In this document: in pieces, positions 1 to 64,000 of the stretch
Layout: each line of letters begins with the position of its first letter
How positions within the stretch are numbered: the stretch's first letter is position 1
Assembly: GCA_965198115.1 (NCBI GenBank)
Contig: OZ240241.1
Coordinates: 5,536,001 to 5,600,000 of the forward strand
Reading direction: 5' to 3'
Length of the DNA: 64,000 nt
Source of the DNA: Candidatus Latescibacterota bacterium
GTDB taxonomy: Bacteria; Latescibacterota; UBA2968
Notes under the pieces: model-generated
Database searches by the model: none
Seen by the model: only the letters and a program-made list of their open reading frames with translations
What the model was told of the DNA's origin: nothing
Made by a program: the position numbers and the translations under genes

Positions 1-2
1 AC

Positions 3-428
3 TGGCCGCCACCGATCGACGAGGCCCTTGCCGTGCCCAGGACGGATGCGGAGCCGGTCTATAAAGCGTGGTGGGAAAGCGCCTTTCCCGACGACTTGCA
101 CATCTCCCCGCATCTCGCACCTGCGGGTGATGACATCGTGTTGTCAACCGGCGAGGGGTTGCACGCTCTGTGCCGCGAGCGCCGGATCAGGCACCTGGTA
201 TACGCGGGTTTCGCGACCAATATCTGCGTGCTCTTTCGCGACTACGGCGTGCGCGCGATGGGCCAGATGGGCTACAATATCCTCTTTATCCGCGATGCAA
301 CGACCGGGGTGGAAGCGAGCGAGACGGTCGGCGATCTGGGGGCGACCCGGGCGGCCGTTTTCTTTATCGAGACCAAGGTCGGCGTAAGCACGACCGCCGA
401 AGCGTTTGTCGAAGCTTGCCGTTCTTAA
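3..428 (+). CDS. Isochorismatase/cysteine hydrolase family protein (5'-truncated by window edge)
   Basis: Frame open from window start; 'LVYAGFATNICV...MGYNILFIRDATT' resembles the isochorismatase catalytic Cys region; TAA stop. Confidence 0.75.
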   Translation, partial: WPPPIDEALAVPRTDAEPVYKAWWESAFPDDLHISPHLAPAGDDIVLSTGEGLHALCRERRIRHLVYAGFATNICVLFRDYGVRAMGQMGYNILFIRDATTGVEASETVGDLGATRAAVFFIETKVGVSTTAEAFVEACRS

Positions 429-522
429 ATTCCCTATCCCCTGATTCCCTACTCGCTCCCCTAAACCTTCATCTGCGACTCTGTTCAGGCAACGCCGGGT
501 AGAAGCTGGCGACCCGCCTCTC

Positions 523-2136
523 TCAATAACGCACAGAGAGTTGAACGCAATCCAGCACCAGCGGCGCTTGAGCTGCTGCGTCCCGTCGTTCCAACAGCAC
601 CTCGACCTGATTCTCACCTCGCCTGACCTGTTCCGGCTTCAGCCCACATTCCAGCCAGCGTCCGCTCGACCCGGCCTGCGGCTCACCCCGCACCAGATCG
701 TTCAGCAAGGCCCCGTTGAGTTTTACCGGCATCTTGTCATCCGCCATCAGATCCCAGAGGTGCAGACGAAAACGCAGCTTCGAAATTGTGTTCGAGCCAA
801 GATCTTCACCCACCTGAAAGTGTAGCCCGAGCGGCTCCCCCTGCTGGACTTCCACCTCGATCATCTTCTCGAAGCTCGAGTCCCCGCCGAAGTGATCGAT
901 CCCGTATAGCTTGTCCTTGCCTGCCATCGATTCGGGGTCGCCGATCTCCCGCCATATCTCGGGCTCGCCCAACGCCGGATTGAAGATGTAGATCCCGTCG
1001 GCACCGGCATTGAACATGTTCGTGGCGGCGGCGCGCCACGCTGCCCGGGTGCCTTCCCACCCGTTGATGACTGGGATATACGACGGCTTGCCCAGGCGAT
1101 CCGGTTGCCCACCGTAGAGGGTTTCCAGCCACAAGGTGCGGTTCCTCTGCGTGCCCTTGGAATGACCGAGGAAAGCCCAGTGGACCCAGAAAGCCCAGTC
1201 GATGCAGGGATACACCGGCACATCGTGCCGGTGCCCCAGTGCGACGATATCCGCAAACGACTCCGTCATGCACGATTCACTGCCGCCGCCGGGGATCAGC
1301 AGGTCTAGGAGGTCCTCCCCGAGCCATTGCTCCAGATCGACGCCGATGAAACGCGCATCCGCCGTGTTGAACGGTGTCCGCGCCGCCACGAGCAGCGGGC
1401 GCCCTCTCTTCGCGCCCACCTCGTCGGCCACATTCCGGACACGCCGCACCAGATCGGTCATCATATCCAGGTGCTGCGGTTCTACCGGACGCATCTCACG
1501 CGTTGGACGGAAATACGGGTAGTGTCGGAAAAAGTCCATCTCCATCCCGTCCACATCGTAGTTGTGCGCCACCTCTGCGATGATCGAAAAAACGTGGTCT
1601 CGCACCTCCGGGAAGCTGTAGTCGAGGGCCGTCCACGGTCCGCTCTCCGTGTCCTCCGGCTCCCCCATGAGGAATTCCGGATGGTCGCGCTTGAAGGGCG
1701 CCAGACCGTAGTCCCAGCGCCGTGCACCCGGAGGGTAAGAATCGTGGCCATCGTTCATGCGCAGCGACCAGAACGACTCCATGCCGTGCGCGTGGCTGAA
1801 GTCGGTCTGGATCTGCAGGGTGTCGCGCTCGTACTGCTCGACAAGCTCCAGCGGCATCTCCTTGTCATAGAAGCCGCCCAATTTCGTGTGGTGCGAGAAA
1901 ATGAGCCCGGCCATGCAGCTTGCGTACCAGTTGCTGTCCACCTGTGAGCCGATCAACGGCGTGCTCCGCGCATCGAGGAAATCATCGATGAGCTCACCCG
2001 CCGTGCGCACAGCCAGACTCTCAGCGACGTCGTGGTCGTGTGCCATGCCCGAGCGCGCGTAGATGGCATCGTCACCATCGTTGTTGTAGATGATGCGGCG
2101 TTTACGCCAGCGCGCTTTCTTTCTCGCTTCGCTCAT
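523..2136 (-). CDS. Glycoside hydrolase-like (GHL10-type TIM barrel) protein
   Basis: AAGGAGG RBS before MSEARKK; motifs RRIIYNNDG, SLRMNDGH, LDYSFPEVRD, YDVDGMEMDFFRH, GADGIYIFN. Confidence 0.7.
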   Translation of the reverse strand: MSEARKKARWRKRRIIYNNDGDDAIYARSGMAHDHDVAESLAVRTAGELIDDFLDARSTPLIGSQVDSNWYASCMAGLIFSHHTKLGGFYDKEMPLELVEQYERDTLQIQTDFSHAHGMESFWSLRMNDGHDSYPPGARRWDYGLAPFKRDHPEFLMGEPEDTESGPWTALDYSFPEVRDHVFSIIAEVAHNYDVDGMEMDFFRHYPYFRPTREMRPVEPQHLDMMTDLVRRVRNVADEVGAKRGRPLLVAARTPFNTADARFIGVDLEQWLGEDLLDLLIPGGGSESCMTESFADIVALGHRHDVPVYPCIDWAFWVHWAFLGHSKGTQRNRTLWLETLYGGQPDRLGKPSYIPVINGWEGTRAAWRAAATNMFNAGADGIYIFNPALGEPEIWREIGDPESMAGKDKLYGIDHFGGDSSFEKMIEVEVQQGEPLGLHFQVGEDLGSNTISKLRFRLHLWDLMADDKMPVKLNGALLNDLVRGEPQAGSSGRWLECGLKPEQVRRGENQVEVLLERRDAAAQAPLVLDCVQLSVRY

Positions 2137-2332
2137 CACATGCCTCCTTGAAGACCCGTATGGCGGTTGGCCTGTCGGCTGCTCTACCCGGACTGCATTC
2201 ATCCTTTCCAGATCTGCTCCGCTGCAGCATGCTTCTCTGCTGAGATATGTACTCGATCGTGTGAACAGCGCGGGCGCGACCACGCCCGGGTATCTGGGTA
2301 GGGGTAGGCAGCACGCCCATCACGTTCCAAGG

Positions 2333-3632
2333 TCAGGCCGAGGCCTCGAGGGCAGAGGACTGTGGTGGGAGGCTACGAAGCCCGAGCGCCGCGAAGAAGG
2401 CGATCAGAATGAATAGTGCGGCGAAAGCGAAGACGAAAGGGCCCATCGATCCGTAAAGTACACCCCCCACGGTCAATCCGAAAATGCTCGCCAGGCTGCC
2501 CGCACTGCTGGCGATTCCCTGAACGCGTCCCTGATAGTCCTGGTTCGTCGTCTTCGATAGTGACGACATGACCGATGGCCACATGAGGCCGTTTCCCAGG
2601 CCAATGCCGCAGCGCCGACATAGGTCATGACAATCGCCTCCGACAGAAAGAAGAGAAAGCTGCAGCCGAGGATCAGACTGCCGACGACGATGAGCCGGCC
2701 TTCGGACCACCGGAAGCGCGCTCGAGAGCCGGGCCCTGCACGACGGCCATGAGGAGTCCGAGAACGGCAAAGAACATACCTGTGTCTGCAAGTTCCCAAT
2801 CGAGTCGCTTCACGGCGTCGACAGGAAATGCGATGTAGTAGAAATTGAATCCCAGGAAGACCAGGAAGTAAATGAACAGGTGACGCCTGACCCCGGGGAA
2901 ACGAAGGACCTCTTGAAGACTGAGCACTTCCGGGCAACTGAGCGCATAACATTCCTTCTGCTCCTGACCGAACATCTTTCGGAGACACGCCGGATCCGGG
3001 TCACTGCTCAGCTGAGCTGGTCTCGTTTCCGGAAGCAGGAAGAGGATCAACAGCGTGGCGACGGTTGATATGAAGATCGCCGCCAGAATCGGGTTGGACA
3101 CCCCTCCCTCAGAAGCTCCGAGGACGCCGGCAATCGCCGGTCCTGCTACAAATCCCAGGTTCGAAGACACGGACATTCGGCCGAAGTTTGTGCTTCGGTT
3201 CTCGTCGTCAGAAACATCTGACAGATACGCATTCGCCACCGAAACGTTACCACCGGTAATCCCGTCGAGGATTCGTGCACCGAACAGAACGAGGAGGGAG
3301 AGAGTTACGGTGAAGGCCCCTACCATCTCCGACTCGATCTGCCATATTTCAGTCTTGGGCAGGTAGAGGGCTGCGAGGAAGATGCACCAGGAAATCAGGG
3401 TCCCGATCTGGCTCAGCAGGAGGATCCGGCGACGTCCATAGCGATCGGACCAGCGGCCGAGAATCGGTGCGCCGATCAACTGGAAGACCGAATAAGCGGC
3501 TCCGAGAAATCCGTAGACGAATGCGTTGCCACCCAGGTCGAGCACCAGGAAAACCAGGAACGGCATCACAATGCTGAACCCGAGGGTGCCGACGAAGTTC
3601 ACGGCCAGTATGGGAAACAGTCTCTTGTCCAT
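2333..3632 (-). pseudogene. MFS transporter (TetA/DHA1-like), two frameshifts (~2712, ~2607); possibly sequencing error
   Basis: MFS motif A 'LGRWSDRYGRRRILL' and 'RILDGITGGN'; hydrophobic C-terminal helices continue successively in ORFs 2473..2988 and 2333..2791. Confidence 0.75.
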
Positions 3633-3941
3633 CGGCTTCTCTCTTATGACACTGTTAAGTCCGATCCCATTGCGATCTCGAGGACCACTGGGCGGCATCC
3701 CCGAGCAGGAAACCGGCACCTGAAGACAGGGCTTGAAAATCAACTGATGACCCTACAGTTTCTTCGGAATATCGTCAAGAAGAGAGGCGATCGCCCCACG
3801 ACGCCCATCAGTGGAGAATGTGTGTCGTGGAGCGTCTTGCGCTTCAATCGCAAGCTCAGCCTTCTAAGAAAGCCTTGATAGGAAGAGTAAACGGCAGCGT
3901 GTCGGAGTCTCAGCAAATGTTGAAGACATCAGGGAGGTAAG

Positions 3942-5570
3942 ATGGCGTTTTCTGGGTTCGGAACGGTGCACAGGCCCACTGTGACGGGCAAGTGTGGAAT
4001 GGTGGCCTCGGCCCATCCATTGGCATCACTCGCAGGGCTGCGGATTCTGATGGAGGGCGGGAATGCGATTGATGCGGCAGTTGCAACAGCAGCGGCCCTG
4101 AACGTGGTGGAGCCGTATATGTCTGGCCTGGGTGGCGACGGGTATATGCACATCTACAGCGCGAATAAGAAAGAACATCAGGTTCTGGACTATATGGGAC
4201 GTGCGCCCGGCAGGGCCGAAATAGGACTTTTCGACAATCCTGAGAAGCGGGAGTTGGGTCCGCTCAGTTGTCTGGTGCCAGGCGCTTGTGGGGGGTGGTT
4301 GGAAGCCCTGGCGCGTTACGGGACAATGGATACGGAAGCGGTCTTTGGACCGGCGATTGAATACGCCGAGGACGGATTCGCAGTGACCGTCAAGAACCAT
4401 GAGTTTATCGGGGGGGCAGTTCCAAATCTGCTCAGGTTTCCGGCCTCCGCCGAAAACTATCTGACCGGTGGCACAGGACCTCGGCCCGGCGAGGTGTTGG
4501 TTCAGAAAGATCTGGCGCAGACGTTTCGAGCTATTGCCGAAGGAGGATCCGAGGTTTTCTACAAGAGTGAAATTGCGGAACGGATCGTGAAATACGTGGA
4601 AGAGCACGGCGGGATCATGACCATGGATGATCTGTCCGGGTTCTCACCGGAGTGGCAAGATCCGATTTATACGACCTATCGGGGACACCAAGTGTTTGCG
4701 CCCCCTCCACCGTGTCAGGCAGTTCAGTATCTGGAGATGCTGAATATTCTGGAGGGGTTTGATCTGGAAGAGATGGGACACAACACCGTTGATACACTGC
4801 ACCTGTTCATCGAAGCCGCAAAGCTTGCCACGGCCGATCGCGTGGCCTATGCGGGGATTGAGAACCCACCCACGGCAGGCCTGATTTCGAAGGCGTTTGC
4901 AGAGGACCGCAGGGGTCTCATTGGCGACCGAGCCACGTATTCGGGTGGAGAAGTCTACAGCAGCTCGCCCGATGCGCTTTCATCGGGAGACCCACACGCG
5001 TGGATGGCGACAGAGTGCACAACTCATTTTGACACGGTGGATTCGGAGGGCAATGCGGTGTCGACGACCCAGAGTCTGGGCGGCGCATTTGGTTCTGCGG
5101 CGGTCGTGCCCGGCACCGGTCTCGCGCTCAATAACTTCTTAAAATGGTTCGATTACGATCCCGACAGCCCCAACGTGATTGGACCGAGAAAGAAGATGGA
5201 GATGTGTATGTCTCCGGTACAGGTGTGGGACGATGAGAGATTGAGGCTATTGATCGGGACGCCTGGCAGTTACGGGATATTACAGACGACGCTCCAGATG
5301 ATTATGAATGTGATGGACCACGGGATGCACGTACAGGCGGCGATCGAAGCGCCCAGGCTGAAGACATCTCTGGGATACAGGGTGGATGTGGAGACCCGGA
5401 TTTCTGAAGAAGTGCTGGGAGAACTGGAGCAGAAAGGACACGAGTTCAATCGACTGGGAGACTGGTCGGCGGGTGTTGGAGGTGGACAGGGAATCGAGGT
5501 GGATCGGGAGACAGGATCGTTCATGGGTGGGGCGGATCCGAGGCGCGATGGGTATGCGCTCGGTTTCTGA
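3942..5570 (+). CDS. ggt: Gamma-glutamyltransferase
   Basis: GGNAIDAAVA, VVEPYMSGLGGDG, nucleophile region 'TTHFDTVDSEGNAVS', GTPGS, C-terminal GGADPRRDG; GGAGG RBS. Confidence 0.93.
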   Translation: MAFSGFGTVHRPTVTGKCGMVASAHPLASLAGLRILMEGGNAIDAAVATAAALNVVEPYMSGLGGDGYMHIYSANKKEHQVLDYMGRAPGRAEIGLFDNPEKRELGPLSCLVPGACGGWLEALARYGTMDTEAVFGPAIEYAEDGFAVTVKNHEFIGGAVPNLLRFPASAENYLTGGTGPRPGEVLVQKDLAQTFRAIAEGGSEVFYKSEIAERIVKYVEEHGGIMTMDDLSGFSPEWQDPIYTTYRGHQVFAPPPPCQAVQYLEMLNILEGFDLEEMGHNTVDTLHLFIEAAKLATADRVAYAGIENPPTAGLISKAFAEDRRGLIGDRATYSGGEVYSSSPDALSSGDPHAWMATECTTHFDTVDSEGNAVSTTQSLGGAFGSAAVVPGTGLALNNFLKWFDYDPDSPNVIGPRKKMEMCMSPVQVWDDERLRLLIGTPGSYGILQTTLQMIMNVMDHGMHVQAAIEAPRLKTSLGYRVDVETRISEEVLGELEQKGHEFNRLGDWSAGVGGGQGIEVDRETGSFMGGADPRRDGYALGF

Positions 5571-5703
5571 TCCCGTTCCTTTGTGTGCACAGCCTGCGTA
5601 GAACGCACTCTCGAAACACACCCAGCTCAACTCCGCCGGACACGGCGGCGTGACGTCTGTTTCTCACGCGGCTTCCGACTGGAAGATCTCGGAGTATTGC
5701 CTC

Positions 5704-7107
5704 ATGAACCAAAAGACGTGCGACATTCTCATTCATAACGGCCAGATCCTGACCATGGACCCGGAGCGCAGGATTTACAATCCGGGAGCGGTGGCCATCG
5801 CAGGTTCGCGTATCGTGGGGATTAGCGCCGATGCGGAGCTGCGACAACGATTCGTCGGGCGTCAAACGATCGATGCCGAAGGCGCGATCGTCCACCCCGG
5901 CTTCATTGACGCACACAATCATATCGTGCACACCACATGTCGGGGGATCTTCGACAACATCCACGACGCGGGTGCACCCGTCAATTTCGCTGATTGGAAA
6001 GCCGGCGTCACCCCTGAGGACGAAGCGGCCGCCATTGCCATGGCCACGGTCGAGCTGCTCCGCAGCGGCTTCACGATGTTCATTGAGCCGGGCTCCCTGT
6101 TTTCGACCGATGCGGGAGCGGATGCGGTCGAGCGTGTGGGCACGAGAGCCATGTTCGCCCCGCTCTATCTTTGGGATCGGCGCGAACCCTTCGATGCCGT
6201 GCCCTCACTCGAGAGTGCGAGCCTGATGGCTCGCGCACCGATCGACCACGACCGGTCGATGGGACAATTGGATGTGGAGCTGCACCGCAACCAAGACCCC
6301 GAGGCGTTGGTCCGCGGCTACATCTTCGTTTACGGGATCGGGACGGCCTCGCCTGAATTGCTGCAATCCGCCCACGCTTGTGCTCGCGACAACGACGTAC
6401 CGCTGCACCTGCACGCCGGTTACACCCTCAAGGAAGCCGAGATCTACCGTGCAATGTACGGCGTCAGCCAGCTCGTACACTTACAACAGCTGGGGGTCCT
6501 CGACGAGCATACCGTCGTCGTCCACACCTACGCGCTGGAAGAAGCCGATGAAATGGCAGCTCGCGAATCGGGCTGCCAGATTGCGTGGTGCCCGGCCGCG
6601 TTTTTCTCGCTAGGCATCGCACAGAGTGTGAGCTTCAAGATGGCGGAGCGCTATCGTCGAGGCCTCCGGCTCTCCCTGGGCACAGACGGTCCTCGCAACG
6701 GCACACCCGGCGAGACCATGCTCGCGGCGCGTTTCGTCTCACAAGCCTACGCGGATCCCCTTTCCCCTGGCGCGCTACTCGAAATGCAAACCATCAACGC
6801 TGCCGCTGCCGCCGGGCTGGACGCAGAGCTGGGAAGTCTGGAGTCCGGGAAGCGCGCGGATGTCGTCGTGAGATCGCCACGGGTGGCTGAAGCCTATCCC
6901 GACAACAACCCGACGCACATCCTGGCACTCACGATGAGGGCCGGCAGCGTGGAAACGGTTCTGGTGAACGGCGAGGTTGTCTTCAGCGGAGGACACTCGA
7001 CCCGAGTGGATGAGTCCGAGGTTTACCGAACCGTCTCTGATTCGGTCGTTGCGCGAGCGAAGCGGCTCAATATCGATCCCGGCCCGGATTGGCCAATCGT
7101 GAGCTGA
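5704..7107 (+). CDS. Metal-dependent amidohydrolase (MTA/SAH deaminase/chlorohydrolase-like)
   Basis: PGFIDAHNH (HxH), HLHAG, LGTDG, GSLESGKRADVVV, VETVLVNGEVV. Confidence 0.85.
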   Translation: MNQKTCDILIHNGQILTMDPERRIYNPGAVAIAGSRIVGISADAELRQRFVGRQTIDAEGAIVHPGFIDAHNHIVHTTCRGIFDNIHDAGAPVNFADWKAGVTPEDEAAAIAMATVELLRSGFTMFIEPGSLFSTDAGADAVERVGTRAMFAPLYLWDRREPFDAVPSLESASLMARAPIDHDRSMGQLDVELHRNQDPEALVRGYIFVYGIGTASPELLQSAHACARDNDVPLHLHAGYTLKEAEIYRAMYGVSQLVHLQQLGVLDEHTVVVHTYALEEADEMAARESGCQIAWCPAAFFSLGIAQSVSFKMAERYRRGLRLSLGTDGPRNGTPGETMLAARFVSQAYADPLSPGALLEMQTINAAAAAGLDAELGSLESGKRADVVVRSPRVAEAYPDNNPTHILALTMRAGSVETVLVNGEVVFSGGHSTRVDESEVYRTVSDSVVARAKRLNIDPGPDWPIVS

Positions 7108-7154
7108 TCGACCGGATTGACCAGGCGCGTTGTGGAGGGGTGTGGAGCCCAGTG

Positions 7155-7967
7155 TCAGCCCGTCAGCGCCTGATGCAACCGTTCGAGAAACGCGAGCTTA
7201 TCCATCTTTTCGGCGATTCGACCATCGTCCTGCGTGCGCTGATCCTTGTCAAAGCCGTGATTGGCCTGTATCTGGTCGCTGAAGAACGGTTTGGGGTTGT
7301 CAGCGCCTTCGATGTCTTCCTGTATTGCCTTCTGAAGCTGCGGAATCCGTCCCATCAGATGATCCACATCCCTCGGCTTGAAATCTTCTGCAAGCTGTAG
7401 GAACTGGATGCCGTCGCCGTCGTTGTAGAGACCGTCCCGTCCAGCGCCTGACAGATACGTCACCAGAATGTTGCGGCGAGCTTCGCTTTCCCAGATGGGA
7501 CGACGCGCGATGGCCTTGAACAAGGGTCGCTCCTGGACGAAGGACTCCTGCCCGAGCAGGCTCCAGACCGGCTCGGGAATCGCGCCGTCCAGCCGAAGGC
7601 GATAGACGTAGCGTTCGAGAATCACCTCCTGCAGCACGACCCTGAAATCACCATCACGCGTCACGAGCTCCGCACGCGTCGGCCGCGCCTCCAGCTGTTC
7701 CACCAGCGCCGGCCATTCCTCCCTCGGAACGGACTCGGCGCCCAATAGCTCCGCAAACACGGCTTGATCCGGCAGCTTCGGTGTGAACAACGGCGACAGG
7801 ATCAGCTCGTATTCGTGTTCCTCCAGGTCCGCCAGCCCGGTCTCGAGAAACACGCCCACCTCGTCACGGTCGATTTCGTGAGTGCTCCAGATATTGTCGA
7901 TGATCCGATCGGGGACCTCCCGGGGGCGTTCCAGTTCTTTGGCTATCGTCTCTATCAATTGTGACAC
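7155..7967 (-). CDS. Hypothetical protein
   Basis: 270-aa ORF with GGAGAGG RBS and protein-like composition; family not recognised. Confidence 0.65.
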   Translation of the reverse strand: MSQLIETIAKELERPREVPDRIIDNIWSTHEIDRDEVGVFLETGLADLEEHEYELILSPLFTPKLPDQAVFAELLGAESVPREEWPALVEQLEARPTRAELVTRDGDFRVVLQEVILERYVYRLRLDGAIPEPVWSLLGQESFVQERPLFKAIARRPIWESEARRNILVTYLSGAGRDGLYNDGDGIQFLQLAEDFKPRDVDHLMGRIPQLQKAIQEDIEGADNPKPFFSDQIQANHGFDKDQRTQDDGRIAEKMDKLAFLERLHQALTG

Positions 7968-8289
7968 GTCGTAAGTTCCTCTCCAGTCGTGCTCCGGCCG
8001 AGCGTAGTCACGTAGCGGGCATTTTCCCGAGTTGCGTAGGCTCGGTGTCTACCATACGTGACAAGAAGAATAAGGGAACCATTCGGGGCCGCAAGGTCGG
8101 TGTCGGCCGAACAAGTCTCGGGTCGCTCGAGTATGCCGTGGCATAGGACAAACCTGACCAGGTGCATCGTGGAAACTGACAGGCGTTCGTAGAGCAAGTG
8201 AATATATTGGAGGTGGATCACCAACCGCCGTCGGGGCGCGGCTGCTCGAATGCTATTTGCACATTGCTTCGACAACAGAGGGATGACCT

Positions 8290-8781
8290 ATGACTGATGA
8301 AGGTATTCCCAAGATCGTGGGTGTGTGCCACGTAGGGCTGCACGCGGAAGATCCAACGGCCCTTGCCGATTTCTACAGGGACACGATGGGTATGCAGGTC
8401 GTTGGCAGTCGGTCTGGAACGGATGGATCAGATTGCGCCTTCCTCAGCAGCCGGCCGGACGAGGAATCTCACGAAATCGTCTTCTTCGCAAATCCTGCGG
8501 GCAGGCACACTGCGTTAAAAGTCAAATCATTGGCGGACTTGCGCACCTTCTACCAACACATCGTAGATCGGGGCGTGGCAATCAAAAGATCCGTCAACCA
8601 CGGGGTATCGCTCGCCTTCTACTTCGATGATCCAGAGGGAAACACGATCGAAATCTACTGGGCGACGGGGCTTGCGTACGGCCAACCCTATGGCCACCGT
8701 GTCGACTTGACGCTGAGTGAAGAGGCGCTGCTGCAAGACGTGACAGAACTGGCTGCCAAAGTCGGCGTTCCCTATCCATAG
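8290..8781 (+). CDS. VOC (glyoxalase/extradiol dioxygenase) family protein
   Basis: HVGLHAED..LADFYRDTMG, NHGVSLAFYFDDPEGNTIEIY. Confidence 0.88.
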   Translation: MTDEGIPKIVGVCHVGLHAEDPTALADFYRDTMGMQVVGSRSGTDGSDCAFLSSRPDEESHEIVFFANPAGRHTALKVKSLADLRTFYQHIVDRGVAIKRSVNHGVSLAFYFDDPEGNTIEIYWATGLAYGQPYGHRVDLTLSEEALLQDVTELAAKVGVPYP

Positions 8782-8849
8782 AGCCATGCTGATTTCGCGT
8801 CCTTGAACGGACGCCCCAACTACACCTCTTAGTCAGATGAGGAGAAGCC

Positions 8850-9511
8850 ATGCGCTTGATCATCATTGGCTGTGAATTCACAGGTAAACGACCCTGGCAC
8901 GGAACCTAGGCGAGTGGATGGAGCGCGAGCTCGGTTCGTGTACGACGAGCTTTCACGACCACTTCCTGCCGTGGGATCCGGCCGACCCAGGACCCAAGGG
9001 GGAGCGTATTGACGACGAATTGAAACTGCTGTCGCTGAACGAGCCTTCGGTCGTGGACAAGTACAACCGCTACGTCATCCACTACCATACGCACCCCGGC
9101 TTCTACGCCAGTCCGGACCACTGTGTCGTCGGCTGGTACTACGCCGACGCCGTCTATGGGCCGCTCTACTACGGCTTCGGCGGCCCTGGCCATGAGGCTG
9201 ACCGACAGATCATGGCGCGGTCATACGATGCGATGGTAAAGCAGATGGCGCCGGACACGGTGCTCGTCTACCTGACTGCCGACGCCGAGGTGATCCGCGA
9301 GCGGCAGGCCGCGCAACCGCGACCGTATCCCAAGGCGGAGGACATCGAGCACATCCAGCAGCGCTTCGCTGAAGAGTTCGAGCGGTCGCTGCTGGACCAC
9401 CGCATCACGCTGGACACCAGCACGAAGACCCCGCAAGAAACGTTGGAGGACTTCGTCGGGCAGATGGAACCCCACTGGACCCCGGCCGATCGGCTGCGGC
9501 GAAGAGTCTGA
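8850..9511 (+). pseudogene. P-loop nucleotide kinase-like protein with frameshift in Walker A (~8886-8888); probably sequencing error
   Basis: GAGGAG RBS, ATG 8850 MRLIIIGCEFTGK; adding one A to AAA gives GKTTLARNLGEW and joins ORF 8918..9511 (VLVYLTADAEVIRER, LDTSTKTPQETL). Confidence 0.7.
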
Positions 9512-9537
9512 ACCGGTGGACGGTTGACCCCTCGACT

Positions 9538-9678
9538 CCCCATCGATACGTACCTGTCGGCACTACTCAGGACACGGCGCTCGGGACAGGCGAAAACACG
9601 CCCATTGCGGATCGCGAATGGGGACTTCTCGACCCTTCGCTACGTCCTTGCTTCGCATGACTACTCAGGACACAGCTC
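9538..9678. repeat. Pair of imperfect direct repeats (REP-like)
   Basis: ccc(a/t)tcg(a/c)tacgt...ctactcaggacac..gctc occurs twice in this intergenic region. Confidence 0.5.
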
Positions 9679-9767
9679 CGCCCGAAGTGACCCTGCTTTC
9701 GTTCATTCTACAGTGCGATTAATGTAACACCCCACATACCCATCCTCATAAATCCTAGAGAGGAACG

Positions 9768-11234
9768 ATGAGTAACCCAACCCACCGCCCGCGCAACATC
9801 CTCTACATCTTCACCGACGACCAGAGCTATCGCTCGGTGAGCTGCTATCCTGGAGCGCATCCGTGGGTGAGAACACCGAACATCGACCGCCTCGCGCGTG
9901 AGGGTGTCCGCTTCACCAACTGCTACACTGGGGCCTGGTGCGCTCCGTCGCGCGCCACCTACCTGACGGGCAAGCTTCAGCACGGCATCACGAGCGTGCA
10001 TCTGCCCTCGGGCTATCCGAACTTCATCCGCGATCCGGACCGGTGTCCTTACTGGCTCGAGGATCTCCGTGAGAACGGCTGGTACACCGGCATCATCGGC
10101 AAGTGGCACACCGGTCCCGATCACGGCCACGGCCGCTACTGGGACTTCTCTGCAATCTGGGACCACAGCCAACCCGAGAAGTACGGACCCTATTACACCA
10201 ACCAGAAGATGAGCATCCAGGGAGGGCCACCGGAAGAGGTGGGTGGCTACTCTACGGACAACTACACGGAGTTTGCTCTGGAGTTCTTGCGTGGACGCAC
10301 CGAGGAACCGGACAAGCCCTGGCACCTCTGGCTGTGCTACGACGGGGTGCACGGGCCTTGGACGGTGGCGGACAGACATCTCAAGGATTATTCGGAGGTC
10401 CCCCAGGTCCCAACGCCCGAGGACATCTATCCCCCGCGACCCACCAAGGCCGCGCACATGCGCCCCTACGGCATGTGGCGCGAAGATGACAACGGCCAAC
10501 CGGTCTTCATCACGGACGGCCGGACGCTCACCAACTGGGTGCAGCAGTACAACCGTGCGGTACGCGCGCTAGATGAAGGCGTCGGCCGGGTCATCGACGT
10601 CGTTGAAGAGATGGGGCAGCTGGACGATACGTTGGTCGTCTTCACGTCCGACCAGGGCTTCGCCTGGGGGCAACACGGCTTCTGCCACAAGTTCGCGCCC
10701 TACGATGCCAACATCAAAGCCCCGATGATCATGCGGATGCCGAGCCTCATCGAAGCTGGCACGGTATGCGACGCACCCATCGGCGGACAGGACATCCCGC
10801 CGACCTTCCTCTCACTGATCGGGATGGAGCCACCCTGGCCCATGCACGGCCACGACCTGTCGCCGCTACTCGCCGAACCAGACGCCGAATGGGATCATCC
10901 CCTTCTGATGGAAAACACGCGCTACAACTTCGGCGAATACACCGATGTCGGCACCGGTGAGGCCGAAGGCGGGATTCCTTGGTGGGTGTCGCTACGCACG
11001 GGGAAATACAAGTACATCCGCTGGCTCGTTCACGGTGAGATCGAGGAGATGTACGACCTCGAGAACGATCCTGAGGAGCTGGAGAACCTCGCGCTGGAAC
11101 CGGGGCATCACGAGCGGTTGGCTCGACTGCGCCAGCAGACCATTGACGAGCTTCGTCGGACGGAGGCAGGAATGGTGGACAACCTGCCGCCGGTAATGGT
11201 GTTGACGAAGGAGGAGCTACTGGGCGGCGTATGA
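9768..11234 (+). CDS. Sulfatase (Cys-type, formylglycine-dependent)
   Basis: NILYIFTDDQ, RTPNIDRLA, CAPSR (CxPxR), GKWH, TLVVFTSDQG, EMYDLENDPEE. Confidence 0.93.
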   Translation: MSNPTHRPRNILYIFTDDQSYRSVSCYPGAHPWVRTPNIDRLAREGVRFTNCYTGAWCAPSRATYLTGKLQHGITSVHLPSGYPNFIRDPDRCPYWLEDLRENGWYTGIIGKWHTGPDHGHGRYWDFSAIWDHSQPEKYGPYYTNQKMSIQGGPPEEVGGYSTDNYTEFALEFLRGRTEEPDKPWHLWLCYDGVHGPWTVADRHLKDYSEVPQVPTPEDIYPPRPTKAAHMRPYGMWREDDNGQPVFITDGRTLTNWVQQYNRAVRALDEGVGRVIDVVEEMGQLDDTLVVFTSDQGFAWGQHGFCHKFAPYDANIKAPMIMRMPSLIEAGTVCDAPIGGQDIPPTFLSLIGMEPPWPMHGHDLSPLLAEPDAEWDHPLLMENTRYNFGEYTDVGTGEAEGGIPWWVSLRTGKYKYIRWLVHGEIEEMYDLENDPEELENLALEPGHHERLARLRQQTIDELRRTEAGMVDNLPPVMVLTKEELLGGV

Positions 11235-11310
11235 AACGGTGGGCGGTCGGCAGTATGCGGTGGGCGGTGTCATTGACCCTTATGATTCCGGCAGATGACC
11301 TTATCCCGGA

Positions 11311-12630
11311 GTGCAGCCATTGATTCGGGCCATCGAACACCAGGGCGTGCTCATCCGAGAAGCGGGCCTACCCGGAGAGACGCGTGCCGAAGACATCGTG
11401 CCCGCGCATCCCAACGGTACCCAGGTGAGCCGCAACCGATGGCTCCTCGTCTACGCGACCCGTGGATTCCGCGGCGTCGACGACGACTTGAGTATTCTCT
11501 ACCAGCTCCGGAGCAAAACCCCTGACGGGACGCTCGTCGCCGAGGGTGTTCTCGCCAAATGGATCGACGACTGGGATCCGCTTGGAGACGGGAATCACTA
11601 TGTCAAGCAGCACGGTCATCCCGTCGTCTTCGGCGTACCCAAAGGCGCGCTCGTCCAAGGCCAGCCGGCCCCGAGTGCCAACTGCTTCGTCGCCAAGTGG
11701 CGACAGTGTGCGCGCGTACTCGACCCGGACACCGGCCACCTCGTCCACGGAACATCCGATCCGGAACTCAAACGACGTACGCAGTCCGTTGGATAGATTC
11801 AGTTCCGCCTGAACGCAGACGAAACCGATATCGAGATCACCCAGCCGGCGGGCGCTCTCCGTCAGGTCGGCTACGAGAGCGGGCCCGCTTTCTGCAGTCA
11901 CACGTCCGTCGTCGCCATGAACCAATCGTTCACCCAAGCGGTCCCGTTCGACGATGCCGGCACGGAATGGGCGGACTGCAATCACTTCGACGGACGCCGC
12001 CTCGCCGCCCTCCGATACACCTTCAATCGCACGACCGGGCTCTACGAATGGACCGAGACAGGCCCGCTGGTGGACAGCGACCATCCTCTGACCGAGGCCA
12101 GCGTGTGCCCCTACGGATCGGATTGGATCATCGCCGCTCGAACCAGTCAAGCCGTGGGTGGCGTCGCCTGGAGTCGCACGGCCGACCCTTTCACCACCGT
12201 GCCCGAACCTTGTTTTCCTGGCACGATCAACTCCAACGCACCCGTCACCGCCTATACTTGTCCGGATGGCGCGTTACGCCTCTTCGGGGGCGACGTCGAC
12301 GCCTCGCCCTACGGGAACGGTCGGGACCCCCTCTACTGCTGGGACGTCGATCCCGACAACGGATACACGACGTCCCATCGTCGAGAGGTCTTCGACACGG
12401 TCAAGGCCGATCTCCCCATCGACCACCGACCGACTGTCGATATGTGCAAGCTTCTCCCCCACACGGGCGGCCCGTCCCAATACATCGCGCACCGCGTTCG
12501 CCCCAAGAGTACACGCGATCCGGTCTACACGGGTCAGGCTGTCTCCGAGGCCGAGATCGATTGCGCGGGCATCTACTACGCCCGCGTCGAGTACGACGAC
12601 GCGTATCCATCTCCGTGGACCTTCGAATGA
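11311..12630 (+). pseudogene. Hypothetical protein interrupted by an in-frame TAG at 11794-11796
   Basis: ORFs 11311..11796 and 11917..12630 share a frame and the sequence between them reads as protein (G*IQFRLNADETDIEITQP). Confidence 0.6.
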
Positions 12631-12661
12631 CCCCAAGGCTGAGATCACTGGTCGACAATTC

Positions 12662-13555
12662 ATGAAAAAAACGACCCTGAAGCTCGCCCTCATCTCCATG
12701 AAGCACCGCCTCGGCGATATAGCGTTCAACCTCGAGCGGCATCATCTCTGGATCAAACGCGCGGCGAGGACGGGTGCATCCTTCGTCGGCTTCCCCGAGT
12801 TCAGCTTAACCGGCTGGACCTACGATCGAACGCAGGCGCTACCCCTCGACGCTACTCCCCTTCAGCAGATCGAGACGTGGGCCCGGGAGTACGAGCTCTT
12901 CATCGGGACGTGTCTTACGGAACGATCGGGCAAGCGCCTCTTCAACACGACCGTCATCTACGGTCCGCGTGGTCGCGTCGGCTCGATGCGCAAGATCAAC
13001 CTCATCGCCAAGGAGGCCGTGCACTACACGCACGGAAACGCGTTCGGCGTCTTCGACGTCGCCGGATGCCGGATGGGCATCGCCACGTGCGCTGACGCCA
13101 CACGCTACGAAGTGCTCCACATCCTGTCGTTGAAGGGGGCCGCGGTCATCTTCGCACCGCACGCGAACACACTCGGCACGTATGGGGGGACACCATCCGG
13201 TTGGTTGCGTTGGCGAATGGAGCGATGGCCGCTGTTCGCCCGAGATTGCGGCGTCGTCATCGCCGGGGTCAACAACGCCGGTCTATTCGAGAAATCCCTC
13301 GACGACGAGCAGGAAACAGCCTACTGCGGTGGCGGCGCCGTCATCGACTGGGAAGGGAACGTCGTCGACCGTGTTCGTCTTCGACGCAAGAAGGAGTGTA
13401 TGTTCGTGTCGACCATCGACCTTGCCGCCCTAGGCGAAGCCCGCAAGAACAGTGTCATAGGGAGTGTTCCGCTCGGACGTGATCTACGGCAAGGCCATCT
13501 CATAGGTCTGCAAAACGTCTCACCAGCCGGTACTGCGTTCCGCTTCGGCCAGTAG
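12662..13555 (+). CDS. Carbon-nitrogen hydrolase (nitrilase superfamily)
   Basis: E-K-C triad: FPEFSLTG, RKINL, TCAD; start at MKKTTLKLALISM. Confidence 0.88.
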   Translation: MKKTTLKLALISMKHRLGDIAFNLERHHLWIKRAARTGASFVGFPEFSLTGWTYDRTQALPLDATPLQQIETWAREYELFIGTCLTERSGKRLFNTTVIYGPRGRVGSMRKINLIAKEAVHYTHGNAFGVFDVAGCRMGIATCADATRYEVLHILSLKGAAVIFAPHANTLGTYGGTPSGWLRWRMERWPLFARDCGVVIAGVNNAGLFEKSLDDEQETAYCGGGAVIDWEGNVVDRVRLRRKKECMFVSTIDLAALGEARKNSVIGSVPLGRDLRQGHLIGLQNVSPAGTAFRFGQ

Positions 13556-13587
13556 TACGCCCACCTCTGGTGATGGATCCATAGTAG

Positions 13588-14598
13588 TTGAACGTGTTGG
13601 GAGCAACGTTGGAAGGTCGTCCCTACCTCTGGATTTCCATCCTCATCTTCGGCGCCGCTGCTTCCGTCGTGGCGCGGCTCGTGGAGGTCGGGGAGGCGAA
13701 CCTGATCGACGGACGGAACCCGATCTCATTCTGCAATCTCCTCTTTGTCGGGAACCTCGTCGCGGCGGCCACCCTCCTCATCGCCCATCGAAAGGATTGG
13801 CGCCCGTCCGAGCTCAAGAAGTTGACCGGCCGTCAGTGGCTGGTGCAGCTCGCCCTCTCCGCCGCCTCCGGCGCCATAGCGCCCGCTTTGCTCTTCACAG
13901 CGATCGAGCGGACGTCCGTCACGAACATTACCCTCATTGAAACGATCGAAATCCCCCTCGGGTTGTTCTTCGCCTGGCTCCTCCATCGCGAGAAGTCGAC
14001 CGCGAGCGCCGTCATCGGATCGATCTGTGCACTTGCTGGGGTCGGTGCCACGTTGTATCTCCAGATGGACGCGTCAGTCGAGAGCATGCAGGCCGCCCGT
14101 ATGGAAGACGGGCCGGGAGCGGGAGAGCTCTACGCCATCGCGGCTACGGTCATCACCGTCTTCGGCGCCGAGATCGGACGCAGGCAACTCCGAACGATCC
14201 CGATCGGAGTGTTCAGCGTCTTTCGCAACCTGGCCGCCGCGGCGTTTTTCCTCGTGTTCGGGCTTTACCTGTTCGGCCTGGAGCACTTCGCTGACGTTTT
14301 CTCACCGTTCCTGTGGATGTGGATGATTCTCTACGGAGGGATCATCGTTGCGTGCGGTCAGTTGACGTGGTTTCAGGGCATCAAACGGGTGCGCCCGGCC
14401 GACATTGCCACGGCGTCCGCCTTTTCACCCGTAGCCGGCGTGGCGTTTGCGTATCTGATCCTCGGCGAGGTGCCGATGACTGCGCAGTATGTCGGCGGGG
14501 CGTTGATTATGGTGGGGATCGGAATCGGGTTGGTGGGTGACGTGCGGACGTCGAGGAAGGAGGAAGGGGATAAAGCGAAGCCGTTTACGGGGGTCTGA
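13588..14598 (+). CDS. DMT/EamA family transporter
   Basis: About 10 hydrophobic segments; FSPVAGVAFAYLILGE...QYVGGALIMVG. Confidence 0.88.
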   Translation: MNVLGATLEGRPYLWISILIFGAAASVVARLVEVGEANLIDGRNPISFCNLLFVGNLVAAATLLIAHRKDWRPSELKKLTGRQWLVQLALSAASGAIAPALLFTAIERTSVTNITLIETIEIPLGLFFAWLLHREKSTASAVIGSICALAGVGATLYLQMDASVESMQAARMEDGPGAGELYAIAATVITVFGAEIGRRQLRTIPIGVFSVFRNLAAAAFFLVFGLYLFGLEHFADVFSPFLWMWMILYGGIIVACGQLTWFQGIKRVRPADIATASAFSPVAGVAFAYLILGEVPMTAQYVGGALIMVGIGIGLVGDVRTSRKEEGDKAKPFTGV

Positions 14599-14608
14599 TG
14601 ATGTCCCT

Positions 14609-14638
14609 TTGGTCAGTGGTCAATGGTCATTGGTCAAT
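14609..14638 (+). repeat. Heptamer tandem repeat (TGGTCAN)x4
   Basis: ttggtcagtggtcaatggtcattggtcaat; related array at 19081-19103. Confidence 0.65.
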
Positions 14639-14809
14639 GACGGCGTCGAGTGAGTGCCCGGGCCCCATTCGTTTTCGCGATTCAGCGCCGAGATCTCCTT
14701 GTTTGCAGCCAGTCTTCACCATCGTCGGCGCTTGTATCGCTTCTTGCGACGCAAAACCGGGGCGTTGCCCCGGCCTAAGTACTCCTGTTCTCAAATACGG
14801 TGACGTATT

Positions 14810-15682
14810 CTAAGCAGACTTTGCCAAGGGCGTATCGTAGAACCTGAGTTTGTCGATCATCTCCGCGAGATCTGTTCGTGTGAACTTCCATTTGAAGGGT
14901 GTGGCGATACGTCCGTAGCGTTCCTGAAAACCGAGGATTCTTGCCTCAAGCTCTTCGAGCGATGCAAATTCGATAGGTGTCAGAGCCTTGCGTTTGAGGA
15001 TCGAGAAGTAGATCTCGATCTGATTGAGCCAGCTTGCGTGGATCGGAAGGTGAACGGGGTGGATGTTTGGCCACTTCCCCTGGATACGGTCGATGCATGT
15101 TTGCCCTCGGTGCGAGGAGCCATTATCCACGATGAGGTAGACTTTCTTTGCCGAGCAATAGGGTTTCCGGCTCATGATCAGGCTCAGGAGCCGGTTGAAG
15201 GGCTCGATACCCGAAGAAGACTCACAGAGACCGAAGATTCGACCATTGTGCACGTCGAGAGCAGCCAGATAGGCCAGGGCTCCTTTCCGCTCGTATTCGT
15301 GTTCAACGCGTGCCGCTCTGTTCGAGGCTGGCGGTAGGGTAACGTGCTTGCGAGCTCGTGCTTGAATACTGGTCTTTTCGTCGGCAGAAAGTACATATTC
15401 CCTCGGCCCTAAAGGCTTTCCTTGCCATTGGCGGTGATACAGATCAAGGACTCTACCTGCTTTGGTTTGGAAGTCCGGGTCCCGTGGGAAAATCCAGGAG
15501 CGATGATACCAAGGACGAATCGCGTCCTCGTTCAACCAGCGCCAGACAGTGGCGCCGCTGATCTTGGCAACGAAGCCCCTTTGCACTGCCTCGGCGGCAA
15601 TCTCGGAACAGCTGAACCGCGAGAGCGGTATCCCGCTCTCGCTCGGTAGTTCACACGCCAGCGCCTTGATCTGAACGACCAC
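14810..15682 (-). CDS. IS630 transposase, DDE part (orfB)
   Basis: SADEKT, EHEYERKG, LIVDNGSSH, LPIHASWLNQIEIYF. Confidence 0.9.
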   Translation of the reverse strand: MVVQIKALACELPSESGIPLSRFSCSEIAAEAVQRGFVAKISGATVWRWLNEDAIRPWYHRSWIFPRDPDFQTKAGRVLDLYHRQWQGKPLGPREYVLSADEKTSIQARARKHVTLPPASNRAARVEHEYERKGALAYLAALDVHNGRIFGLCESSSGIEPFNRLLSLIMSRKPYCSAKKVYLIVDNGSSHRGQTCIDRIQGKWPNIHPVHLPIHASWLNQIEIYFSILKRKALTPIEFASLEELEARILGFQERYGRIATPFKWKFTRTDLAEMIDKLRFYDTPLAKSA

Positions 15683-15959
15683 CTGAGGGGGGAAAACCGG
15701 GCGGGCGCCCGGGACGAGATCTATCTTCGAGTCCCGAAAGACGCTCTTCGAAAAAGCGCTTACGCCATTTGCTTACGATCGGACGCGGGACATCCAACCG
15801 TTGGGCGATACTCTTGTTGGATAATCCCTCGGCGGCGAGAAGCACGATTTTCGATCGGATCACTTGATAATACGGTAACGTATATTGTCCAGCCATTCGC
15901 TCGAGGTCGACCCGTTCCTTCTCAGACAGTAGCACCACATAAGGCGAACGTCTTGGCAT
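15651..15959 (-). CDS. IS630 transposase, HTH part (orfA)
   Basis: AAGGAGG RBS; RSKIVLLAAEG..IAQRL..VSKWRKRF..GLEDRSRPGRP; TTTTCCCCCC at the junction with orfB. Confidence 0.85.
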   Translation of the reverse strand: MPRRSPYVVLLSEKERVDLERMAGQYTLPYYQVIRSKIVLLAAEGLSNKSIAQRLDVPRPIVSKWRKRFFEERLSGLEDRSRPGRPPGFPPSGGRSDQGAGV

Positions 15960-16077
15960 TGTTCTCCTCCTTTTGAAGGAGAACATAAGCTACAAATAAT
16001 GTTCAAGACATACGTAATAATGTTTATGAAACCATGCACTAAGATACGCAGCCTTCAGGGCTGTAGAACCCTGTGAA

Positions 16078-16120
16078 TCGCGACCCTCTCGCCCTCGAGA
16101 CAGGCTCCGGTCGCTCCTAC
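16078..16120 (-). repeat. GTAG-type REP-like element
   Basis: Minus strand reads GTAGGAGCGACC...GGTCGCGA. Confidence 0.5.
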
Positions 16121-16212
16121 CCTATTTACCTGGGACTTCCTGAACAACTGAACCCCGAACACTTCCCCATAGCCTAACTGTAATTATTCCAAATATTTAC
16201 TCTTCCAAAAGT

Positions 16213-16241
16213 TTGACACATCGCTGCCTGTCCAGTAAATT
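16213..16241 (+). promoter_or_regulatory. Sigma70-type promoter for aceE-aceF-lpdA
   Basis: TTGACA-N17-TAAATT about 115 nt upstream of aceE. Confidence 0.7.
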
Positions 16242-16355
16242 AGGGCGTCTTTGAGCGGGAATGCCGTCTGTACGCGTGCAGTTGCCCGCTCGTTTGCTTT
16301 GCCCGTCCGCCCAAGCAAGTGAAACTGCGGAGGAGGACGTTTACTCAGGGAGCCT

Positions 16356-19061
16356 ATGTCCGACGCCCTCACCCGCGACGCCAACGTCGACGACGATCCG
16401 GAAGAGACCCACGAGTGGCTCGAGTCGCTCGAGTTCGCCATGGCCAAAGGCGGGCCCGACCGGGTTCGCTACCTCCTCGAGCGGCTTGAGCAGCACGCGC
16501 GATTCCATAAAGTCGACGTGCCGTTCGATGCGAACACGCCCTACGTCAACACGATTCCCGTCGACCAGCAGCCGTCGTATCCGGGTGATCGCGAGATCGA
16601 GCGGCGTATCAAGAGCATCGTCCGCTGGAACGCCATGGCCATCGTCGTGCGCGCCAATCGGATGGAGCCGACCCTTCACGGCCACGTCTCCACCTTCGGC
16701 TCGTCGGCCACGCTCTTCGAAGTGGCCCAGAACCACTTCCTCCGAGGCAAGGACGGTGGACAGGCCGGTGACCAGGTCTACTTCCAGGGCCACGCGGCCC
16801 CCGGCATGTACGCGCGCGCTTTCGTAGAGGGCCGCCTCGACGCGGAACATCTCGGAAACTACCGTCGCGAGCTGAAGCGGCCCGGCGGCCTCTCGTCGTA
16901 TCCCCACCCGTGGCTCATGCCCGACTTCTGGGAATACCCCACCGTCTCCATGGGCCTCGCGCCCATCATGGGCATCTACCAGGCACGGTTCAACCGCTAC
17001 CTCGAAGACCGCGGCCACCGCGAAACGTCCGGCTCCCACGTTTGGGTCTTCATGGGCGACGGCGAAACGGACGAGCCCGAATCGCTCGGCGCCATCACTC
17101 TCGCGGCCCGCGAAAGGCTCGACAACCTCATCTTCGTCATCAACTGCAACCTTCAGCGACTCGACGGGCCAGTTCGAGGGAACGGCAAGATCATTCAGGA
17201 GCTGGAGCGCGCCTTCCGGGGCGCCGGTTGGAACGTCATCAAGGTCATCTGGGGCAGTGACTGGGATCCTCTCCTCGCGAAGGACACCGACGACCTCCTC
17301 GTCGAGCGCATGAACCAGGCCGTCGACGGGCACTTCCAGAAATACTCGGTCGAATCCGGCGACTACATCCGCAATCACTTCTTCGGCGAAAATCTCCAGC
17401 ACCTCGTCAGCAACATGACCGACGAGCAGCTCCAGAAAATGCGTCGCGGAGGGCACGACCCCGAAAAGGTCTACGCCGCCTACAAGGCCGCCGTCGAGCA
17501 CATCGGCCAGCCCACGGTCATCCTCGCCAAAACCATCAAAGGCTACGGTCTCGGCGAGGCGGGCGAAGGCCGGAACACGACCCATCAGCAGCACGAGCTG
17601 AACGAAGCCGAGCTCCGCGAGTTCCGCACGCGCTTCGACATCCCCATCACCGACGAAGCCATCGAGGACGTACCGTTCTACCGTCCCCCCGAGGACAGCC
17701 CGGAAATGATCTACCTCCGCGGGCGACGGAGCGATCTTGGCGGGTTCGTCCCGAGCCGTCAGGTCCTGGCGGAGCCGCTCGATGCGCCGTCTCTCCGGGA
17801 GTTCTCAGAGTTCTTCGAGGACACGGGCGACCGCGAAATGTCGACGACCATGGTGTTCGCGCGCCTCTTCGGACGACTCGTCCGTGACAAGGAGATCGGC
17901 AAACTCCTCGTCCCGATCCTCCCCGACGAGGCGCGGACGTTCGGCATGGAGCCGTTCTTCCGTCAAATCGGGATCTACTCCCACGTCGGTCAGCTCTACG
18001 AGCCCGTCGACGCCGGCAACATCGCCTACTACCGCGAGATCAAGGAAGGCCAGCTTCTCGAGGAAGGCATCAACGAAGCCGGTGCCATGTCCTCGTTCAT
18101 CGCTGCGGGAACCGCCTACTCCGCCCACGGCGTCAACACGATCCCCTTCTTCATCTATTATTCCATGTTCGGGTTCCAGCGCATCGGCGACCTCATCTGG
18201 GCGGCCGCCGACTGTCGCTGCAAGGGCTTCCTCCTCGGCGGCACGGCCGGACGGACGACGCTCAACGGTGAAGGACTCCAGCACCAGGACGGCCACAGCC
18301 ACGTTCTCGCCTCCACCGTTCCGACCTTGCGGGCCTACGATCCTGCGTTCGCCTACGAAATCGCGGTGATCATCGAAGACGGCATCAAGCGAATGTATCA
18401 GGACCAGGAAGACGGCTTCTACTACCTCACGCTCGGGAACGAGCCGTATCCCATGCCGGCCATGCCAGAGGGCGTCGAGGAAGGGATTCTGCGCGGGATC
18501 TACAAGTTCAAGGAAGGCGGCAAGGGCGCCCTCAAGGTCCAGCTCTTCGGCAGCGGCGGGATCCTCAAGGACGTCATCCGCGCCCAACAGCTGCTCGCCG
18601 ACCGGTTCAACGTCTCTGCCGACGTCTGGAGCGTCACCAGCTACAAAGAACTCCGTCAAGACGCCCTCGCCGCTGAGCGCTGGAACATGCTCCACCCGAC
18701 GGAGCCGCAGAAAGAGCCCTATATCACGGAGACCCTCGAGAACGCCGAAGGCCCGATCGTCGCCGCGTCGGATTACATGAAAGTGTTGCCCGACATGATT
18801 CGTCCCTGGGTGCCCGAAGACCTACTCGCCCTCGGCACCGACGGATTCGGCCGAAGTGAAACCCGGGAGGCCCTCCGCCGTCACTTCGAAGTCGACGCCG
18901 AATCGATCGCCATCGGCGCTCTCCACGCCCTGGCCAAGCAGGGCAGAGTCTCACGCGAGGACGTTCAAAAGGCCATCGACGAATTGGGCATCGATCCGGA
19001 CAAAGCCGATCCGGCATCCGCGGGTCCGGTGTTGCAAAAGGATTTCACTGCCGCGAAGTAG
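16356..19061 (+). CDS. aceE: Pyruvate dehydrogenase E1 (homodimeric type)
   Basis: DPEETHEWLESL, YFQGHAAPG, SYPHPWLMPDFW, TPP motif GDGETDEPES, GRTTLNGEGLQH. Confidence 0.96.
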   Translation: MSDALTRDANVDDDPEETHEWLESLEFAMAKGGPDRVRYLLERLEQHARFHKVDVPFDANTPYVNTIPVDQQPSYPGDREIERRIKSIVRWNAMAIVVRANRMEPTLHGHVSTFGSSATLFEVAQNHFLRGKDGGQAGDQVYFQGHAAPGMYARAFVEGRLDAEHLGNYRRELKRPGGLSSYPHPWLMPDFWEYPTVSMGLAPIMGIYQARFNRYLEDRGHRETSGSHVWVFMGDGETDEPESLGAITLAARERLDNLIFVINCNLQRLDGPVRGNGKIIQELERAFRGAGWNVIKVIWGSDWDPLLAKDTDDLLVERMNQAVDGHFQKYSVESGDYIRNHFFGENLQHLVSNMTDEQLQKMRRGGHDPEKVYAAYKAAVEHIGQPTVILAKTIKGYGLGEAGEGRNTTHQQHELNEAELREFRTRFDIPITDEAIEDVPFYRPPEDSPEMIYLRGRRSDLGGFVPSRQVLAEPLDAPSLREFSEFFEDTGDREMSTTMVFARLFGRLVRDKEIGKLLVPILPDEARTFGMEPFFRQIGIYSHVGQLYEPVDAGNIAYYREIKEGQLLEEGINEAGAMSSFIAAGTAYSAHGVNTIPFFIYYSMFGFQRIGDLIWAAADCRCKGFLLGGTAGRTTLNGEGLQHQDGHSHVLASTVPTLRAYDPAFAYEIAVIIEDGIKRMYQDQEDGFYYLTLGNEPYPMPAMPEGVEEGILRGIYKFKEGGKGALKVQLFGSGGILKDVIRAQQLLADRFNVSADVWSVTSYKELRQDALAAERWNMLHPTEPQKEPYITETLENAEGPIVAASDYMKVLPDMIRPWVPEDLLALGTDGFGRSETREALRRHFEVDAESIAIGALHALAKQGRVSREDVQKAIDELGIDPDKADPASAGPVLQKDFTAAK

Positions 19062-19080
19062 TGACGGAAACCAAAGACCT

Positions 19081-19181
19081 TTGGTCACGGGTCAACGGTC
19101 AATGCGCGGGCTCGTGGGGCTCCTTCAGGGCTGACGTCTTGAGGGTGTTCCTGAACACTGAACCACCGAACACTGAACACT
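19081..19181. repeat. Composite intergenic repeat: (GGTCAA)-type heptamers, CCTTCAGGGCTG, (CTGAACA)-type heptamers
   Basis: Same modules in the same order as 14609-14638 / 16052-16063 / 16140-16163. Confidence 0.55.
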
Positions 19182-19213
19182 CGAAGGCGGCCAAAGGCCG
19201 CCGGAGGACCAAA

Positions 19214-20566
19214 GTGGCTCAGCCATTTGCTCTACCTGATCTAGGTGAAGGTGTCGAATCCGGTGACGTCGTCAGCGTGCTCGTCTCGGTCGGCGATACG
19301 ATCGATGCCGAGCAGGGCGTCATCGAGATCGAAACCGACAAGGCGCTGATCGAAGTGCCGTCGAGCCTCGCCGGGACTGTCGCGTCCGTCGAAGTCAGCG
19401 AGGGCGACACCGTGAAACCAGGCGACGTCCTCGTCACTGTCGAGACCGGCAATGGGGCCCCCACCGCTGCCGCCGAATCCGCCGCAGAGCCGAAGCCTGC
19501 AGAACCAGCCACTGGGGTCGCTGAGAGCACTGAGGGTCCTGAGGTCGTGCAAGCCCCCGAGGCTGAGCCTGAGACTACACCCGTAGCCAGCGAACCGCCG
19601 ACCCTCGACCCGCCCACACCTGCGCCAACTCCACCTGCCCCCGCCGCACCACCACCGTCTGATGGCCCGATCCCCGCGGCTCCAGCAACACGCCGTCTGG
19701 CGCGTGAGCTCGGCGTGGACCTGGCCAACGTGGACCCGACGGGGTCGGGCGGACGCATCACGAAGGAAGACGTGCAGGCCCACGTGAAGGGGACGATGAC
19801 TGGCGGTGGAGGCCCTCGTATCGCCGCCGGCCCCGCGGAGCCGCTTCCCGATTTCTCCAGGTGGGGCGAGATAGAGCGCGAGCCGCTCCCGAAGATTCGC
19901 CAGGTCATCGCGGCGAACCTGTCGCAGGCCTGGGCACAGATCCCGCACGTCACGCAGTTCGGTTCCGCCGAAGTGACGGAACTCGAGGCCTTGCGTCAGC
20001 GCAACAAGACGGCGGCCGAAGCGAACGGCGTCAAGCTGACCCCGACTGTCCTCGTCCTCAAGGCGGTTGTCTCCGCCCTCAAGGCCTTCCCGCAGTTCAA
20101 CGCGAGTCTGGACGTGGCGGCTCAGGAGCTCATCTACAAGCGATACTACCATCTCGGAATCGCCGTCGACACCGATCGCGGCCTGATGGTGCCAAACATC
20201 CGGGATGCGGAACGGAAGGACATCTACGAACTCGCCGCCGAGCTCGCCGACCTCGGGGAGCGTGCTAGGACGAACAAGATCTCCCCGGACGAGCTGCAGG
20301 GCGGCACCTTCTCAATCACGAACCTCGGCAGCCTGAACGGCGGCCCCTTCACACCGATCGTCAACCCGCCTCAGGTCGCCATCCTCGGCGTCGGACGCGG
20401 GAAGGAAGAAGCGGTCATCCGTGAAGGACGGATCGAGCCGCGCCTGATGATGCCGGTCTGTGTCTCCTACGACCATCGCGTCGTCGACGGCGCGGACGGC
20501 GTCCGGTTCCTGAACGCCATCATCGCCAGCCTCGAAGCCCCCGAACAGATGCTTCTGGGCGGCTAA
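19214..20566 (+). CDS. aceF: Dihydrolipoamide acetyltransferase (PDH E2), single lipoyl domain
   Basis: GGAGG RBS plus GTG; lipoyl site ETDKA, Pro/Ala linker, PATRRLARELGVDL, catalytic DHRVVDG. Confidence 0.93.
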   Translation: MAQPFALPDLGEGVESGDVVSVLVSVGDTIDAEQGVIEIETDKALIEVPSSLAGTVASVEVSEGDTVKPGDVLVTVETGNGAPTAAAESAAEPKPAEPATGVAESTEGPEVVQAPEAEPETTPVASEPPTLDPPTPAPTPPAPAAPPPSDGPIPAAPATRRLARELGVDLANVDPTGSGGRITKEDVQAHVKGTMTGGGGPRIAAGPAEPLPDFSRWGEIEREPLPKIRQVIAANLSQAWAQIPHVTQFGSAEVTELEALRQRNKTAAEANGVKLTPTVLVLKAVVSALKAFPQFNASLDVAAQELIYKRYYHLGIAVDTDRGLMVPNIRDAERKDIYELAAELADLGERARTNKISPDELQGGTFSITNLGSLNGGPFTPIVNPPQVAILGVGRGKEEAVIREGRIEPRLMMPVCVSYDHRVVDGADGVRFLNAIIASLEAPEQMLLGG

Positions 20567-20569
20567 CCC

Positions 20570-21985
20570 ATGCCCACCCACAAAACCGACATCCTCGTCG
20601 TGGGCGGTGGGCCCGGTGGCTATGCAGCCGCCTTCCGAGCCGCCGACCTCGGGTTCGACGTCACGATCGTCGACAACGACCAACGCCTCGGCGGCACGTG
20701 CCTCCTCCGTGGTTGCATCCCGTCGAAGGCCCTGCTCCACGTGGCCGCCGTCCTCGCGGAAACGCGGGAGGCGAAAGCGTTCGGTCTGACCTTCGGCAAA
20801 CCGAAGATCAACCTGGACGGCGTCCGGGGCTTCGCGAACGGCGTCATCGACAGACTCACCTCCGGATTGAGCGGCCTCGCCCGCCAGCGTAAGGTCACGC
20901 ATATCAAGGGCCGTGCCGAGTTCGGAAGCTCTCAACGCGTCAAAGTCCAGGGCAGCACCGAGTACGACGGCGTCGAATTCAGCTACGCCATCGTCGCCAC
21001 CGGATCGCGTCCGTCCCACCTGCCGATGTTCGACCTCGGATCGCACCGGATCATGGACAGCACGTCCGCCCTCGAGCTCGAAGAGATTCCCGACAACCTG
21101 CTCGTCGTGGGCGGCGGCTACATCGGTTTGGAACTCGGCACCGTCTACGCTGAACTCGGCAGCACCGTTTCCGTCGTCGAGATGACAGACGGCCTGCTGC
21201 CCGGCGCCGACCGCGACCTCGTGGCGCCCCTGCAAAAACGCCTTGGCTCTCTCTTCGACAGCATCATGCTCAAAACCGCCGTCCGGAAGGTCGTCCTGAA
21301 AGACGACAAGGTTCTCGTCACCCTCGATGCGGGGGGAACCGACGGCGTCAGCGAACAGCTCTACGATCGCCTCCTCGTCTCCATCGGCCGCACTCCGAAC
21401 AGCGACACCATCGGTCTCCGAAACACCGACGTGGAACGGGACGAGCGGGGCTTCATCATCACCGACGCGCAGCAACGCACGACGGACGACCGCATCCTCG
21501 CCATCGGTGACGTCGCCGGGGGTGGACTTGCCCACCGGGCGGCCCACGAAGGCAAGATCGCGGCCGAAGTCCTCGCCGGTCACTCCGCCGCGTTCGACAA
21601 GGTCGTCCCCGCCGTCGTCTTCACGGATCCCGAAATCGCCTGGGTCGGCCTGACGGAGACGGAAGCCACCGCCGCCAAGCGCTCCGTCGAGGTGGCCAAA
21701 TTCCCGTGGGCCGCCTCGGGTCGCGCCGCCACCCTCGGCCGGAACGACGGTCTGACCAAGCTGATCCTCGAACCCGGGACCGAACGCATCCTGGGCGTCG
21801 GCATCGTCGGATCGGGCGCCGGCGACCTCATCGCCGAAGGCACCCTCGCCATCGAAATGGCCGCCGTCGCCACCGACATCGCCGAAACGATTCATCCTCA
21901 CCCGACGTTATCGGAATCGGTCGGCATCGCCGCCGAAATCTTCACGGGCACGGGCACGGATCTCTACGTTCCCAAGAAGCGATAG
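20570..21985 (+). CDS. lpdA: Dihydrolipoamide dehydrogenase (E3)
   Basis: GGGPGGY, GGTCLLRGCIPSK, GGGYIGLE, HPHPTLSE. Confidence 0.96.
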   Translation: MPTHKTDILVVGGGPGGYAAAFRAADLGFDVTIVDNDQRLGGTCLLRGCIPSKALLHVAAVLAETREAKAFGLTFGKPKINLDGVRGFANGVIDRLTSGLSGLARQRKVTHIKGRAEFGSSQRVKVQGSTEYDGVEFSYAIVATGSRPSHLPMFDLGSHRIMDSTSALELEEIPDNLLVVGGGYIGLELGTVYAELGSTVSVVEMTDGLLPGADRDLVAPLQKRLGSLFDSIMLKTAVRKVVLKDDKVLVTLDAGGTDGVSEQLYDRLLVSIGRTPNSDTIGLRNTDVERDERGFIITDAQQRTTDDRILAIGDVAGGGLAHRAAHEGKIAAEVLAGHSAAFDKVVPAVVFTDPEIAWVGLTETEATAAKRSVEVAKFPWAASGRAATLGRNDGLTKLILEPGTERILGVGIVGSGAGDLIAEGTLAIEMAAVATDIAETIHPHPTLSESVGIAAEIFTGTGTDLYVPKKR

Positions 21986-22222
21986 GTCGTACGGGCGCAG
22001 CCGTCTCTCTGACTTCTGTCTTCTGCGCTGTCGTGGGGCGCGAACATTGGGCGAACCGCCGTTCGCCCCGGAGTTTATCCCGAGGCAAAGCCGAGGGGCC
22101 CACGGTCATTGCCACGCCTGTTCTCCCGCTCACCCCGTCTCCCGCTCGCCCAATGGGGTATTGTCCAGTGTAGAGACCGGTCCTAACGTTTGGGGAGTCG
22201 TGAATCGCAGGAGGGTTCCCAC

Positions 22223-24183
22223 GTGCGTGCCCTTATCGGAAAGAACATCTGCCGAGACCTCGACCAGGCGATGGTGCGGGAGTGGCTCGACACCAACGGC
22301 GGCGGCGGATACGCTTCCACGACCGTGGCTGGCACCAATACACGACGCTATCACGGTCTGCTAGTGGCCGCCCTCGATCCACCTGCCGAGCGCGTGGTCT
22401 ACCTCTCGTCGATCCAGGAAACAGCTTTCGTCGAGAACCAATCGCTCGAGCTCGGGTGCAACATCTATCAGGACGTGGTTCACCCCCGCGGCTATCGCTA
22501 CCTCGAGCACATCCAGCTCGAACCGTATCCCATCCTGACCTACCGGATCGAGGGCGTCTCTCTTGAGAAACACATCGTCATGCTCTCCGGCCGAAACGCC
22601 ACAGCCGTCTCCTACCGCGCGACCGAACCCATCGATCTGACACTCCGCCCTCTGCTCCCCCTGAGAGACTTCCATCACCTGACGCGCTACAACGGAGTGA
22701 TCGATGGCACGCCTGCGATCGAGGGCCATCGAACCTCGTTCACCCCTTACGACAGCCTGCCCGGCATCCATTTCGACCTGTCGGACGGCACGTTTCGACC
22801 CGATGCGTTCTGGTACTACAATTTCTCCTACCCGGTCGAGGCTTACAGGGGACTCGACAGCATCGAAGACCTCTACGCGCCGGGAGAGTGGCGCTGTCAC
22901 GTCACGCGCGATTCCCCCCTGACCTTCGTTGCGAGCGTCGGCGAGGCCGTATCTCCAGGCGAAGCTTTCGACCTGGCCGATCTGGAGCAGCGCGGTCGAC
23001 ACGAACGTTCGGAAAGCGTCACCACCGAGATCGATGACGGTTTCGAACGCGCCCTGAACGGAGCCGCAGACGCATTCGTCGTTCGCCGAGAGAGTGGGCT
23101 GTCGACGATCCTGGCCGGTTACCCCTGGTTCGGCGATTGGGGGCGTGACACGATGATCGCCCTGCCCGGTCTGACGCTCGTCACGGGACGACACGAAGAG
23201 GCGAAAGAGATCCTCACGACCTTCGCGCGTGCCTGCGATGGGGGCATGATCCCCAATCGCTTCCCCGATCACGGCGAGAGACCGGACTACAACAGCGTCG
23301 ACGCATCCCTCTAGTTCGTGCACGCCGTCGATCGATACCTGGCCTACACCGGCGACACCGAAGGGATCCGATCCGACATCTGGGACGTCGTGAAGTCTAT
23401 CGTGGGAGCCTATCACGAGGAGACGCGCTACAACATCCACGTGGATGACGACGGTCTGCTTTTCGCAGGGGAAGAAGGCGTGCAGCTGACCTGGATGGAT
23501 GCAAAAGTAGGCGATTGGGTCGTCACACCACGAAGCGGAAAGCCCGTCGAAATCAACGCGCTGTGGTACAACGCGGTCTCCGTCGCCCAGACGCTGGCCA
23601 AAGCGTACGACGACGCACCGTTCGCGAAGATGTGCGGTCAACTAAGAAAGAAATCGAGACGACCTTCTGGAATGACGAAACACAATGTTTATACGACTTC
23701 GTCGACGGCAATCGCAAGGACGGGGCGATCCGACCGAATCAGATCTTCGCGCTCAGCCTGCCGAACCGGATGTTAACACGCGATCGTGAACGGTCGATCC
23801 TGCAGGTCGTTCACGACCACCTCGTCACCCCCTACGGTCTGCGAAGTCTGTCCCGCGACCACCCGGACTACGCGGGCCATTACGGCGGGGACCCCCACGA
23901 GCGTGACGGCGCCTACCATCAGGGGGCAGTCTGGGGCTGGCTCATCGGTCCGTTCGTCACCGCCTGGGTGCGGCTCAACGGCGGCCCTGCCAAAGCTCGC
24001 AAGCGTGCCGGAGCCTTCCTCGGCGCGTTCGAGCACCACCTCCACGAAGCGGGTCTGGGCAACATCTCCGAAATCTTCGACGGGGATCCTCCGCACACGC
24101 CACGCGGATGCTATGCCCAGGCGTGGAGTGTGGCCGAAGTCCTACGAGCCTACGTGGAGGACATCCTCGGACGACGTCCCTGA
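22223..24183 (+). pseudogene. Amylo-alpha-1,6-glucosidase (glycogen debranching enzyme) with in-frame TAG (23312) and frameshift (~23650)
   Basis: EWLDTNGGGGYAS, TRRYHGLL, AGYPWFGDWGRDTMI, VDASL*F, LTWMDAK, GKPVEINALWY, RPNQI, YHQGAVW, QAWSVAE spread over three ORF segments. Confidence 0.82.
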
Positions 24184-24185
24184 GG

Positions 24186-25283
24186 TCAGGTCGTTCCGAA
24201 CGATTGCGCGTAACCGATCGCCGTCACGATCTCCTCGTCCGAAACATCGTCGTGCGACACCGCGTTACCAACGCCGTGCAGGAGCACGAAACGGATCACG
24301 CCGTCTCTCGTCTTCTTGTCGGCACGCATCAGCTTGAACAACTCGTCCGTCGACACGTCAGCCCAGCGTGCAATACCCAGCCTCCGGAACAGCGCATCCT
24401 GACGTCCGCAGGTCCGTTCGTCGAGCACCCCCTTGTCGACCGCGATCCTTCCGTTCGCGACCATCCCCGAAGCGACCGCTTGTCCGTGCTTGATCGTAAA
24501 GCCGGACGCGGCCTCGACCGCGTGCCCGATCGTGTGACCGTAGTTCAACATCTCCCGAAGTCCGCGATCGGTCTCGTCCGCCTCCACCACTCCGGCCTTG
24601 ATCTCACAATTACGCGCGACCAGCCACACAAGCTGATCCGCTTCGATCGTGCGATCCACGATCGCGTCGAGATGGTCCTCCAGAAAGGCGACCAGCTCCT
24701 CATCCCGGATCAGACCGTGCTTCACGACCTCCGCCATCCCCGCGAGGTATTCGTCATCCGGCAACGTCTTCAGCGTGTCCGTGTCGATATAGACGAGACT
24801 GGGCTGATGAAACGCGCCAATCATGTTCTTCCCGAGCGGATGGTCCACCGCCGTCTTCCCCCCGACGCTCGCATCGACCTGTGCCTCCAACGTCGTCGGC
24901 ACTTGAACGAACGGAATCCCCCGCATGAAACCTGCCGCCACGAACCCCCCCACGTCACCCACGACACCACCCCCCAGCGTCACCACGCACGAACCCCGAT
25001 CCAGTCCGGCCGCGATCAAATCGCCCCAAAGGCGCCCGGCCGTCTCGAGCGTCTTGTGGACCTCCCCGTCCGGCATGGTCACGACCGAAACGAAAAAACC
25101 GGCCGCGCTCAGACTGCGCTCGACCGGTTCGAGGTAAAAATCGGCGACCGTCGGGTTCGTGATGATGGCGACACGACGACCCAGTCCTCGTCCACGATAG
25201 GCGTCGCCGATACCCTCGAGGCAACCGTGCCCCACCTGAATCGGGTAGCTGCGGTCGCCAAGACCCACTTGAATCTCCGTCAC
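24186..25283 (-). CDS. aroB: 3-dehydroquinate synthase
   Basis: GGGVVGDVGGF, PTTLEAQVDASVGGKT, GKNMIGAFHQP, LNYGHTIGHA, HGQAV. Confidence 0.95.
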   Translation of the reverse strand: MTEIQVGLGDRSYPIQVGHGCLEGIGDAYRGRGLGRRVAIITNPTVADFYLEPVERSLSAAGFFVSVVTMPDGEVHKTLETAGRLWGDLIAAGLDRGSCVVTLGGGVVGDVGGFVAAGFMRGIPFVQVPTTLEAQVDASVGGKTAVDHPLGKNMIGAFHQPSLVYIDTDTLKTLPDDEYLAGMAEVVKHGLIRDEELVAFLEDHLDAIVDRTIEADQLVWLVARNCEIKAGVVEADETDRGLREMLNYGHTIGHAVEAASGFTIKHGQAVASGMVANGRIAVDKGVLDERTCGRQDALFRRLGIARWADVSTDELFKLMRADKKTRDGVIRFVLLHGVGNAVSHDDVSDEEIVTAIGYAQSFGTT

Positions 25284-26002
25284 CCGTCAGCCCCCTTCTG
25301 CTTGAGCAGCCCGATCGCTTCCGCCGCCGTCTCTTCGGGAGATCTCACGTCGTCCGACGTGACAAACAGGTCCGCGCGAGCGTAGTAGGGCTCCCGCTCT
25401 TCGAGCATCTGGGCGATCTTGGCCCTTCGCCCGGCATCGTCCAATCCCGCCAGCAGCGGCCGTTCCGATGCCTTGCGCGTCACCCGATCGAAGATCGTGT
25501 CGACCGATGCGCGGATGCACACGCTCACCCCCGAGGATTCGATGATACCCCAGTTCCGCTCCTGGGTCGCAGCCCCTCCGCCCAGCGCGATAACGGCGTC
25601 CGCCCTCTCCCCCGCCTGCCGGACACACGCGTGTTCGATGTCCCGAAAGGCCGCTTCACCATCGCCCTCGAAAATCTCGGGAATGGATTTCCCCGCCGTC
25701 TCGACGATCATGTCGTCCGTGTCGAGGTAGGCTCGCTCGCTCACGTGTGCGATCAGCGGCCCCACCTTACTCTTTCCCGACGCCATGAACCCCGTCAGGA
25801 AAACCGGCTTGCCCGAAACGACCTGACACGGCCCCTCCGCGAAACGCATCGCGCGCTTCTTTCGATAGCACGACTCGCAGTTCCACATAGGGGGCTTGAG
25901 CATCGCGTTGTAGCCTTCATCGAGGACGTCGCGGTGCAAGTGCTCGGTCTCGATGCCGCACGTATCGCATTGTAGCACGCGCTTATCGCTGGTTTCACTC
26001 AT
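25280..26002 (-). CDS. aroK: Shikimate kinase with N-terminal CxxC..CxxC extension
   Basis: LTGFMASGKSKVG, DTD, GEAAFR, LGGG, RPLL, REPYY; about 55 extra N-terminal residues. Confidence 0.88.
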   Translation of the reverse strand: MSETSDKRVLQCDTCGIETEHLHRDVLDEGYNAMLKPPMWNCESCYRKKRAMRFAEGPCQVVSGKPVFLTGFMASGKSKVGPLIAHVSERAYLDTDDMIVETAGKSIPEIFEGDGEAAFRDIEHACVRQAGERADAVIALGGGAATQERNWGIIESSGVSVCIRASVDTIFDRVTRKASERPLLAGLDDAGRRAKIAQMLEEREPYYARADLFVTSDDVRSPEETAAEAIGLLKQKGADG

Positions 26003-26068
26003 TTGTTTTCCGCGGGTTGGTGGGCGCTGTCGTCCGCCGCTTTCTTGCCTCTGACTTCTATCTTCTGT

Positions 26069-26195
26069 TCGCAGCCGGGAGGCTGCTCCCACCGTTGATT
26101 CGTTCGCTTCAGTGAGAGGGGCGAAGCCGTCTTTACCGCCCACCGCTCACAGCCGACCGCCGATCTGATTTTTCCCAGTCAGAGACTGTTCCCAC
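26069..26195 (-). repeat. Two GTGG-type REP-like hairpins
   Basis: Minus strand GTGGGAACAGTCTCTGACTGGGA (26195-26173) and GTGGGAGCAGCCTCCCGGCTGCGA (26092-26069). Confidence 0.55.
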
Positions 26196-26202
26196 AGCGA
26201 AC

Positions 26203-27906
26203 TCACATCTCATCCGGCGCCTGAATCCCGAGCAGCCCGAGGCCGTTCTTGAGAACGACCGTGATCGCGTAGACCAGCGTGATCCGTGAAGCGGTTAATG
26301 CTTCGTCATCGGAAACGACCCGGTGCGCATTGTAGAACCGGTTGGCTACCGTGCACAGGTCGATCAGGTAGCTCGCGATGTAGGAGGGCTCGTGTCCGTC
26401 GGCCGCTCGGCTGATGGCCGTCGGATACGCCGCCAATTGCTTGATCACTTCTGCCGTCTCGGGCTCGGTCAGCAAACCGAGGTTTGCTCCGGCAGGCGGC
26501 ACGTCCTCGGAGAACCTGCGCAGCACGGATCTGTAACGTGCGTGTGTGTACTGCACGTAAGGCCCTGTTTCCCCGTTGAAGTTCAGGATCTCGTCCCAAT
26601 CGAACTGGACGTCCTTGATCCGCCTCGAATCGACGTCGGCGAACAGGATAGCCCCGATCCCCACGGCCTCCGCGACCGCACCCTTGTTCTCGAGGTCCGG
26701 ATTCTTCTCTTCGATGATGTCACTGGCTAATTCAACGGCTCGATTCAGCACATCCTCCATCAGGACAATCTTGCCACGACGAGTCGACATCCCCCCGTCT
26801 TTAAACCGAAGGCGTCCAAACACCACGTGGGAGCAACGATCGCTCCACGCGTGTCCCATCAGTTCCAGCACCTTGAACAGCTGCCTGAAGTGCAGGGATT
26901 GCGCCACGTCGACTACATAAAGCATCTGGTCGAACGAATACTCCGACCAGCGATGTTCGGCCGCCGCGAGATCTCGCGTCGCGTAGAGCGAGGCCTCGTC
27001 GCTGCGATACGCCAGGAACGGTGGCATGTCCCACGCCTCCAGGTCCACGATCGTCGCTCCCTCGCTGATCTTCACGAGGCCCTTCTCCTTCAGCCGCTGG
27101 ACCGAGTCGTGCATCCGGTCGATGTGTGTGCTCTCGCCGGCCACCAGGTCGAATTCGATCCCCAGTCGATCGTAAACACGCTCGAACTCCTTCCAGCTGA
27201 TGTCACACGTCACTTGCCACATGCGACGTGCTTCCTCGTCTCCCGCCTCCAAACGGCGGAACCACGCACTCGCTTCTTCCTCCGCCTCCGGATTATCGTC
27301 GATCTCTTCGTTGATCCGGACGTAGAGGTCGAGAAGCGTGTGAATCGTGATATCCTCGGTCAGTTCACCCTCGCCCCACTTTTTCCAGGCCACGATCAGC
27401 TTCGCGAACTGTGACCCCCAATCGCCGAGATGATTGATGCCCACAACCCGATAACCGAGTGTGCTGAAGATGCGACGCAGTGCGCCGCCGATCACCGTCG
27501 AACGGAGATGATGGATGCCGAAGGGTTTGGCGATGTTCGGATGGGAAAAGTCGATGACGATGCTTTTGCCGGTACCTTCATCGCTTCGGCCGAAGTCATC
27601 GACCTGTTCGACGATCTGGCTCAGCGTATCACGTGCAAGATCATCTCGAGAAACGACGAAATTCAGGTAGGGTCCGGTCGGCCGAACCTCTGCGATGCGT
27701 CCACCGGTCTGAATGGACGATGCCAACTCCTCCGCGATCAGATTGGGGGCCTTCCGCATCGTCTTCGCGAATGAGAAGCAGGGAAGGGCGTAGTCCCCCA
27801 TCTCCGGGTTCGGCGGTGTTTCGATCAACCCGGCGAGGGCATCCCTATCCAGACCAGTCGGAGCGGTCAACTGATCGGCAATCTCATCGATATACGGATT
27901 CTGCAA
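26203..27906 (-). CDS. argS: Arginine--tRNA ligase
   Basis: DFSHPNIAKPFGIHHLRST (HIGH-like), NHLGDWG, MSTRRG, GETGPYVQYTHAR. Confidence 0.95.
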   Translation of the reverse strand: MQNPYIDEIADQLTAPTGLDRDALAGLIETPPNPEMGDYALPCFSFAKTMRKAPNLIAEELASSIQTGGRIAEVRPTGPYLNFVVSRDDLARDTLSQIVEQVDDFGRSDEGTGKSIVIDFSHPNIAKPFGIHHLRSTVIGGALRRIFSTLGYRVVGINHLGDWGSQFAKLIVAWKKWGEGELTEDITIHTLLDLYVRINEEIDDNPEAEEEASAWFRRLEAGDEEARRMWQVTCDISWKEFERVYDRLGIEFDLVAGESTHIDRMHDSVQRLKEKGLVKISEGATIVDLEAWDMPPFLAYRSDEASLYATRDLAAAEHRWSEYSFDQMLYVVDVAQSLHFRQLFKVLELMGHAWSDRCSHVVFGRLRFKDGGMSTRRGKIVLMEDVLNRAVELASDIIEEKNPDLENKGAVAEAVGIGAILFADVDSRRIKDVQFDWDEILNFNGETGPYVQYTHARYRSVLRRFSEDVPPAGANLGLLTEPETAEVIKQLAAYPTAISRAADGHEPSYIASYLIDLCTVANRFYNAHRVVSDDEALTASRITLVYAITVVLKNGLGLLGIQAPDEM

Positions 27907-27915
27907 GTGGAAACC

Positions 27916-28665
27916 TCACCGACATCCAACATAGATGGTGGCGATTCCGAACGACAGGGTCGTGCTGTCGACCTGAACGAAACCGACTGCCCGCATCCGA
28001 TCGCAGAACGCCTCTCCCTCCGGAAACCGCATCACCGACTCGCAGAGGTAACGGTAGGCGCTCTGATCCCTCGACACCAACCGCCCGATCGTCGGAAGAA
28101 CGTTCCGAAAATAGAACAGATACGGACCCCGCATCAGCGGGCTGTGCGGCTGCGAGAACTCCAGGATCGCCGCCCGGCCGCCGGGCTTGAGAACCCGGAT
28201 CATCTCCCCGAGCCCGGCATCGAGCTCGGCCACGTTGCGGATCCCGAAACCGATCGTCACACGGTCGAACGTCGCATCCTCGAACGGAAGCCGCTCCGCA
28301 TCTCCGGCGAGAAACGTCATCCGCGCCTCACGGTCCCGTCCCTTTCTCAGCCCGTAGTGAAGCATCCTCGTCGAGATGTCCGCGCCCGTCACTGCGATTC
28401 CGGCATCGCGATCAGCCGCCTCCAGACCGAGATCGCCCGTGCCGGTCGCCAGATCCAGAATCCGATCGCCCGCCTGGGGTCCCAGCGCATCGATCGTCTT
28501 CCGTCGCCAGACCACATCGGTCCCGGCGCTCAACAGCCGGTTGAGAACGTCGTAGGTCCCCGCGATCCCATCGAACATACGGCGTACGAAAACGCGTTTC
28601 TCATTCGGCGCGTCGAAGACTCTCGTCAGGATTGGCTCTTCTGGCGGTGTTTCGGTGGCGTTCAT
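27916..28665 (-). CDS. ubiE: UbiE/MenG quinone biosynthesis C-methyltransferase
   Basis: MFDGIAGTYDVLNRLLS, LDLATGTGD, DAERLPF, FGIRNV, RVLKPGG, AYRYLCES. Confidence 0.9.
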   Translation of the reverse strand: MNATETPPEEPILTRVFDAPNEKRVFVRRMFDGIAGTYDVLNRLLSAGTDVVWRRKTIDALGPQAGDRILDLATGTGDLGLEAADRDAGIAVTGADISTRMLHYGLRKGRDREARMTFLAGDAERLPFEDATFDRVTIGFGIRNVAELDAGLGEMIRVLKPGGRAAILEFSQPHSPLMRGPYLFYFRNVLPTIGRLVSRDQSAYRYLCESVMRFPEGEAFCDRMRAVGFVQVDSTTLSFGIATIYVGCR

Positions 28666-28680
28666 TGGTTGGTCGAGCGT

Positions 28681-28972
28681 GGCAGGCTCTGCCTGCCATC
28701 GGCAATTAAATGCGCTACGCTCGCCCCCGTGCTCTGCACGGGGGCACTACCGTTGCCCTATCGTGTGAGCTAAAACCTCAGTCCCCGTGCAGAGCACGGG
28801 GACAAGCGAGCGTAATGTAGTTTAACGTCCTCAGGCTGAGCCTGGGAACGAGGGAGGCGGACGCGAGAACGAGGGGTTGGGGCGGTCAGACGCACTTGGG
28901 AACGAGGCGTGGCCTCAACTCCGCCTTTCCTTTCGTTCTCCCATTCTGTGTGTTCGGTGTGTTCTGTGGTTC
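28681..28972. repeat. REP-like cluster with inverted pair of palindromes
   Basis: tacgctcgc-ccccgtgctctgcacgggg (28716-28744) is inverted relative to ccccgtgcagagcacggggacaagcgagcgta (28783-28814); also a ggcaggc/gcctgcc hairpin and tgggaacgagg twice. Confidence 0.7.
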
Positions 28973-28976
28973 CAAA

Positions 28977-29843
28977 CTACGATTGAAACCGTCCAACCAC
29001 GGCCTGCTTCATCACATCCGTAGGGGGAAAGGTGCCCGTCCAGATCTCGAACGACCGCGCACCCTGGAAGACCAGCATGTCGAGGCCGCCGTAGGCCTTC
29101 GCGCCGGCCGTCTCGAATTGCCCCATCAACGTCGTTTTCAACGGATTGAAAACCGTGTCGTAGAGGATGAGATCCGGATGGACGACTGTCGTGTCCACGA
29201 TGGGACTCCCATCGACCTCAGGATGCATCCCCAGCGACGTCGTGTTGACCACGAGCCCCGCGTCGACGAACGCGGCGCGCTGTTCTTCCACCTCCATCCC
29301 TCCGGGGTGAATGGCTTTCCCCGTGATCTTCTCCATATCCGCGGCCAGGGCTTCTGCTCGACGCGTCGTTCGATTGAGGAGCGTCACGCAGTCGACTTCG
29401 GCGCGAGACGCCAGCGCGTAGGTCACGGCTCGAGCGGCGCCCCCGGCCCCGAGCACGACGCAACGCGATGGGAGCGTCGACAGCCCGGCGACGCGTTCGA
29501 GTGCGGTCAAGACACCGAAGACATCCGTGTTGTGACCCGTCAGGTCGCCGTCTTCGTTGTGGATCGTGTTAACAGCTCCGACCGCGAGCGCTTCCTCCGA
29601 AATCCGATCGACGTGCTCCATCACCGCAAGCTTGTGCGGAATCGTCACATTCAGACCGAGCAAGTCGAAAGCGCGGACCCCGGCGACGGCCTCTCCGACG
29701 CGATCGGGAAGGACGTGGTAGGCCACGTAGCAGCAATCCAGCCCCAGGGCGTCGATCGCCGCGTTGTGCATGTCCGGCGAAAAGGAGTGCGCGATGGGAT
29801 CGCCGATCACACCCATCACACGACTGGTGGAACGAATCTTCAA
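28977..29843 (-). CDS. aroE: Shikimate dehydrogenase
   Basis: GDPIAHSFSPDMHN, GLNVTIPHK, GAVNT, NTD, GAGGAARA, GLDMLVFQGARSF. Confidence 0.95.
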   Translation of the reverse strand: MKIRSTSRVMGVIGDPIAHSFSPDMHNAAIDALGLDCCYVAYHVLPDRVGEAVAGVRAFDLLGLNVTIPHKLAVMEHVDRISEEALAVGAVNTIHNEDGDLTGHNTDVFGVLTALERVAGLSTLPSRCVVLGAGGAARAVTYALASRAEVDCVTLLNRTTRRAEALAADMEKITGKAIHPGGMEVEEQRAAFVDAGLVVNTTSLGMHPEVDGSPIVDTTVVHPDLILYDTVFNPLKTTLMGQFETAGAKAYGGLDMLVFQGARSFEIWTGTFPPTDVMKQAVVGRFQS

Positions 29844-29889
29844 AGTCAGCTATCTCGCTGGCCGTAGGGTGAGGTGCCCGTAACGATCC

Positions 29890-30030
29890 CTACCCCAGAA
29901 GATCTTCCACGAACTGATCGGCAATGTCGAAGCTCTCTGCCCAACTGCACCCGTAGACGTAGCGGATGAAGGCCACACCGCCGAGGATGCAGACGATCGT
30001 CATGAACGCCAGTTTGAACAGGATTCTCAT
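29890..30030 (-). CDS. Small (46 aa) predicted single-pass membrane protein, not in ORF track
   Basis: MRILFKLAFMTIVCILGGVAFIRYVYGCSWAESFDIADQFVEDLLG*; starts 4 nt after the aroA-like stop with AAGGA RBS; GC3-rich codons. Confidence 0.65.
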   Translation of the reverse strand: MRILFKLAFMTIVCILGGVAFIRYVYGCSWAESFDIADQFVEDLLG

Positions 30031-30033
30031 CGG

Positions 30034-31383
30034 CTATCTTCCTTTCACCCGGACCACGGACGCGATCCGCTCGAGGATTCCAGGATAGGTCTGATGCACG
30101 GGCCCTGGATTCACGATACGCGAAACGCCCTCCGCGGCCAGCCCGGCAACCGTCAGCGCCAACGTCACGCGTGCGTCTCCCCCCGCTTCCAGTTCGCCTC
30201 CCTGCAAGTTCTGTATGCCCTCGATGACCAGCCCATCCGGCATTTCTCCCACGCGGACACCGAGACGCCGAAGGTTCTCCACCATCAACTCGATGACGTC
30301 CGTGCCGCCTTCCCTCAACGCGGACACGTCGCGGATCACGGTTTCTCCCTGTGCGCAGGCGGCCACAACCGAGAGGAGCGGAATCTCGTCCCTGAAAAGC
30401 ACGCTGTACTCGTCGGCAATTTTGATCTTCCGAAGGTCGCCCATCGATTCGACGCGGTAGGCACGGGAGGAGATTCCAGAATCGGTCCGTGTCTTGTCAA
30501 TGTCGACACTAACGTTGAACCGTCTCAAGAGATCGATCAGGCGGCGTGTCTTCCAATCGGTGTGCGCATCCAGAACCGTTAGGGAGGACTGGGGCAGCAC
30601 CGCCGCGAGTCCCATCAGACAGGCCGCCGCCGTGGCGTCGCCGGGCAAAACGTGATCCATCGGCACCAGCGTCTGGGGCCCTTCCAGGAAGATTCGATGG
30701 CCGTCCGCATCCTCCACGCGGGCCTTTTCCAGCCGTCCCTCAGCGCGTCTGAACAGCACTTCCAGATCGTCTTCGCCCGCCAGGTCCTGAATCAGTTCAT
30801 AGGTCCCTTTTTGCCGAACCGCACCCAGGAATACTGCGGCCTTGACGGCGGAATCGGGTTGCCCGAGCGCGTAGGACCCCGGCTTCGGCGTGTTGATGCC
30901 GATCTCGACCTCGAACGGCGTTGCTTCGCCACCACGAACGACGATGCCAAAAGCCTCCAGGGCGTCGAGGATGCCTCGCGCTTCGCGAGTATAGGGGTCG
31001 CCGATCGTCAAACGACCTCCGAAGGCCGATCCGGCGACCAAACCGGAAAGACAGGCGAAAGCGGTGGGAGTCGACGCCTCGAGCACGGCGTCGGTCGATC
31101 GGAGCCCTCCTCCATGAACGGTCGCGGTCTCACCATCGAACGAAACCTCCACACCCAATCCAGAAAGCGGGGTCGCAATCGCCGTCACTTCCGGGCGTCC
31201 CGAACACCTCACCACGGTCGTCTCTCCGTTCACGAGCGCCCCGAACGCCAGCGCCATCGTCGACAGTTCCGGGTTTCCCGGCAGGTCGCACTGTCCGTTC
31301 AGCCCCGTTGCCTGGGGGATCGCCTCGAGGTCGATCTGCATCGCTTCGGATGGTGCTGCGACTTCCGTCTCTGCCATGCTCAC
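30034..31383 (-). CDS. EPSP synthase (AroA)-fold protein, catalytic residues degenerate
   Basis: Collinear with AroA (LPGDAT, DEIPLLSVVAACAQGETVIRD, PDGLVIEG), but PGxKS, SxQ, KExDR and DHR motifs are altered. Confidence 0.8.
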   Translation of the reverse strand: MSMAETEVAAPSEAMQIDLEAIPQATGLNGQCDLPGNPELSTMALAFGALVNGETTVVRCSGRPEVTAIATPLSGLGVEVSFDGETATVHGGGLRSTDAVLEASTPTAFACLSGLVAGSAFGGRLTIGDPYTREARGILDALEAFGIVVRGGEATPFEVEIGINTPKPGSYALGQPDSAVKAAVFLGAVRQKGTYELIQDLAGEDDLEVLFRRAEGRLEKARVEDADGHRIFLEGPQTLVPMDHVLPGDATAAACLMGLAAVLPQSSLTVLDAHTDWKTRRLIDLLRRFNVSVDIDKTRTDSGISSRAYRVESMGDLRKIKIADEYSVLFRDEIPLLSVVAACAQGETVIRDVSALREGGTDVIELMVENLRRLGVRVGEMPDGLVIEGIQNLQGGELEAGGDARVTLALTVAGLAAEGVSRIVNPGPVHQTYPGILERIASVVRVKGR

Positions 31384-31388
31384 TCCCG

Positions 31389-32483
31389 TTACACGAGAAC
31401 CTTGAATCCTCGACCTTCGAACAAGCGAGAAGCCGACTCGGCATCCGTTCCACTCCCGAATCCGAGTCGCAAAGAACCGCCTTCACCTTCGCGCACCTTC
31501 ATCACTTCGATGTCTTTGATGTTGATCCCCGCCTCCGCCAGCAGCCCACCAATTTCGGCGATCACACCGGGACGATCTTCGACCATCAGCCGCAGTTCGT
31601 GGAGCGGCGACATGAACCCTTTCGAGTCGCTCGGAATCCCGGCACGCACCTCCTGGGCATAGGAGAAGTCGGATGCCAGCGCGTCCACTTCCAAACGCGA
31701 GGAGATTTCGTCCAGCGTATCCCGAAACCTGGAGACGCTCTCTCGAATCGCCGCCACGTTCGTTTGGCAGATATCCCGCCACATCTCATAGGGGCTGGAG
31801 GCGATCCGCGTCATATCCCGAAAGCCCCCCGCCGCCATCTTCAGAGCCAGACCCTCCGGGACGTCGAGACGCCCCACCATCCCCACGAGGGATATCGCCA
31901 TCAGCTGGGGCAGGTGACTGATCGCCGCGGCCACACGATCGTGCGTCTCCGCATCCAGAACGAGAGTACGGGCACCCGTCGAACCCACGAGGTCCGCCAG
32001 ATTCTGGACGATCGCTTCATCCGTATTCGGGTCGGGTGTCAGCACATAGATCGCGTTCTGGAAAAGAAAGGGATCGGCTGCGTCGACGCCCCTCCACTCG
32101 GAACCCGCCATAGGATGGCCACCCACGAAATCCACGCCATCGCTGCCATGTTCCCGGGCAATTTCACAGATCGCCTGCTTCGTGCTGCCCACATCCGTCA
32201 CCACGCACCCGGGCGACACGGCTTCCAGGGTATCCGGAAGCAGCTCCAGAATCCGCGAAATGGGCGTCGACAGAAAAACGAAATCCGCTTCCCCGACCCC
32301 CTCCTTAAGTGCATCATACGGCACACCCGAATCGATCGCCCCGGTCGCGACCGCACGGTCGATCGTCTCCGGACGGCTGACGCCGACCACCCGGGACGCG
32401 ACGCCCGAGGCCTTGAGCGCCAGCCCGAGCGAACCGCCGATCAGCCCGACACCCACGATCGCGACGGAGGCGCCGTCGCTCAC
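31389..32483 (-). CDS. tyrA: Prephenate/arogenate dehydrogenase with C-terminal ACT domain
   Basis: GVGLIGGS, TDVGSTK, GGHPMAGSE, HDRVAAAISHLP, GFRDMTRIA; ACT 'EDRPGVIAEI..GINIKDIE'. Confidence 0.92.
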   Translation of the reverse strand: MSDGASVAIVGVGLIGGSLGLALKASGVASRVVGVSRPETIDRAVATGAIDSGVPYDALKEGVGEADFVFLSTPISRILELLPDTLEAVSPGCVVTDVGSTKQAICEIAREHGSDGVDFVGGHPMAGSEWRGVDAADPFLFQNAIYVLTPDPNTDEAIVQNLADLVGSTGARTLVLDAETHDRVAAAISHLPQLMAISLVGMVGRLDVPEGLALKMAAGGFRDMTRIASSPYEMWRDICQTNVAAIRESVSRFRDTLDEISSRLEVDALASDFSYAQEVRAGIPSDSKGFMSPLHELRLMVEDRPGVIAEIGGLLAEAGINIKDIEVMKVREGEGGSLRLGFGSGTDAESASRLFEGRGFKVLV

Positions 32484-32495
32484 GGTCGGGCCGCG

Positions 32496-33524
32496 CTAAA
32501 CACGTTCCGCCAGCTCCTTCACGAAAACGTCCGTCGCGTCCCAGCCCAAACAGGGATCGGTAATCGACTTTCCGTAAACCCCTTCCTCGACCGACTGCGA
32601 CCCCTCGATCAGATAACTTTCGACCATCAGCCCACGGATGATTTCACGAAGGAGATCGGAGCCGGAGCGGCTTCGCATCACCTCCATCACAATCCGTGGC
32701 TGTTCGGCAAACTGCTTGTCCGAGTTGTTGTGGTTCGCATCGACGACGAGGGTCGGGTTTTCGAGGTCCCGCTCCAGATACGCTTCGGCGATGTGCTGCA
32801 AGTCCTCATAGTGGTAGTTGGGGTAGCTCCGGCCGCTCGAGTTGACCCATCCCCGCAGAATCGCGTGAGCCAGGGGGTTGCCGGCGGTTCGCGCCACCCA
32901 ACGGTTGTAGTTCATCTCGTGCGGAATCTGCGCCGCATAAACGGCATTCAGCATCACGCCGATGTCGCCACCGGTCGGATTCTTCATGCCCACGGGCACA
33001 TCCACGCCGCTCGCCGTAAGACGGTGTTGCTGGTTCTCTGTCGACCGTGCCCCGACGGCGACGTAGCTCAGAATGTCCTCGACGTATGGGAAATTGCCGG
33101 GGTAGAGCATCTCATCGGCCGCGCTCAAATGCGACTCGGAAAAAGCACGGATGTGCATCTTCCGAATCGACATCAGTCCTTCGACGATGTCCGGATCCTT
33201 TTCCGGATCCGGCTGATGGGCCATGCCTTTGTAGCCTTCCCCCGTCGTCCGTGGCTTGTTCGTGTAGATTCGGGGGACCAGGATCAGTTTCTCCTCCACT
33301 GCTTCCTGCAGTTTGGCCAGACGTCCGACGTACTCGCACACGGCGTCCTCGTTGTCCGCCGAACAAGGCCCGATGATCAGCATCATCTTGCCATTCTTGC
33401 GCTCGAAAATATCCTTCAACTCAGCGTCCCGCCTCGCCTTGACCTTCGCCAGGTCGGGGTCGACGGGAAACTGCTCCCGGATGTCTTCCGGAAGGGGCGT
33501 TTCACCGATCAGTTTGAATGCCAT
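32496..33524 (-). CDS. DAHP synthase (class I-alpha)
   Basis: IIGPCSA, KPRTTGEGYKG, GARSTENQQHR, PVGMKN, ILRG, GKSITDPCLGW. Confidence 0.93.
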   Translation of the reverse strand: MAFKLIGETPLPEDIREQFPVDPDLAKVKARRDAELKDIFERKNGKMMLIIGPCSADNEDAVCEYVGRLAKLQEAVEEKLILVPRIYTNKPRTTGEGYKGMAHQPDPEKDPDIVEGLMSIRKMHIRAFSESHLSAADEMLYPGNFPYVEDILSYVAVGARSTENQQHRLTASGVDVPVGMKNPTGGDIGVMLNAVYAAQIPHEMNYNRWVARTAGNPLAHAILRGWVNSSGRSYPNYHYEDLQHIAEAYLERDLENPTLVVDANHNNSDKQFAEQPRIVMEVMRSRSGSDLLREIIRGLMVESYLIEGSQSVEEGVYGKSITDPCLGWDATDVFVKELAERV

Positions 33525-33539
33525 GATATCGCTCCGAGT

Positions 33540-33818
33540 TTACTTCGATTCGTCTTCTCCGTATTCCTGCTCGAGCCGGCGCGCTTCGTCGATGATCTGC
33601 CGAAAAATGCGCTCCACGGCCTTGTTGCTGAGGGGACCTCTGTTCAGCGATTCCAACTGTCGCAGCACCGCCGTTTCTCGCTCGGGTGCGTAAATCGGCT
33701 GATCGTTCGCTCGCTTGATCTTGCCGACCTCCAACGCGCACCGTGCGCGTTCGCTCAGCAGCTCGAGCAGCTCGCTGTTGATGGCGTCGATTTTCTGTCG
33801 CCAGTCCTCGATATCCAT
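33540..33818 (-). CDS. Chorismate mutase (AroQ type, monofunctional)
   Basis: IEDWRQKIDAINSELLELLSERA..VGKIK..IYAPERE. Confidence 0.9.
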   Translation of the reverse strand: MDIEDWRQKIDAINSELLELLSERARCALEVGKIKRANDQPIYAPERETAVLRQLESLNRGPLSNKAVERIFRQIIDEARRLEQEYGEDESK

Positions 33819-33821
33819 GAA

Positions 33822-34619
33822 CTATCCTTTGAGCGGGCGAACCAGATCGGCCGCAAAGTCCCCGATCTGGGTGACCAGACCGGGATCCTCTCCTTTTTCA
33901 CCAATGCGGCGAACGATCGCGCTCCCCACGACGACCGCGTCAGCCAGCCGCCCGACCTCGGCCGCGTGGTCCGGCGTCGAGATGCCGAAACCCACCGCGA
34001 GTGGCAGCGTCGTATGCGAGCGAATCTGTTCCACCATCGGCCCGAGTGAATCAGACAACGTCTGCTGTTCACCCGTGACCCCTGCTCGAGATACGTAGTA
34101 GACAAAACCCGTCGACGCTTCGGCGATCGTCTTGATTCGGCCCTCCCGGCTGGTCGGCGCCAGCAGAAAGACGGTATCCAACCCCGCGGCGTGCATCAGC
34201 TCACGGTAGGTCGATGCCTCTTCGGGTGGAAGATCCGAAATGATCGTGCCGTCGACACCCACGTCGGCGCAGCGCTTCACGAAATCTCCCAGACCATACC
34301 GATAGACCGGGTTGCAATACGTCATGAGGATCATCGGAATAGCCGAGCGCTTTCGGATGGCGATCACCGTGTCGAAAATGTCGACGACGGTCGTTCCGTT
34401 CTTCAAAGCGCGTTGGCCGGCCGCCTGAATCGTAGGGCCGTCCGCCAGCGGATCCGAGAAAGGTACGCCTAGTTCAACCACGTCGGACCCCGCCTCCTCG
34501 AGTGCGCAAACCAGGTCTACCGTCGCCTCGAGGCTCGGATCTCCCACCATGATGTAGGGAATGAAGCCCGTATGGCCGACTTCGTTCAGCTGTCTGAACG
34601 TGTCCCCCAAGCGCCCCAC
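33822..34619 (-). CDS. trpA: Tryptophan synthase alpha chain
   Basis: ELGVPFSDPLADGPTIQ, GFVYYVSRAGVTG, VGFGIS, VVVGSA. Confidence 0.96.
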   Translation of the reverse strand: MGRLGDTFRQLNEVGHTGFIPYIMVGDPSLEATVDLVCALEEAGSDVVELGVPFSDPLADGPTIQAAGQRALKNGTTVVDIFDTVIAIRKRSAIPMILMTYCNPVYRYGLGDFVKRCADVGVDGTIISDLPPEEASTYRELMHAAGLDTVFLLAPTSREGRIKTIAEASTGFVYYVSRAGVTGEQQTLSDSLGPMVEQIRSHTTLPLAVGFGISTPDHAAEVGRLADAVVVGSAIVRRIGEKGEDPGLVTQIGDFAADLVRPLKG

Positions 34620-34621
34620 CG

Positions 34622-35821
34622 TCAGTCCAACCCCTCGATCATGTCCGCCGCCTGCGTGACGTCTTTGTCTCCTCTCCCGGACAGATTCACGAGGACGATC
34701 TCGTCTCGATCCATCGACGGCGCTCGTTTGACGACCTCCGCGATCGCGTGCGCGCTCTCGAGCGCGGGAGTGATTCCCTCGACGCGGCTCAACAGCTGGA
34801 ACGCCTCGAGAGCCTCATCGTCCGTGGCATAGGTGTATTCGATTCGGTCGTGATCCCGCAAATAGCAATGCTCCGGCCCGACGCCCGAATAGTCCAACCC
34901 GGCCGAGACCGAATGCGTCAAAGCGATCTGGCCGTCGTCGTCCTGCAATACATAGATCTGCGATCCGTGAAGCACGCCCAGACGACCCCCGCAGAATCGT
35001 GCCGCGTGCTCGCCCGACTCGATCCCCCGTCCCCCCGCTTCGACACCCACCATCCGGACGTCGTCGTCCAAAAACCGGTGAAACAACCCGATCGAATTGC
35101 TTCCACCACCGACACAGGCCACGAGACAATCCGGCAGACGACCTTCCACCTCCAGCATCTGATCGCGCGCCTCGACGCCGATGACACGTTGGAAATCCCG
35201 GACGATCATCGGATACGGATGCGGACCCAGAACGGACCCGAAAATGTAGAACGTCGAATCGACGTTCGTCACCCAGTCCCGAATCGCCTCGTTGATCGCA
35301 TCCTTCAACGTCCGGCTGCCCGACTCCACGCCCGTCACCGTTGCCCCGAGCAGCTGCATTCGGAACACGTTGAGCGCCTGGCGGGCCATGTCTTCGGTGC
35401 CCATGTAGATCTCGCAATCGAGACCGAACATCGCCGCCACCGTCGCCGTCGCCACGCCGTGCTGGCCCGCACCCGTCTCCGCGATGATGCGTGTCTTGCC
35501 CATGCGACGCGCCAGCAGAATCTGACCCATCGAATTGTTGATCTTGTGCGCGCCCGTGTGCGCCAGATCCTCTCGCTTCAGGTAGATCTTCGCACCACCC
35601 AACCGTTCCGTCAGACGTTCGGCGAAGTAGATGGGCGTCGGTCTGCCCACGAAGTTCCGCAGGTAGTGACCGAGCTCGTTCTGAAACGCTTCGCTCTCCC
35701 TGGCTTCACGGTAGGCCGCCTCCAGATCGTCGAGGAGGGCCATCAGGGTTTCCGGCACGTATCGTCCCCCGTATGTGCCGAAGCGACCTCTTTCATCGGG
35801 TAGCGTATCTGATTTGGTCAC
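34622..35821 (-). CDS. trpB: Tryptophan synthase beta chain
   Basis: [53 protein letters not shown]; GTG start is approximate. Confidence 0.96.
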
Positions 35822-35836
35822 ACCACTCCCCTTCAA

Positions 35837-37411
35837 TTATGAACCACCTGGAACAACGTGTTCGGCAATCGTCCGAAACAATACCCGTCGGTGGGACGCA
35901 CCGTCCTCGCCCCCGGAGAATCGGTGCAGGGCAATCACGATGGCGTTCGCGGGATCGACGCGAAAACTCGACCCGGTCACACCGTCACGCCCGTAACTCC
36001 CCGTCCCCAGACCTTCTCCAGGCTTTGGAACGATGCCGATGCCGCGCACGCCGCGCACGCCTGTCATAGCCTGAGCGGTTTCCGGCTCGATAAACAGGAA
36101 ATCCCCGTAGGACCCGCCGTTCAACAAGAGCTGACCCAACTTCGCCAGGTCCAGTGGTACACTCCACGCGTCATCGTGCGTCCCGAAAACCTCGGTGTCG
36201 TCACACGCGAGTGGACTCAGAAGATGATCGCGATAGAACGCGTCGAGTGCTTCGCCGCTGACGGCCTCGATCACCTTCCCCACGAGCGCCATCCCACTGC
36301 TCGACGCTCCACCACCCCCCACCTCGACATCATCCGCCACGCCCGCCACGCGCTCCTCCAGATCGTTGATGTCGTCACGCCACCCGTCCGCGATTCCACT
36401 CGTGTGCGTGACCAGATGACGCACCGTCATCGCCGGGTCGAGCGCCGTGCCGCGGAGCGGAACGAGATACTTCGCCACGGGCGCATCCAGTTCGACGCGC
36501 TTCTGGTCGACCAACGTCATCAACGCGAGCCCCGCGAGCACCTCCGTCACCTCGGCCAGCGGGGTCTGCGTCGCGAGCGTCATCGGCCTGGACCCGATCC
36601 CACCGACCGCACGGTAGTAGAAGACTACGCCCTTCCTCGCCACACAGAGAGACAGAGGCTCGTCTGACTGCCAGGCCGCAAGTACCGAATCCAGGGCGGC
36701 CGTCACCGTCTCCCGCATACCTGCTTCGGACGGCGAGCCGAACGTCAGCTCAGTCGAGCGCCCCCGATAGACCGCGGTGGGACAGTCGAACGCTTCGGCC
36801 GGTTCGAGATCGTAGAGCCGCCGCTTGAGACCGACCCACCACGTTCGATCCCTCGCCTGGCTTGCCCGTATGCCACCGGTACCCGGCACGAGCTCGTGCA
36901 GCCCCGCGAAAAGCGCGCCCGCCTGCTCGTCGTCCGTCAACCCCCGCACGACCTGTCGGATCACAAAAGCCGAAAGTGCAGCGCCCTGTTCGACGATCAC
37001 GATCGGGTCGATCGCCATTTCGTAGGGCAAATCGACGAGCGGGACCGTCGTGGACGGGTCCCATACAACCGGAGCCACGTGACGATAGAGCGTCTTGAAT
37101 CGTCGATACGTCCGCCCCGAGGAGGCCCGCACGGTCACGACCGCACCGTATCGGCCGGCTTCCGTCGGCGCCGTAACTCGACGGTAGTTCCGATCGTAAA
37201 AGTCGACCTCGATCGTATACGGTCCGATTCTCCGTCTGGCCAGCAGCGAATCGGCAAAGTCGCACGGAGGAAACGTCTCTCCCGAAAACACGTGAGGCGC
37301 GAACACCATCGGCTGCCGGGCGAACGCCGTGGCCACCGACTCTACAGATTGGCCCGACACGACGCCCGTGCAGATCCAGACCAGGAGTGCGAGCCACGAC
37401 GGCCATCTCAT
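35837..37411 (-). CDS. Secreted serine hydrolase/beta-lactamase-fold protein, active site degenerate
   Basis: Signal peptide MRWPSWLALLVWICTG; LDAPVAKYL, TVRHLVTHTSG, IEAVSG, DLAKLGQLLLNGG; SxxK position reads EVTE. Confidence 0.75.
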   Translation of the reverse strand: MRWPSWLALLVWICTGVVSGQSVESVATAFARQPMVFAPHVFSGETFPPCDFADSLLARRRIGPYTIEVDFYDRNYRRVTAPTEAGRYGAVVTVRASSGRTYRRFKTLYRHVAPVVWDPSTTVPLVDLPYEMAIDPIVIVEQGAALSAFVIRQVVRGLTDDEQAGALFAGLHELVPGTGGIRASQARDRTWWVGLKRRLYDLEPAEAFDCPTAVYRGRSTELTFGSPSEAGMRETVTAALDSVLAAWQSDEPLSLCVARKGVVFYYRAVGGIGSRPMTLATQTPLAEVTEVLAGLALMTLVDQKRVELDAPVAKYLVPLRGTALDPAMTVRHLVTHTSGIADGWRDDINDLEERVAGVADDVEVGGGGASSSGMALVGKVIEAVSGEALDAFYRDHLLSPLACDDTEVFGTHDDAWSVPLDLAKLGQLLLNGGSYGDFLFIEPETAQAMTGVRGVRGIGIVPKPGEGLGTGSYGRDGVTGSSFRVDPANAIVIALHRFSGGEDGASHRRVLFRTIAEHVVPGGS

Positions 37412-37415
37412 GACC

Positions 37416-38669
37416 CTATCGGTCCCACCGCACCAGGAAGTAATTCCGCTTCCCACGTCGCATCACGAGGAATTTCCCGCACAACGCGTCGCTCGGAGCC
37501 AGGGTCTTTTCCAGCGTGTCACACCGCTCCCCGTTGATGTAAATGGCCCCACTGCTGATGTCTTCGCGCGCCTGCCGCTTCGACTTGGAAATACTGGCGT
37601 CGACCAGGAGATCGATCAGCCCGATTTCCGTGCCGCCCAACGAATGTGAGGGGACGTCGCTGAATCCCTCCTCGACCTCCTGCTCTGACAGACTCCCGAG
37701 GTCATCGCTGAAAAGGGCTTCCGATATGTGGACCGCGCGATGCATCGCCTCCTCGCCGTGAACGAGCTTCGTCACCTCCTCGGCCAGGACACGTTGGGCC
37801 TCCCGTTTCTCCGGTGCCCTTTCCACCTCGCGCGACAGAGCTTCGATCGCCTCGCACGACAGGAACGTGAACATCATCAAAAAAGACACGGCATCGGCAT
37901 CGGGCACGTTCACGAACCACTGGTAAAACTGATAGGGCGACGTCAACTCCGCGTCGAGCCAGATCGCCGAGCCTTCCGATTTGCTGAACTTCTTGCCATC
38001 CGACCGCTCCAGGAGGGGGTTTGTCAGCCCGAAGGCCTGCTCTCCGAGTTCCCGCCGAATCAGTTCGGCGCCGGCCGTGATGTTACCCCACTGGTCGCTC
38101 CCGCCGATCTGGAGCTCACAATCGTAGACCCTCCGCAACTCGAGGAAATCATAGGCCTGCAAGACCATATAACTGAACTCGGTGTAGGAGATCCCTGCCT
38201 CCATCCGTGAGGAAACCGACTCCTTGGCCAGCATGTAGCCGAGCGAGAAGTGTTTGCCGACGTCCCTCAACAGATCGATGGCGCGCAGTTCCGAAAGCCA
38301 CGTGTAGTTGGACACGATCCGCGCTGGGTTCGACTTGACCTCGAAGTCCAGGTATCGCTCGAGTTGGCCCCGCATCCTGTTCGTCCACGCATCGACGACC
38401 TCCGTCGTGTTCAGCTTCCGCTCCTCGTCCCGCCCGCTCGGATCGCCGATCAGACCCGTACCGCCACCAACCAAACCGATCGGGTGGTGACCGGCCAGCT
38501 GAAACCGCCTCAACACGAGAGCCGGGATCAGATTTCCGATCGTCAAACTCTCCGCCGTCGGGTCGAAACCCGAGTAGAGCGTGACCGGTCCTCGCTGCAA
38601 CCGTTCTTCCAGCCCTTCCGTCTGCTGAAACACGAGACCCCGGTAGGTCAGATCTTCCAAAATATCCAC
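37416..38669 (-). CDS. tyrS: Tyrosine--tRNA ligase
   Basis: YSGFDPTAESLTIGN, IGDPSG, QIGGSDQWGNI, KFSKS (KMSKS-like), C-terminal S4 domain. Confidence 0.95.
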   Translation of the reverse strand: MDILEDLTYRGLVFQQTEGLEERLQRGPVTLYSGFDPTAESLTIGNLIPALVLRRFQLAGHHPIGLVGGGTGLIGDPSGRDEERKLNTTEVVDAWTNRMRGQLERYLDFEVKSNPARIVSNYTWLSELRAIDLLRDVGKHFSLGYMLAKESVSSRMEAGISYTEFSYMVLQAYDFLELRRVYDCELQIGGSDQWGNITAGAELIRRELGEQAFGLTNPLLERSDGKKFSKSEGSAIWLDAELTSPYQFYQWFVNVPDADAVSFLMMFTFLSCEAIEALSREVERAPEKREAQRVLAEEVTKLVHGEEAMHRAVHISEALFSDDLGSLSEQEVEEGFSDVPSHSLGGTEIGLIDLLVDASISKSKRQAREDISSGAIYINGERCDTLEKTLAPSDALCGKFLVMRRGKRNYFLVRWDR

Positions 38670-38684
38670 GAACGCCCTCTCCAA

Positions 38685-39305
38685 TCAGATGCCGCGCACG
38701 GCGCGGATGAATGCGCGCACCTTCTCGTGATCTTTCTTGCCCGGCTCCACTTCCACACCGCTGCCCGTGTCGACGGCATAAGGCTCCACGGTCCGAATGC
38801 CCTCGATCACGTTTTCAGGGTCCATCCCGCCCGACAGCACGACACGACCCTCGTCCTTAACGGCGAGGGCGGCGCCCCAATCGAACGTCTCTCCCGTTCC
38901 GCCGTAAAACCCCTCCTTCGCCGCATCCAGCAGAAACGTCGACACGCCAGAACGGGCATAGGGTGTGAGCGACCCGGCATCGAACCCCTTCCCGACTTGA
39001 ACCGCGCGAATCACCGCCCCATCGACCGCCGCACACGTCTCTGGAGATTCATCGCCGTGAAGCTGGGCGCATTGAAGACCTGTCTCACGCAGCGTGGACG
39101 AAACGCGCTCAGACGGCACATTCACGAACACCCCGACGGGGGTCACGAACGGTGGCAAATCCTTCACGATACTCGTCACTGTCTCGAGCGACACGTAGCG
39201 GGGGCTCTTCGGATAGAAGATGAAGCCCAGCGCATCCGCGCCCGCATCGACGGCGCACGCGGCGTCGTCGGCATTCGTGATGCCGCAGATCTTGATGCGA
39301 ACCAT
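38685..39305 (-). CDS. trpF: Phosphoribosylanthranilate isomerase
   Basis: KICGIT, GADALGFIFYPKSPR, QLHGDE, GGTGETFDW, SGVE..PGKKD. Confidence 0.94.
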   Translation of the reverse strand: MVRIKICGITNADDAACAVDAGADALGFIFYPKSPRYVSLETVTSIVKDLPPFVTPVGVFVNVPSERVSSTLRETGLQCAQLHGDESPETCAAVDGAVIRAVQVGKGFDAGSLTPYARSGVSTFLLDAAKEGFYGGTGETFDWGAALAVKDEGRVVLSGGMDPENVIEGIRTVEPYAVDTGSGVEVEPGKKDHEKVRAFIRAVRGI

Positions 39306-39344
39306 CCCGGCGTCACCTGCCCATCTGCTTCACGACGACGGGAC

Positions 39345-40142
39345 TCACGCTTCCTCTCCCAAAAGCTCCCGCAACTTGAGTCCGATGTCTGTCTCCCGCA
39401 TCAGACTCTCGCCCACGAGGACCGCGTCGGCGCCCGCATCTCTGACCCGTATCACGTCGGCCCGTGTCCCGATTCCGCTCTCGCTCACGATCAACGTGTC
39501 CTCGGGCAGCAACCGGGCCACACGCTCGGTCGTCTCGAGCGTCGTATCGAAGGTGTGGAGATCGCGGTTGTTGATCCCGACAATCTCGGCCCCCGCGTCA
39601 ACGGCTCGTCTTCCCTCGCTCTCCGTATGGACCTCCACGACGGCATCCAGATCCAACCCTCGCGACACCTCCAAAAACTGCCGAAGCAACGCATCTTCCA
39701 GCGCCGCCACGATCAGCAGGACGGCCGACGCACCGATCGCGCGCGCCTCGTAGATCTGGTAGCCGTCTACCGTAAAGTCTTTGCGCAGGAGCGGTAGCCT
39801 CACGGCCTCGTGCACCGCCGTCAGGAAGTCCGCCGACCCCTGAAAATACTTCTCGTCCGTCAACAGGGAGATGGCGGATGCTCCGTGTGCTTCGTACGTC
39901 ACCCCGATCGTGACCGGGTCGAAATCCTCGCGAATCAATCCCTTAGAGGGCGAAGCTTTCTTGATCTCCGCGATCACCGCAATGTCGTCACCCGACGTCA
40001 GTGCCTCGAACAGAGAGGCCGGCTGCGCCGCCGAGTCGGCGCATGCCCGAACCGTCTCCTCGGGAACCCGTCCCCTCGCGTCGGCCACCACGCCCCGCTT
40101 GTAAGCGACGATCTCATCCAGAATGCTCGACACGGCGTTCAT
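39345..40142 (-). CDS. trpC: Indole-3-glycerol phosphate synthase
   Basis: [37 protein letters not shown]; start overlaps the trpD stop (ATGA). Confidence 0.95.
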
Positions 40143-41155
40143 CCCCGACTCGCCTCGATCAGCCCATCCAACTTCTCTCTTGCCGCGCCGGAATCGATCG
40201 TCTCCGCCGCCAGGGCCGCGCCCGTCTTCAGATCCTCGGCGACCCCGCCTGCAACGAGCGCGAACGCGGCGTTCAGCAGGACGATGTCTCTCCGCGGGCC
40301 CGTCTGGCCATCGAGGACGTCTCGCAGCAGCTTCGCATTCTCGTCGGGATCGCCCCCACTCAGATCTTCGCCCCGGGCGGCTTCGATACCCAGATCCTCG
40401 GGCGACACCTCGTAGGTCGTCACCGTGCCGTCCTTCAGCTCGCTCACACGCGTCGGGCCGGTCGTCGTCGCTTCGTCCAGTCCGTCGGACCCGTGCACGA
40501 CGAAGGCGTGTTCGGCGCCAAGCCCGCCCAGCACTTTCGCCAGGGGCTCCGTCAGATCGGGGCTGTAAACTCCGATGACCTGCCGCGTCGCCCCCGCCGG
40601 ATTCGTCAGCGGCCCGAGGGCGTTGAAAATCGTGCGCGCCCCGAGTTCGCGACGGGGGCCGATCGCGTGCTTCATCGCCCCGTGTAACGAGATCGCGAAA
40701 AGAAACCCGATCCCCACATCGTCCAGACAGCGACCGACCGTTTCCGGGTCGGCCTCGACGTCCACACCCAGCGCACTCAACACATCCGCGCTCCCGCACT
40801 GGCTCGACGCGGCTCGATTCCCGTGTTTGGCCACACAGAGTCCCGCCCCGGCGACGACGAACGCGCACGTCGTCGAGATGTTGAACGTACCCGAATGGTC
40901 CCCGCCGGTTCCGCACGTGTCGACGACGGGACGTCGATCGGTCTGTATCCGCGTCGCCTTGTCCCTCATCACCTCCGCGGCACCCGCGATCTCATCGACC
41001 GTCTCTCCCTTGATCCGCAACCCAACCAGGAAGCCACCGATCTGGGCGTCGGTCGCCTCACCCGACATGATCGCGTTCATCACCTCGACCATTTCGTCGC
41101 GCATCAGATCACGCCCCTCGATCACACGGGCGATCGCTCCTTGTATCGTCATCAT
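40139..41155 (-). CDS. trpD: Anthranilate phosphoribosyltransferase
   Basis: [42 protein letters not shown]. Confidence 0.95.
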
Positions 41156-41185
41156 CGGTCCTCGTCGTTCACGGAATCGCCGTCC

Positions 41186-41749
41186 TCACGCATCCAGGAA
41201 GTTCTGCAGCAAATCGTGGCCGGTCTTCGTCAGAATCGACTCAGGATGAAACTGAACCCCCTCCACGGGCATCGTCTTGTGTCTCAGACCCATGATCGTC
41301 CCATCGTCCGTCTCCGCCGAAACCTCCAGGCAGTCTGGCAGGCTCTCCCGTTCGACCATCAACGAGTGATAGCGCGTGGCCGTGAACGGCTGCGGTAACC
41401 CTTCGAACAGGGTCCTGCCGTCGTGCGAGATCTCCGACGTCTTACCGTGCATAATGGTCGGCGCGCCGACCACTATGCCTCCGAAGGCCTGACCGACCGA
41501 TTGATGTCCCAAACAGACACCCAGGATCGGGAGCTTCCCCGCGAACGCCTCGATCAGCGAGACCGAGATCCCCGCCTCGTTCGGCGTACACGGTCCCGGC
41601 GAAACGACGATGCGATCGGCCTCCAGCTCTTCGATCTCCTCGAGCGTCACACGATCGTTGCGTTTCACCTCCAGCGTCGCACCCAGTTCACCCAGATACT
41701 GTACGAGGTTGTAGGTAAACGAATCGTAGTTGTCGATCACCAGAATCAC
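41186..41749 (-). CDS. trpG: Anthranilate synthase component II (glutamine amidotransferase)
   Basis: [35 protein letters not shown]; GTGA overlap with the trpE stop. Confidence 0.93.
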
Positions 41750-43266
41750 GACGACGCCCCTGCCGCAAACGCACCTCGTTCGGCCATCTCGACTGCGCGG
41801 AACTGGGCACGCGCCTTGTTTTCCGTTTCGGTGAACTCGTACTCGGGCTCCGAATCGAAAACGATCCCCCCACCCGCTTGAACGTAGGCCTTGTCGTTCT
41901 TGAGCACCATCGTCCGGATCGCAATGCACGTATCCATGTTGCCCGAGAAGTCGATGTAGCCTACGGCACCCGCGTAGGGGCCCCGTCGCGTGGGTTCGAG
42001 CTCGTCGATGATCTCCATCGCCCGAATCTTGGGCGCACCGGAGACCGTGCCCGCGGGGTAGCAGGCGAAAAGCGCATCGAGTGCGTCCACGTCGTCTCTT
42101 AACCGTCCTTCGACGTTCGAAACGATGTGCATCACGTGGGAATAGCGCTCGACGTTCATCTGCTCCGTCACCCGGACCGTATCGAAGGACGAAACCCGCC
42201 CGACGTCATTTCGGCCCAGGTCGACCAGCATGATGTGCTCGGCGCATTCCTTCTCGTCCCCCAGCAGTTCTTCGCCAAGCTCTCGATCCTCTTCATCGGT
42301 CCGTCCACGCCATCGTGTTCCTGCGATCGGCCTCACCTGCACCTTACGATCCTCGACACGAACCAGAAGCTCGGGAGAAGCTCCAACGAGCCTGCAGTCC
42401 CCCAGATCGACGTGGAACATGTAGGGCGAGGGATTGACGGTCCTGAGCATCCGGTAGATCGCGCTCGAATCGACCGTCACATCGGTCTCGAACCGTTGCG
42501 ACAGCACGACCTGAAAGATGTCCCCCGCCACGATGTAGTCGCGACACCGCTCCACCTTCTTCAAATAGTCGGCCTTTTCGGTGTTCGAACGAACGGCACA
42601 CGCGCTCGTGCCTCCACTCAATTGCGCTTGCAGTGGTTGGGCGAGCGCCTCCTCCAGGGTCGCGATCTTGTCCTTCGCAGCCTCGTACCCGTCCGAAACA
42701 CTCTCGCCTGTATGTACGTTGGTGATCAGGTGGATCACGTGCTCGACGTTGTCGAACGCGAGCAACGTGTCGAAAAACATCAGAACGATGTCGTCGAGTT
42801 TCAGATCGTCGGCCGTGTCGTCCGGGATGTCCTCCATCAGACGAATCGCGTCGTAGCCCACGTATCCGACGGCGCCGCCCGTGAATCGGGGCATCCCCTC
42901 CACGTGGGCCGAGCGATACGTTCCGAGCAATCTGCGCAGGGCCTCGATCGGATCCCCCTCGATCTCCGACCTCTCGCCCTTCCGAAGATCCTCGGTGCGG
43001 ATCCGCGTGCCGCGGCTGCGAAACACGAGAAAGGGCTCGACCCCCAGGAAGGAGTAACGACCGACCTTCTCACCACCCTCGACGCTCTCGAACAGGAACG
43101 AATGGGGCGCACGGGTCCGAATCTTCAGGTAGGCCGACAGGGGGGTTTCGAGATCGCCCAGGATGGTGCGGGAGACCGGGACCAGATCCGCCGTCGCTGC
43201 GAGGGTCTGGACCTCGTCGAGGGAGGGCTCAATCACGCTGAACTTCGCTTTCCGTTTGGTGGCCAA
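41746..43266 (-). CDS. trpE: Anthranilate synthase component I
   Basis: FLFES (Trp feedback site), [48 protein letters not shown]; start could instead be GTG at 43236. Confidence 0.94.
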
Positions 43267-43275
43267 AAGCTTTGT

Positions 43276-43303
43276 AATATGCTGTTTATCAGGTATTTGT
43301 CAA
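43276..43303 (-). promoter_or_regulatory. Candidate internal sigma70 promoter downstream of the attenuator
   Basis: Minus strand TTGACA (43303-43298)-N16-CATATT (43281-43276). Confidence 0.45.
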
Positions 43304-43340
43304 GGTTGACCCGGGCACTGGACAGGGCGCTTTTCGGCAC

Positions 43341-43369
43341 AAAAAAAGCTGTGAGCCGAAGCCCACAGC
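43341..43369 (-). terminator. Rho-independent attenuator terminator
   Basis: GCUGUGGGC-UUCG-GCUCACAGC-U7: 9-bp stem with cUUCGg tetraloop, between leader ORF and trpE. Confidence 0.88.
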
Positions 43370-43396
43370 CTAAGAATCCTGTTTTGATCGATCGAC

Positions 43397-43489
43397 TCAG
43401 ACGAATGGGCACACGGAGAGCGGAATCGCGAACCAATAGAAGGCGCGGCGGGAAAAATACCGGTCGTATCGTGTGTTCTGAGTCTTCAT
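43397..43489 (-). CDS. Aromatic-rich attenuation leader peptide (30 aa)
   Basis: MKTQNTRYDRYFSRRAFYWFAIPLSVCPFV*; 8 of 30 residues aromatic; AGGA upstream; lies between promoter and terminator. Confidence 0.78.
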   Translation of the reverse strand: MKTQNTRYDRYFSRRAFYWFAIPLSVCPFV

Positions 43490-43515
43490 AGGGTCATCGT
43501 CCTGCGACGGCGAAA

Positions 43516-43544
43516 ACAGTAGCAAAACGGGCACGTCGTGTCAA
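43516..43544 (-). promoter_or_regulatory. Sigma70-type promoter of the trp/aro leader
   Basis: TTGACA (43544-43539)-N17-TACTGT (43521-43516) with extended -10 TGn. Confidence 0.75.
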
Positions 43545-43549
43545 GTCGA

Positions 43550-44278
43550 TTACTCAGCGTGCCCGTCGATCGTGCCGACCTCGATCTTCAGGTCCTCGCG
43601 ATTGATGATCCGGTCGACCTGGCCATCCCGAACCCAAACCACGCGGTCGGACACGGACAGCATTTTGTGGTCGTGTGTCGCCGATATGACGGTCACACCC
43701 GATTCCTTGTTCATCAACCTCAGGAGCTCGATGATCTCCGTTCCCGTGTTCAGATCCAGGTTGCCCGTCGGCTCGTCCGCGAGAATGATCGCCGGATCGT
43801 TCGCAAAGGCCCGTGCAACGGCCACGCGCTGCTGCTGCCCACCCGAAAGCTCATACGGCTTGTGCGAGATCCGCTCGGCCAGACCGACCTTCGTCAACAG
43901 GTCGACCCCCTTGTCCCGCGCCTCGTCGCTCGTCAGACCTGCGAAAACCATGGGGAGCGTCACGTTCTCTAGCGCGGTCATAACGGGGATCAGGTTGAAC
44001 GACTGAAAGATGTAGCCGATCTTCCGACACCGCAGCCAGGCCAGTTCGTAGGCGTCCAGTTGCGCAACGTCGACATCGTCGATGTAGACCTTGCCCTCAG
44101 TAGGCTTGTCGAGCCCGCCGATCATGTTGAACAGCGTGCTCTTCCCCGACCCCGACGGCCCCATGATCGAGAGATACTCTCCCTGTTCGACTTCCAGATC
44201 CACGCCCTTGAGGGCCTGGAGACTGAAATCGCCCATCTCGTAAACCTTCTTGACCTGCTGCGTGCGGACGACCGCCAT
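43550..44278 (-). CDS. ABC transporter ATP-binding protein (LolD/MacB-like)
   Basis: GPSGSGKST, IGYIFQSFNL, LSGGQQQRVAVARA, ILADEPTGNLD. Confidence 0.93.
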   Translation of the reverse strand: MAVVRTQQVKKVYEMGDFSLQALKGVDLEVEQGEYLSIMGPSGSGKSTLFNMIGGLDKPTEGKVYIDDVDVAQLDAYELAWLRCRKIGYIFQSFNLIPVMTALENVTLPMVFAGLTSDEARDKGVDLLTKVGLAERISHKPYELSGGQQQRVAVARAFANDPAIILADEPTGNLDLNTGTEIIELLRLMNKESGVTVISATHDHKMLSVSDRVVWVRDGQVDRIINREDLKIEVGTIDGHAE

Positions 44279-44335
44279 ACGGGTTCTCTCCTCGATGACG
44301 AAAAATGTCAGCGTTTTCAGATCAGACGAACGACG

Positions 44336-45019
44336 TCACACTTCCAGTCGCATTGCGTCAACGGGTTCCATCTTGGCTGCGCGGTAGGCCGGAATGATTC
44401 CACCGAGCAGCGACAGGATCGACCCGATCACGATGGCCAGAACCGAGCTCTCCAGGACCGAACTCCACGGCATGTGGGTCAAGGTGGCCGTTCCAAAGCT
44501 GATCATCGTCAACAGAATCGTCAGCGCCAGCCCGATCAGGGTGCCCAGAATCGTGCCCGCCGTCCCCATGAACGAAGACTCCAGGAGGAAGAGCTTGATG
44601 ATGAACCCGTCGAGGGCGCCCATACACTTCATCGTGCCGATTTCGCGAAACCGCTCCGTGACCGACATGAGCATCGCGTTCGTAATGCCTACCAGACACA
44701 CGAGCAGGGACAACACCACCAGCCACGCATTCTTGGACGCTTCCTGCACGGAAGCCGCGCTGTCGGGGTCCGTATCGATGCCTTTTTGCTGAAGGATCAG
44801 GTCCAGCTCGGGGTCGCCGGCCAACTTGATCCCGTTGATGATGTCGGAGTTGACCCAGATCGACATCAGAAAGGCGATAGCCAGTACGATACCGCTCACC
44901 GTGATCAGCGATCGGCCGAATCGGATCTTCACACTGTTGAAGCTGATCTCGACTGCCTTGGACAGCGGCAGGTTGACCTGGGTACCGATGCTGCGGGACC
45001 CATCCTGGTGTTCTGCCAT
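44336..45019 (-). CDS. ABC transporter permease (FtsX-like)
   Basis: GITNAMLMSVTERFREIGTMKCMGA, FLLES, PAYRAAKMEPVDAMR. Confidence 0.9.
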   Translation of the reverse strand: MAEHQDGSRSIGTQVNLPLSKAVEISFNSVKIRFGRSLITVSGIVLAIAFLMSIWVNSDIINGIKLAGDPELDLILQQKGIDTDPDSAASVQEASKNAWLVVLSLLVCLVGITNAMLMSVTERFREIGTMKCMGALDGFIIKLFLLESSFMGTAGTILGTLIGLALTILLTMISFGTATLTHMPWSSVLESSVLAIVIGSILSLLGGIIPAYRAAKMEPVDAMRLEV

Positions 45020-45050
45020 TCCACCTCCAAATTAGTGGCTCGGTGTCGGG

Positions 45051-46691
45051 CTATCGGACGTTCTCGAACACACGATCCCCATCGGTCGCCCGACGTCGAG
45101 ACCCATGGAAAGCCCTACTGTCCAGAAGAGCAAGCGCTTTATCGAACAGGGTAACCGACCTCTGAATCACGGGGTCGTCTTCCACGGCGACGCGTCCGGC
45201 CGCCGCCGTCCCCCATCGGATCTGAGCAATCTGACGCCGCAACCGACGTTTCACGAAATCGGCGTGCTTCTTGAGCGCCTGGGACTCGTCGGTCCCGAAC
45301 TCCGAATCCTGCGCCTGGAGGAACTTTCGAAACTTGGACAGCTCCCTGCGACCGGGCGTGAAACCGTCGAAGTAGCTGTCGAAATCCACGTGGGACCTCG
45401 TCAGTTCCTGTCCGTGGTTCTTGGCGAACGTCAGGACCATCGATTCGGCGATCAGGTGACGCTCGAACGCACTCAGCGAATCGGGTCTGAGCTGGACGTC
45501 GGGCGTGATGCCACCGCTCCCGTAGACCTCGCGCGCGAGAATCTCCGTGTAGTAAATCGGCTTCTGGATCGTCCCGTCTGCGTTCGGGTCGTAGTCATCG
45601 TGCGCGGCCTCGAGGTAGGCCAGTCGATCGTCCGAATAGGGGCGCTGGATCGGCCGGCCGCTCGGCGTAAAATAACTCGCCACGGTCAGCAGGACGGCTC
45701 CGCCGTTCTGAAGTCCGTACTGCTTCTGCACCAGGCCCTTCCCGAACGTCGTGTGGCCGACGATCAGACCTCGATCGTAGTCCTGCACGGCCCCTGCCAC
45801 GATCTCCGACGCGCTCGCACTCCGGCTGTTCACCAGAACGATGATCGGAATCGCCTCGGCGACGATGGGCTCGGTCCTCGAAAAGTGGTCTTCGCGTGAT
45901 CCACGCCGACGGCCTTCCGTATAGACCACCAACCTGCCCGGGTCCAGCAACTGATCCGAAACGGCCACCGCCTGCTCGAGGTAGCCGCCCCCGTTGTTCT
46001 GGAGGTCGAAGATCAGTTTCTCCATTCCCTGCGTGCCCAGGTTTTCCAACGCAGCCTTCAGTTCGTTGCTCGTACGCCCCGAGAAGCGGTCGATCTTCAC
46101 GTAGCCGATGGTCTTGGAGATCATGAAAGCATACCGGACGCTCGGGACGCGGATCTTGTCCCGCTCGATATCGAATTCGAGAAGGACATCGACCCCTTCC
46201 CGCTGGACCGACACGTGAACCGTCGTGCCTTTGGGGCCTTTCAACCGACCTTCGACCTCTGCGATCTTGATCCCGACGGACGATTTCCCGTCGATCTTGA
46301 TGATGCGATCTCCCGGCAACAACCCGACCTCCGAAGCGGGAGACCCCTCGATCGGCGAGAGAACGGTCAGGAAACCTTCGATGATCTCGAAATAGATTCC
46401 GATCCCCTCGAACGCCCCCTCCAGACGCTCCTGCATCTGGCGAAAGTCCTCGGCGCTGATGTAGGTTGAATGCGGGTCCAGACGTGACAGATATCCCTCG
46501 ATCGCCCCGTCGTAGAGCTTCGTCTGGTCCACGTCCTGGTAGTAGTAGCGGCGGACGAGGTCGTTCAGTTCTCCAAAAGCCTGGGCCTGATCGACGATCG
46601 TCGGACGGCGAGCGTCCTGAGCGTCGCCCCGTGACGGAGCGCAGATCAGAATCGCCAAAAGCCATAGAAAATGTGGGAAGAAACGTCGCAT
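45051..46691 (-). CDS. S41 family carboxy-terminal processing protease
   Basis: Signal peptide MRRFFPHFLWLL; LDPHSTY, FEGIGI (PDZ), DLQNNGGG, SASASEIVAGAVQD, TFGKGLVQ, GITPDV. Confidence 0.92.
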   Translation of the reverse strand: MRRFFPHFLWLLAILICAPSRGDAQDARRPTIVDQAQAFGELNDLVRRYYYQDVDQTKLYDGAIEGYLSRLDPHSTYISAEDFRQMQERLEGAFEGIGIYFEIIEGFLTVLSPIEGSPASEVGLLPGDRIIKIDGKSSVGIKIAEVEGRLKGPKGTTVHVSVQREGVDVLLEFDIERDKIRVPSVRYAFMISKTIGYVKIDRFSGRTSNELKAALENLGTQGMEKLIFDLQNNGGGYLEQAVAVSDQLLDPGRLVVYTEGRRRGSREDHFSRTEPIVAEAIPIIVLVNSRSASASEIVAGAVQDYDRGLIVGHTTFGKGLVQKQYGLQNGGAVLLTVASYFTPSGRPIQRPYSDDRLAYLEAAHDDYDPNADGTIQKPIYYTEILAREVYGSGGITPDVQLRPDSLSAFERHLIAESMVLTFAKNHGQELTRSHVDFDSYFDGFTPGRRELSKFRKFLQAQDSEFGTDESQALKKHADFVKRRLRRQIAQIRWGTAAAGRVAVEDDPVIQRSVTLFDKALALLDSRAFHGSRRRATDGDRVFENVR

Positions 46692-46756
46692 CTTTGAACC
46701 TGAAAAATCGTGTAAGTGGCTGAATCGTTGAAACTTAACGGGGCTCTTCATTCCTG

Positions 46757-47653
46757 TCAAGCACCGTGATTCTGAGTGCGCACGTCCTGCCGGAAGGCCT
46801 CGAGATTCTGACGAAACGACTGTCGGCCAAGGCTCAGCAGTGCCTCGATCCGGTCCGTCCGCAACCCCGCCCTCAAGGGCCGCCGGGCCTTCTGCCCCAG
46901 CTCGGCGCTCGTCACCGACTCGACACGGTCTACGCCGAGCCCGAAGACCTCGCACAGCGATTCGACCATCTTAAACCGTGTCAAGTAGTCGCTCCCGGCG
47001 ACGTGGTAAATGCCGCTGGCTCGCTCGTCGATCAGTCCCCTGATCGACGTCACCAGCTCCGGGAGATACGTCGGGTTCGACCATTCATCCGTCACGACCC
47101 GAATCGTCTCACCGGCCTCGAGAGCCGCCAACGCCCACGTCACGAAGTTGGGTCGGGCGTGTGGGTGATAGCCGTAGAGCACGGCTGTCCTGACGACACA
47201 CGCATCGGACACCGACAGCGCCCGTTCTTCCCCCTCCAGCTTCGTCCGGCCGTAGACGCTCAGCGGGTTGGCGGCATCCTCCTCGCCGTAGGGACCCTCT
47301 TCTCCGTCGAAAACGTAGTTGGTCGACAGCTGAATCAGACGGATGGCTCGATCGCCGCACGCGCGTGCAAGTTCCTCGACGGCATCGACGTGCACGCGTC
47401 GAGCGGCCTCGGGATCCGATTCGCACCCGTCGACACTCGTCACTGCGGCCGCGTTGACCACCCAGTCGGGCTGCGTCCGGTCGAGGGTGTGCGCCAAACG
47501 CGCCGTGTCCTCCAGATCCAGCTGGATCCAACCTTCTTCGGCCGGCGGATGCCGGGCGGCGGGCAACATCTCTTCCCCGGAGTCGACCAGACCTCGCCCG
47601 AGAAAGCCCGTCGCTCCGATCACCAAAACACGAGGTCGCTCAGTCGGCGTCAC
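46757..47653 (-). CDS. rfbD: dTDP-4-dehydrorhamnose reductase family SDR
   Basis: GATGFLG, NAAAVTSVDGCE, STNYVFDG, YGRTK (YxxxK). Confidence 0.8.
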   Translation of the reverse strand: MTPTERPRVLVIGATGFLGRGLVDSGEEMLPAARHPPAEEGWIQLDLEDTARLAHTLDRTQPDWVVNAAAVTSVDGCESDPEAARRVHVDAVEELARACGDRAIRLIQLSTNYVFDGEEGPYGEEDAANPLSVYGRTKLEGEERALSVSDACVVRTAVLYGYHPHARPNFVTWALAALEAGETIRVVTDEWSNPTYLPELVTSIRGLIDERASGIYHVAGSDYLTRFKMVESLCEVFGLGVDRVESVTSAELGQKARRPLRAGLRTDRIEALLSLGRQSFRQNLEAFRQDVRTQNHGA

Positions 47654-49137
47654 GGCCCTGTCTCGACATACTTCAAAAGGGCACGGCCGAGTGTTCCGGC
47701 ACCCGCTGCCTGCGAATAGGTTCGCGGGATCCACCTGGCCAGAATCTGCTTCGCCCGATTCCGATGAACGTCTTTGCCCGTCAGAACCCCGAGCCGCACG
47801 AAGACCTCGGCCAGGACGGCAATCGCACCTGGCTCGTGACGGTCAATCGCGGTCTGGTCGTCCTGAACTCGAACTTCGCCCTCCGATTTCGACATCGGTG
47901 CCACGAAAACCTCCCACGCACGACTCGCGATACGTTCGGAAGCGGCCAGATGGCCGGCCGACGACTCCAAATCGTGAGCGTCGAGCAGCGCTCGTGCCGT
48001 CAATGCCGCGTCGGCCAGACGATCCTCCCTCCCGATCGGAGCGCCCCTGTCATCGTAGAGTCCCATCAGACGATCTAGGATCGAGCGCCATCGGTCCGAT
48101 ACACGCACGCCGACCCGGCGGGCAGCGATCGCCGCCGAGACCGCCTGGGCATTCCAACGAGCGATCCAGCGGGCGTCGAGGGGGCGTGTGCCGTCGCCAT
48201 AGAGAGCAGGAGCGAACAGACTATCCGGCGTCACGAAACCGGCCAATCCGGCCGCGTAAAACGGTCCTTCGTCATCCTCCACGCCCAGCGTCGCATCCAG
48301 ACCGTCGGCGAGCCGTTGGGCGTGGCCGCGCCAGACGTCATCGCCCGTTTCCATGGCCAGACCCGCTGCCGCCCCGAGCAGACCGGCGTTGTGCGACAGG
48401 GTGACCTCCTCATCCCGCAGGTTGCCATCGGACGTGAGCCGAGCGTGAACGAACAGGCCATCCGGATTCTGCAGAACCCCGTCGAACAGGCGCACGATCG
48501 CCAAACTGTCCAGACGCCCTGCGTCGGACAACAGGAGCAGCGCCTCCGCCGACAGGCCCTGAGTCGTCTGCCCGGCGACGCTGTCGACAAAAGCCTCGAG
48601 CGACACGCTCCCCGGCGTCTCGAACCCCTCGGGTTCCACCTTTCTGCGCGCGTCGAGACGCACGCGGTTGCGTTCCACGTCGTCCAGACGCCCGGGTATG
48701 TCGTAAATCGTGTGCACCCGTCGCATCAGACGCTCGAGATCGTCGGCCTCGATGTAGCGAGTACCGGTCAGCCATCCCTTTTGCGGATCGATCACGCTCA
48801 GGCTCGGCCACCCCCCCAGACCGTAGCGTTCGAAAAGATCGGGCCGGGTGTCGGATTCGACCGCGACGGGAAAGACGACGCGCGCAATCTCGCGCACGAT
48901 CAGGGGGTCTTCCAACACCCTACGGGCAAACCGCTGGCACCAATAGGACCGCCGGTTGTAGTGATACAGCAGGATCGGTTTGCCCGACGCGTCGCCCCGT
49001 TCGTCCCAACGGCGCCAGGCCACGGACCCCAGGGGGAGGACATCCAGGCGAACCCGATCGACCTTCGGAGCGGGGGGTTCCCCACAGAAAGACAGCGCCC
49101 ACACAAGCCCACATCCCACGATCAGACGGGGGGCCAT
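47650..49137 (-). CDS. DUF255/YyaL-like thioredoxin-domain protein (divergent, exported)
   Basis: VAWRRW..GKPILL..YWC, RPDL..RY..GGWPS followed by a helical region; N-terminal signal-like segment. Confidence 0.6.
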   Translation of the reverse strand: MAPRLIVGCGLVWALSFCGEPPAPKVDRVRLDVLPLGSVAWRRWDERGDASGKPILLYHYNRRSYWCQRFARRVLEDPLIVREIARVVFPVAVESDTRPDLFERYGLGGWPSLSVIDPQKGWLTGTRYIEADDLERLMRRVHTIYDIPGRLDDVERNRVRLDARRKVEPEGFETPGSVSLEAFVDSVAGQTTQGLSAEALLLLSDAGRLDSLAIVRLFDGVLQNPDGLFVHARLTSDGNLRDEEVTLSHNAGLLGAAAGLAMETGDDVWRGHAQRLADGLDATLGVEDDEGPFYAAGLAGFVTPDSLFAPALYGDGTRPLDARWIARWNAQAVSAAIAARRVGVRVSDRWRSILDRLMGLYDDRGAPIGREDRLADAALTARALLDAHDLESSAGHLAASERIASRAWEVFVAPMSKSEGEVRVQDDQTAIDRHEPGAIAVLAEVFVRLGVLTGKDVHRNRAKQILARWIPRTYSQAAGAGTLGRALLKYVETGP

Positions 49138-49361
49138 TTTTCGAAAGTACGCGAAAACGGCCGCCGGTGGTCTGAACCGAATCCGGCGGCCGATGGAACG
49201 ACGCTCGAACGGTGGAACCTGTAGGCCGCAGCGTCGTTTACAACCTATGGCCTGTTTCGGGAGGGGGGGTCTCCAGACCCCGATTTCCCAGAAAAATCTT
49301 GACACTTATTTACCCGGGGTCATACATTTTTTGCTGTTTGACCGGCAGGTTTTGCCGATGG

Positions 49362-49628
49362 TTAGGACGACGGGGTGATTCCGTCTAACGATATGGCTTC
49401 GTCGATGAGCATGATGGGGATTTCGTCCTCGATCGGGTAAAGATACTTCCCGTCTTCGCGGATCAGACCCCCGTCGATTTTCTTCTCAACGGCGTTTCCA
49501 GCCCGGTTTTGAAGCGATCCGGCCTCGATTCTCCGGTTGATCTCCTCGATCACGCTGGCGTCAGCCAGTTTGACGGGCGTTTTGTCCTCCGGACAGGCCA
49601 GAATGTCGAGTAGTTCCTGGTCGATCAT
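49362..49628 (-). CDS. Trm112 family protein
   Basis: MIDQELLDILACPEDK...YPIEDEIPIMLIDEA. Confidence 0.88.
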   Translation of the reverse strand: MIDQELLDILACPEDKTPVKLADASVIEEINRRIEAGSLQNRAGNAVEKKIDGGLIREDGKYLYPIEDEIPIMLIDEAISLDGITPSS

Positions 49629-50072
49629 CGGTTCGAACCCCTGTTGGAACGGCGTTTGCGTAGTCTTCGAGCACGTCGATCGCAGCAAATATAGCACAAG
49701 ACGGTTCCACCGGACAACATCCGTTCCTCACCTCTAAAGGACAGCGCCTATCGTCACTCGCTAACGGGTTTGGCTTCATCGTTTCATAAGACGTTCGGAA
49801 GTTTAGCCGGATTCACCTTTGCGTTTCGGGGCGCACCATCACTGTGGGCCCGTCCCGGCTGAACGATCGCACAGCCAGAACCTTAGGGAGTGTAGGTGGC
49901 TTCCCCACAGATCCTCCGGGCTGTAGGGTGACCCCACACAGTCGGAAACTCGCGGTTTCATCGCGCTCTAGCCAAACCACCTCTGGTTCATCGGTTCTGC
50001 ATCGTCATCCAAGTCGAGCTTAAACTACGGCATCGCTCAATGCCGTCGTGATTCATTTGGAGGAGTAGAGCT

Positions 50073-51125
50073 ATGTGGATGAGTTTCTACAACCGGACAG
50101 CCATCGTGGCGCTTGCCTTGGCCTGCGTCCTCGGATTCGGGGTCGGCCGAGTCGATGCGACGCCCGAGAGCCGCGCAGCGGCAAACTTCCTGCTCTACCA
50201 GCCGAGTGCCCGTTCGGCCGGTCTGGGTGATGCGTATGTGGCGATCGCCGACGATGCCAACGCCACGTTCTTCAACCCCGCCGCCCTGGCCGACGACCAG
50301 GGGCGCTCGCTGAGCACGACCTTCTACAAACCGGTTCCTTCCCTCGCCAACGACATCTTCACCTCCTTCGGATCCTATACGCAGCCGATGAGGGGCGTGG
50401 GCAACTTCGGAATCAGCCTCATCTACACGTCACTCGGCACGCAGTTTCGCACGGGCGAACAGGGTGAGGAACTCGGCGAGTTCACGAGTTTCGGAATCGC
50501 GTTCGGCATCTCCTACGGCGCCCACATCACCAAAAACATCTCGCTCGGAATCACGACCAAGCTGATCCACGAGAACCTGGCGGCGCAGGGCGCGGGTGAC
50601 GAGGCCGGGAGCGGAACGGGCACATCCTTCGCCGGCGACATCGGCTTTTTGTGGAAGCCCGGCGACCGCTTCTCCCTCGGGTGGGCTCTGCGGAACGTCG
50701 GCCCGAACATGACGTTCATCGACGCCGACCAGTCCGACCCGCTGCCACAGAACTTTACGATCGGATTCGGCTACAAGGTCCTGCAGCGCAAGAGATATAC
50801 GTTGCTGTTCACGACCGACGTCTACAAGCCCCTCGCAGACGAAGGGTTCGAGTCTTTCATCAGCGGATGGTCCGACGGAGGGGGCTCCGAGGAGATCAAG
50901 GACATCGATTACCACGCTGGAATGGAATGGGCCTATAATCTTTCGGAGTTGTCGGCTTTCGCCCTGAGGGCGGGCTATTCGCACGACGAAGATGGAAACC
51001 GAAAGACCCCGACCTTCGGACTGGGTCTTAAATACGACTGGGCTACGTTCGACCTCTCCTACTTCGCGAACTCGAACGCTGCGGTCCGAAACGTGTTCCG
51101 ATTCAGCGGCGGTTTTACCTTCTAA
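50073..51125 (+). CDS. PorV/PorQ family outer-membrane beta-barrel (T9SS shuttle-like)
   Basis: GGAGG RBS; signal peptide; FL..PSARSAGLGDAYVAIADDANATFFNPAAL; LRAGY; terminal F. Confidence 0.85.
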   Translation: MWMSFYNRTAIVALALACVLGFGVGRVDATPESRAAANFLLYQPSARSAGLGDAYVAIADDANATFFNPAALADDQGRSLSTTFYKPVPSLANDIFTSFGSYTQPMRGVGNFGISLIYTSLGTQFRTGEQGEELGEFTSFGIAFGISYGAHITKNISLGITTKLIHENLAAQGAGDEAGSGTGTSFAGDIGFLWKPGDRFSLGWALRNVGPNMTFIDADQSDPLPQNFTIGFGYKVLQRKRYTLLFTTDVYKPLADEGFESFISGWSDGGGSEEIKDIDYHAGMEWAYNLSELSAFALRAGYSHDEDGNRKTPTFGLGLKYDWATFDLSYFANSNAAVRNVFRFSGGFTF

Positions 51126-51143
51126 GGAACCCTACGGGAATCG

Positions 51144-54100
51144 ATGCAGGTCTCTCGTCCTACAGAGCGTCCGGCCGTTCCACGCATCGGCCGGGCGCTT
51201 TTCTATGTTCTGGGCACCCTGTTCTGTGTGGGTTTCGCGACGCCGACGAGCGTGTTTGCCCAGATCGAGCCCGTCATCGGTAGCCGACGCATCCTGGCCA
51301 TTCGAGTTTCCTTCCCCATCGAAGTCCCCGACGACGAGACCACGAGCGGTGACGGCACGTTCGAACTCCGGTCTTCCGGGGCGGTTTCCGACGACTATCG
51401 ATTTCCCTTCGATCTTCCCCCTCACGATCGCACCTACTTCGAAGCACACCTCAAGGCACTCGCCAACTACTACCGAACCGTCTCGCGGGGCAGCCTCGAA
51501 CTGACCTTCGAAGTCTTTCCTCGTCAGAACGACGCCAGCTACGAGATGGACCAAGCCTTGATCGATTTCGGAAACGGAAGAACCCGACAGGAGATCAACG
51601 AGCGGATCACACGTCTGTTTCGGGACGCCCTCCTCACGGCCGATGCCTCGGACCCCGACATCGATTTCGGGGCGTTCGATCACGTCATCGTGTTCCACGC
51701 CGGCCTGGGGGGAGAATCCTCGAACGCGTTGAACGACGTGCTCTCCGCCTTCATCAACCTCCAGGACCTTGAGACCTACGCCGATGGCGCGCTCGACCTC
51801 GACGGCGCGACCGTCTCTGGCGGTATGCTCTTGCCAGAGGCCGGAAGCGCCGATGGCCGCGGGGGTCTCAACGGGTTGGTCGCCCGATTTTATGCCAACC
51901 AACTCGGTCTGCCGCGACTCGACAATCCCGAGGACGGGTTGACGGCCGTCGGGGACTGGAGCCTGATGGACACGGGCAACATCACCGTGGCTTCATCAGC
52001 GCAACTCGGGCTGTCCAGCCTCACGGGGTCTCCCGCCGACACGATTCTCGTGGGATTCATTCCCAGTCGTCTTCTGGCCTGGTCACGATCCGCCCTCGGG
52101 TGGCTCGACATCCCCGTCGTCGCGCGCGATGACACGCTCAGCATCGCGGCACCCCACGTCGGCGACGGCACGCCTCAGGCCATCCGCGTCCCTATCAGCG
52201 CCGACGAATACTTCCTGGTCGAGAATCGCCTGTCTCGCCTTGCCGTCGAAGGACGTCGGCCCGAGGTCACCCTCTCGACCCCCAACGGCGTGTGGACCGC
52301 CGTCGACGATTACGACGCTCTCATTCCCGGGAGCGGCATCCTCATCTGGCACGTCGACGATGCCGTCATCCGCGCCAGCTCGCCCTTGCATCCGGTCAAC
52401 AGCCACCCCGATTTCCGAGTCCATTTCGACGGATTCGCCGGCACCTACCGCAAGGGCATTGCTCTGGAAGAAGCGGACGGCCTCGAAGACATCGGCAACA
52501 CCTCATCCAGTCGCGTCATCACCGCCGGTGTCATTTCCTTCGCCAACATCAGCGGAAACGCCGTCGATCCCTACTACGTGGGAAACGCCACCCGCTTCGG
52601 GCAAGACACGACACCCTCGAGCGACAGCAACCTCGGCTACTCGACGGGGGTCGAAATCGAAGTCCTGAGCCCTCCGGGCGAGGTGATGGACGTCGCCATC
52701 CGGTTCGGACGACAGCCTGGCGCGTGGCCGGTCACCGGTCTGCAACCCGACGAGCAGGCCTTCCCACGCCTGCTCAAAGGGGATGACGGCCCTGCCATTC
52801 TGCGAGGCAGCCAGACGGGCCCGACCGCGTGGGGATCGAACGGAGAAACCGCACCGATCGATTTCTCCACGGGGCAGTCGGTGGCCGTCGGGACACTCGC
52901 TGCGACGTCGAGCGAAAGTTTCATCTATGCAACGACCGATGGCTCCGGACGCTGGAGCGGCGGTCAAACCCAGACAGTCAGCGGCGCACCCTCATCGATC
53001 CCACCGATCATCGCCCCCTTTCCGATCGATCGGACCGACATCTGGGGACTCGTCGACGGAGCGGTCGAATGGGGCCGATTCTCAGGAGCGATCGGGCGTG
53101 CCGATCTGTCTTCCGAGCCGATCGCCGGTCTGGCGATCGGTGATTTCGAGCCCGACCCCGACCTGGAACTGGCGGCACTGGATGCTTCAGGCCGTCTGTT
53201 CATCGTCGACGGCGATCGCGACGCCCGAGAGCTCGCGGCATTTCCCGTGGCGGTCAGCGGACCTGTCGCCGCCGACCTCGATACCGACGGCAACGAGGAC
53301 ATCGTCGTCCTCTCGACCGACGGCGTCGTTTTCACCGCCCAATTCGATGGAACGCTGACCGAAGGTCGTCCAGTGCCCGGCGGCGCGCAGTCACCACCCG
53401 TCGTGGCGGACATCGATCGGGACGGCTTCGTCGAGGTTCTGTTCGGGGGTCGCGATCGAATCTGGGTCATACGGTTCAACGGCGTCCTCCAGCAGAACGC
53501 CCCCATCGGTCTCCCCCTCAAAGACAGAGTCGGATCGATTACCGCCCCACCCGTCGTCGTCGACGCCGACGGAGACGGAAGCCTGGACATCCTCGTCGCG
53601 ACCGGTCTTGGCTTCATCTACGGTCTCGACGCAAGGGGGAACGCCCTCCCCGGCTTTCCCGTGGCTGCCCACGGCCCGATCGCTACGTCGCCGCTCGTCG
53701 ACGACCTCGAGGGCGACGGCACCCTCGAGCTCGTGGCCTACACCGTTACCGGTGACATTCACCTCTGGCACCTCGAATCCATCGACCCCGCCCTCGTGGG
53801 CAACGAAGTCGTCTGGGGTCAGCAGGGCGGCGGCCCCGGCAACGCCGGCCGTCTCTCGCAGATCATCGCCCCATCCGAACCGGCGGATGTCACCGCGCTC
53901 CTGCCTGCCGATCGCGTTTACTGTTATCCGAATCCTATCCGAACCAGCGAAGCCTTTTTCCGGTTCTACCTGACCCAGGCAGCCGACGTGAGCGTCACCG
54001 TCATCAACCCCCGCGGCGAGGTCGTCGAACGCCTGGCCGCCGACCGAGCCTTCGCACTCACCGACAACGAGATTCGCTGGGATACCTCCGACTACGGCAG

Positions 54101-54182
54101 CGGCTTCTACATCTGCCGCGTCGAGGCCGTTTCCGGTTCTCAGTCCGAGGTTCGGCTCGTCAAGGTCGCCGTCGTCCGATGA
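51144..54182 (+). CDS. Secreted protein: M6-protease-like domain (HExxH lost) + FG-GAP repeats + T9SS type A CTD
   Basis: VIVFHAG, QLGLP, GDWSLMDTG, EYFLVENR, GILIWHVD; repeats ADLDTDG/ADIDRDG/DADGDG; C-terminal YPNP...WD....SGFY...K. Confidence 0.78.
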   Translation: MQVSRPTERPAVPRIGRALFYVLGTLFCVGFATPTSVFAQIEPVIGSRRILAIRVSFPIEVPDDETTSGDGTFELRSSGAVSDDYRFPFDLPPHDRTYFEAHLKALANYYRTVSRGSLELTFEVFPRQNDASYEMDQALIDFGNGRTRQEINERITRLFRDALLTADASDPDIDFGAFDHVIVFHAGLGGESSNALNDVLSAFINLQDLETYADGALDLDGATVSGGMLLPEAGSADGRGGLNGLVARFYANQLGLPRLDNPEDGLTAVGDWSLMDTGNITVASSAQLGLSSLTGSPADTILVGFIPSRLLAWSRSALGWLDIPVVARDDTLSIAAPHVGDGTPQAIRVPISADEYFLVENRLSRLAVEGRRPEVTLSTPNGVWTAVDDYDALIPGSGILIWHVDDAVIRASSPLHPVNSHPDFRVHFDGFAGTYRKGIALEEADGLEDIGNTSSSRVITAGVISFANISGNAVDPYYVGNATRFGQDTTPSSDSNLGYSTGVEIEVLSPPGEVMDVAIRFGRQPGAWPVTGLQPDEQAFPRLLKGDDGPAILRGSQTGPTAWGSNGETAPIDFSTGQSVAVGTLAATSSESFIYATTDGSGRWSGGQTQTVSGAPSSIPPIIAPFPIDRTDIWGLVDGAVEWGRFSGAIGRADLSSEPIAGLAIGDFEPDPDLELAALDASGRLFIVDGDRDARELAAFPVAVSGPVAADLDTDGNEDIVVLSTDGVVFTAQFDGTLTEGRPVPGGAQSPPVVADIDRDGFVEVLFGGRDRIWVIRFNGVLQQNAPIGLPLKDRVGSITAPPVVVDADGDGSLDILVATGLGFIYGLDARGNALPGFPVAAHGPIATSPLVDDLEGDGTLELVAYTVTGDIHLWHLESIDPALVGNEVVWGQQGGGPGNAGRLSQIIAPSEPADVTALLPADRVYCYPNPIRTSEAFFRFYLTQAADVSVTVINPRGEVVERLAADRAFALTDNEIRWDTSDYGSGFYICRVEAVSGSQSEVRLVKVAVVR

Positions 54183-54192
54183 CACGTAAGCC

Positions 54193-57100
54193 ATGACCAA
54201 GCTGAACCAAACTCACACCCTTCTGCTTCTGCTCGTCCTCCTGCTTCCCACGGATGTGCGGGCTCAGTTCTTCAGCGACATCAACCACCCGGAGCTCGAG
54301 TGGTTCGAGATCGAGACGGAGCACTTCCTGATCACCCACCACGCCGGCGCGGAATCCTTCGCACGGCGGGTCGCTCTCATCGCCGAGGAAGTCTACGGTC
54401 CCATCACCCGACTCTACGAGTACGAACCCGCGCACAAGCCCCGTGTCCTCGTCCGGGACATCGACGACGCGAACCGAAGCGCCTACTACCCGGGGACGAA
54501 CACGATCGACTTCTGGGCAACCGGACTCACCCACGACTTTGAACTGCGTGGGGCCAAAACAGACTGGGTGCGGAATGTCTTCACGCACGAGTTTACACAT
54601 CTGATCTCGACCCAGGTCGCCCGCAAGGCCTCTTCCCGTGTGCAGGGCGTCTACCTGCAGACCTTCTTCTACCAGGCCGAAAACCGGCGCGAAGACGTAT
54701 CCGTCACCGGGCTCCCGAACGTCATCACCTCGGTCCTCCTCCCTTCCGAAACTCTCCCACCTTGGTTCACCGAGGGAACGGCGCAGTATATGGCGCAGGG
54801 TGCTCAGCACGACACGTGGGACTCTCACCGCGATATGATCCTGCGACAGGCCACGCTCAACGATCGACTCCTGATGTATGACCAGATGGGTGTCTTCGGG
54901 GCCAAATCGGGGCTCGGTTTCGAGCAGGTCTACGATCACGGTTACGCGCTCACCCTCTACATCGTGAATCGCTTCGGCGAGGACGCCCTCCGCCGTCTCT
55001 ACAGGGCGATGAGCCGTAAATGGAGATACGATTTCAACGGCGCCGTCCACGAGGCCCTGGGCATCTCCGACCGCGCGCTCTACGACGGCTGGAAAGCCAC
55101 GCTCCAGGAGCGATACGCCGTCCAAATGCAGACCGTCTCCGCCGATTCGGCCGTCGGCGAGCTCCGCTATAAAAAGGGCTACGTGAACCTCCACCCCCGG
55201 TGGTCCCCCGACGGCGAAACCCTCGCCTTCGTCAGCAACGCCGGCAGCGACTATGGCCTTACGAACCTGCTCCGCCTGGCCGGCGACGACACGACCGCCA
55301 AACTCGTCGCAGGGGGGGCTCGGACGGCGATCGACTGGTCTCCCGACGGATCCCGCATCGTTTACGCCCGTCGCAGCAAAAGAGACAAACGCGGCTCGGT
55401 CTTTTGGGACCTTTACACGGCCGATCCCTCCGACTCGTCCGGAGTCGGTCTCTGGCGCACCGCAAAGGGCCTGATCGGATTCGACGGTGGATTGCCACCC
55501 GGCCGGTCCCGCCTGACCGAAGGCGCACGGGGCATCCATCCGAACTACTCCCCCGACGGGACCGCCATCGCTTTCGTTCAGAACAGCGACGGTCGCAACC
55601 ACCTGGCTCTGCTCGACGTCGGTGCGGGCACGACGCGCCGGCTGGCCGCATTCGATGACGGCTCCCAATTACACACTCCCGTCTGGTCCCCCGACGGCCG
55701 ACGAATCGCCTTCTCGCTCTTCGGCCCGAGCGGCGACCGCAGCATCGCCGTCATTCCCGCATCGGGCGGCCGCCACCAGCTTCTCGTTCGATCCGACGCG
55801 ACCGACCGGGACCCGTGTTGGACGCCCGACGGAAACCTCGTCTTCGCCTCCGATCGTGACGGCATTTTCAACCTGTATCATCTGAACCTTCAAACGGCCG
55901 CCGTCCATCGCATCACGCGGGTCCCGGGTGGAGCCCTCCATCCCGACGTCCATCCAGACGACGGACGAATCGCCTTCTCCCACTATGGCGACGAAGGCTT
56001 CGAAATTCGAACCATCCAGGGTCAGGGACTGTGGCAACCCGTCGACCCCGGCGTCTTCGCCGTCAGCGTGCAGGCCGACCCGGTCGTCGCGGAGAACACG
56101 TCGGCGACGCCCGCGTCCAAACCCTACGAAACGGACCTCATCGGCCTTCTCGTTTCCCCGCGCCTCGCCATCGACGTCGGCAAACTGAAGCTCGGATTCT
56201 ATGCGTTTTCAACCGAGGCGCTTGGTAAGCAGACACTCTTCGTCCAGGGCCTGATCTCTCACGACCGGGATCTCGAACTGTTCGCCACCTACGAATACAA
56301 GGGATGGAAACCTACCTTCTACCTCACAGGGTTTCGGGTCACCCACCACGTCGAAGAGGACATCGTCGACCGCGACCGGGACGGTAGGGTCTTCAACCGT
56401 ACATTCGCCCTGAATGGCCTCCTGTTTGGCCTCCGCCACCGTCTGCGGAACGGCGGTCAGCTCGACACGCACTTCGAATACAACCGGTTCGGGAACTCCG
56501 TCGACCAGTCGCAGTTCAATGGTCAGAACCGCGCCGTCATCGGGGCTACGTTCCTCAACGCCCTCGATCTCGGTCTGTCCTACCACTATCGGAACGTAAC
56601 GCCCGCGATCGACTCGGAGATCAGCCCCAGCGCGGGTCGGAACGTCTTTTTCCGATACGACCGGAATTTCGATTTCTTTCTAAAGGGATTCGAACCGAAC
56701 TCCACGATCGTCATCGAGCAGTTTCAGAATTTCTTCTACGATCAGCTCGTCGTCGACTGGAGTGAGTATTTTGGCGGTCCGGGCGACAGTTCGATCGGCA
56801 TTCGAGCGTATGGCGGATGGATGGGGGACGTCGTCAACGAGGACGAAGCCGACGGCTACTTCGACTTCCGGTTGGGTGGCCTGCCTTACATGAAAGGATA
56901 TACTTTCTTCAGCATCGAGGGCCGAAAGGCCGCCCTCCTCCGGGGGGCGTGGCGCTTCCCGTTGTGGCGACAGATCGACCGTCAGACCGGCCCTCTCTAC
57001 TCCAGCCACCTCTACGGTTCGGTCTACGCCGGCATCGGACGCGCCTGGGACGGCACTCCCGACGACGATCTTTTCCTCCGGAGCTGGAAGAAGGACGCCG

Positions 57101-57282
57101 GCATCCAGCTACGCTACGAAGGGACCACATTCTACGAATACCCACTCGCCGTCAGCCTGGATGTCGCCTATGGTTTCGACGATGTCCCACTCCAGAAAAT
57201 CACCGACCCCGTCAACCGGAGTGGGCTAAAGCTCTATTTTACCGTTCTGTTCGGATTCTTGCAGAACGTCGGCCTGAATTGA
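54193..57282 (+). CDS. Peptidase MA-like + TolB/PD40 propeller + BamA-like beta-barrel protein
   Basis: Signal peptide; HEFTH and PPWFTEGTAQY; several WSPDG repeats; C-terminal alternating beta-strands with LGG...KGY. Confidence 0.75.
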   Translation: MTKLNQTHTLLLLLVLLLPTDVRAQFFSDINHPELEWFEIETEHFLITHHAGAESFARRVALIAEEVYGPITRLYEYEPAHKPRVLVRDIDDANRSAYYPGTNTIDFWATGLTHDFELRGAKTDWVRNVFTHEFTHLISTQVARKASSRVQGVYLQTFFYQAENRREDVSVTGLPNVITSVLLPSETLPPWFTEGTAQYMAQGAQHDTWDSHRDMILRQATLNDRLLMYDQMGVFGAKSGLGFEQVYDHGYALTLYIVNRFGEDALRRLYRAMSRKWRYDFNGAVHEALGISDRALYDGWKATLQERYAVQMQTVSADSAVGELRYKKGYVNLHPRWSPDGETLAFVSNAGSDYGLTNLLRLAGDDTTAKLVAGGARTAIDWSPDGSRIVYARRSKRDKRGSVFWDLYTADPSDSSGVGLWRTAKGLIGFDGGLPPGRSRLTEGARGIHPNYSPDGTAIAFVQNSDGRNHLALLDVGAGTTRRLAAFDDGSQLHTPVWSPDGRRIAFSLFGPSGDRSIAVIPASGGRHQLLVRSDATDRDPCWTPDGNLVFASDRDGIFNLYHLNLQTAAVHRITRVPGGALHPDVHPDDGRIAFSHYGDEGFEIRTIQGQGLWQPVDPGVFAVSVQADPVVAENTSATPASKPYETDLIGLLVSPRLAIDVGKLKLGFYAFSTEALGKQTLFVQGLISHDRDLELFATYEYKGWKPTFYLTGFRVTHHVEEDIVDRDRDGRVFNRTFALNGLLFGLRHRLRNGGQLDTHFEYNRFGNSVDQSQFNGQNRAVIGATFLNALDLGLSYHYRNVTPAIDSEISPSAGRNVFFRYDRNFDFFLKGFEPNSTIVIEQFQNFFYDQLVVDWSEYFGGPGDSSIGIRAYGGWMGDVVNEDEADGYFDFRLGGLPYMKGYTFFSIEGRKAALLRGAWRFPLWRQIDRQTGPLYSSHLYGSVYAGIGRAWDGTPDDDLFLRSWKKDAGIQLRYEGTTFYEYPLAVSLDVAYGFDDVPLQKITDPVNRSGLKLYFTVLFGFLQNVGLN

Positions 57283-57292
57283 GAGGCAACCC

Positions 57293-58048
57293 ATGAAAAC
57301 CCTTGTCACCTCTTTAGCGTGTCTGGCCCTGTCCTCGTCGCCCGTCGTGGCCGGGCCCTTCGGCACACCGTTGACACCGCGCTCGGACCGGCCCGTCCTT
57401 GCCTACGATTCCGCGTCGGACGAAAAGTCCCCCAAGAAGGCGTTCTTCCTCTCGCTGCTCCTGCCAGGACTGGGCGAGTTCTACGCGGGCGCGAAGGTTC
57501 GGGCCGCCGGTTTTATGGTGGCCGAAGCCCTGACGTGGGTGGCGTATTCCCACTGGAGGAGCAAAGGCACCGATCTGCGGGATGAATTCAGGGCCTATGC
57601 CGACCTCAACTGGAACTTCGCACGCTACCAGGAGTGGCAAGCCTTCAACGCGTCGCTACCGGCCGGCCGGCAGTATATCGAAACCGAAACGCTTCCCTCC
57701 AAGCAGGAGGATGAGCAGCAATACTACGAGCTGATCGGAAAATACGATCAGTTCATCTACGGCTGGTCCGACGTCGCCGGTGAGCCCCTCAGCGCCAACA
57801 ACCAGGGCATCGATTCACCGCTCCAGGCACAGTATGAGATCCTGCGGAACGACAGCAATCAACCCCTCAAGCGAGCATCGGTCGTCATCGGACTCACGGT
57901 CGTGAATAGAATCATCAGTGCCATCCACGCATCGTCCTACACGAGGCTCCGAAACGACTGGACGGAAAAGCGACTCCGTTTCGAGCTCAAGCCCTTCACA
58001 CCGACCGGCCGTCACGGCGTCACCGCCACGATGACCGCGGGCTTCTGA
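57293..58048 (+). CDS. Hypothetical exported/membrane protein (KSPKKAFFLSLLLPGLGEFY type)
   Basis: Signal peptide; SLLLPGLGEFYAG; QQYYELIGKYDQF; NRIISAI. Confidence 0.7.
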   Translation: MKTLVTSLACLALSSSPVVAGPFGTPLTPRSDRPVLAYDSASDEKSPKKAFFLSLLLPGLGEFYAGAKVRAAGFMVAEALTWVAYSHWRSKGTDLRDEFRAYADLNWNFARYQEWQAFNASLPAGRQYIETETLPSKQEDEQQYYELIGKYDQFIYGWSDVAGEPLSANNQGIDSPLQAQYEILRNDSNQPLKRASVVIGLTVVNRIISAIHASSYTRLRNDWTEKRLRFELKPFTPTGRHGVTATMTAGF

Positions 58049-58680
58049 TGCGCGTCGGCGCTTTCATCCTCTCCCTCGTCCTGGCGTTCGGTGGATCCGC
58101 ACACGCTCAGAAAGATCCCAAGAACCCGAAGGCGGCCGCATTGCTCTCGCTTCTCATACCCGGCCTGGGAGAAATCTACGCGGGTGGACATCGGTCCAGC
58201 CGGTTCTTCCTGTTCACCGAAGCCACTTTCTGGACCACCCTGGCCACGTTCAAACACCTCGAATCCTCCCGCGAAGACAACTTCAGAGCCTTCGCGGCCG
58301 AGTACGCCGGACTCGACACAGCCGACAAATCGGACTCCTTCATCGATGACGTCGCGATCTACAACAGCATCTATGCCCGAAACACCCGCGAGCGGTTCGT
58401 CGCCGGAGACCTCGCCGAATTCATCGACGAGACCCCCGAGAACATCTGGGAATGGGATTCCGACACCTCGCGCCGGCAGTTTCGACAACTCCGCAGCAAG
58501 GCCACTTCCGCACGCCAAAAGAGTATGCTCTTCGTCGGCGCGCTCCTCTTCAATCGATTCGCCAGTTCGATCAACGCCGCCCACATCGCCAGAAAAACGC
58601 AACCCCGATCCGTCCAGGTCGGAGCTGCCCCCGACCTGCGATCGGGCGGCGCCTACGGCTACGTCAGAGCCAGTTTCTGA
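58048..58680 (+). CDS. Hypothetical protein, paralog of upstream gene
   Basis: TGATG coupling; KNPKAAALLSLLIPGLGEIYAG; NRFASSINA; terminal F. Confidence 0.7.
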   Translation: MRVGAFILSLVLAFGGSAHAQKDPKNPKAAALLSLLIPGLGEIYAGGHRSSRFFLFTEATFWTTLATFKHLESSREDNFRAFAAEYAGLDTADKSDSFIDDVAIYNSIYARNTRERFVAGDLAEFIDETPENIWEWDSDTSRRQFRQLRSKATSARQKSMLFVGALLFNRFASSINAAHIARKTQPRSVQVGAAPDLRSGGAYGYVRASF

Positions 58681-58685
58681 CCGCA

Positions 58686-60179
58686 ATGCCCCGACGCGTC
58701 ACCGTCTGGCTTCTCATCGGGCTGCTCTGCTCCGTCTCCTCATACGCCGACCCCTTGCGGCGCGTCTCGGGCACCCACCTGATCCCCCGATCCTCTTCAA
58801 TGCCGGCTCTCCAGAAAAGACAGATTGTGCAAGCCTTCCAGGTGGGAGACCCACTCACCGTATCCGCTTTCAGTTTCCAGCTCATCGGCGGTGGACGCTA
58901 CCAGACCACCACCACCTGTCGTTTCGTCGGGTCGCACAGCTACGTTTTCGTCGAAGACGTCGTGTGGGGTTCCTCTCGCGTGACCCAGCTCGCGCTCAAC
59001 GCCCTGGCGGACGCGTTCGACAACGCGAGCGCCATTGATCCTGCCCGGGGCATTTACGACATCACCACGACCGTATTCGGCCCGGCACCCGACGTCGACG
59101 GCGACCCGAGGATCATCATCGTCCTTCTCGACATCCTCGACTCGCCGTTCACGGGGACGACCATCGTGGGCTACTTCGACGTCGAGAACCAGAGTCCTCC
59201 GGTCAGTCGGGAGATCGTCTATGTCGACGTCGACCCCCTCGACATCGAAAGCGCGCTCGCGCGGGCCACGCTCGCGCACGAATTCCAGCATATGCTGCAC
59301 TGGGCAGCTGACCCCGACGAAGACAAGTGGCTGGACGAAGGGTGTTCCGAATACGCCGAGCTCGCGTGCGGATACAAAGACACGACCGAAGCCGTCGCGA
59401 ACGCTTTCCTCGACGTACCCAACACCAGCCTGACGCAGTGGGAAGACCTGCCGTTCGACTTCGATCAATCGTTCCTCTATATGACCTATTTCGCGCAACG
59501 GTTCGGAGACGAAGCGGTTCGGGCCCTCGTGGCCGAACCGATCAACGGAGCCGAAAGCGTCGACATCGTGCTGTCCGATCTGGGTGAGCCCGATCGCTTC
59601 AAGGACATCTTCGCAGAATGGGCCACGGCCATCTATCTCGACGCCGATGGTGCTCACGGATTGTCCCTCATCGACGTCAGGTTTCCGGCCACCACAGCAC
59701 TGTTGCTGCCGACCTCTAACGTCAATCGCAAAGCCCGACTCTGGGGAACCGACTACCTGGATCTCGAAGGCAGCTTCGATGGGCTCTCGCTCAGTCTCGG
59801 TAGTCCGGGTGACAACCCCCTGATGACCGTCCTCATCGGGCCCGACGGCGGTGCCTTCACAGAAATCGCGGCGGGTGATGCGACAACGGTGAACGTTTAT
59901 CGCTCCGACCTCCGGGCCATCGCGCTCGTAACGACGGGTGGCACGTCCGAAGACTACGCCCTGACGGTCGCTTCGACCCACGGCGGGCTGGTCCTCGAAG
60001 CGTCCGATTTCAACGATGACGGTACGATCGACTTCGCCGACTTCCTGCTGTTCGCGACTGCCTTCGGCAAAACCGGGTTCAGCGGGGGCTACGATCCGTC
60101 CTTCGATCTCGACGGAAACTTCGCCATCGACTTCACCGACTTCCTCACGTTCGCCTCGCATTTCTCCGCGTCCGAATAG
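58686..60179 (+). CDS. Secreted zinc metallopeptidase (M30-like) with C-terminal dockerin/EF-hand-like domain
   Basis: Signal peptide; PDVDGDPRI, AHEFQHMLH, WLDEGCSEYAE; DFNDDGTIDFADF...DLDGNFAIDFTDF. Confidence 0.8.
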   Translation: MPRRVTVWLLIGLLCSVSSYADPLRRVSGTHLIPRSSSMPALQKRQIVQAFQVGDPLTVSAFSFQLIGGGRYQTTTTCRFVGSHSYVFVEDVVWGSSRVTQLALNALADAFDNASAIDPARGIYDITTTVFGPAPDVDGDPRIIIVLLDILDSPFTGTTIVGYFDVENQSPPVSREIVYVDVDPLDIESALARATLAHEFQHMLHWAADPDEDKWLDEGCSEYAELACGYKDTTEAVANAFLDVPNTSLTQWEDLPFDFDQSFLYMTYFAQRFGDEAVRALVAEPINGAESVDIVLSDLGEPDRFKDIFAEWATAIYLDADGAHGLSLIDVRFPATTALLLPTSNVNRKARLWGTDYLDLEGSFDGLSLSLGSPGDNPLMTVLIGPDGGAFTEIAAGDATTVNVYRSDLRAIALVTTGGTSEDYALTVASTHGGLVLEASDFNDDGTIDFADFLLFATAFGKTGFSGGYDPSFDLDGNFAIDFTDFLTFASHFSASE

Positions 60180-60439
60180 CAGCCCACAGCGTTGAGCCGA
60201 TGACATCGATCGCGGTGGACACGATCTGCCCCCCCGAGGGACCGGGTCTCTCTCGCCCACTCCACTCCTGGAGGTAGACATCCTAAAAGTGGCCCCGGGG
60301 CCATTTTTAAACAAGACTCCCATAAATTGTTTATAAACAAACTATTGTAGGCTCTGTAATCCCAGCGGTGTGTCGAGCCATCTTGACTTTCGCGAAGATC
60401 AAATGGGCCCCGACTCAAAACCCTACCGGGGTGACAACC

Positions 60440-61309
60440 CTATCCCGATGCGGGAGGGACCACAACGGTCAGCGCCCCTGGCAGCACGCTGATTGTCGCT
60501 GGAACGGTGGCCACGAGCTCGCCATCCGCGACAATCGGTTGACCTGCCGGGGCGTCCACGTAGGCCGACCGGGACCGGCTCAAACGCACGGCGGCGTGTT
60601 CGTGGTGGCGGCCGGTCTCGACGTGTCGCAACAGACCGAGTGCGGTCAGACGTCCCACGGGCGCAATCTCACACACGTCGATCCATCCATCGTCGATCTC
60701 TGCTTCCGGCGCGATGGCCAATCCGCCACCGTAGAAGGCGCCATTCGCGAACGCCGCCAGCAGAACCGTCTCGGTGGTCTCGTCTTTACGTACCTCCAAC
60801 GTGACGTCCAGTCCCTTCAGAATTTCCACGACGGCCCCGAAACGGTAGGCCCACCGACTTCGCCACCATCCGGACCGCATCCGCATCGCAACGCGGGCAT
60901 CCAGTCCCGCGCAGGCCACAGTCAGGAAACGCGTCGAGCCCACAAGCCCCACATCGACCTGTCGCCGACGAGCCTGGCCGATCCATCGGCCGATCTCCCT
61001 GGCATCCCGCAGAAGCCCGAGCATCCTCGCGAAATCATTCCCACGCCCCGACGGAATGACACCCAGCGTCAATCGTTGTAGATCGACCGCGTTGACCACC
61101 TCGTGCAGCGTCCCATCGCCCCCGCAGACAGCGACCCCCTCATCCCGATCGGCCGCCTTTCTGGCTAGCTCGCCAGCGTGACCCGGTCCGAGGGTCGGGC
61201 ACACGCTCGCCCGGACCCCTGTCTGCTCGATCTCTTCCACGACGCATCCGGCAAGACGGGTTGCGCGACCTCGACCGCTCGCTGGGTTGGCGATCACGAT
61301 CCAATTCAA
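60440..61309 (-). CDS. Diacylglycerol/lipid kinase family (YegS/DgkB-like)
   Basis: IANPASG, GGDGTLHEVVN, IPSGRGNDFAR, NGAFYGGG, ADGE. Confidence 0.9.
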   Translation of the reverse strand: MNWIVIANPASGRGRATRLAGCVVEEIEQTGVRASVCPTLGPGHAGELARKAADRDEGVAVCGGDGTLHEVVNAVDLQRLTLGVIPSGRGNDFARMLGLLRDAREIGRWIGQARRRQVDVGLVGSTRFLTVACAGLDARVAMRMRSGWWRSRWAYRFGAVVEILKGLDVTLEVRKDETTETVLLAAFANGAFYGGGLAIAPEAEIDDGWIDVCEIAPVGRLTALGLLRHVETGRHHEHAAVRLSRSRSAYVDAPAGQPIVADGELVATVPATISVLPGALTVVVPPASG

Positions 61310-61389
61310 CGTTTCGGCCTATTCTCTGAAACAACCACACCGACCCTCGCATCAGATCCAGTAGGCAGACAGAAAGAAGTAATATATTT

Positions 61390-61453
61390 ATCTAACGAGA
61401 AATACAAACATCTAACGAATTTGCATTGCATCTTACTCTGGACTGGCTATATT
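61390..61453 (+). promoter_or_regulatory. Candidate promoter and tandem operator upstream of ArsR-type regulator
   Basis: ATCTAACGA at 61390 and 61410; TTGCAT (61426)-N16-TATATT (61448). Confidence 0.45.
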
Positions 61454-61500
61454 CGGGCTATCGTCGACCCCAGGCACACCTAACCAACGAGGACGTCACG

Positions 61501-62700
61501 GTGCCAGTCGCGCTCGAAGACACCAACGAAGACCTCAAACACAAGTTTCAATTCACGCACGGCATTCGATTCGAGATTTTCTACGCTCTGATGGCTGTGG
61601 CCGACAGGGAACACGGGATTCACATTCCCTGGCAGCGGGAAGCCCTATCGCGGCTCCCGAGCGGATTCATCGACCAGATGGGTCAGGTCGGCGGTTCTCC
61701 CTACTTCTGGCCCGTGATGGCCGATGTTCTCGAGGCCAGCCCCCCTGAACTCACCTACACCGAGATCCGTGAGCGGATTTTGGCTCTGCCCCCCGAACGC
61801 TTTCAAACCGCCATCCTGGAAGGCGGTCTTCACGAAGTGTCGCTCGTAACCGACCTGATCGCCGGGAGACGGAGCCTGGCCGAAGTCGCCGAGGATCTGT
61901 CCGAAAGAGAGGAAAGGTGGTTCGGGTTCCTTGGGTTATATCCGTTCGACCCATCCAGCCCGACCCCCGCCGCCCTCAAGCGCCTGATCGAAGACCCGGA
62001 TGCGCTGCGGGCGGACCTCGTGGACCTGCTCGATACGTTCTGGTCACGCGTGTTCGAGGACACGTGGTCGGCTATCGAGCCCAGGGTTCAGCTCTCGGTT
62101 GCGGAGAAGCGCCGGCTCTTCGACGTGCTGCCGCCTTCGGAGTTCGCCAGGCAGGTACTCATTCGAGTTGAGATCGACGATGACTCGTTCGAAATCTCCT
62201 GCTCGTGTATGGGCACCGTGCCACTCAACAGAGTGGCGCAGATCTATGTCATGCCATCGGTCTTCAACGAAAACCGTCTCTGGTCGATCTATGCGGACAA
62301 GTCGATGCTCACAATGTGCATTCCCTACTTCGACCCGGCCATCTCGGTCGTCCTCGATCGGCCCGCGGCTGCCATCGAGCCCAACCTGAGTCCTCCGCAA
62401 GTTTTCAAGGCGCTCGGAGAACCGACACGCTACGAAATGGCACGTCTGATCGCCCAGAAACCGCGCACATCCGCAGATCTCGCCCGCTTGCTCAAGGTCT
62501 CGAAGCCAACGGTCTCCCACCACGTGCAGCTCCTCCGAGGCGCGGGCCTCATCGGGGAAGAAACAGGCGGTACGGGCGTTCGTCTGTCGCTTCGGAAGGA
62601 GATCATCGCCCAACTCTCCGATGCCGCCCTGAACGACCTTACCTTCGCAGAAACAAAAAAGGCCCCCGCCACGTCAATCAGCGGGAGCCCGAAAATCTGA
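61501..62700 (+). CDS. Transcriptional regulator with C-terminal ArsR-type HTH and large N-terminal domain
   Basis: FKALGEPTRYEMARLI..DLARLLKVSKPTVSHHVQLLRGAGLI; GAGGA RBS before GTG 61501. Confidence 0.82.
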   Translation: MPVALEDTNEDLKHKFQFTHGIRFEIFYALMAVADREHGIHIPWQREALSRLPSGFIDQMGQVGGSPYFWPVMADVLEASPPELTYTEIRERILALPPERFQTAILEGGLHEVSLVTDLIAGRRSLAEVAEDLSEREERWFGFLGLYPFDPSSPTPAALKRLIEDPDALRADLVDLLDTFWSRVFEDTWSAIEPRVQLSVAEKRRLFDVLPPSEFARQVLIRVEIDDDSFEISCSCMGTVPLNRVAQIYVMPSVFNENRLWSIYADKSMLTMCIPYFDPAISVVLDRPAAAIEPNLSPPQVFKALGEPTRYEMARLIAQKPRTSADLARLLKVSKPTVSHHVQLLRGAGLIGEETGGTGVRLSLRKEIIAQLSDAALNDLTFAETKKAPATSISGSPKI

Positions 62701-62864
62701 CTTTATAGAGGTGCCCTGGCCGACGCCGCTTGGCCCTGGAAAAGCTCGTGCGGCGGTTGGCCACCCACAGGATGGACCGGTCGAAATCGGGGGCACCGTG
62801 CCCCAAATATACGCATTCGACCGGTCACATCAACTCATAACCCGCCCGAAAGGAGGGTGCAGTC

Positions 62865-63563
62865 ATGAACCGGTCGTTTCTGTTAACCGTTCTACTTTTG
62901 GTCGCGCTCGGCGCGTGTTCAGGTCTCGACCCCGTCGGTCCCCAGTCCGACACGACGAACACCGACGTTCCCTTTTCCGCCGAGCGTCACGTTCTCGGAG
63001 CGCTGGCGTCCCACTACGGCGTTACGGTCTCGAAACCGGCCGCTGTCCTGGGATCGTCAACTTTCCAGACCACGTTCGTGCCACAAGCCGACTACGTGGA
63101 AATGTCGCGCGATGTCTTGCCCTCGGGCGACATCGTGGTGCGTGGCCAATACCTGTTCTTCTATTCCGACTGGGGGCCACGACACGGAACACTCGAGTCG
63201 ATCTTCAGTCCGGCCGACGGGCTGTGGCAACACACGACATCGGTCGTATCCGAGGGCCCGGTCGATGCGATTCCCCTTACCGTCCGAATCCGGCAAGCCG
63301 AATCCGACACACCGCTGAACGACGTCGAAGTCGTGGCGCGACGCCAGGGCTCCGCCATCCTCTCTTCTCAATCGCTCAGAACCGATCTGAACGGAGAGGC
63401 TCAGCTCGAGGTCTTCCGGGGCGTGTTCGATCTCGAAGCGCTGTCCGAACAGCTGGGGTCGGTGGCGACTGCCGAACTCATCGTCAGCGAGCCGGGCACG
63501 CACGACATTCCGATCGATGCCAAATTCAATCGGATCGGCAAGCGGCCCCCAATCCAGCCTTAA
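62865..63563 (+). CDS. Hypothetical lipoprotein
   Basis: AAGGAGG RBS; lipobox LLLVALGA-C. Confidence 0.7.
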   Translation: MNRSFLLTVLLLVALGACSGLDPVGPQSDTTNTDVPFSAERHVLGALASHYGVTVSKPAAVLGSSTFQTTFVPQADYVEMSRDVLPSGDIVVRGQYLFFYSDWGPRHGTLESIFSPADGLWQHTTSVVSEGPVDAIPLTVRIRQAESDTPLNDVEVVARRQGSAILSSQSLRTDLNGEAQLEVFRGVFDLEALSEQLGSVATAELIVSEPGTHDIPIDAKFNRIGKRPPIQP

Positions 63564-63578
63564 GGGGCGGATAAACCG

Positions 63579-63613
63579 AAGCGGGGGTGTCGAAACACTC
63601 GACACCCCCGCTT
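63579..63613. terminator. Hairpin between convergent genes (likely bidirectional terminator)
   Basis: aagcgggggtgtcga-aacac-tcgacacccccgctt, perfect 15-bp stem. Confidence 0.75.
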
Positions 63614-63636
63614 GAAAACAACTCCAATGAGCGAAC

Positions 63637-64000
63637 TCAGAATCCTACATTCACCGTCAACCAGTGGTTGTCGTCGAAGAATTCTGTTCGTCCAAAGGCG
63701 TAGTCCACCTGGAACTTGTAGTCGCTAACGGGTACCCTCAGACCGAATCCTGCCGTCGGGCCAAGGATGTATTCCTTTTTGAACCCTGACGGTTGGACAC
63801 CGCCTTCGGGTGCCATCACATAGCCACCACGAACCAGAAAGGTCTCCCTGTATTCGACCTCGACACCAGCCTGATACTCGTCGGCGACAGGTTGTTGTTC
63901 CGGAAAGTTGCGTGGAACGTACCGGTACCCTGCTGACCCGTGTACATCTCGTAGGCCAAGCCCAATTCGATCGACGTCGGCAGCTCGGCCGGTGCGAGCG
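63637..64000 (-). CDS. PorV/PorQ family protein, C-terminal part (window-truncated; frameshift near 63888)
   Basis: ELPTSIELGLAYE...FRNNN, then in another frame DEYQAGVEVEYRETFLVRGGY...GPTAGFGL..FQVDYAF..NHWLTVNVGF. Confidence 0.65.
   Translation of the reverse strand, partial: ARTGRAADVDRIGLGLRDVHGSAGYRYVPRNFPEQQPVADEYQAGVEVEYRETFLVRGGYVMAPEGGVQPSGFKKEYILGPTAGFGLRVPVSDYKFQVDYAFGRTEFFDDNHWLTVNVGF

Follow-up and report, generated by a model that had tools for sequence, protein, structure and literature searches.

How a single site might adjust the expression of genes that together serve tryptophan, tyrosine and the shared aromatic pathway is the question raised by the region upstream of trpE in a Candidatus Latescibacterota bacterium. 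The window analysed here is a 64 000-nucleotide stretch of its genome (assembly GCA_965198115.1, contig OZ240241.1, positions 5 536 001 to 5 600 000), and all positions without a genome label refer to it. Between a promoter-like site and trpE lies a short, aromatic-rich open reading frame followed by a hairpin, and the arrangement is very probably a genuine and conserved ribosome-mediated transcription attenuator.

The genes behind this site form an 18-gene aromatic cluster in the order trpE-G-D-C-F-tyrS-(beta-lactamase fold)-trpB-A-chorismate mutase-DAHP synthase-tyrA-aroA, then aroE-ubiE-argS-aroK-aroB, an order also found in relatives; all are on the minus strand. The first gene, trpE (41746..43236; TIGR00564 above cut-off), starts at GTG 43236 according to the starts of its homologues and at TTG 43266 according to the ORF tool, and its closest named relatives, 69–72% identical, come mostly from Ca. 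Latescibacterota. Profile matches identify trpG, trpD, trpC and trpF (38685..41749), trpB and trpA (33822..35836) and aroE, ubiE/menG, argS, aroK and aroB (24186..29843; same order in relatives), while tyrS (37416..38654; TIGR00234) is the genome's sole match to a tyrosyl-tRNA synthetase. A chorismate mutase of the shared Phe/Tyr branch (33540..33818; PF01817, with TIGR01807 above cut-off) is followed by DAHP synthase, tyrA and an aroA-like gene (30034..33524), the aroA and tyrA matches lying below the curated cut-offs. The beta-lactamase-fold (serine hydrolase-like) gene inserted between tyrS and trpB (35837..37411; PF00144) is a genus-level passenger, present in three genomes of family f1 and elsewhere replaced or missing; an HMGL-like gene occupies its place in genera g4, g6 and g7.

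The preliminary description had proposed a joint trp+aro+tyr operon, which fits the stretch from trpE through aroA, including the trp, DAHP synthase, tyrA and aroA-like genes, where no intergenic gap exceeds 39 nt. Co-transcription of aroE-ubiE-argS-aroK-aroB is less sure because of gaps of 190, 311 and 332 nt, although the strand is the same, and the original gene list had overlooked tyrS, chorismate mutase, argS, aroK and aroB. The distal part also contains a promoter-like site, GTGAAA-18-TACAAT with TG (25969-25998), before aroK-aroB, which may uncouple the last genes of the cluster from the attenuator, and a long imperfect inverted repeat in the 311-nt aroE-ubiE gap (28666-28976), perhaps a small mobile repeat. 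Elsewhere in the genome, pheA lies 1.47 Mb away from the cluster, miaA is present and a search for TrpR gave no match.

The elements upstream of trpE are all read on the minus strand. The sigma-70-type promoter-like site P1 (43516..43544) consists of TTGACA (43544-43539), a spacer of 17 nt, an extended −10 TG (43524-43523) and TACTGT (43521-43516); it scores below the threshold of the promoter scanner, and a similar site is found upstream of the leader in 40 of 44 curated leaders. The ORF that follows (43397..43489) runs from ATG 43489 to TGA 43397 and encodes a peptide of 30 residues with three Tyr, four Phe, one Trp and four Arg, for which a Pfam search gave no match. Its control-codon zone, delimited by codon geometry over 42 leaders, extends from Y8 to F20 (43430..43468) and includes Y11, F12 and the consecutive F17-Y18-W19-F20 core (43441-43430); a last aromatic residue, F29, stands near the end. 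The antiterminator 5′ arm (43396..43410), defined by folding and covariation, comprises GCCCAU (43410-43405) and GUCUGAG (43402-43396) and overlaps the leader stop codon. On the same grounds, a shared segment (43361..43374) is assigned both to the antiterminator 3′ arm and to the terminator 5′ arm, with CUUAGGC, the partner of GUCUGAG, at 43374-43368. The intrinsic terminator (43341..43371; terminator scan and covariation) has a stem at 43371-43346 with a UUCG loop and a U7 tail at 43347-43341. The promoter, the 30-codon frame and its aromatic residues, both arms and their partner, the hairpin and trpE behind it were thus all found where the preliminary description had placed them; its list of parts lacked a second promoter-like site (43303-43276), considered below.

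Base composition gives at least eight Phe, Trp or Tyr among 29 codons a chance of 2e-4 to 4.5e-3. The 8.4-Mb genome has 1009 terminator-like sites, three of which have a short upstream ORF with at least six aromatics in 16 residues, and the trpE leader tops these three with seven in 16; another aromatic-rich candidate, at G000:5422769, was rejected as a leader, being the end of a long ORF. The window alone is not decisive for the structure: the fold of the whole leader has a z-score of −0.87 relative to shuffles and the antiterminator duplex is equalled by 67 of 300 shuffles. The structural support is comparative. One RNA run, with 0.06 of words and no contig over 43255-43488, is uninformative for the leader, and one contig of a DNA run, possibly from the source sample, is identical over 42223-45000.

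Alignment of the regions upstream of trpE in relatives, a check proposed with the original description, revealed an aromatic-rich leader ORF and the same terminator motif at 29 of 30 trpE loci of the order (the best 30 from 41 genomes), the lone exception having only 140 nt of upstream sequence. Across the phylum, where a TrpE match was obtained in 102 of 168 genomes, 60 trpE loci were fetched, chosen for spread over families. Leaders were present at 15/15 loci of the order (largely the genomes of the 30-locus set), at 3/3 in f3, 16/16 in f4 and 3/3 in f5, as well as at one locus in f8, one in f13 and five in f14 (terminator detected in three). No leader with a terminator was found before trpE in f9 (0/2), f10 (0/10, one of these loci having just 78 nt upstream) or f12 (0/2), and two f6 loci were too short to judge. 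A TrpE tree from a quick search served to check that the groups are clades and not to order events.

The loci differ in their surroundings. Clusters of f4, the sister family (L142-L157), read trpE-G-D-C-trpS-CM-tyrA, with no trpF, trpB, trpA or DAHP synthase match inside, and 57 of 76 f4 genomes gave no TrpE match at 1e-120. In genus g4 (L011, L013, L018, L022 and L025), insertions lie just upstream of the leader or between the terminator and trpE, and the leaders at L011, L013, L018 and L022 are immediately preceded by the end of a different short gene.

For the comparison of structures, 45 leaders were picked by hand, two of them from beyond the phylum and the others at one to four per genus; 44 had a terminator and 42 were aligned without structural input, L178 being left out for having no terminator under the filter, and L161 (f8) and L176 (f13) for having their best duplex elsewhere. 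In the terminator, 96.8% of cells pair and six of nine pairs are changed on both sides. In the antiterminator, which the leader 3′ end forms with the 5′ arm and loop of the terminator, 83.5% of cells pair and seven of nine pairs of the GCCCAU helix are changed on both sides (the GUCUGAG helix is not counted); none of 500 shuffles reaches either result, although these figures are not probabilities, because the pairs were drawn from the same sequences and kin are not independent. Both-side changes in the antiterminator amount to 47, against 19 in shuffled data, with slid controls at 29–49%, the counts being of sequences rather than events and the main changes marking a few lineage splits. The duplex is stronger with the partner from its own locus than with that of another family in 35 of 44 leaders, and individually significant against shuffles (p ≤ 0.05) in 19 of 44. 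The arm falls in frames 0, 1 and 2 in 7, 22 and 13 of the 42 leaders and lies after the stop codon in two loci, which indicates that the RNA, and not the peptide, is constrained. The mutually exclusive antiterminator that had been proposed from the window is strongly supported by this covariation.

The position of the aromatic codons relative to this structure is informative. In the 42 leaders they reach 64–68% at 24–35 nt upstream of the antiterminator anchor and fall to 1–7% within 17 nt, as expected if the antiterminator arm has to stay clear of a stalled ribosome; the control codons thus stop slightly more than a ribosome footprint short of the arm. In a masking scan of the window with a 15-nt mask, the antiterminator is predicted as long as the A site has not passed codon 22, and by codon 26 it has disappeared, placing the switch two to six codons past the last core aromatic codon; masks of 12 or 18 nt shift this point by one codon either way. 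The all-zero scan of L131, whose arm lies after the stop, is an artefact of the partner-position limit. Computed masking and codon geometry thus agree with the earlier proposal that a stall frees the arm while a ribosome at the stop codon covers it. A protector (1:2) pairing was not predicted in the window or in most f1–f3 leaders scanned, and two f4 leaders show one; over the control codons only weak local hairpins are predicted, and in the window the antiterminator is still predicted without any ribosome. The predicted energy of the antiterminator in nascent RNA up to the terminator loop is −20.3 kcal/mol. With a stall at W19 in the full-length RNA the prediction is −25.1 kcal/mol for the terminator against −21.0 kcal/mol for the antiterminator and, since the terminator wins at equilibrium, the switch would have to be kinetic.

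Conservation, covariation and codon geometry, all read from sequence, strongly support attenuation through this antiterminator. The signal would be low charging of tRNA-Tyr, tRNA-Phe or tRNA-Trp, and slow decoding of the aromatic codons would result in read-through of the terminator into the cluster, with Tyr codons contributing most and those for Phe and Trp probably contributing as well. A ribosome stalled at codon 22 or before would allow the antiterminator to form in the nascent RNA, while one located between about codon 26 and the stop would mask the arm, so that the terminator forms; such a co-transcriptional switch would need a pause site. As no protector hairpin is predicted, a delay anywhere in codons 8–20 is expected to suffice by itself, in the manner of an OR gate, and read-through is expected from a leader that is not translated. 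In the race model, as outlined in the accessible part of its source, sensitivity rises in step with the proportion of codons that are regulatory (PMC1183508), and the strongest response would thus be expected for the commonest codon.

Which amino acids are sensed is a separate matter. Tyr, Phe and Trp all occur in each of the 23 leaders of the tyrS-bearing lineage, in keeping with the three-amino-acid leader first proposed, but the mix is uneven and Tyr is the constant signal near the switch. In the stretch proximal to the switch (20–41 nt away), 59 of 169 codons are Tyr, 17 Phe and 10 Trp, and Tyr is found there in all 23 leaders, Phe in 14 and Trp in 10; farther upstream in the same leaders, 42 of 230 codons are Phe, 28 Tyr and 25 Trp. 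The leader in the window, which has a single Trp codon, holds all three types in the proximal stretch, and its F-Y-W-F core is specific to its genus (two genomes). It is plausible that one leader integrates all three aromatic tRNAs, and a measurable response to each of the three amino acids is probable. The same attenuator might nevertheless respond in effect to tyrosine, in connection with tyrS and tyrA, its Phe and Trp codons being relics of a Trp-type ancestor or by-products of U-rich sequence that contribute little to control. The proximal constancy of Tyr points in this direction, as do the location of pheA outside the cluster and the presence in the same genome of distinct leader candidates with Trp codons only, which precede a TrpRS-like gene. 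Yet Phe and Trp, at 10.4 and 5.1% of residues, are kept in 23/23 leaders where base composition predicts 2–4 and 1.5–1.9%, the proximal stretch in the window holds F and W beside Y, the cluster includes DAHP synthase and chorismate mutase as well as a complete trp branch, and distal stalls are also predicted to leave the antiterminator free. We regard such an effectively tyrosine-only role as rather unlikely.

The codon mix appears to follow the synthetase gene of the cluster. Residue shares are 13.3% Tyr, 10.4% Phe and 5.1% Trp in the tyrS lineage and 10.0% Trp, 4.3% Tyr and 4.3% Phe in the trpS lineage. In f4, where the cluster contains trpS instead of tyrS (TIGR00233 in 5/5 tested), the leaders are Trp-rich (27 Trp, 12 Phe and 10 Tyr of 87), and in f3 the leader is Y2 F3 W2 in the genome that lacks a synthetase gene and Y4 F4 W1 in the two that have tyrS, so that the link rests on about two independent contrasts. 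A counter-case is G022, in which the cluster breaks after trpD and tyrS lies elsewhere, and the leader is still Y3 F3 W2. Outside the phylum, 12 of 14 loci of a Marinimicrobia-type group have mixed Tyr/Trp/Phe leaders, prephenate dehydratase being part of the cluster at nine of the 14, and Trp-only leaders stand before trp-only clusters such as L060; four Dehalococcoidia loci gave no clear leader. These comparisons suggest that mixed leaders go with mixed clusters, with Tyr leading in the tyrS lineage. The 12 Marinimicrobia-type leaders (L067, L068, L074, L076, L082, L083, L086, L089, L091, L093, L096 and L099) have a different terminator sequence, precede trp-pheA-tyrA-aro clusters and are perhaps of separate origin. 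Only tentatively, and with somewhat more doubt than confidence, can the whole be put as a phylum-wide attenuator that lacks a protector and combines Tyr-, Phe- and Trp-tRNA as a three-input OR gate, that is the clearest instance of a leader peptide sensing tyrosine, and whose codons were re-tuned in evolution to the entering tyrS or trpS, with a similar mixed system reached on unrelated hairpins in Marinimicrobia.

Codons for Phe, Tyr and Trp all begin with U, and the leader could mainly read the modification of tRNA A37 (MiaA/MiaB) or general ribosome speed. The genome has miaA, stalling on the leader de-represses trp when Pseudomonas aeruginosa loses MiaA, according to the available part of that report (PMC13434334), any slowdown should give read-through where no protector hairpin exists, and Ser codons in the control zone are 28 UCN to eight AGY. 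On the other hand, 181 of 399 control-zone codons are aromatic, none is Cys and five are Leu UUR, although these too are U-initial, and the Tyr/Trp balance tracks the synthetase gene, which a modification sensor would not need. This account is very improbable, and A37 modification is more likely to be a side input of the aromatic attenuator than its purpose.

The promoter scan also identified P2, TTGACA-16-CATATT, between the terminator and trpE (43276..43303, minus strand). A TTGAC(A/T) hexamer is found in this gap in 16 of 24 f1–f3 leaders (naive expectation 1.2) and in none of 12 in f4, and a full P2-type site passes the filter in 10 of 44 leaders. P2 would supply basal expression of the essential tyrS; judged by sequence, it may bypass the attenuator and could carry much of the expression. 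A reading in which P2 is the real trp promoter, the hairpin the 3′ terminator of an upstream ABC-transporter gene and the ORF incidental draws on the frequency of this −35 hexamer and on the ABC ATPase gene, whose end is separated from P1 by 6 nt in which no terminator was found. It is scarcely credible given that the leader and terminator persist behind other genes (e.g. L003, L006-L009 and L026-L030), that P1 is kept in 40/44 leaders and that the antiterminator covaries. Leader and terminator also persist at g4 and g7 loci where the terminator lies 19–37 nt from trpE, leaving no room for P2; P2 is absent there and cannot, as a result, replace read-through in general. Nascent-peptide arrest of the TnaC or SpeFL kind, or sensing of Arg-tRNA, is highly improbable: Arg accounts for 14.6% of the residues in the leaders, frequently in the form RxR or RR beside aromatic codons, argS is in the cluster and many leaders end in C-P-x-x, but base composition alone predicts 8.6–12.4% Arg, the C-P end reflects just one of the three frames in which the underlying nucleotide motif occurs, the peptides vary in length and residues without fixed residue spacing, and sensing through argS was rejected because Arg is equally high (15.3%) in five leaders with argS absent from the cluster DNA examined.

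Among known systems, the nearest in design are the Trp_leader family of Rfam (RF00513; PMC2659441) and the pheL leader-peptide attenuator of E. coli (PMC3082878), as far as the accessible text of these sources describes them. The window gave no match in an Rfam search, T-box riboswitches included, and no leader-peptide family at E-values up to 10 in 43200-43600. As in E. coli trpL and pheL, a short ORF of cognate codons, an antiterminator overlapping the leader end and a terminator precede the first gene; unlike them, the Latescibacterota leader uses codons for all three aromatic amino acids with Tyr in the lead, matches no Rfam family, has no predicted protector hairpin and heads a 13- to 18-gene trp-tyrS-aro-tyrA cluster in a genome without a TrpR match. 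The leaders of thr and ilvGMEDA are multivalent, for two or three amino acids. They too bring together in one leader the codons for more than one end product of a branched pathway; the present one concerns the aromatic family in another phylum, and no sequence similarity was found. Both thr and ilvGMEDA are named as attenuated operons in the excerpted text of PMC1183508.

Control of the common-pathway DAHP synthase gene by a leader has candidates elsewhere: a uORFC-13-1 motif before aroF in Acholeplasma, described in the available text with Phe codons only (PMC8632094), and an aroF-tyrA entry, 'Attenuator sensing tyr-tRNA', for Shewanella and E. coli, given there as a hypothesis without a proposed structure (PMC2659441). 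A Tyr-tRNA signal had thus already been proposed; as these sources present their cases, the Latescibacterota leader differs in offering a full structure that covaries across the phylum. In E. coli, pheST is a synthetase operon preceded by a leader peptide. Leader peptides also stand before cysS (uORFC-8-2; PMC8632094) and hisS paralogues in bacilli (PMC2965389), in the parts of these papers at hand. In all of these, insofar as the sources describe them, the synthetase of the sensed amino acid is under leader control, as here; the present case differs in that the synthetase gene is embedded among biosynthetic genes and that the tyrS and trpS lineages have different dominant codons. The literature search found no Tyr/Phe/Trp leader and none in Latescibacterota, and subscription surveys, reportedly including the comparative attenuation surveys of Vitreschak 2004 and Lopatovskaya 2010, may already list mixed aromatic leaders. 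The closest cases in the accessible parts of PMC3082878, PMC13434334, PMC4833913, PMC13602947, PMC2659441, PMC8632094, PMC2965389 and PMC1183508 were the aroF uORF, the aroF-tyrA entry and the cysS and hisS leaders.

Other leader-like sites were observed in the same genome (G000). A Leu/Val/Ile-rich 30-codon leader with a TTGACA promoter-like site and a terminator lies before the acetolactate synthase gene ilvB (L112; G000:C1 ~8017560-8017860, minus strand) and is a candidate for a second classical multivalent attenuator. At L182, a run of four Trp codons and a strong terminator (−25.3 kcal/mol) stand directly before a short degenerate TrpRS-like gene (G000:C1 ~4437250-4437420, minus strand), the reading frame of the run continuing through the hairpin. 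A 32-codon ORF with WWGW, a TTGACA-17-TATCCT site and a terminator (likewise L182; G000:C1 ~4440415-4440600, minus strand) precedes phosphotransferase-family and ECF sigma factor genes 3 kb upstream of the TrpRS-like gene, so that one small cluster has two Trp-type leaders. No leader with a terminator was found in G000 before pheA, hisG, the ilvN-ilvC-leuA cluster or the main trpS, and three copies of a unit made up of a short ORF and a strong hairpin, next to transposase-like ORFs (G000:C1 ~1130468, 1132899 and 1448716) were rejected as element ends.

The trpE leader is likely to represent the textbook attenuation mechanism in an unusual mixed-codon, Tyr-led form. In the E. coli trp operon, blocked leader translation leads to stronger termination; the opposite, read-through, is predicted for the Latescibacterota leader. 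A pan-aromatic sensor of 200 nt could also serve as a biosensor part. With this locus, leader-peptide attenuation would be extended to Ca. Latescibacterota and to tyrosine, for which it was hitherto a hypothesis in the available text of PMC2659441. On a single homologous RNA scaffold, the leaders would grade naturally from Trp-only forms via Trp-rich ones to mixed forms rich in Tyr, a series well suited to testing the evolution of control codons against operon content.
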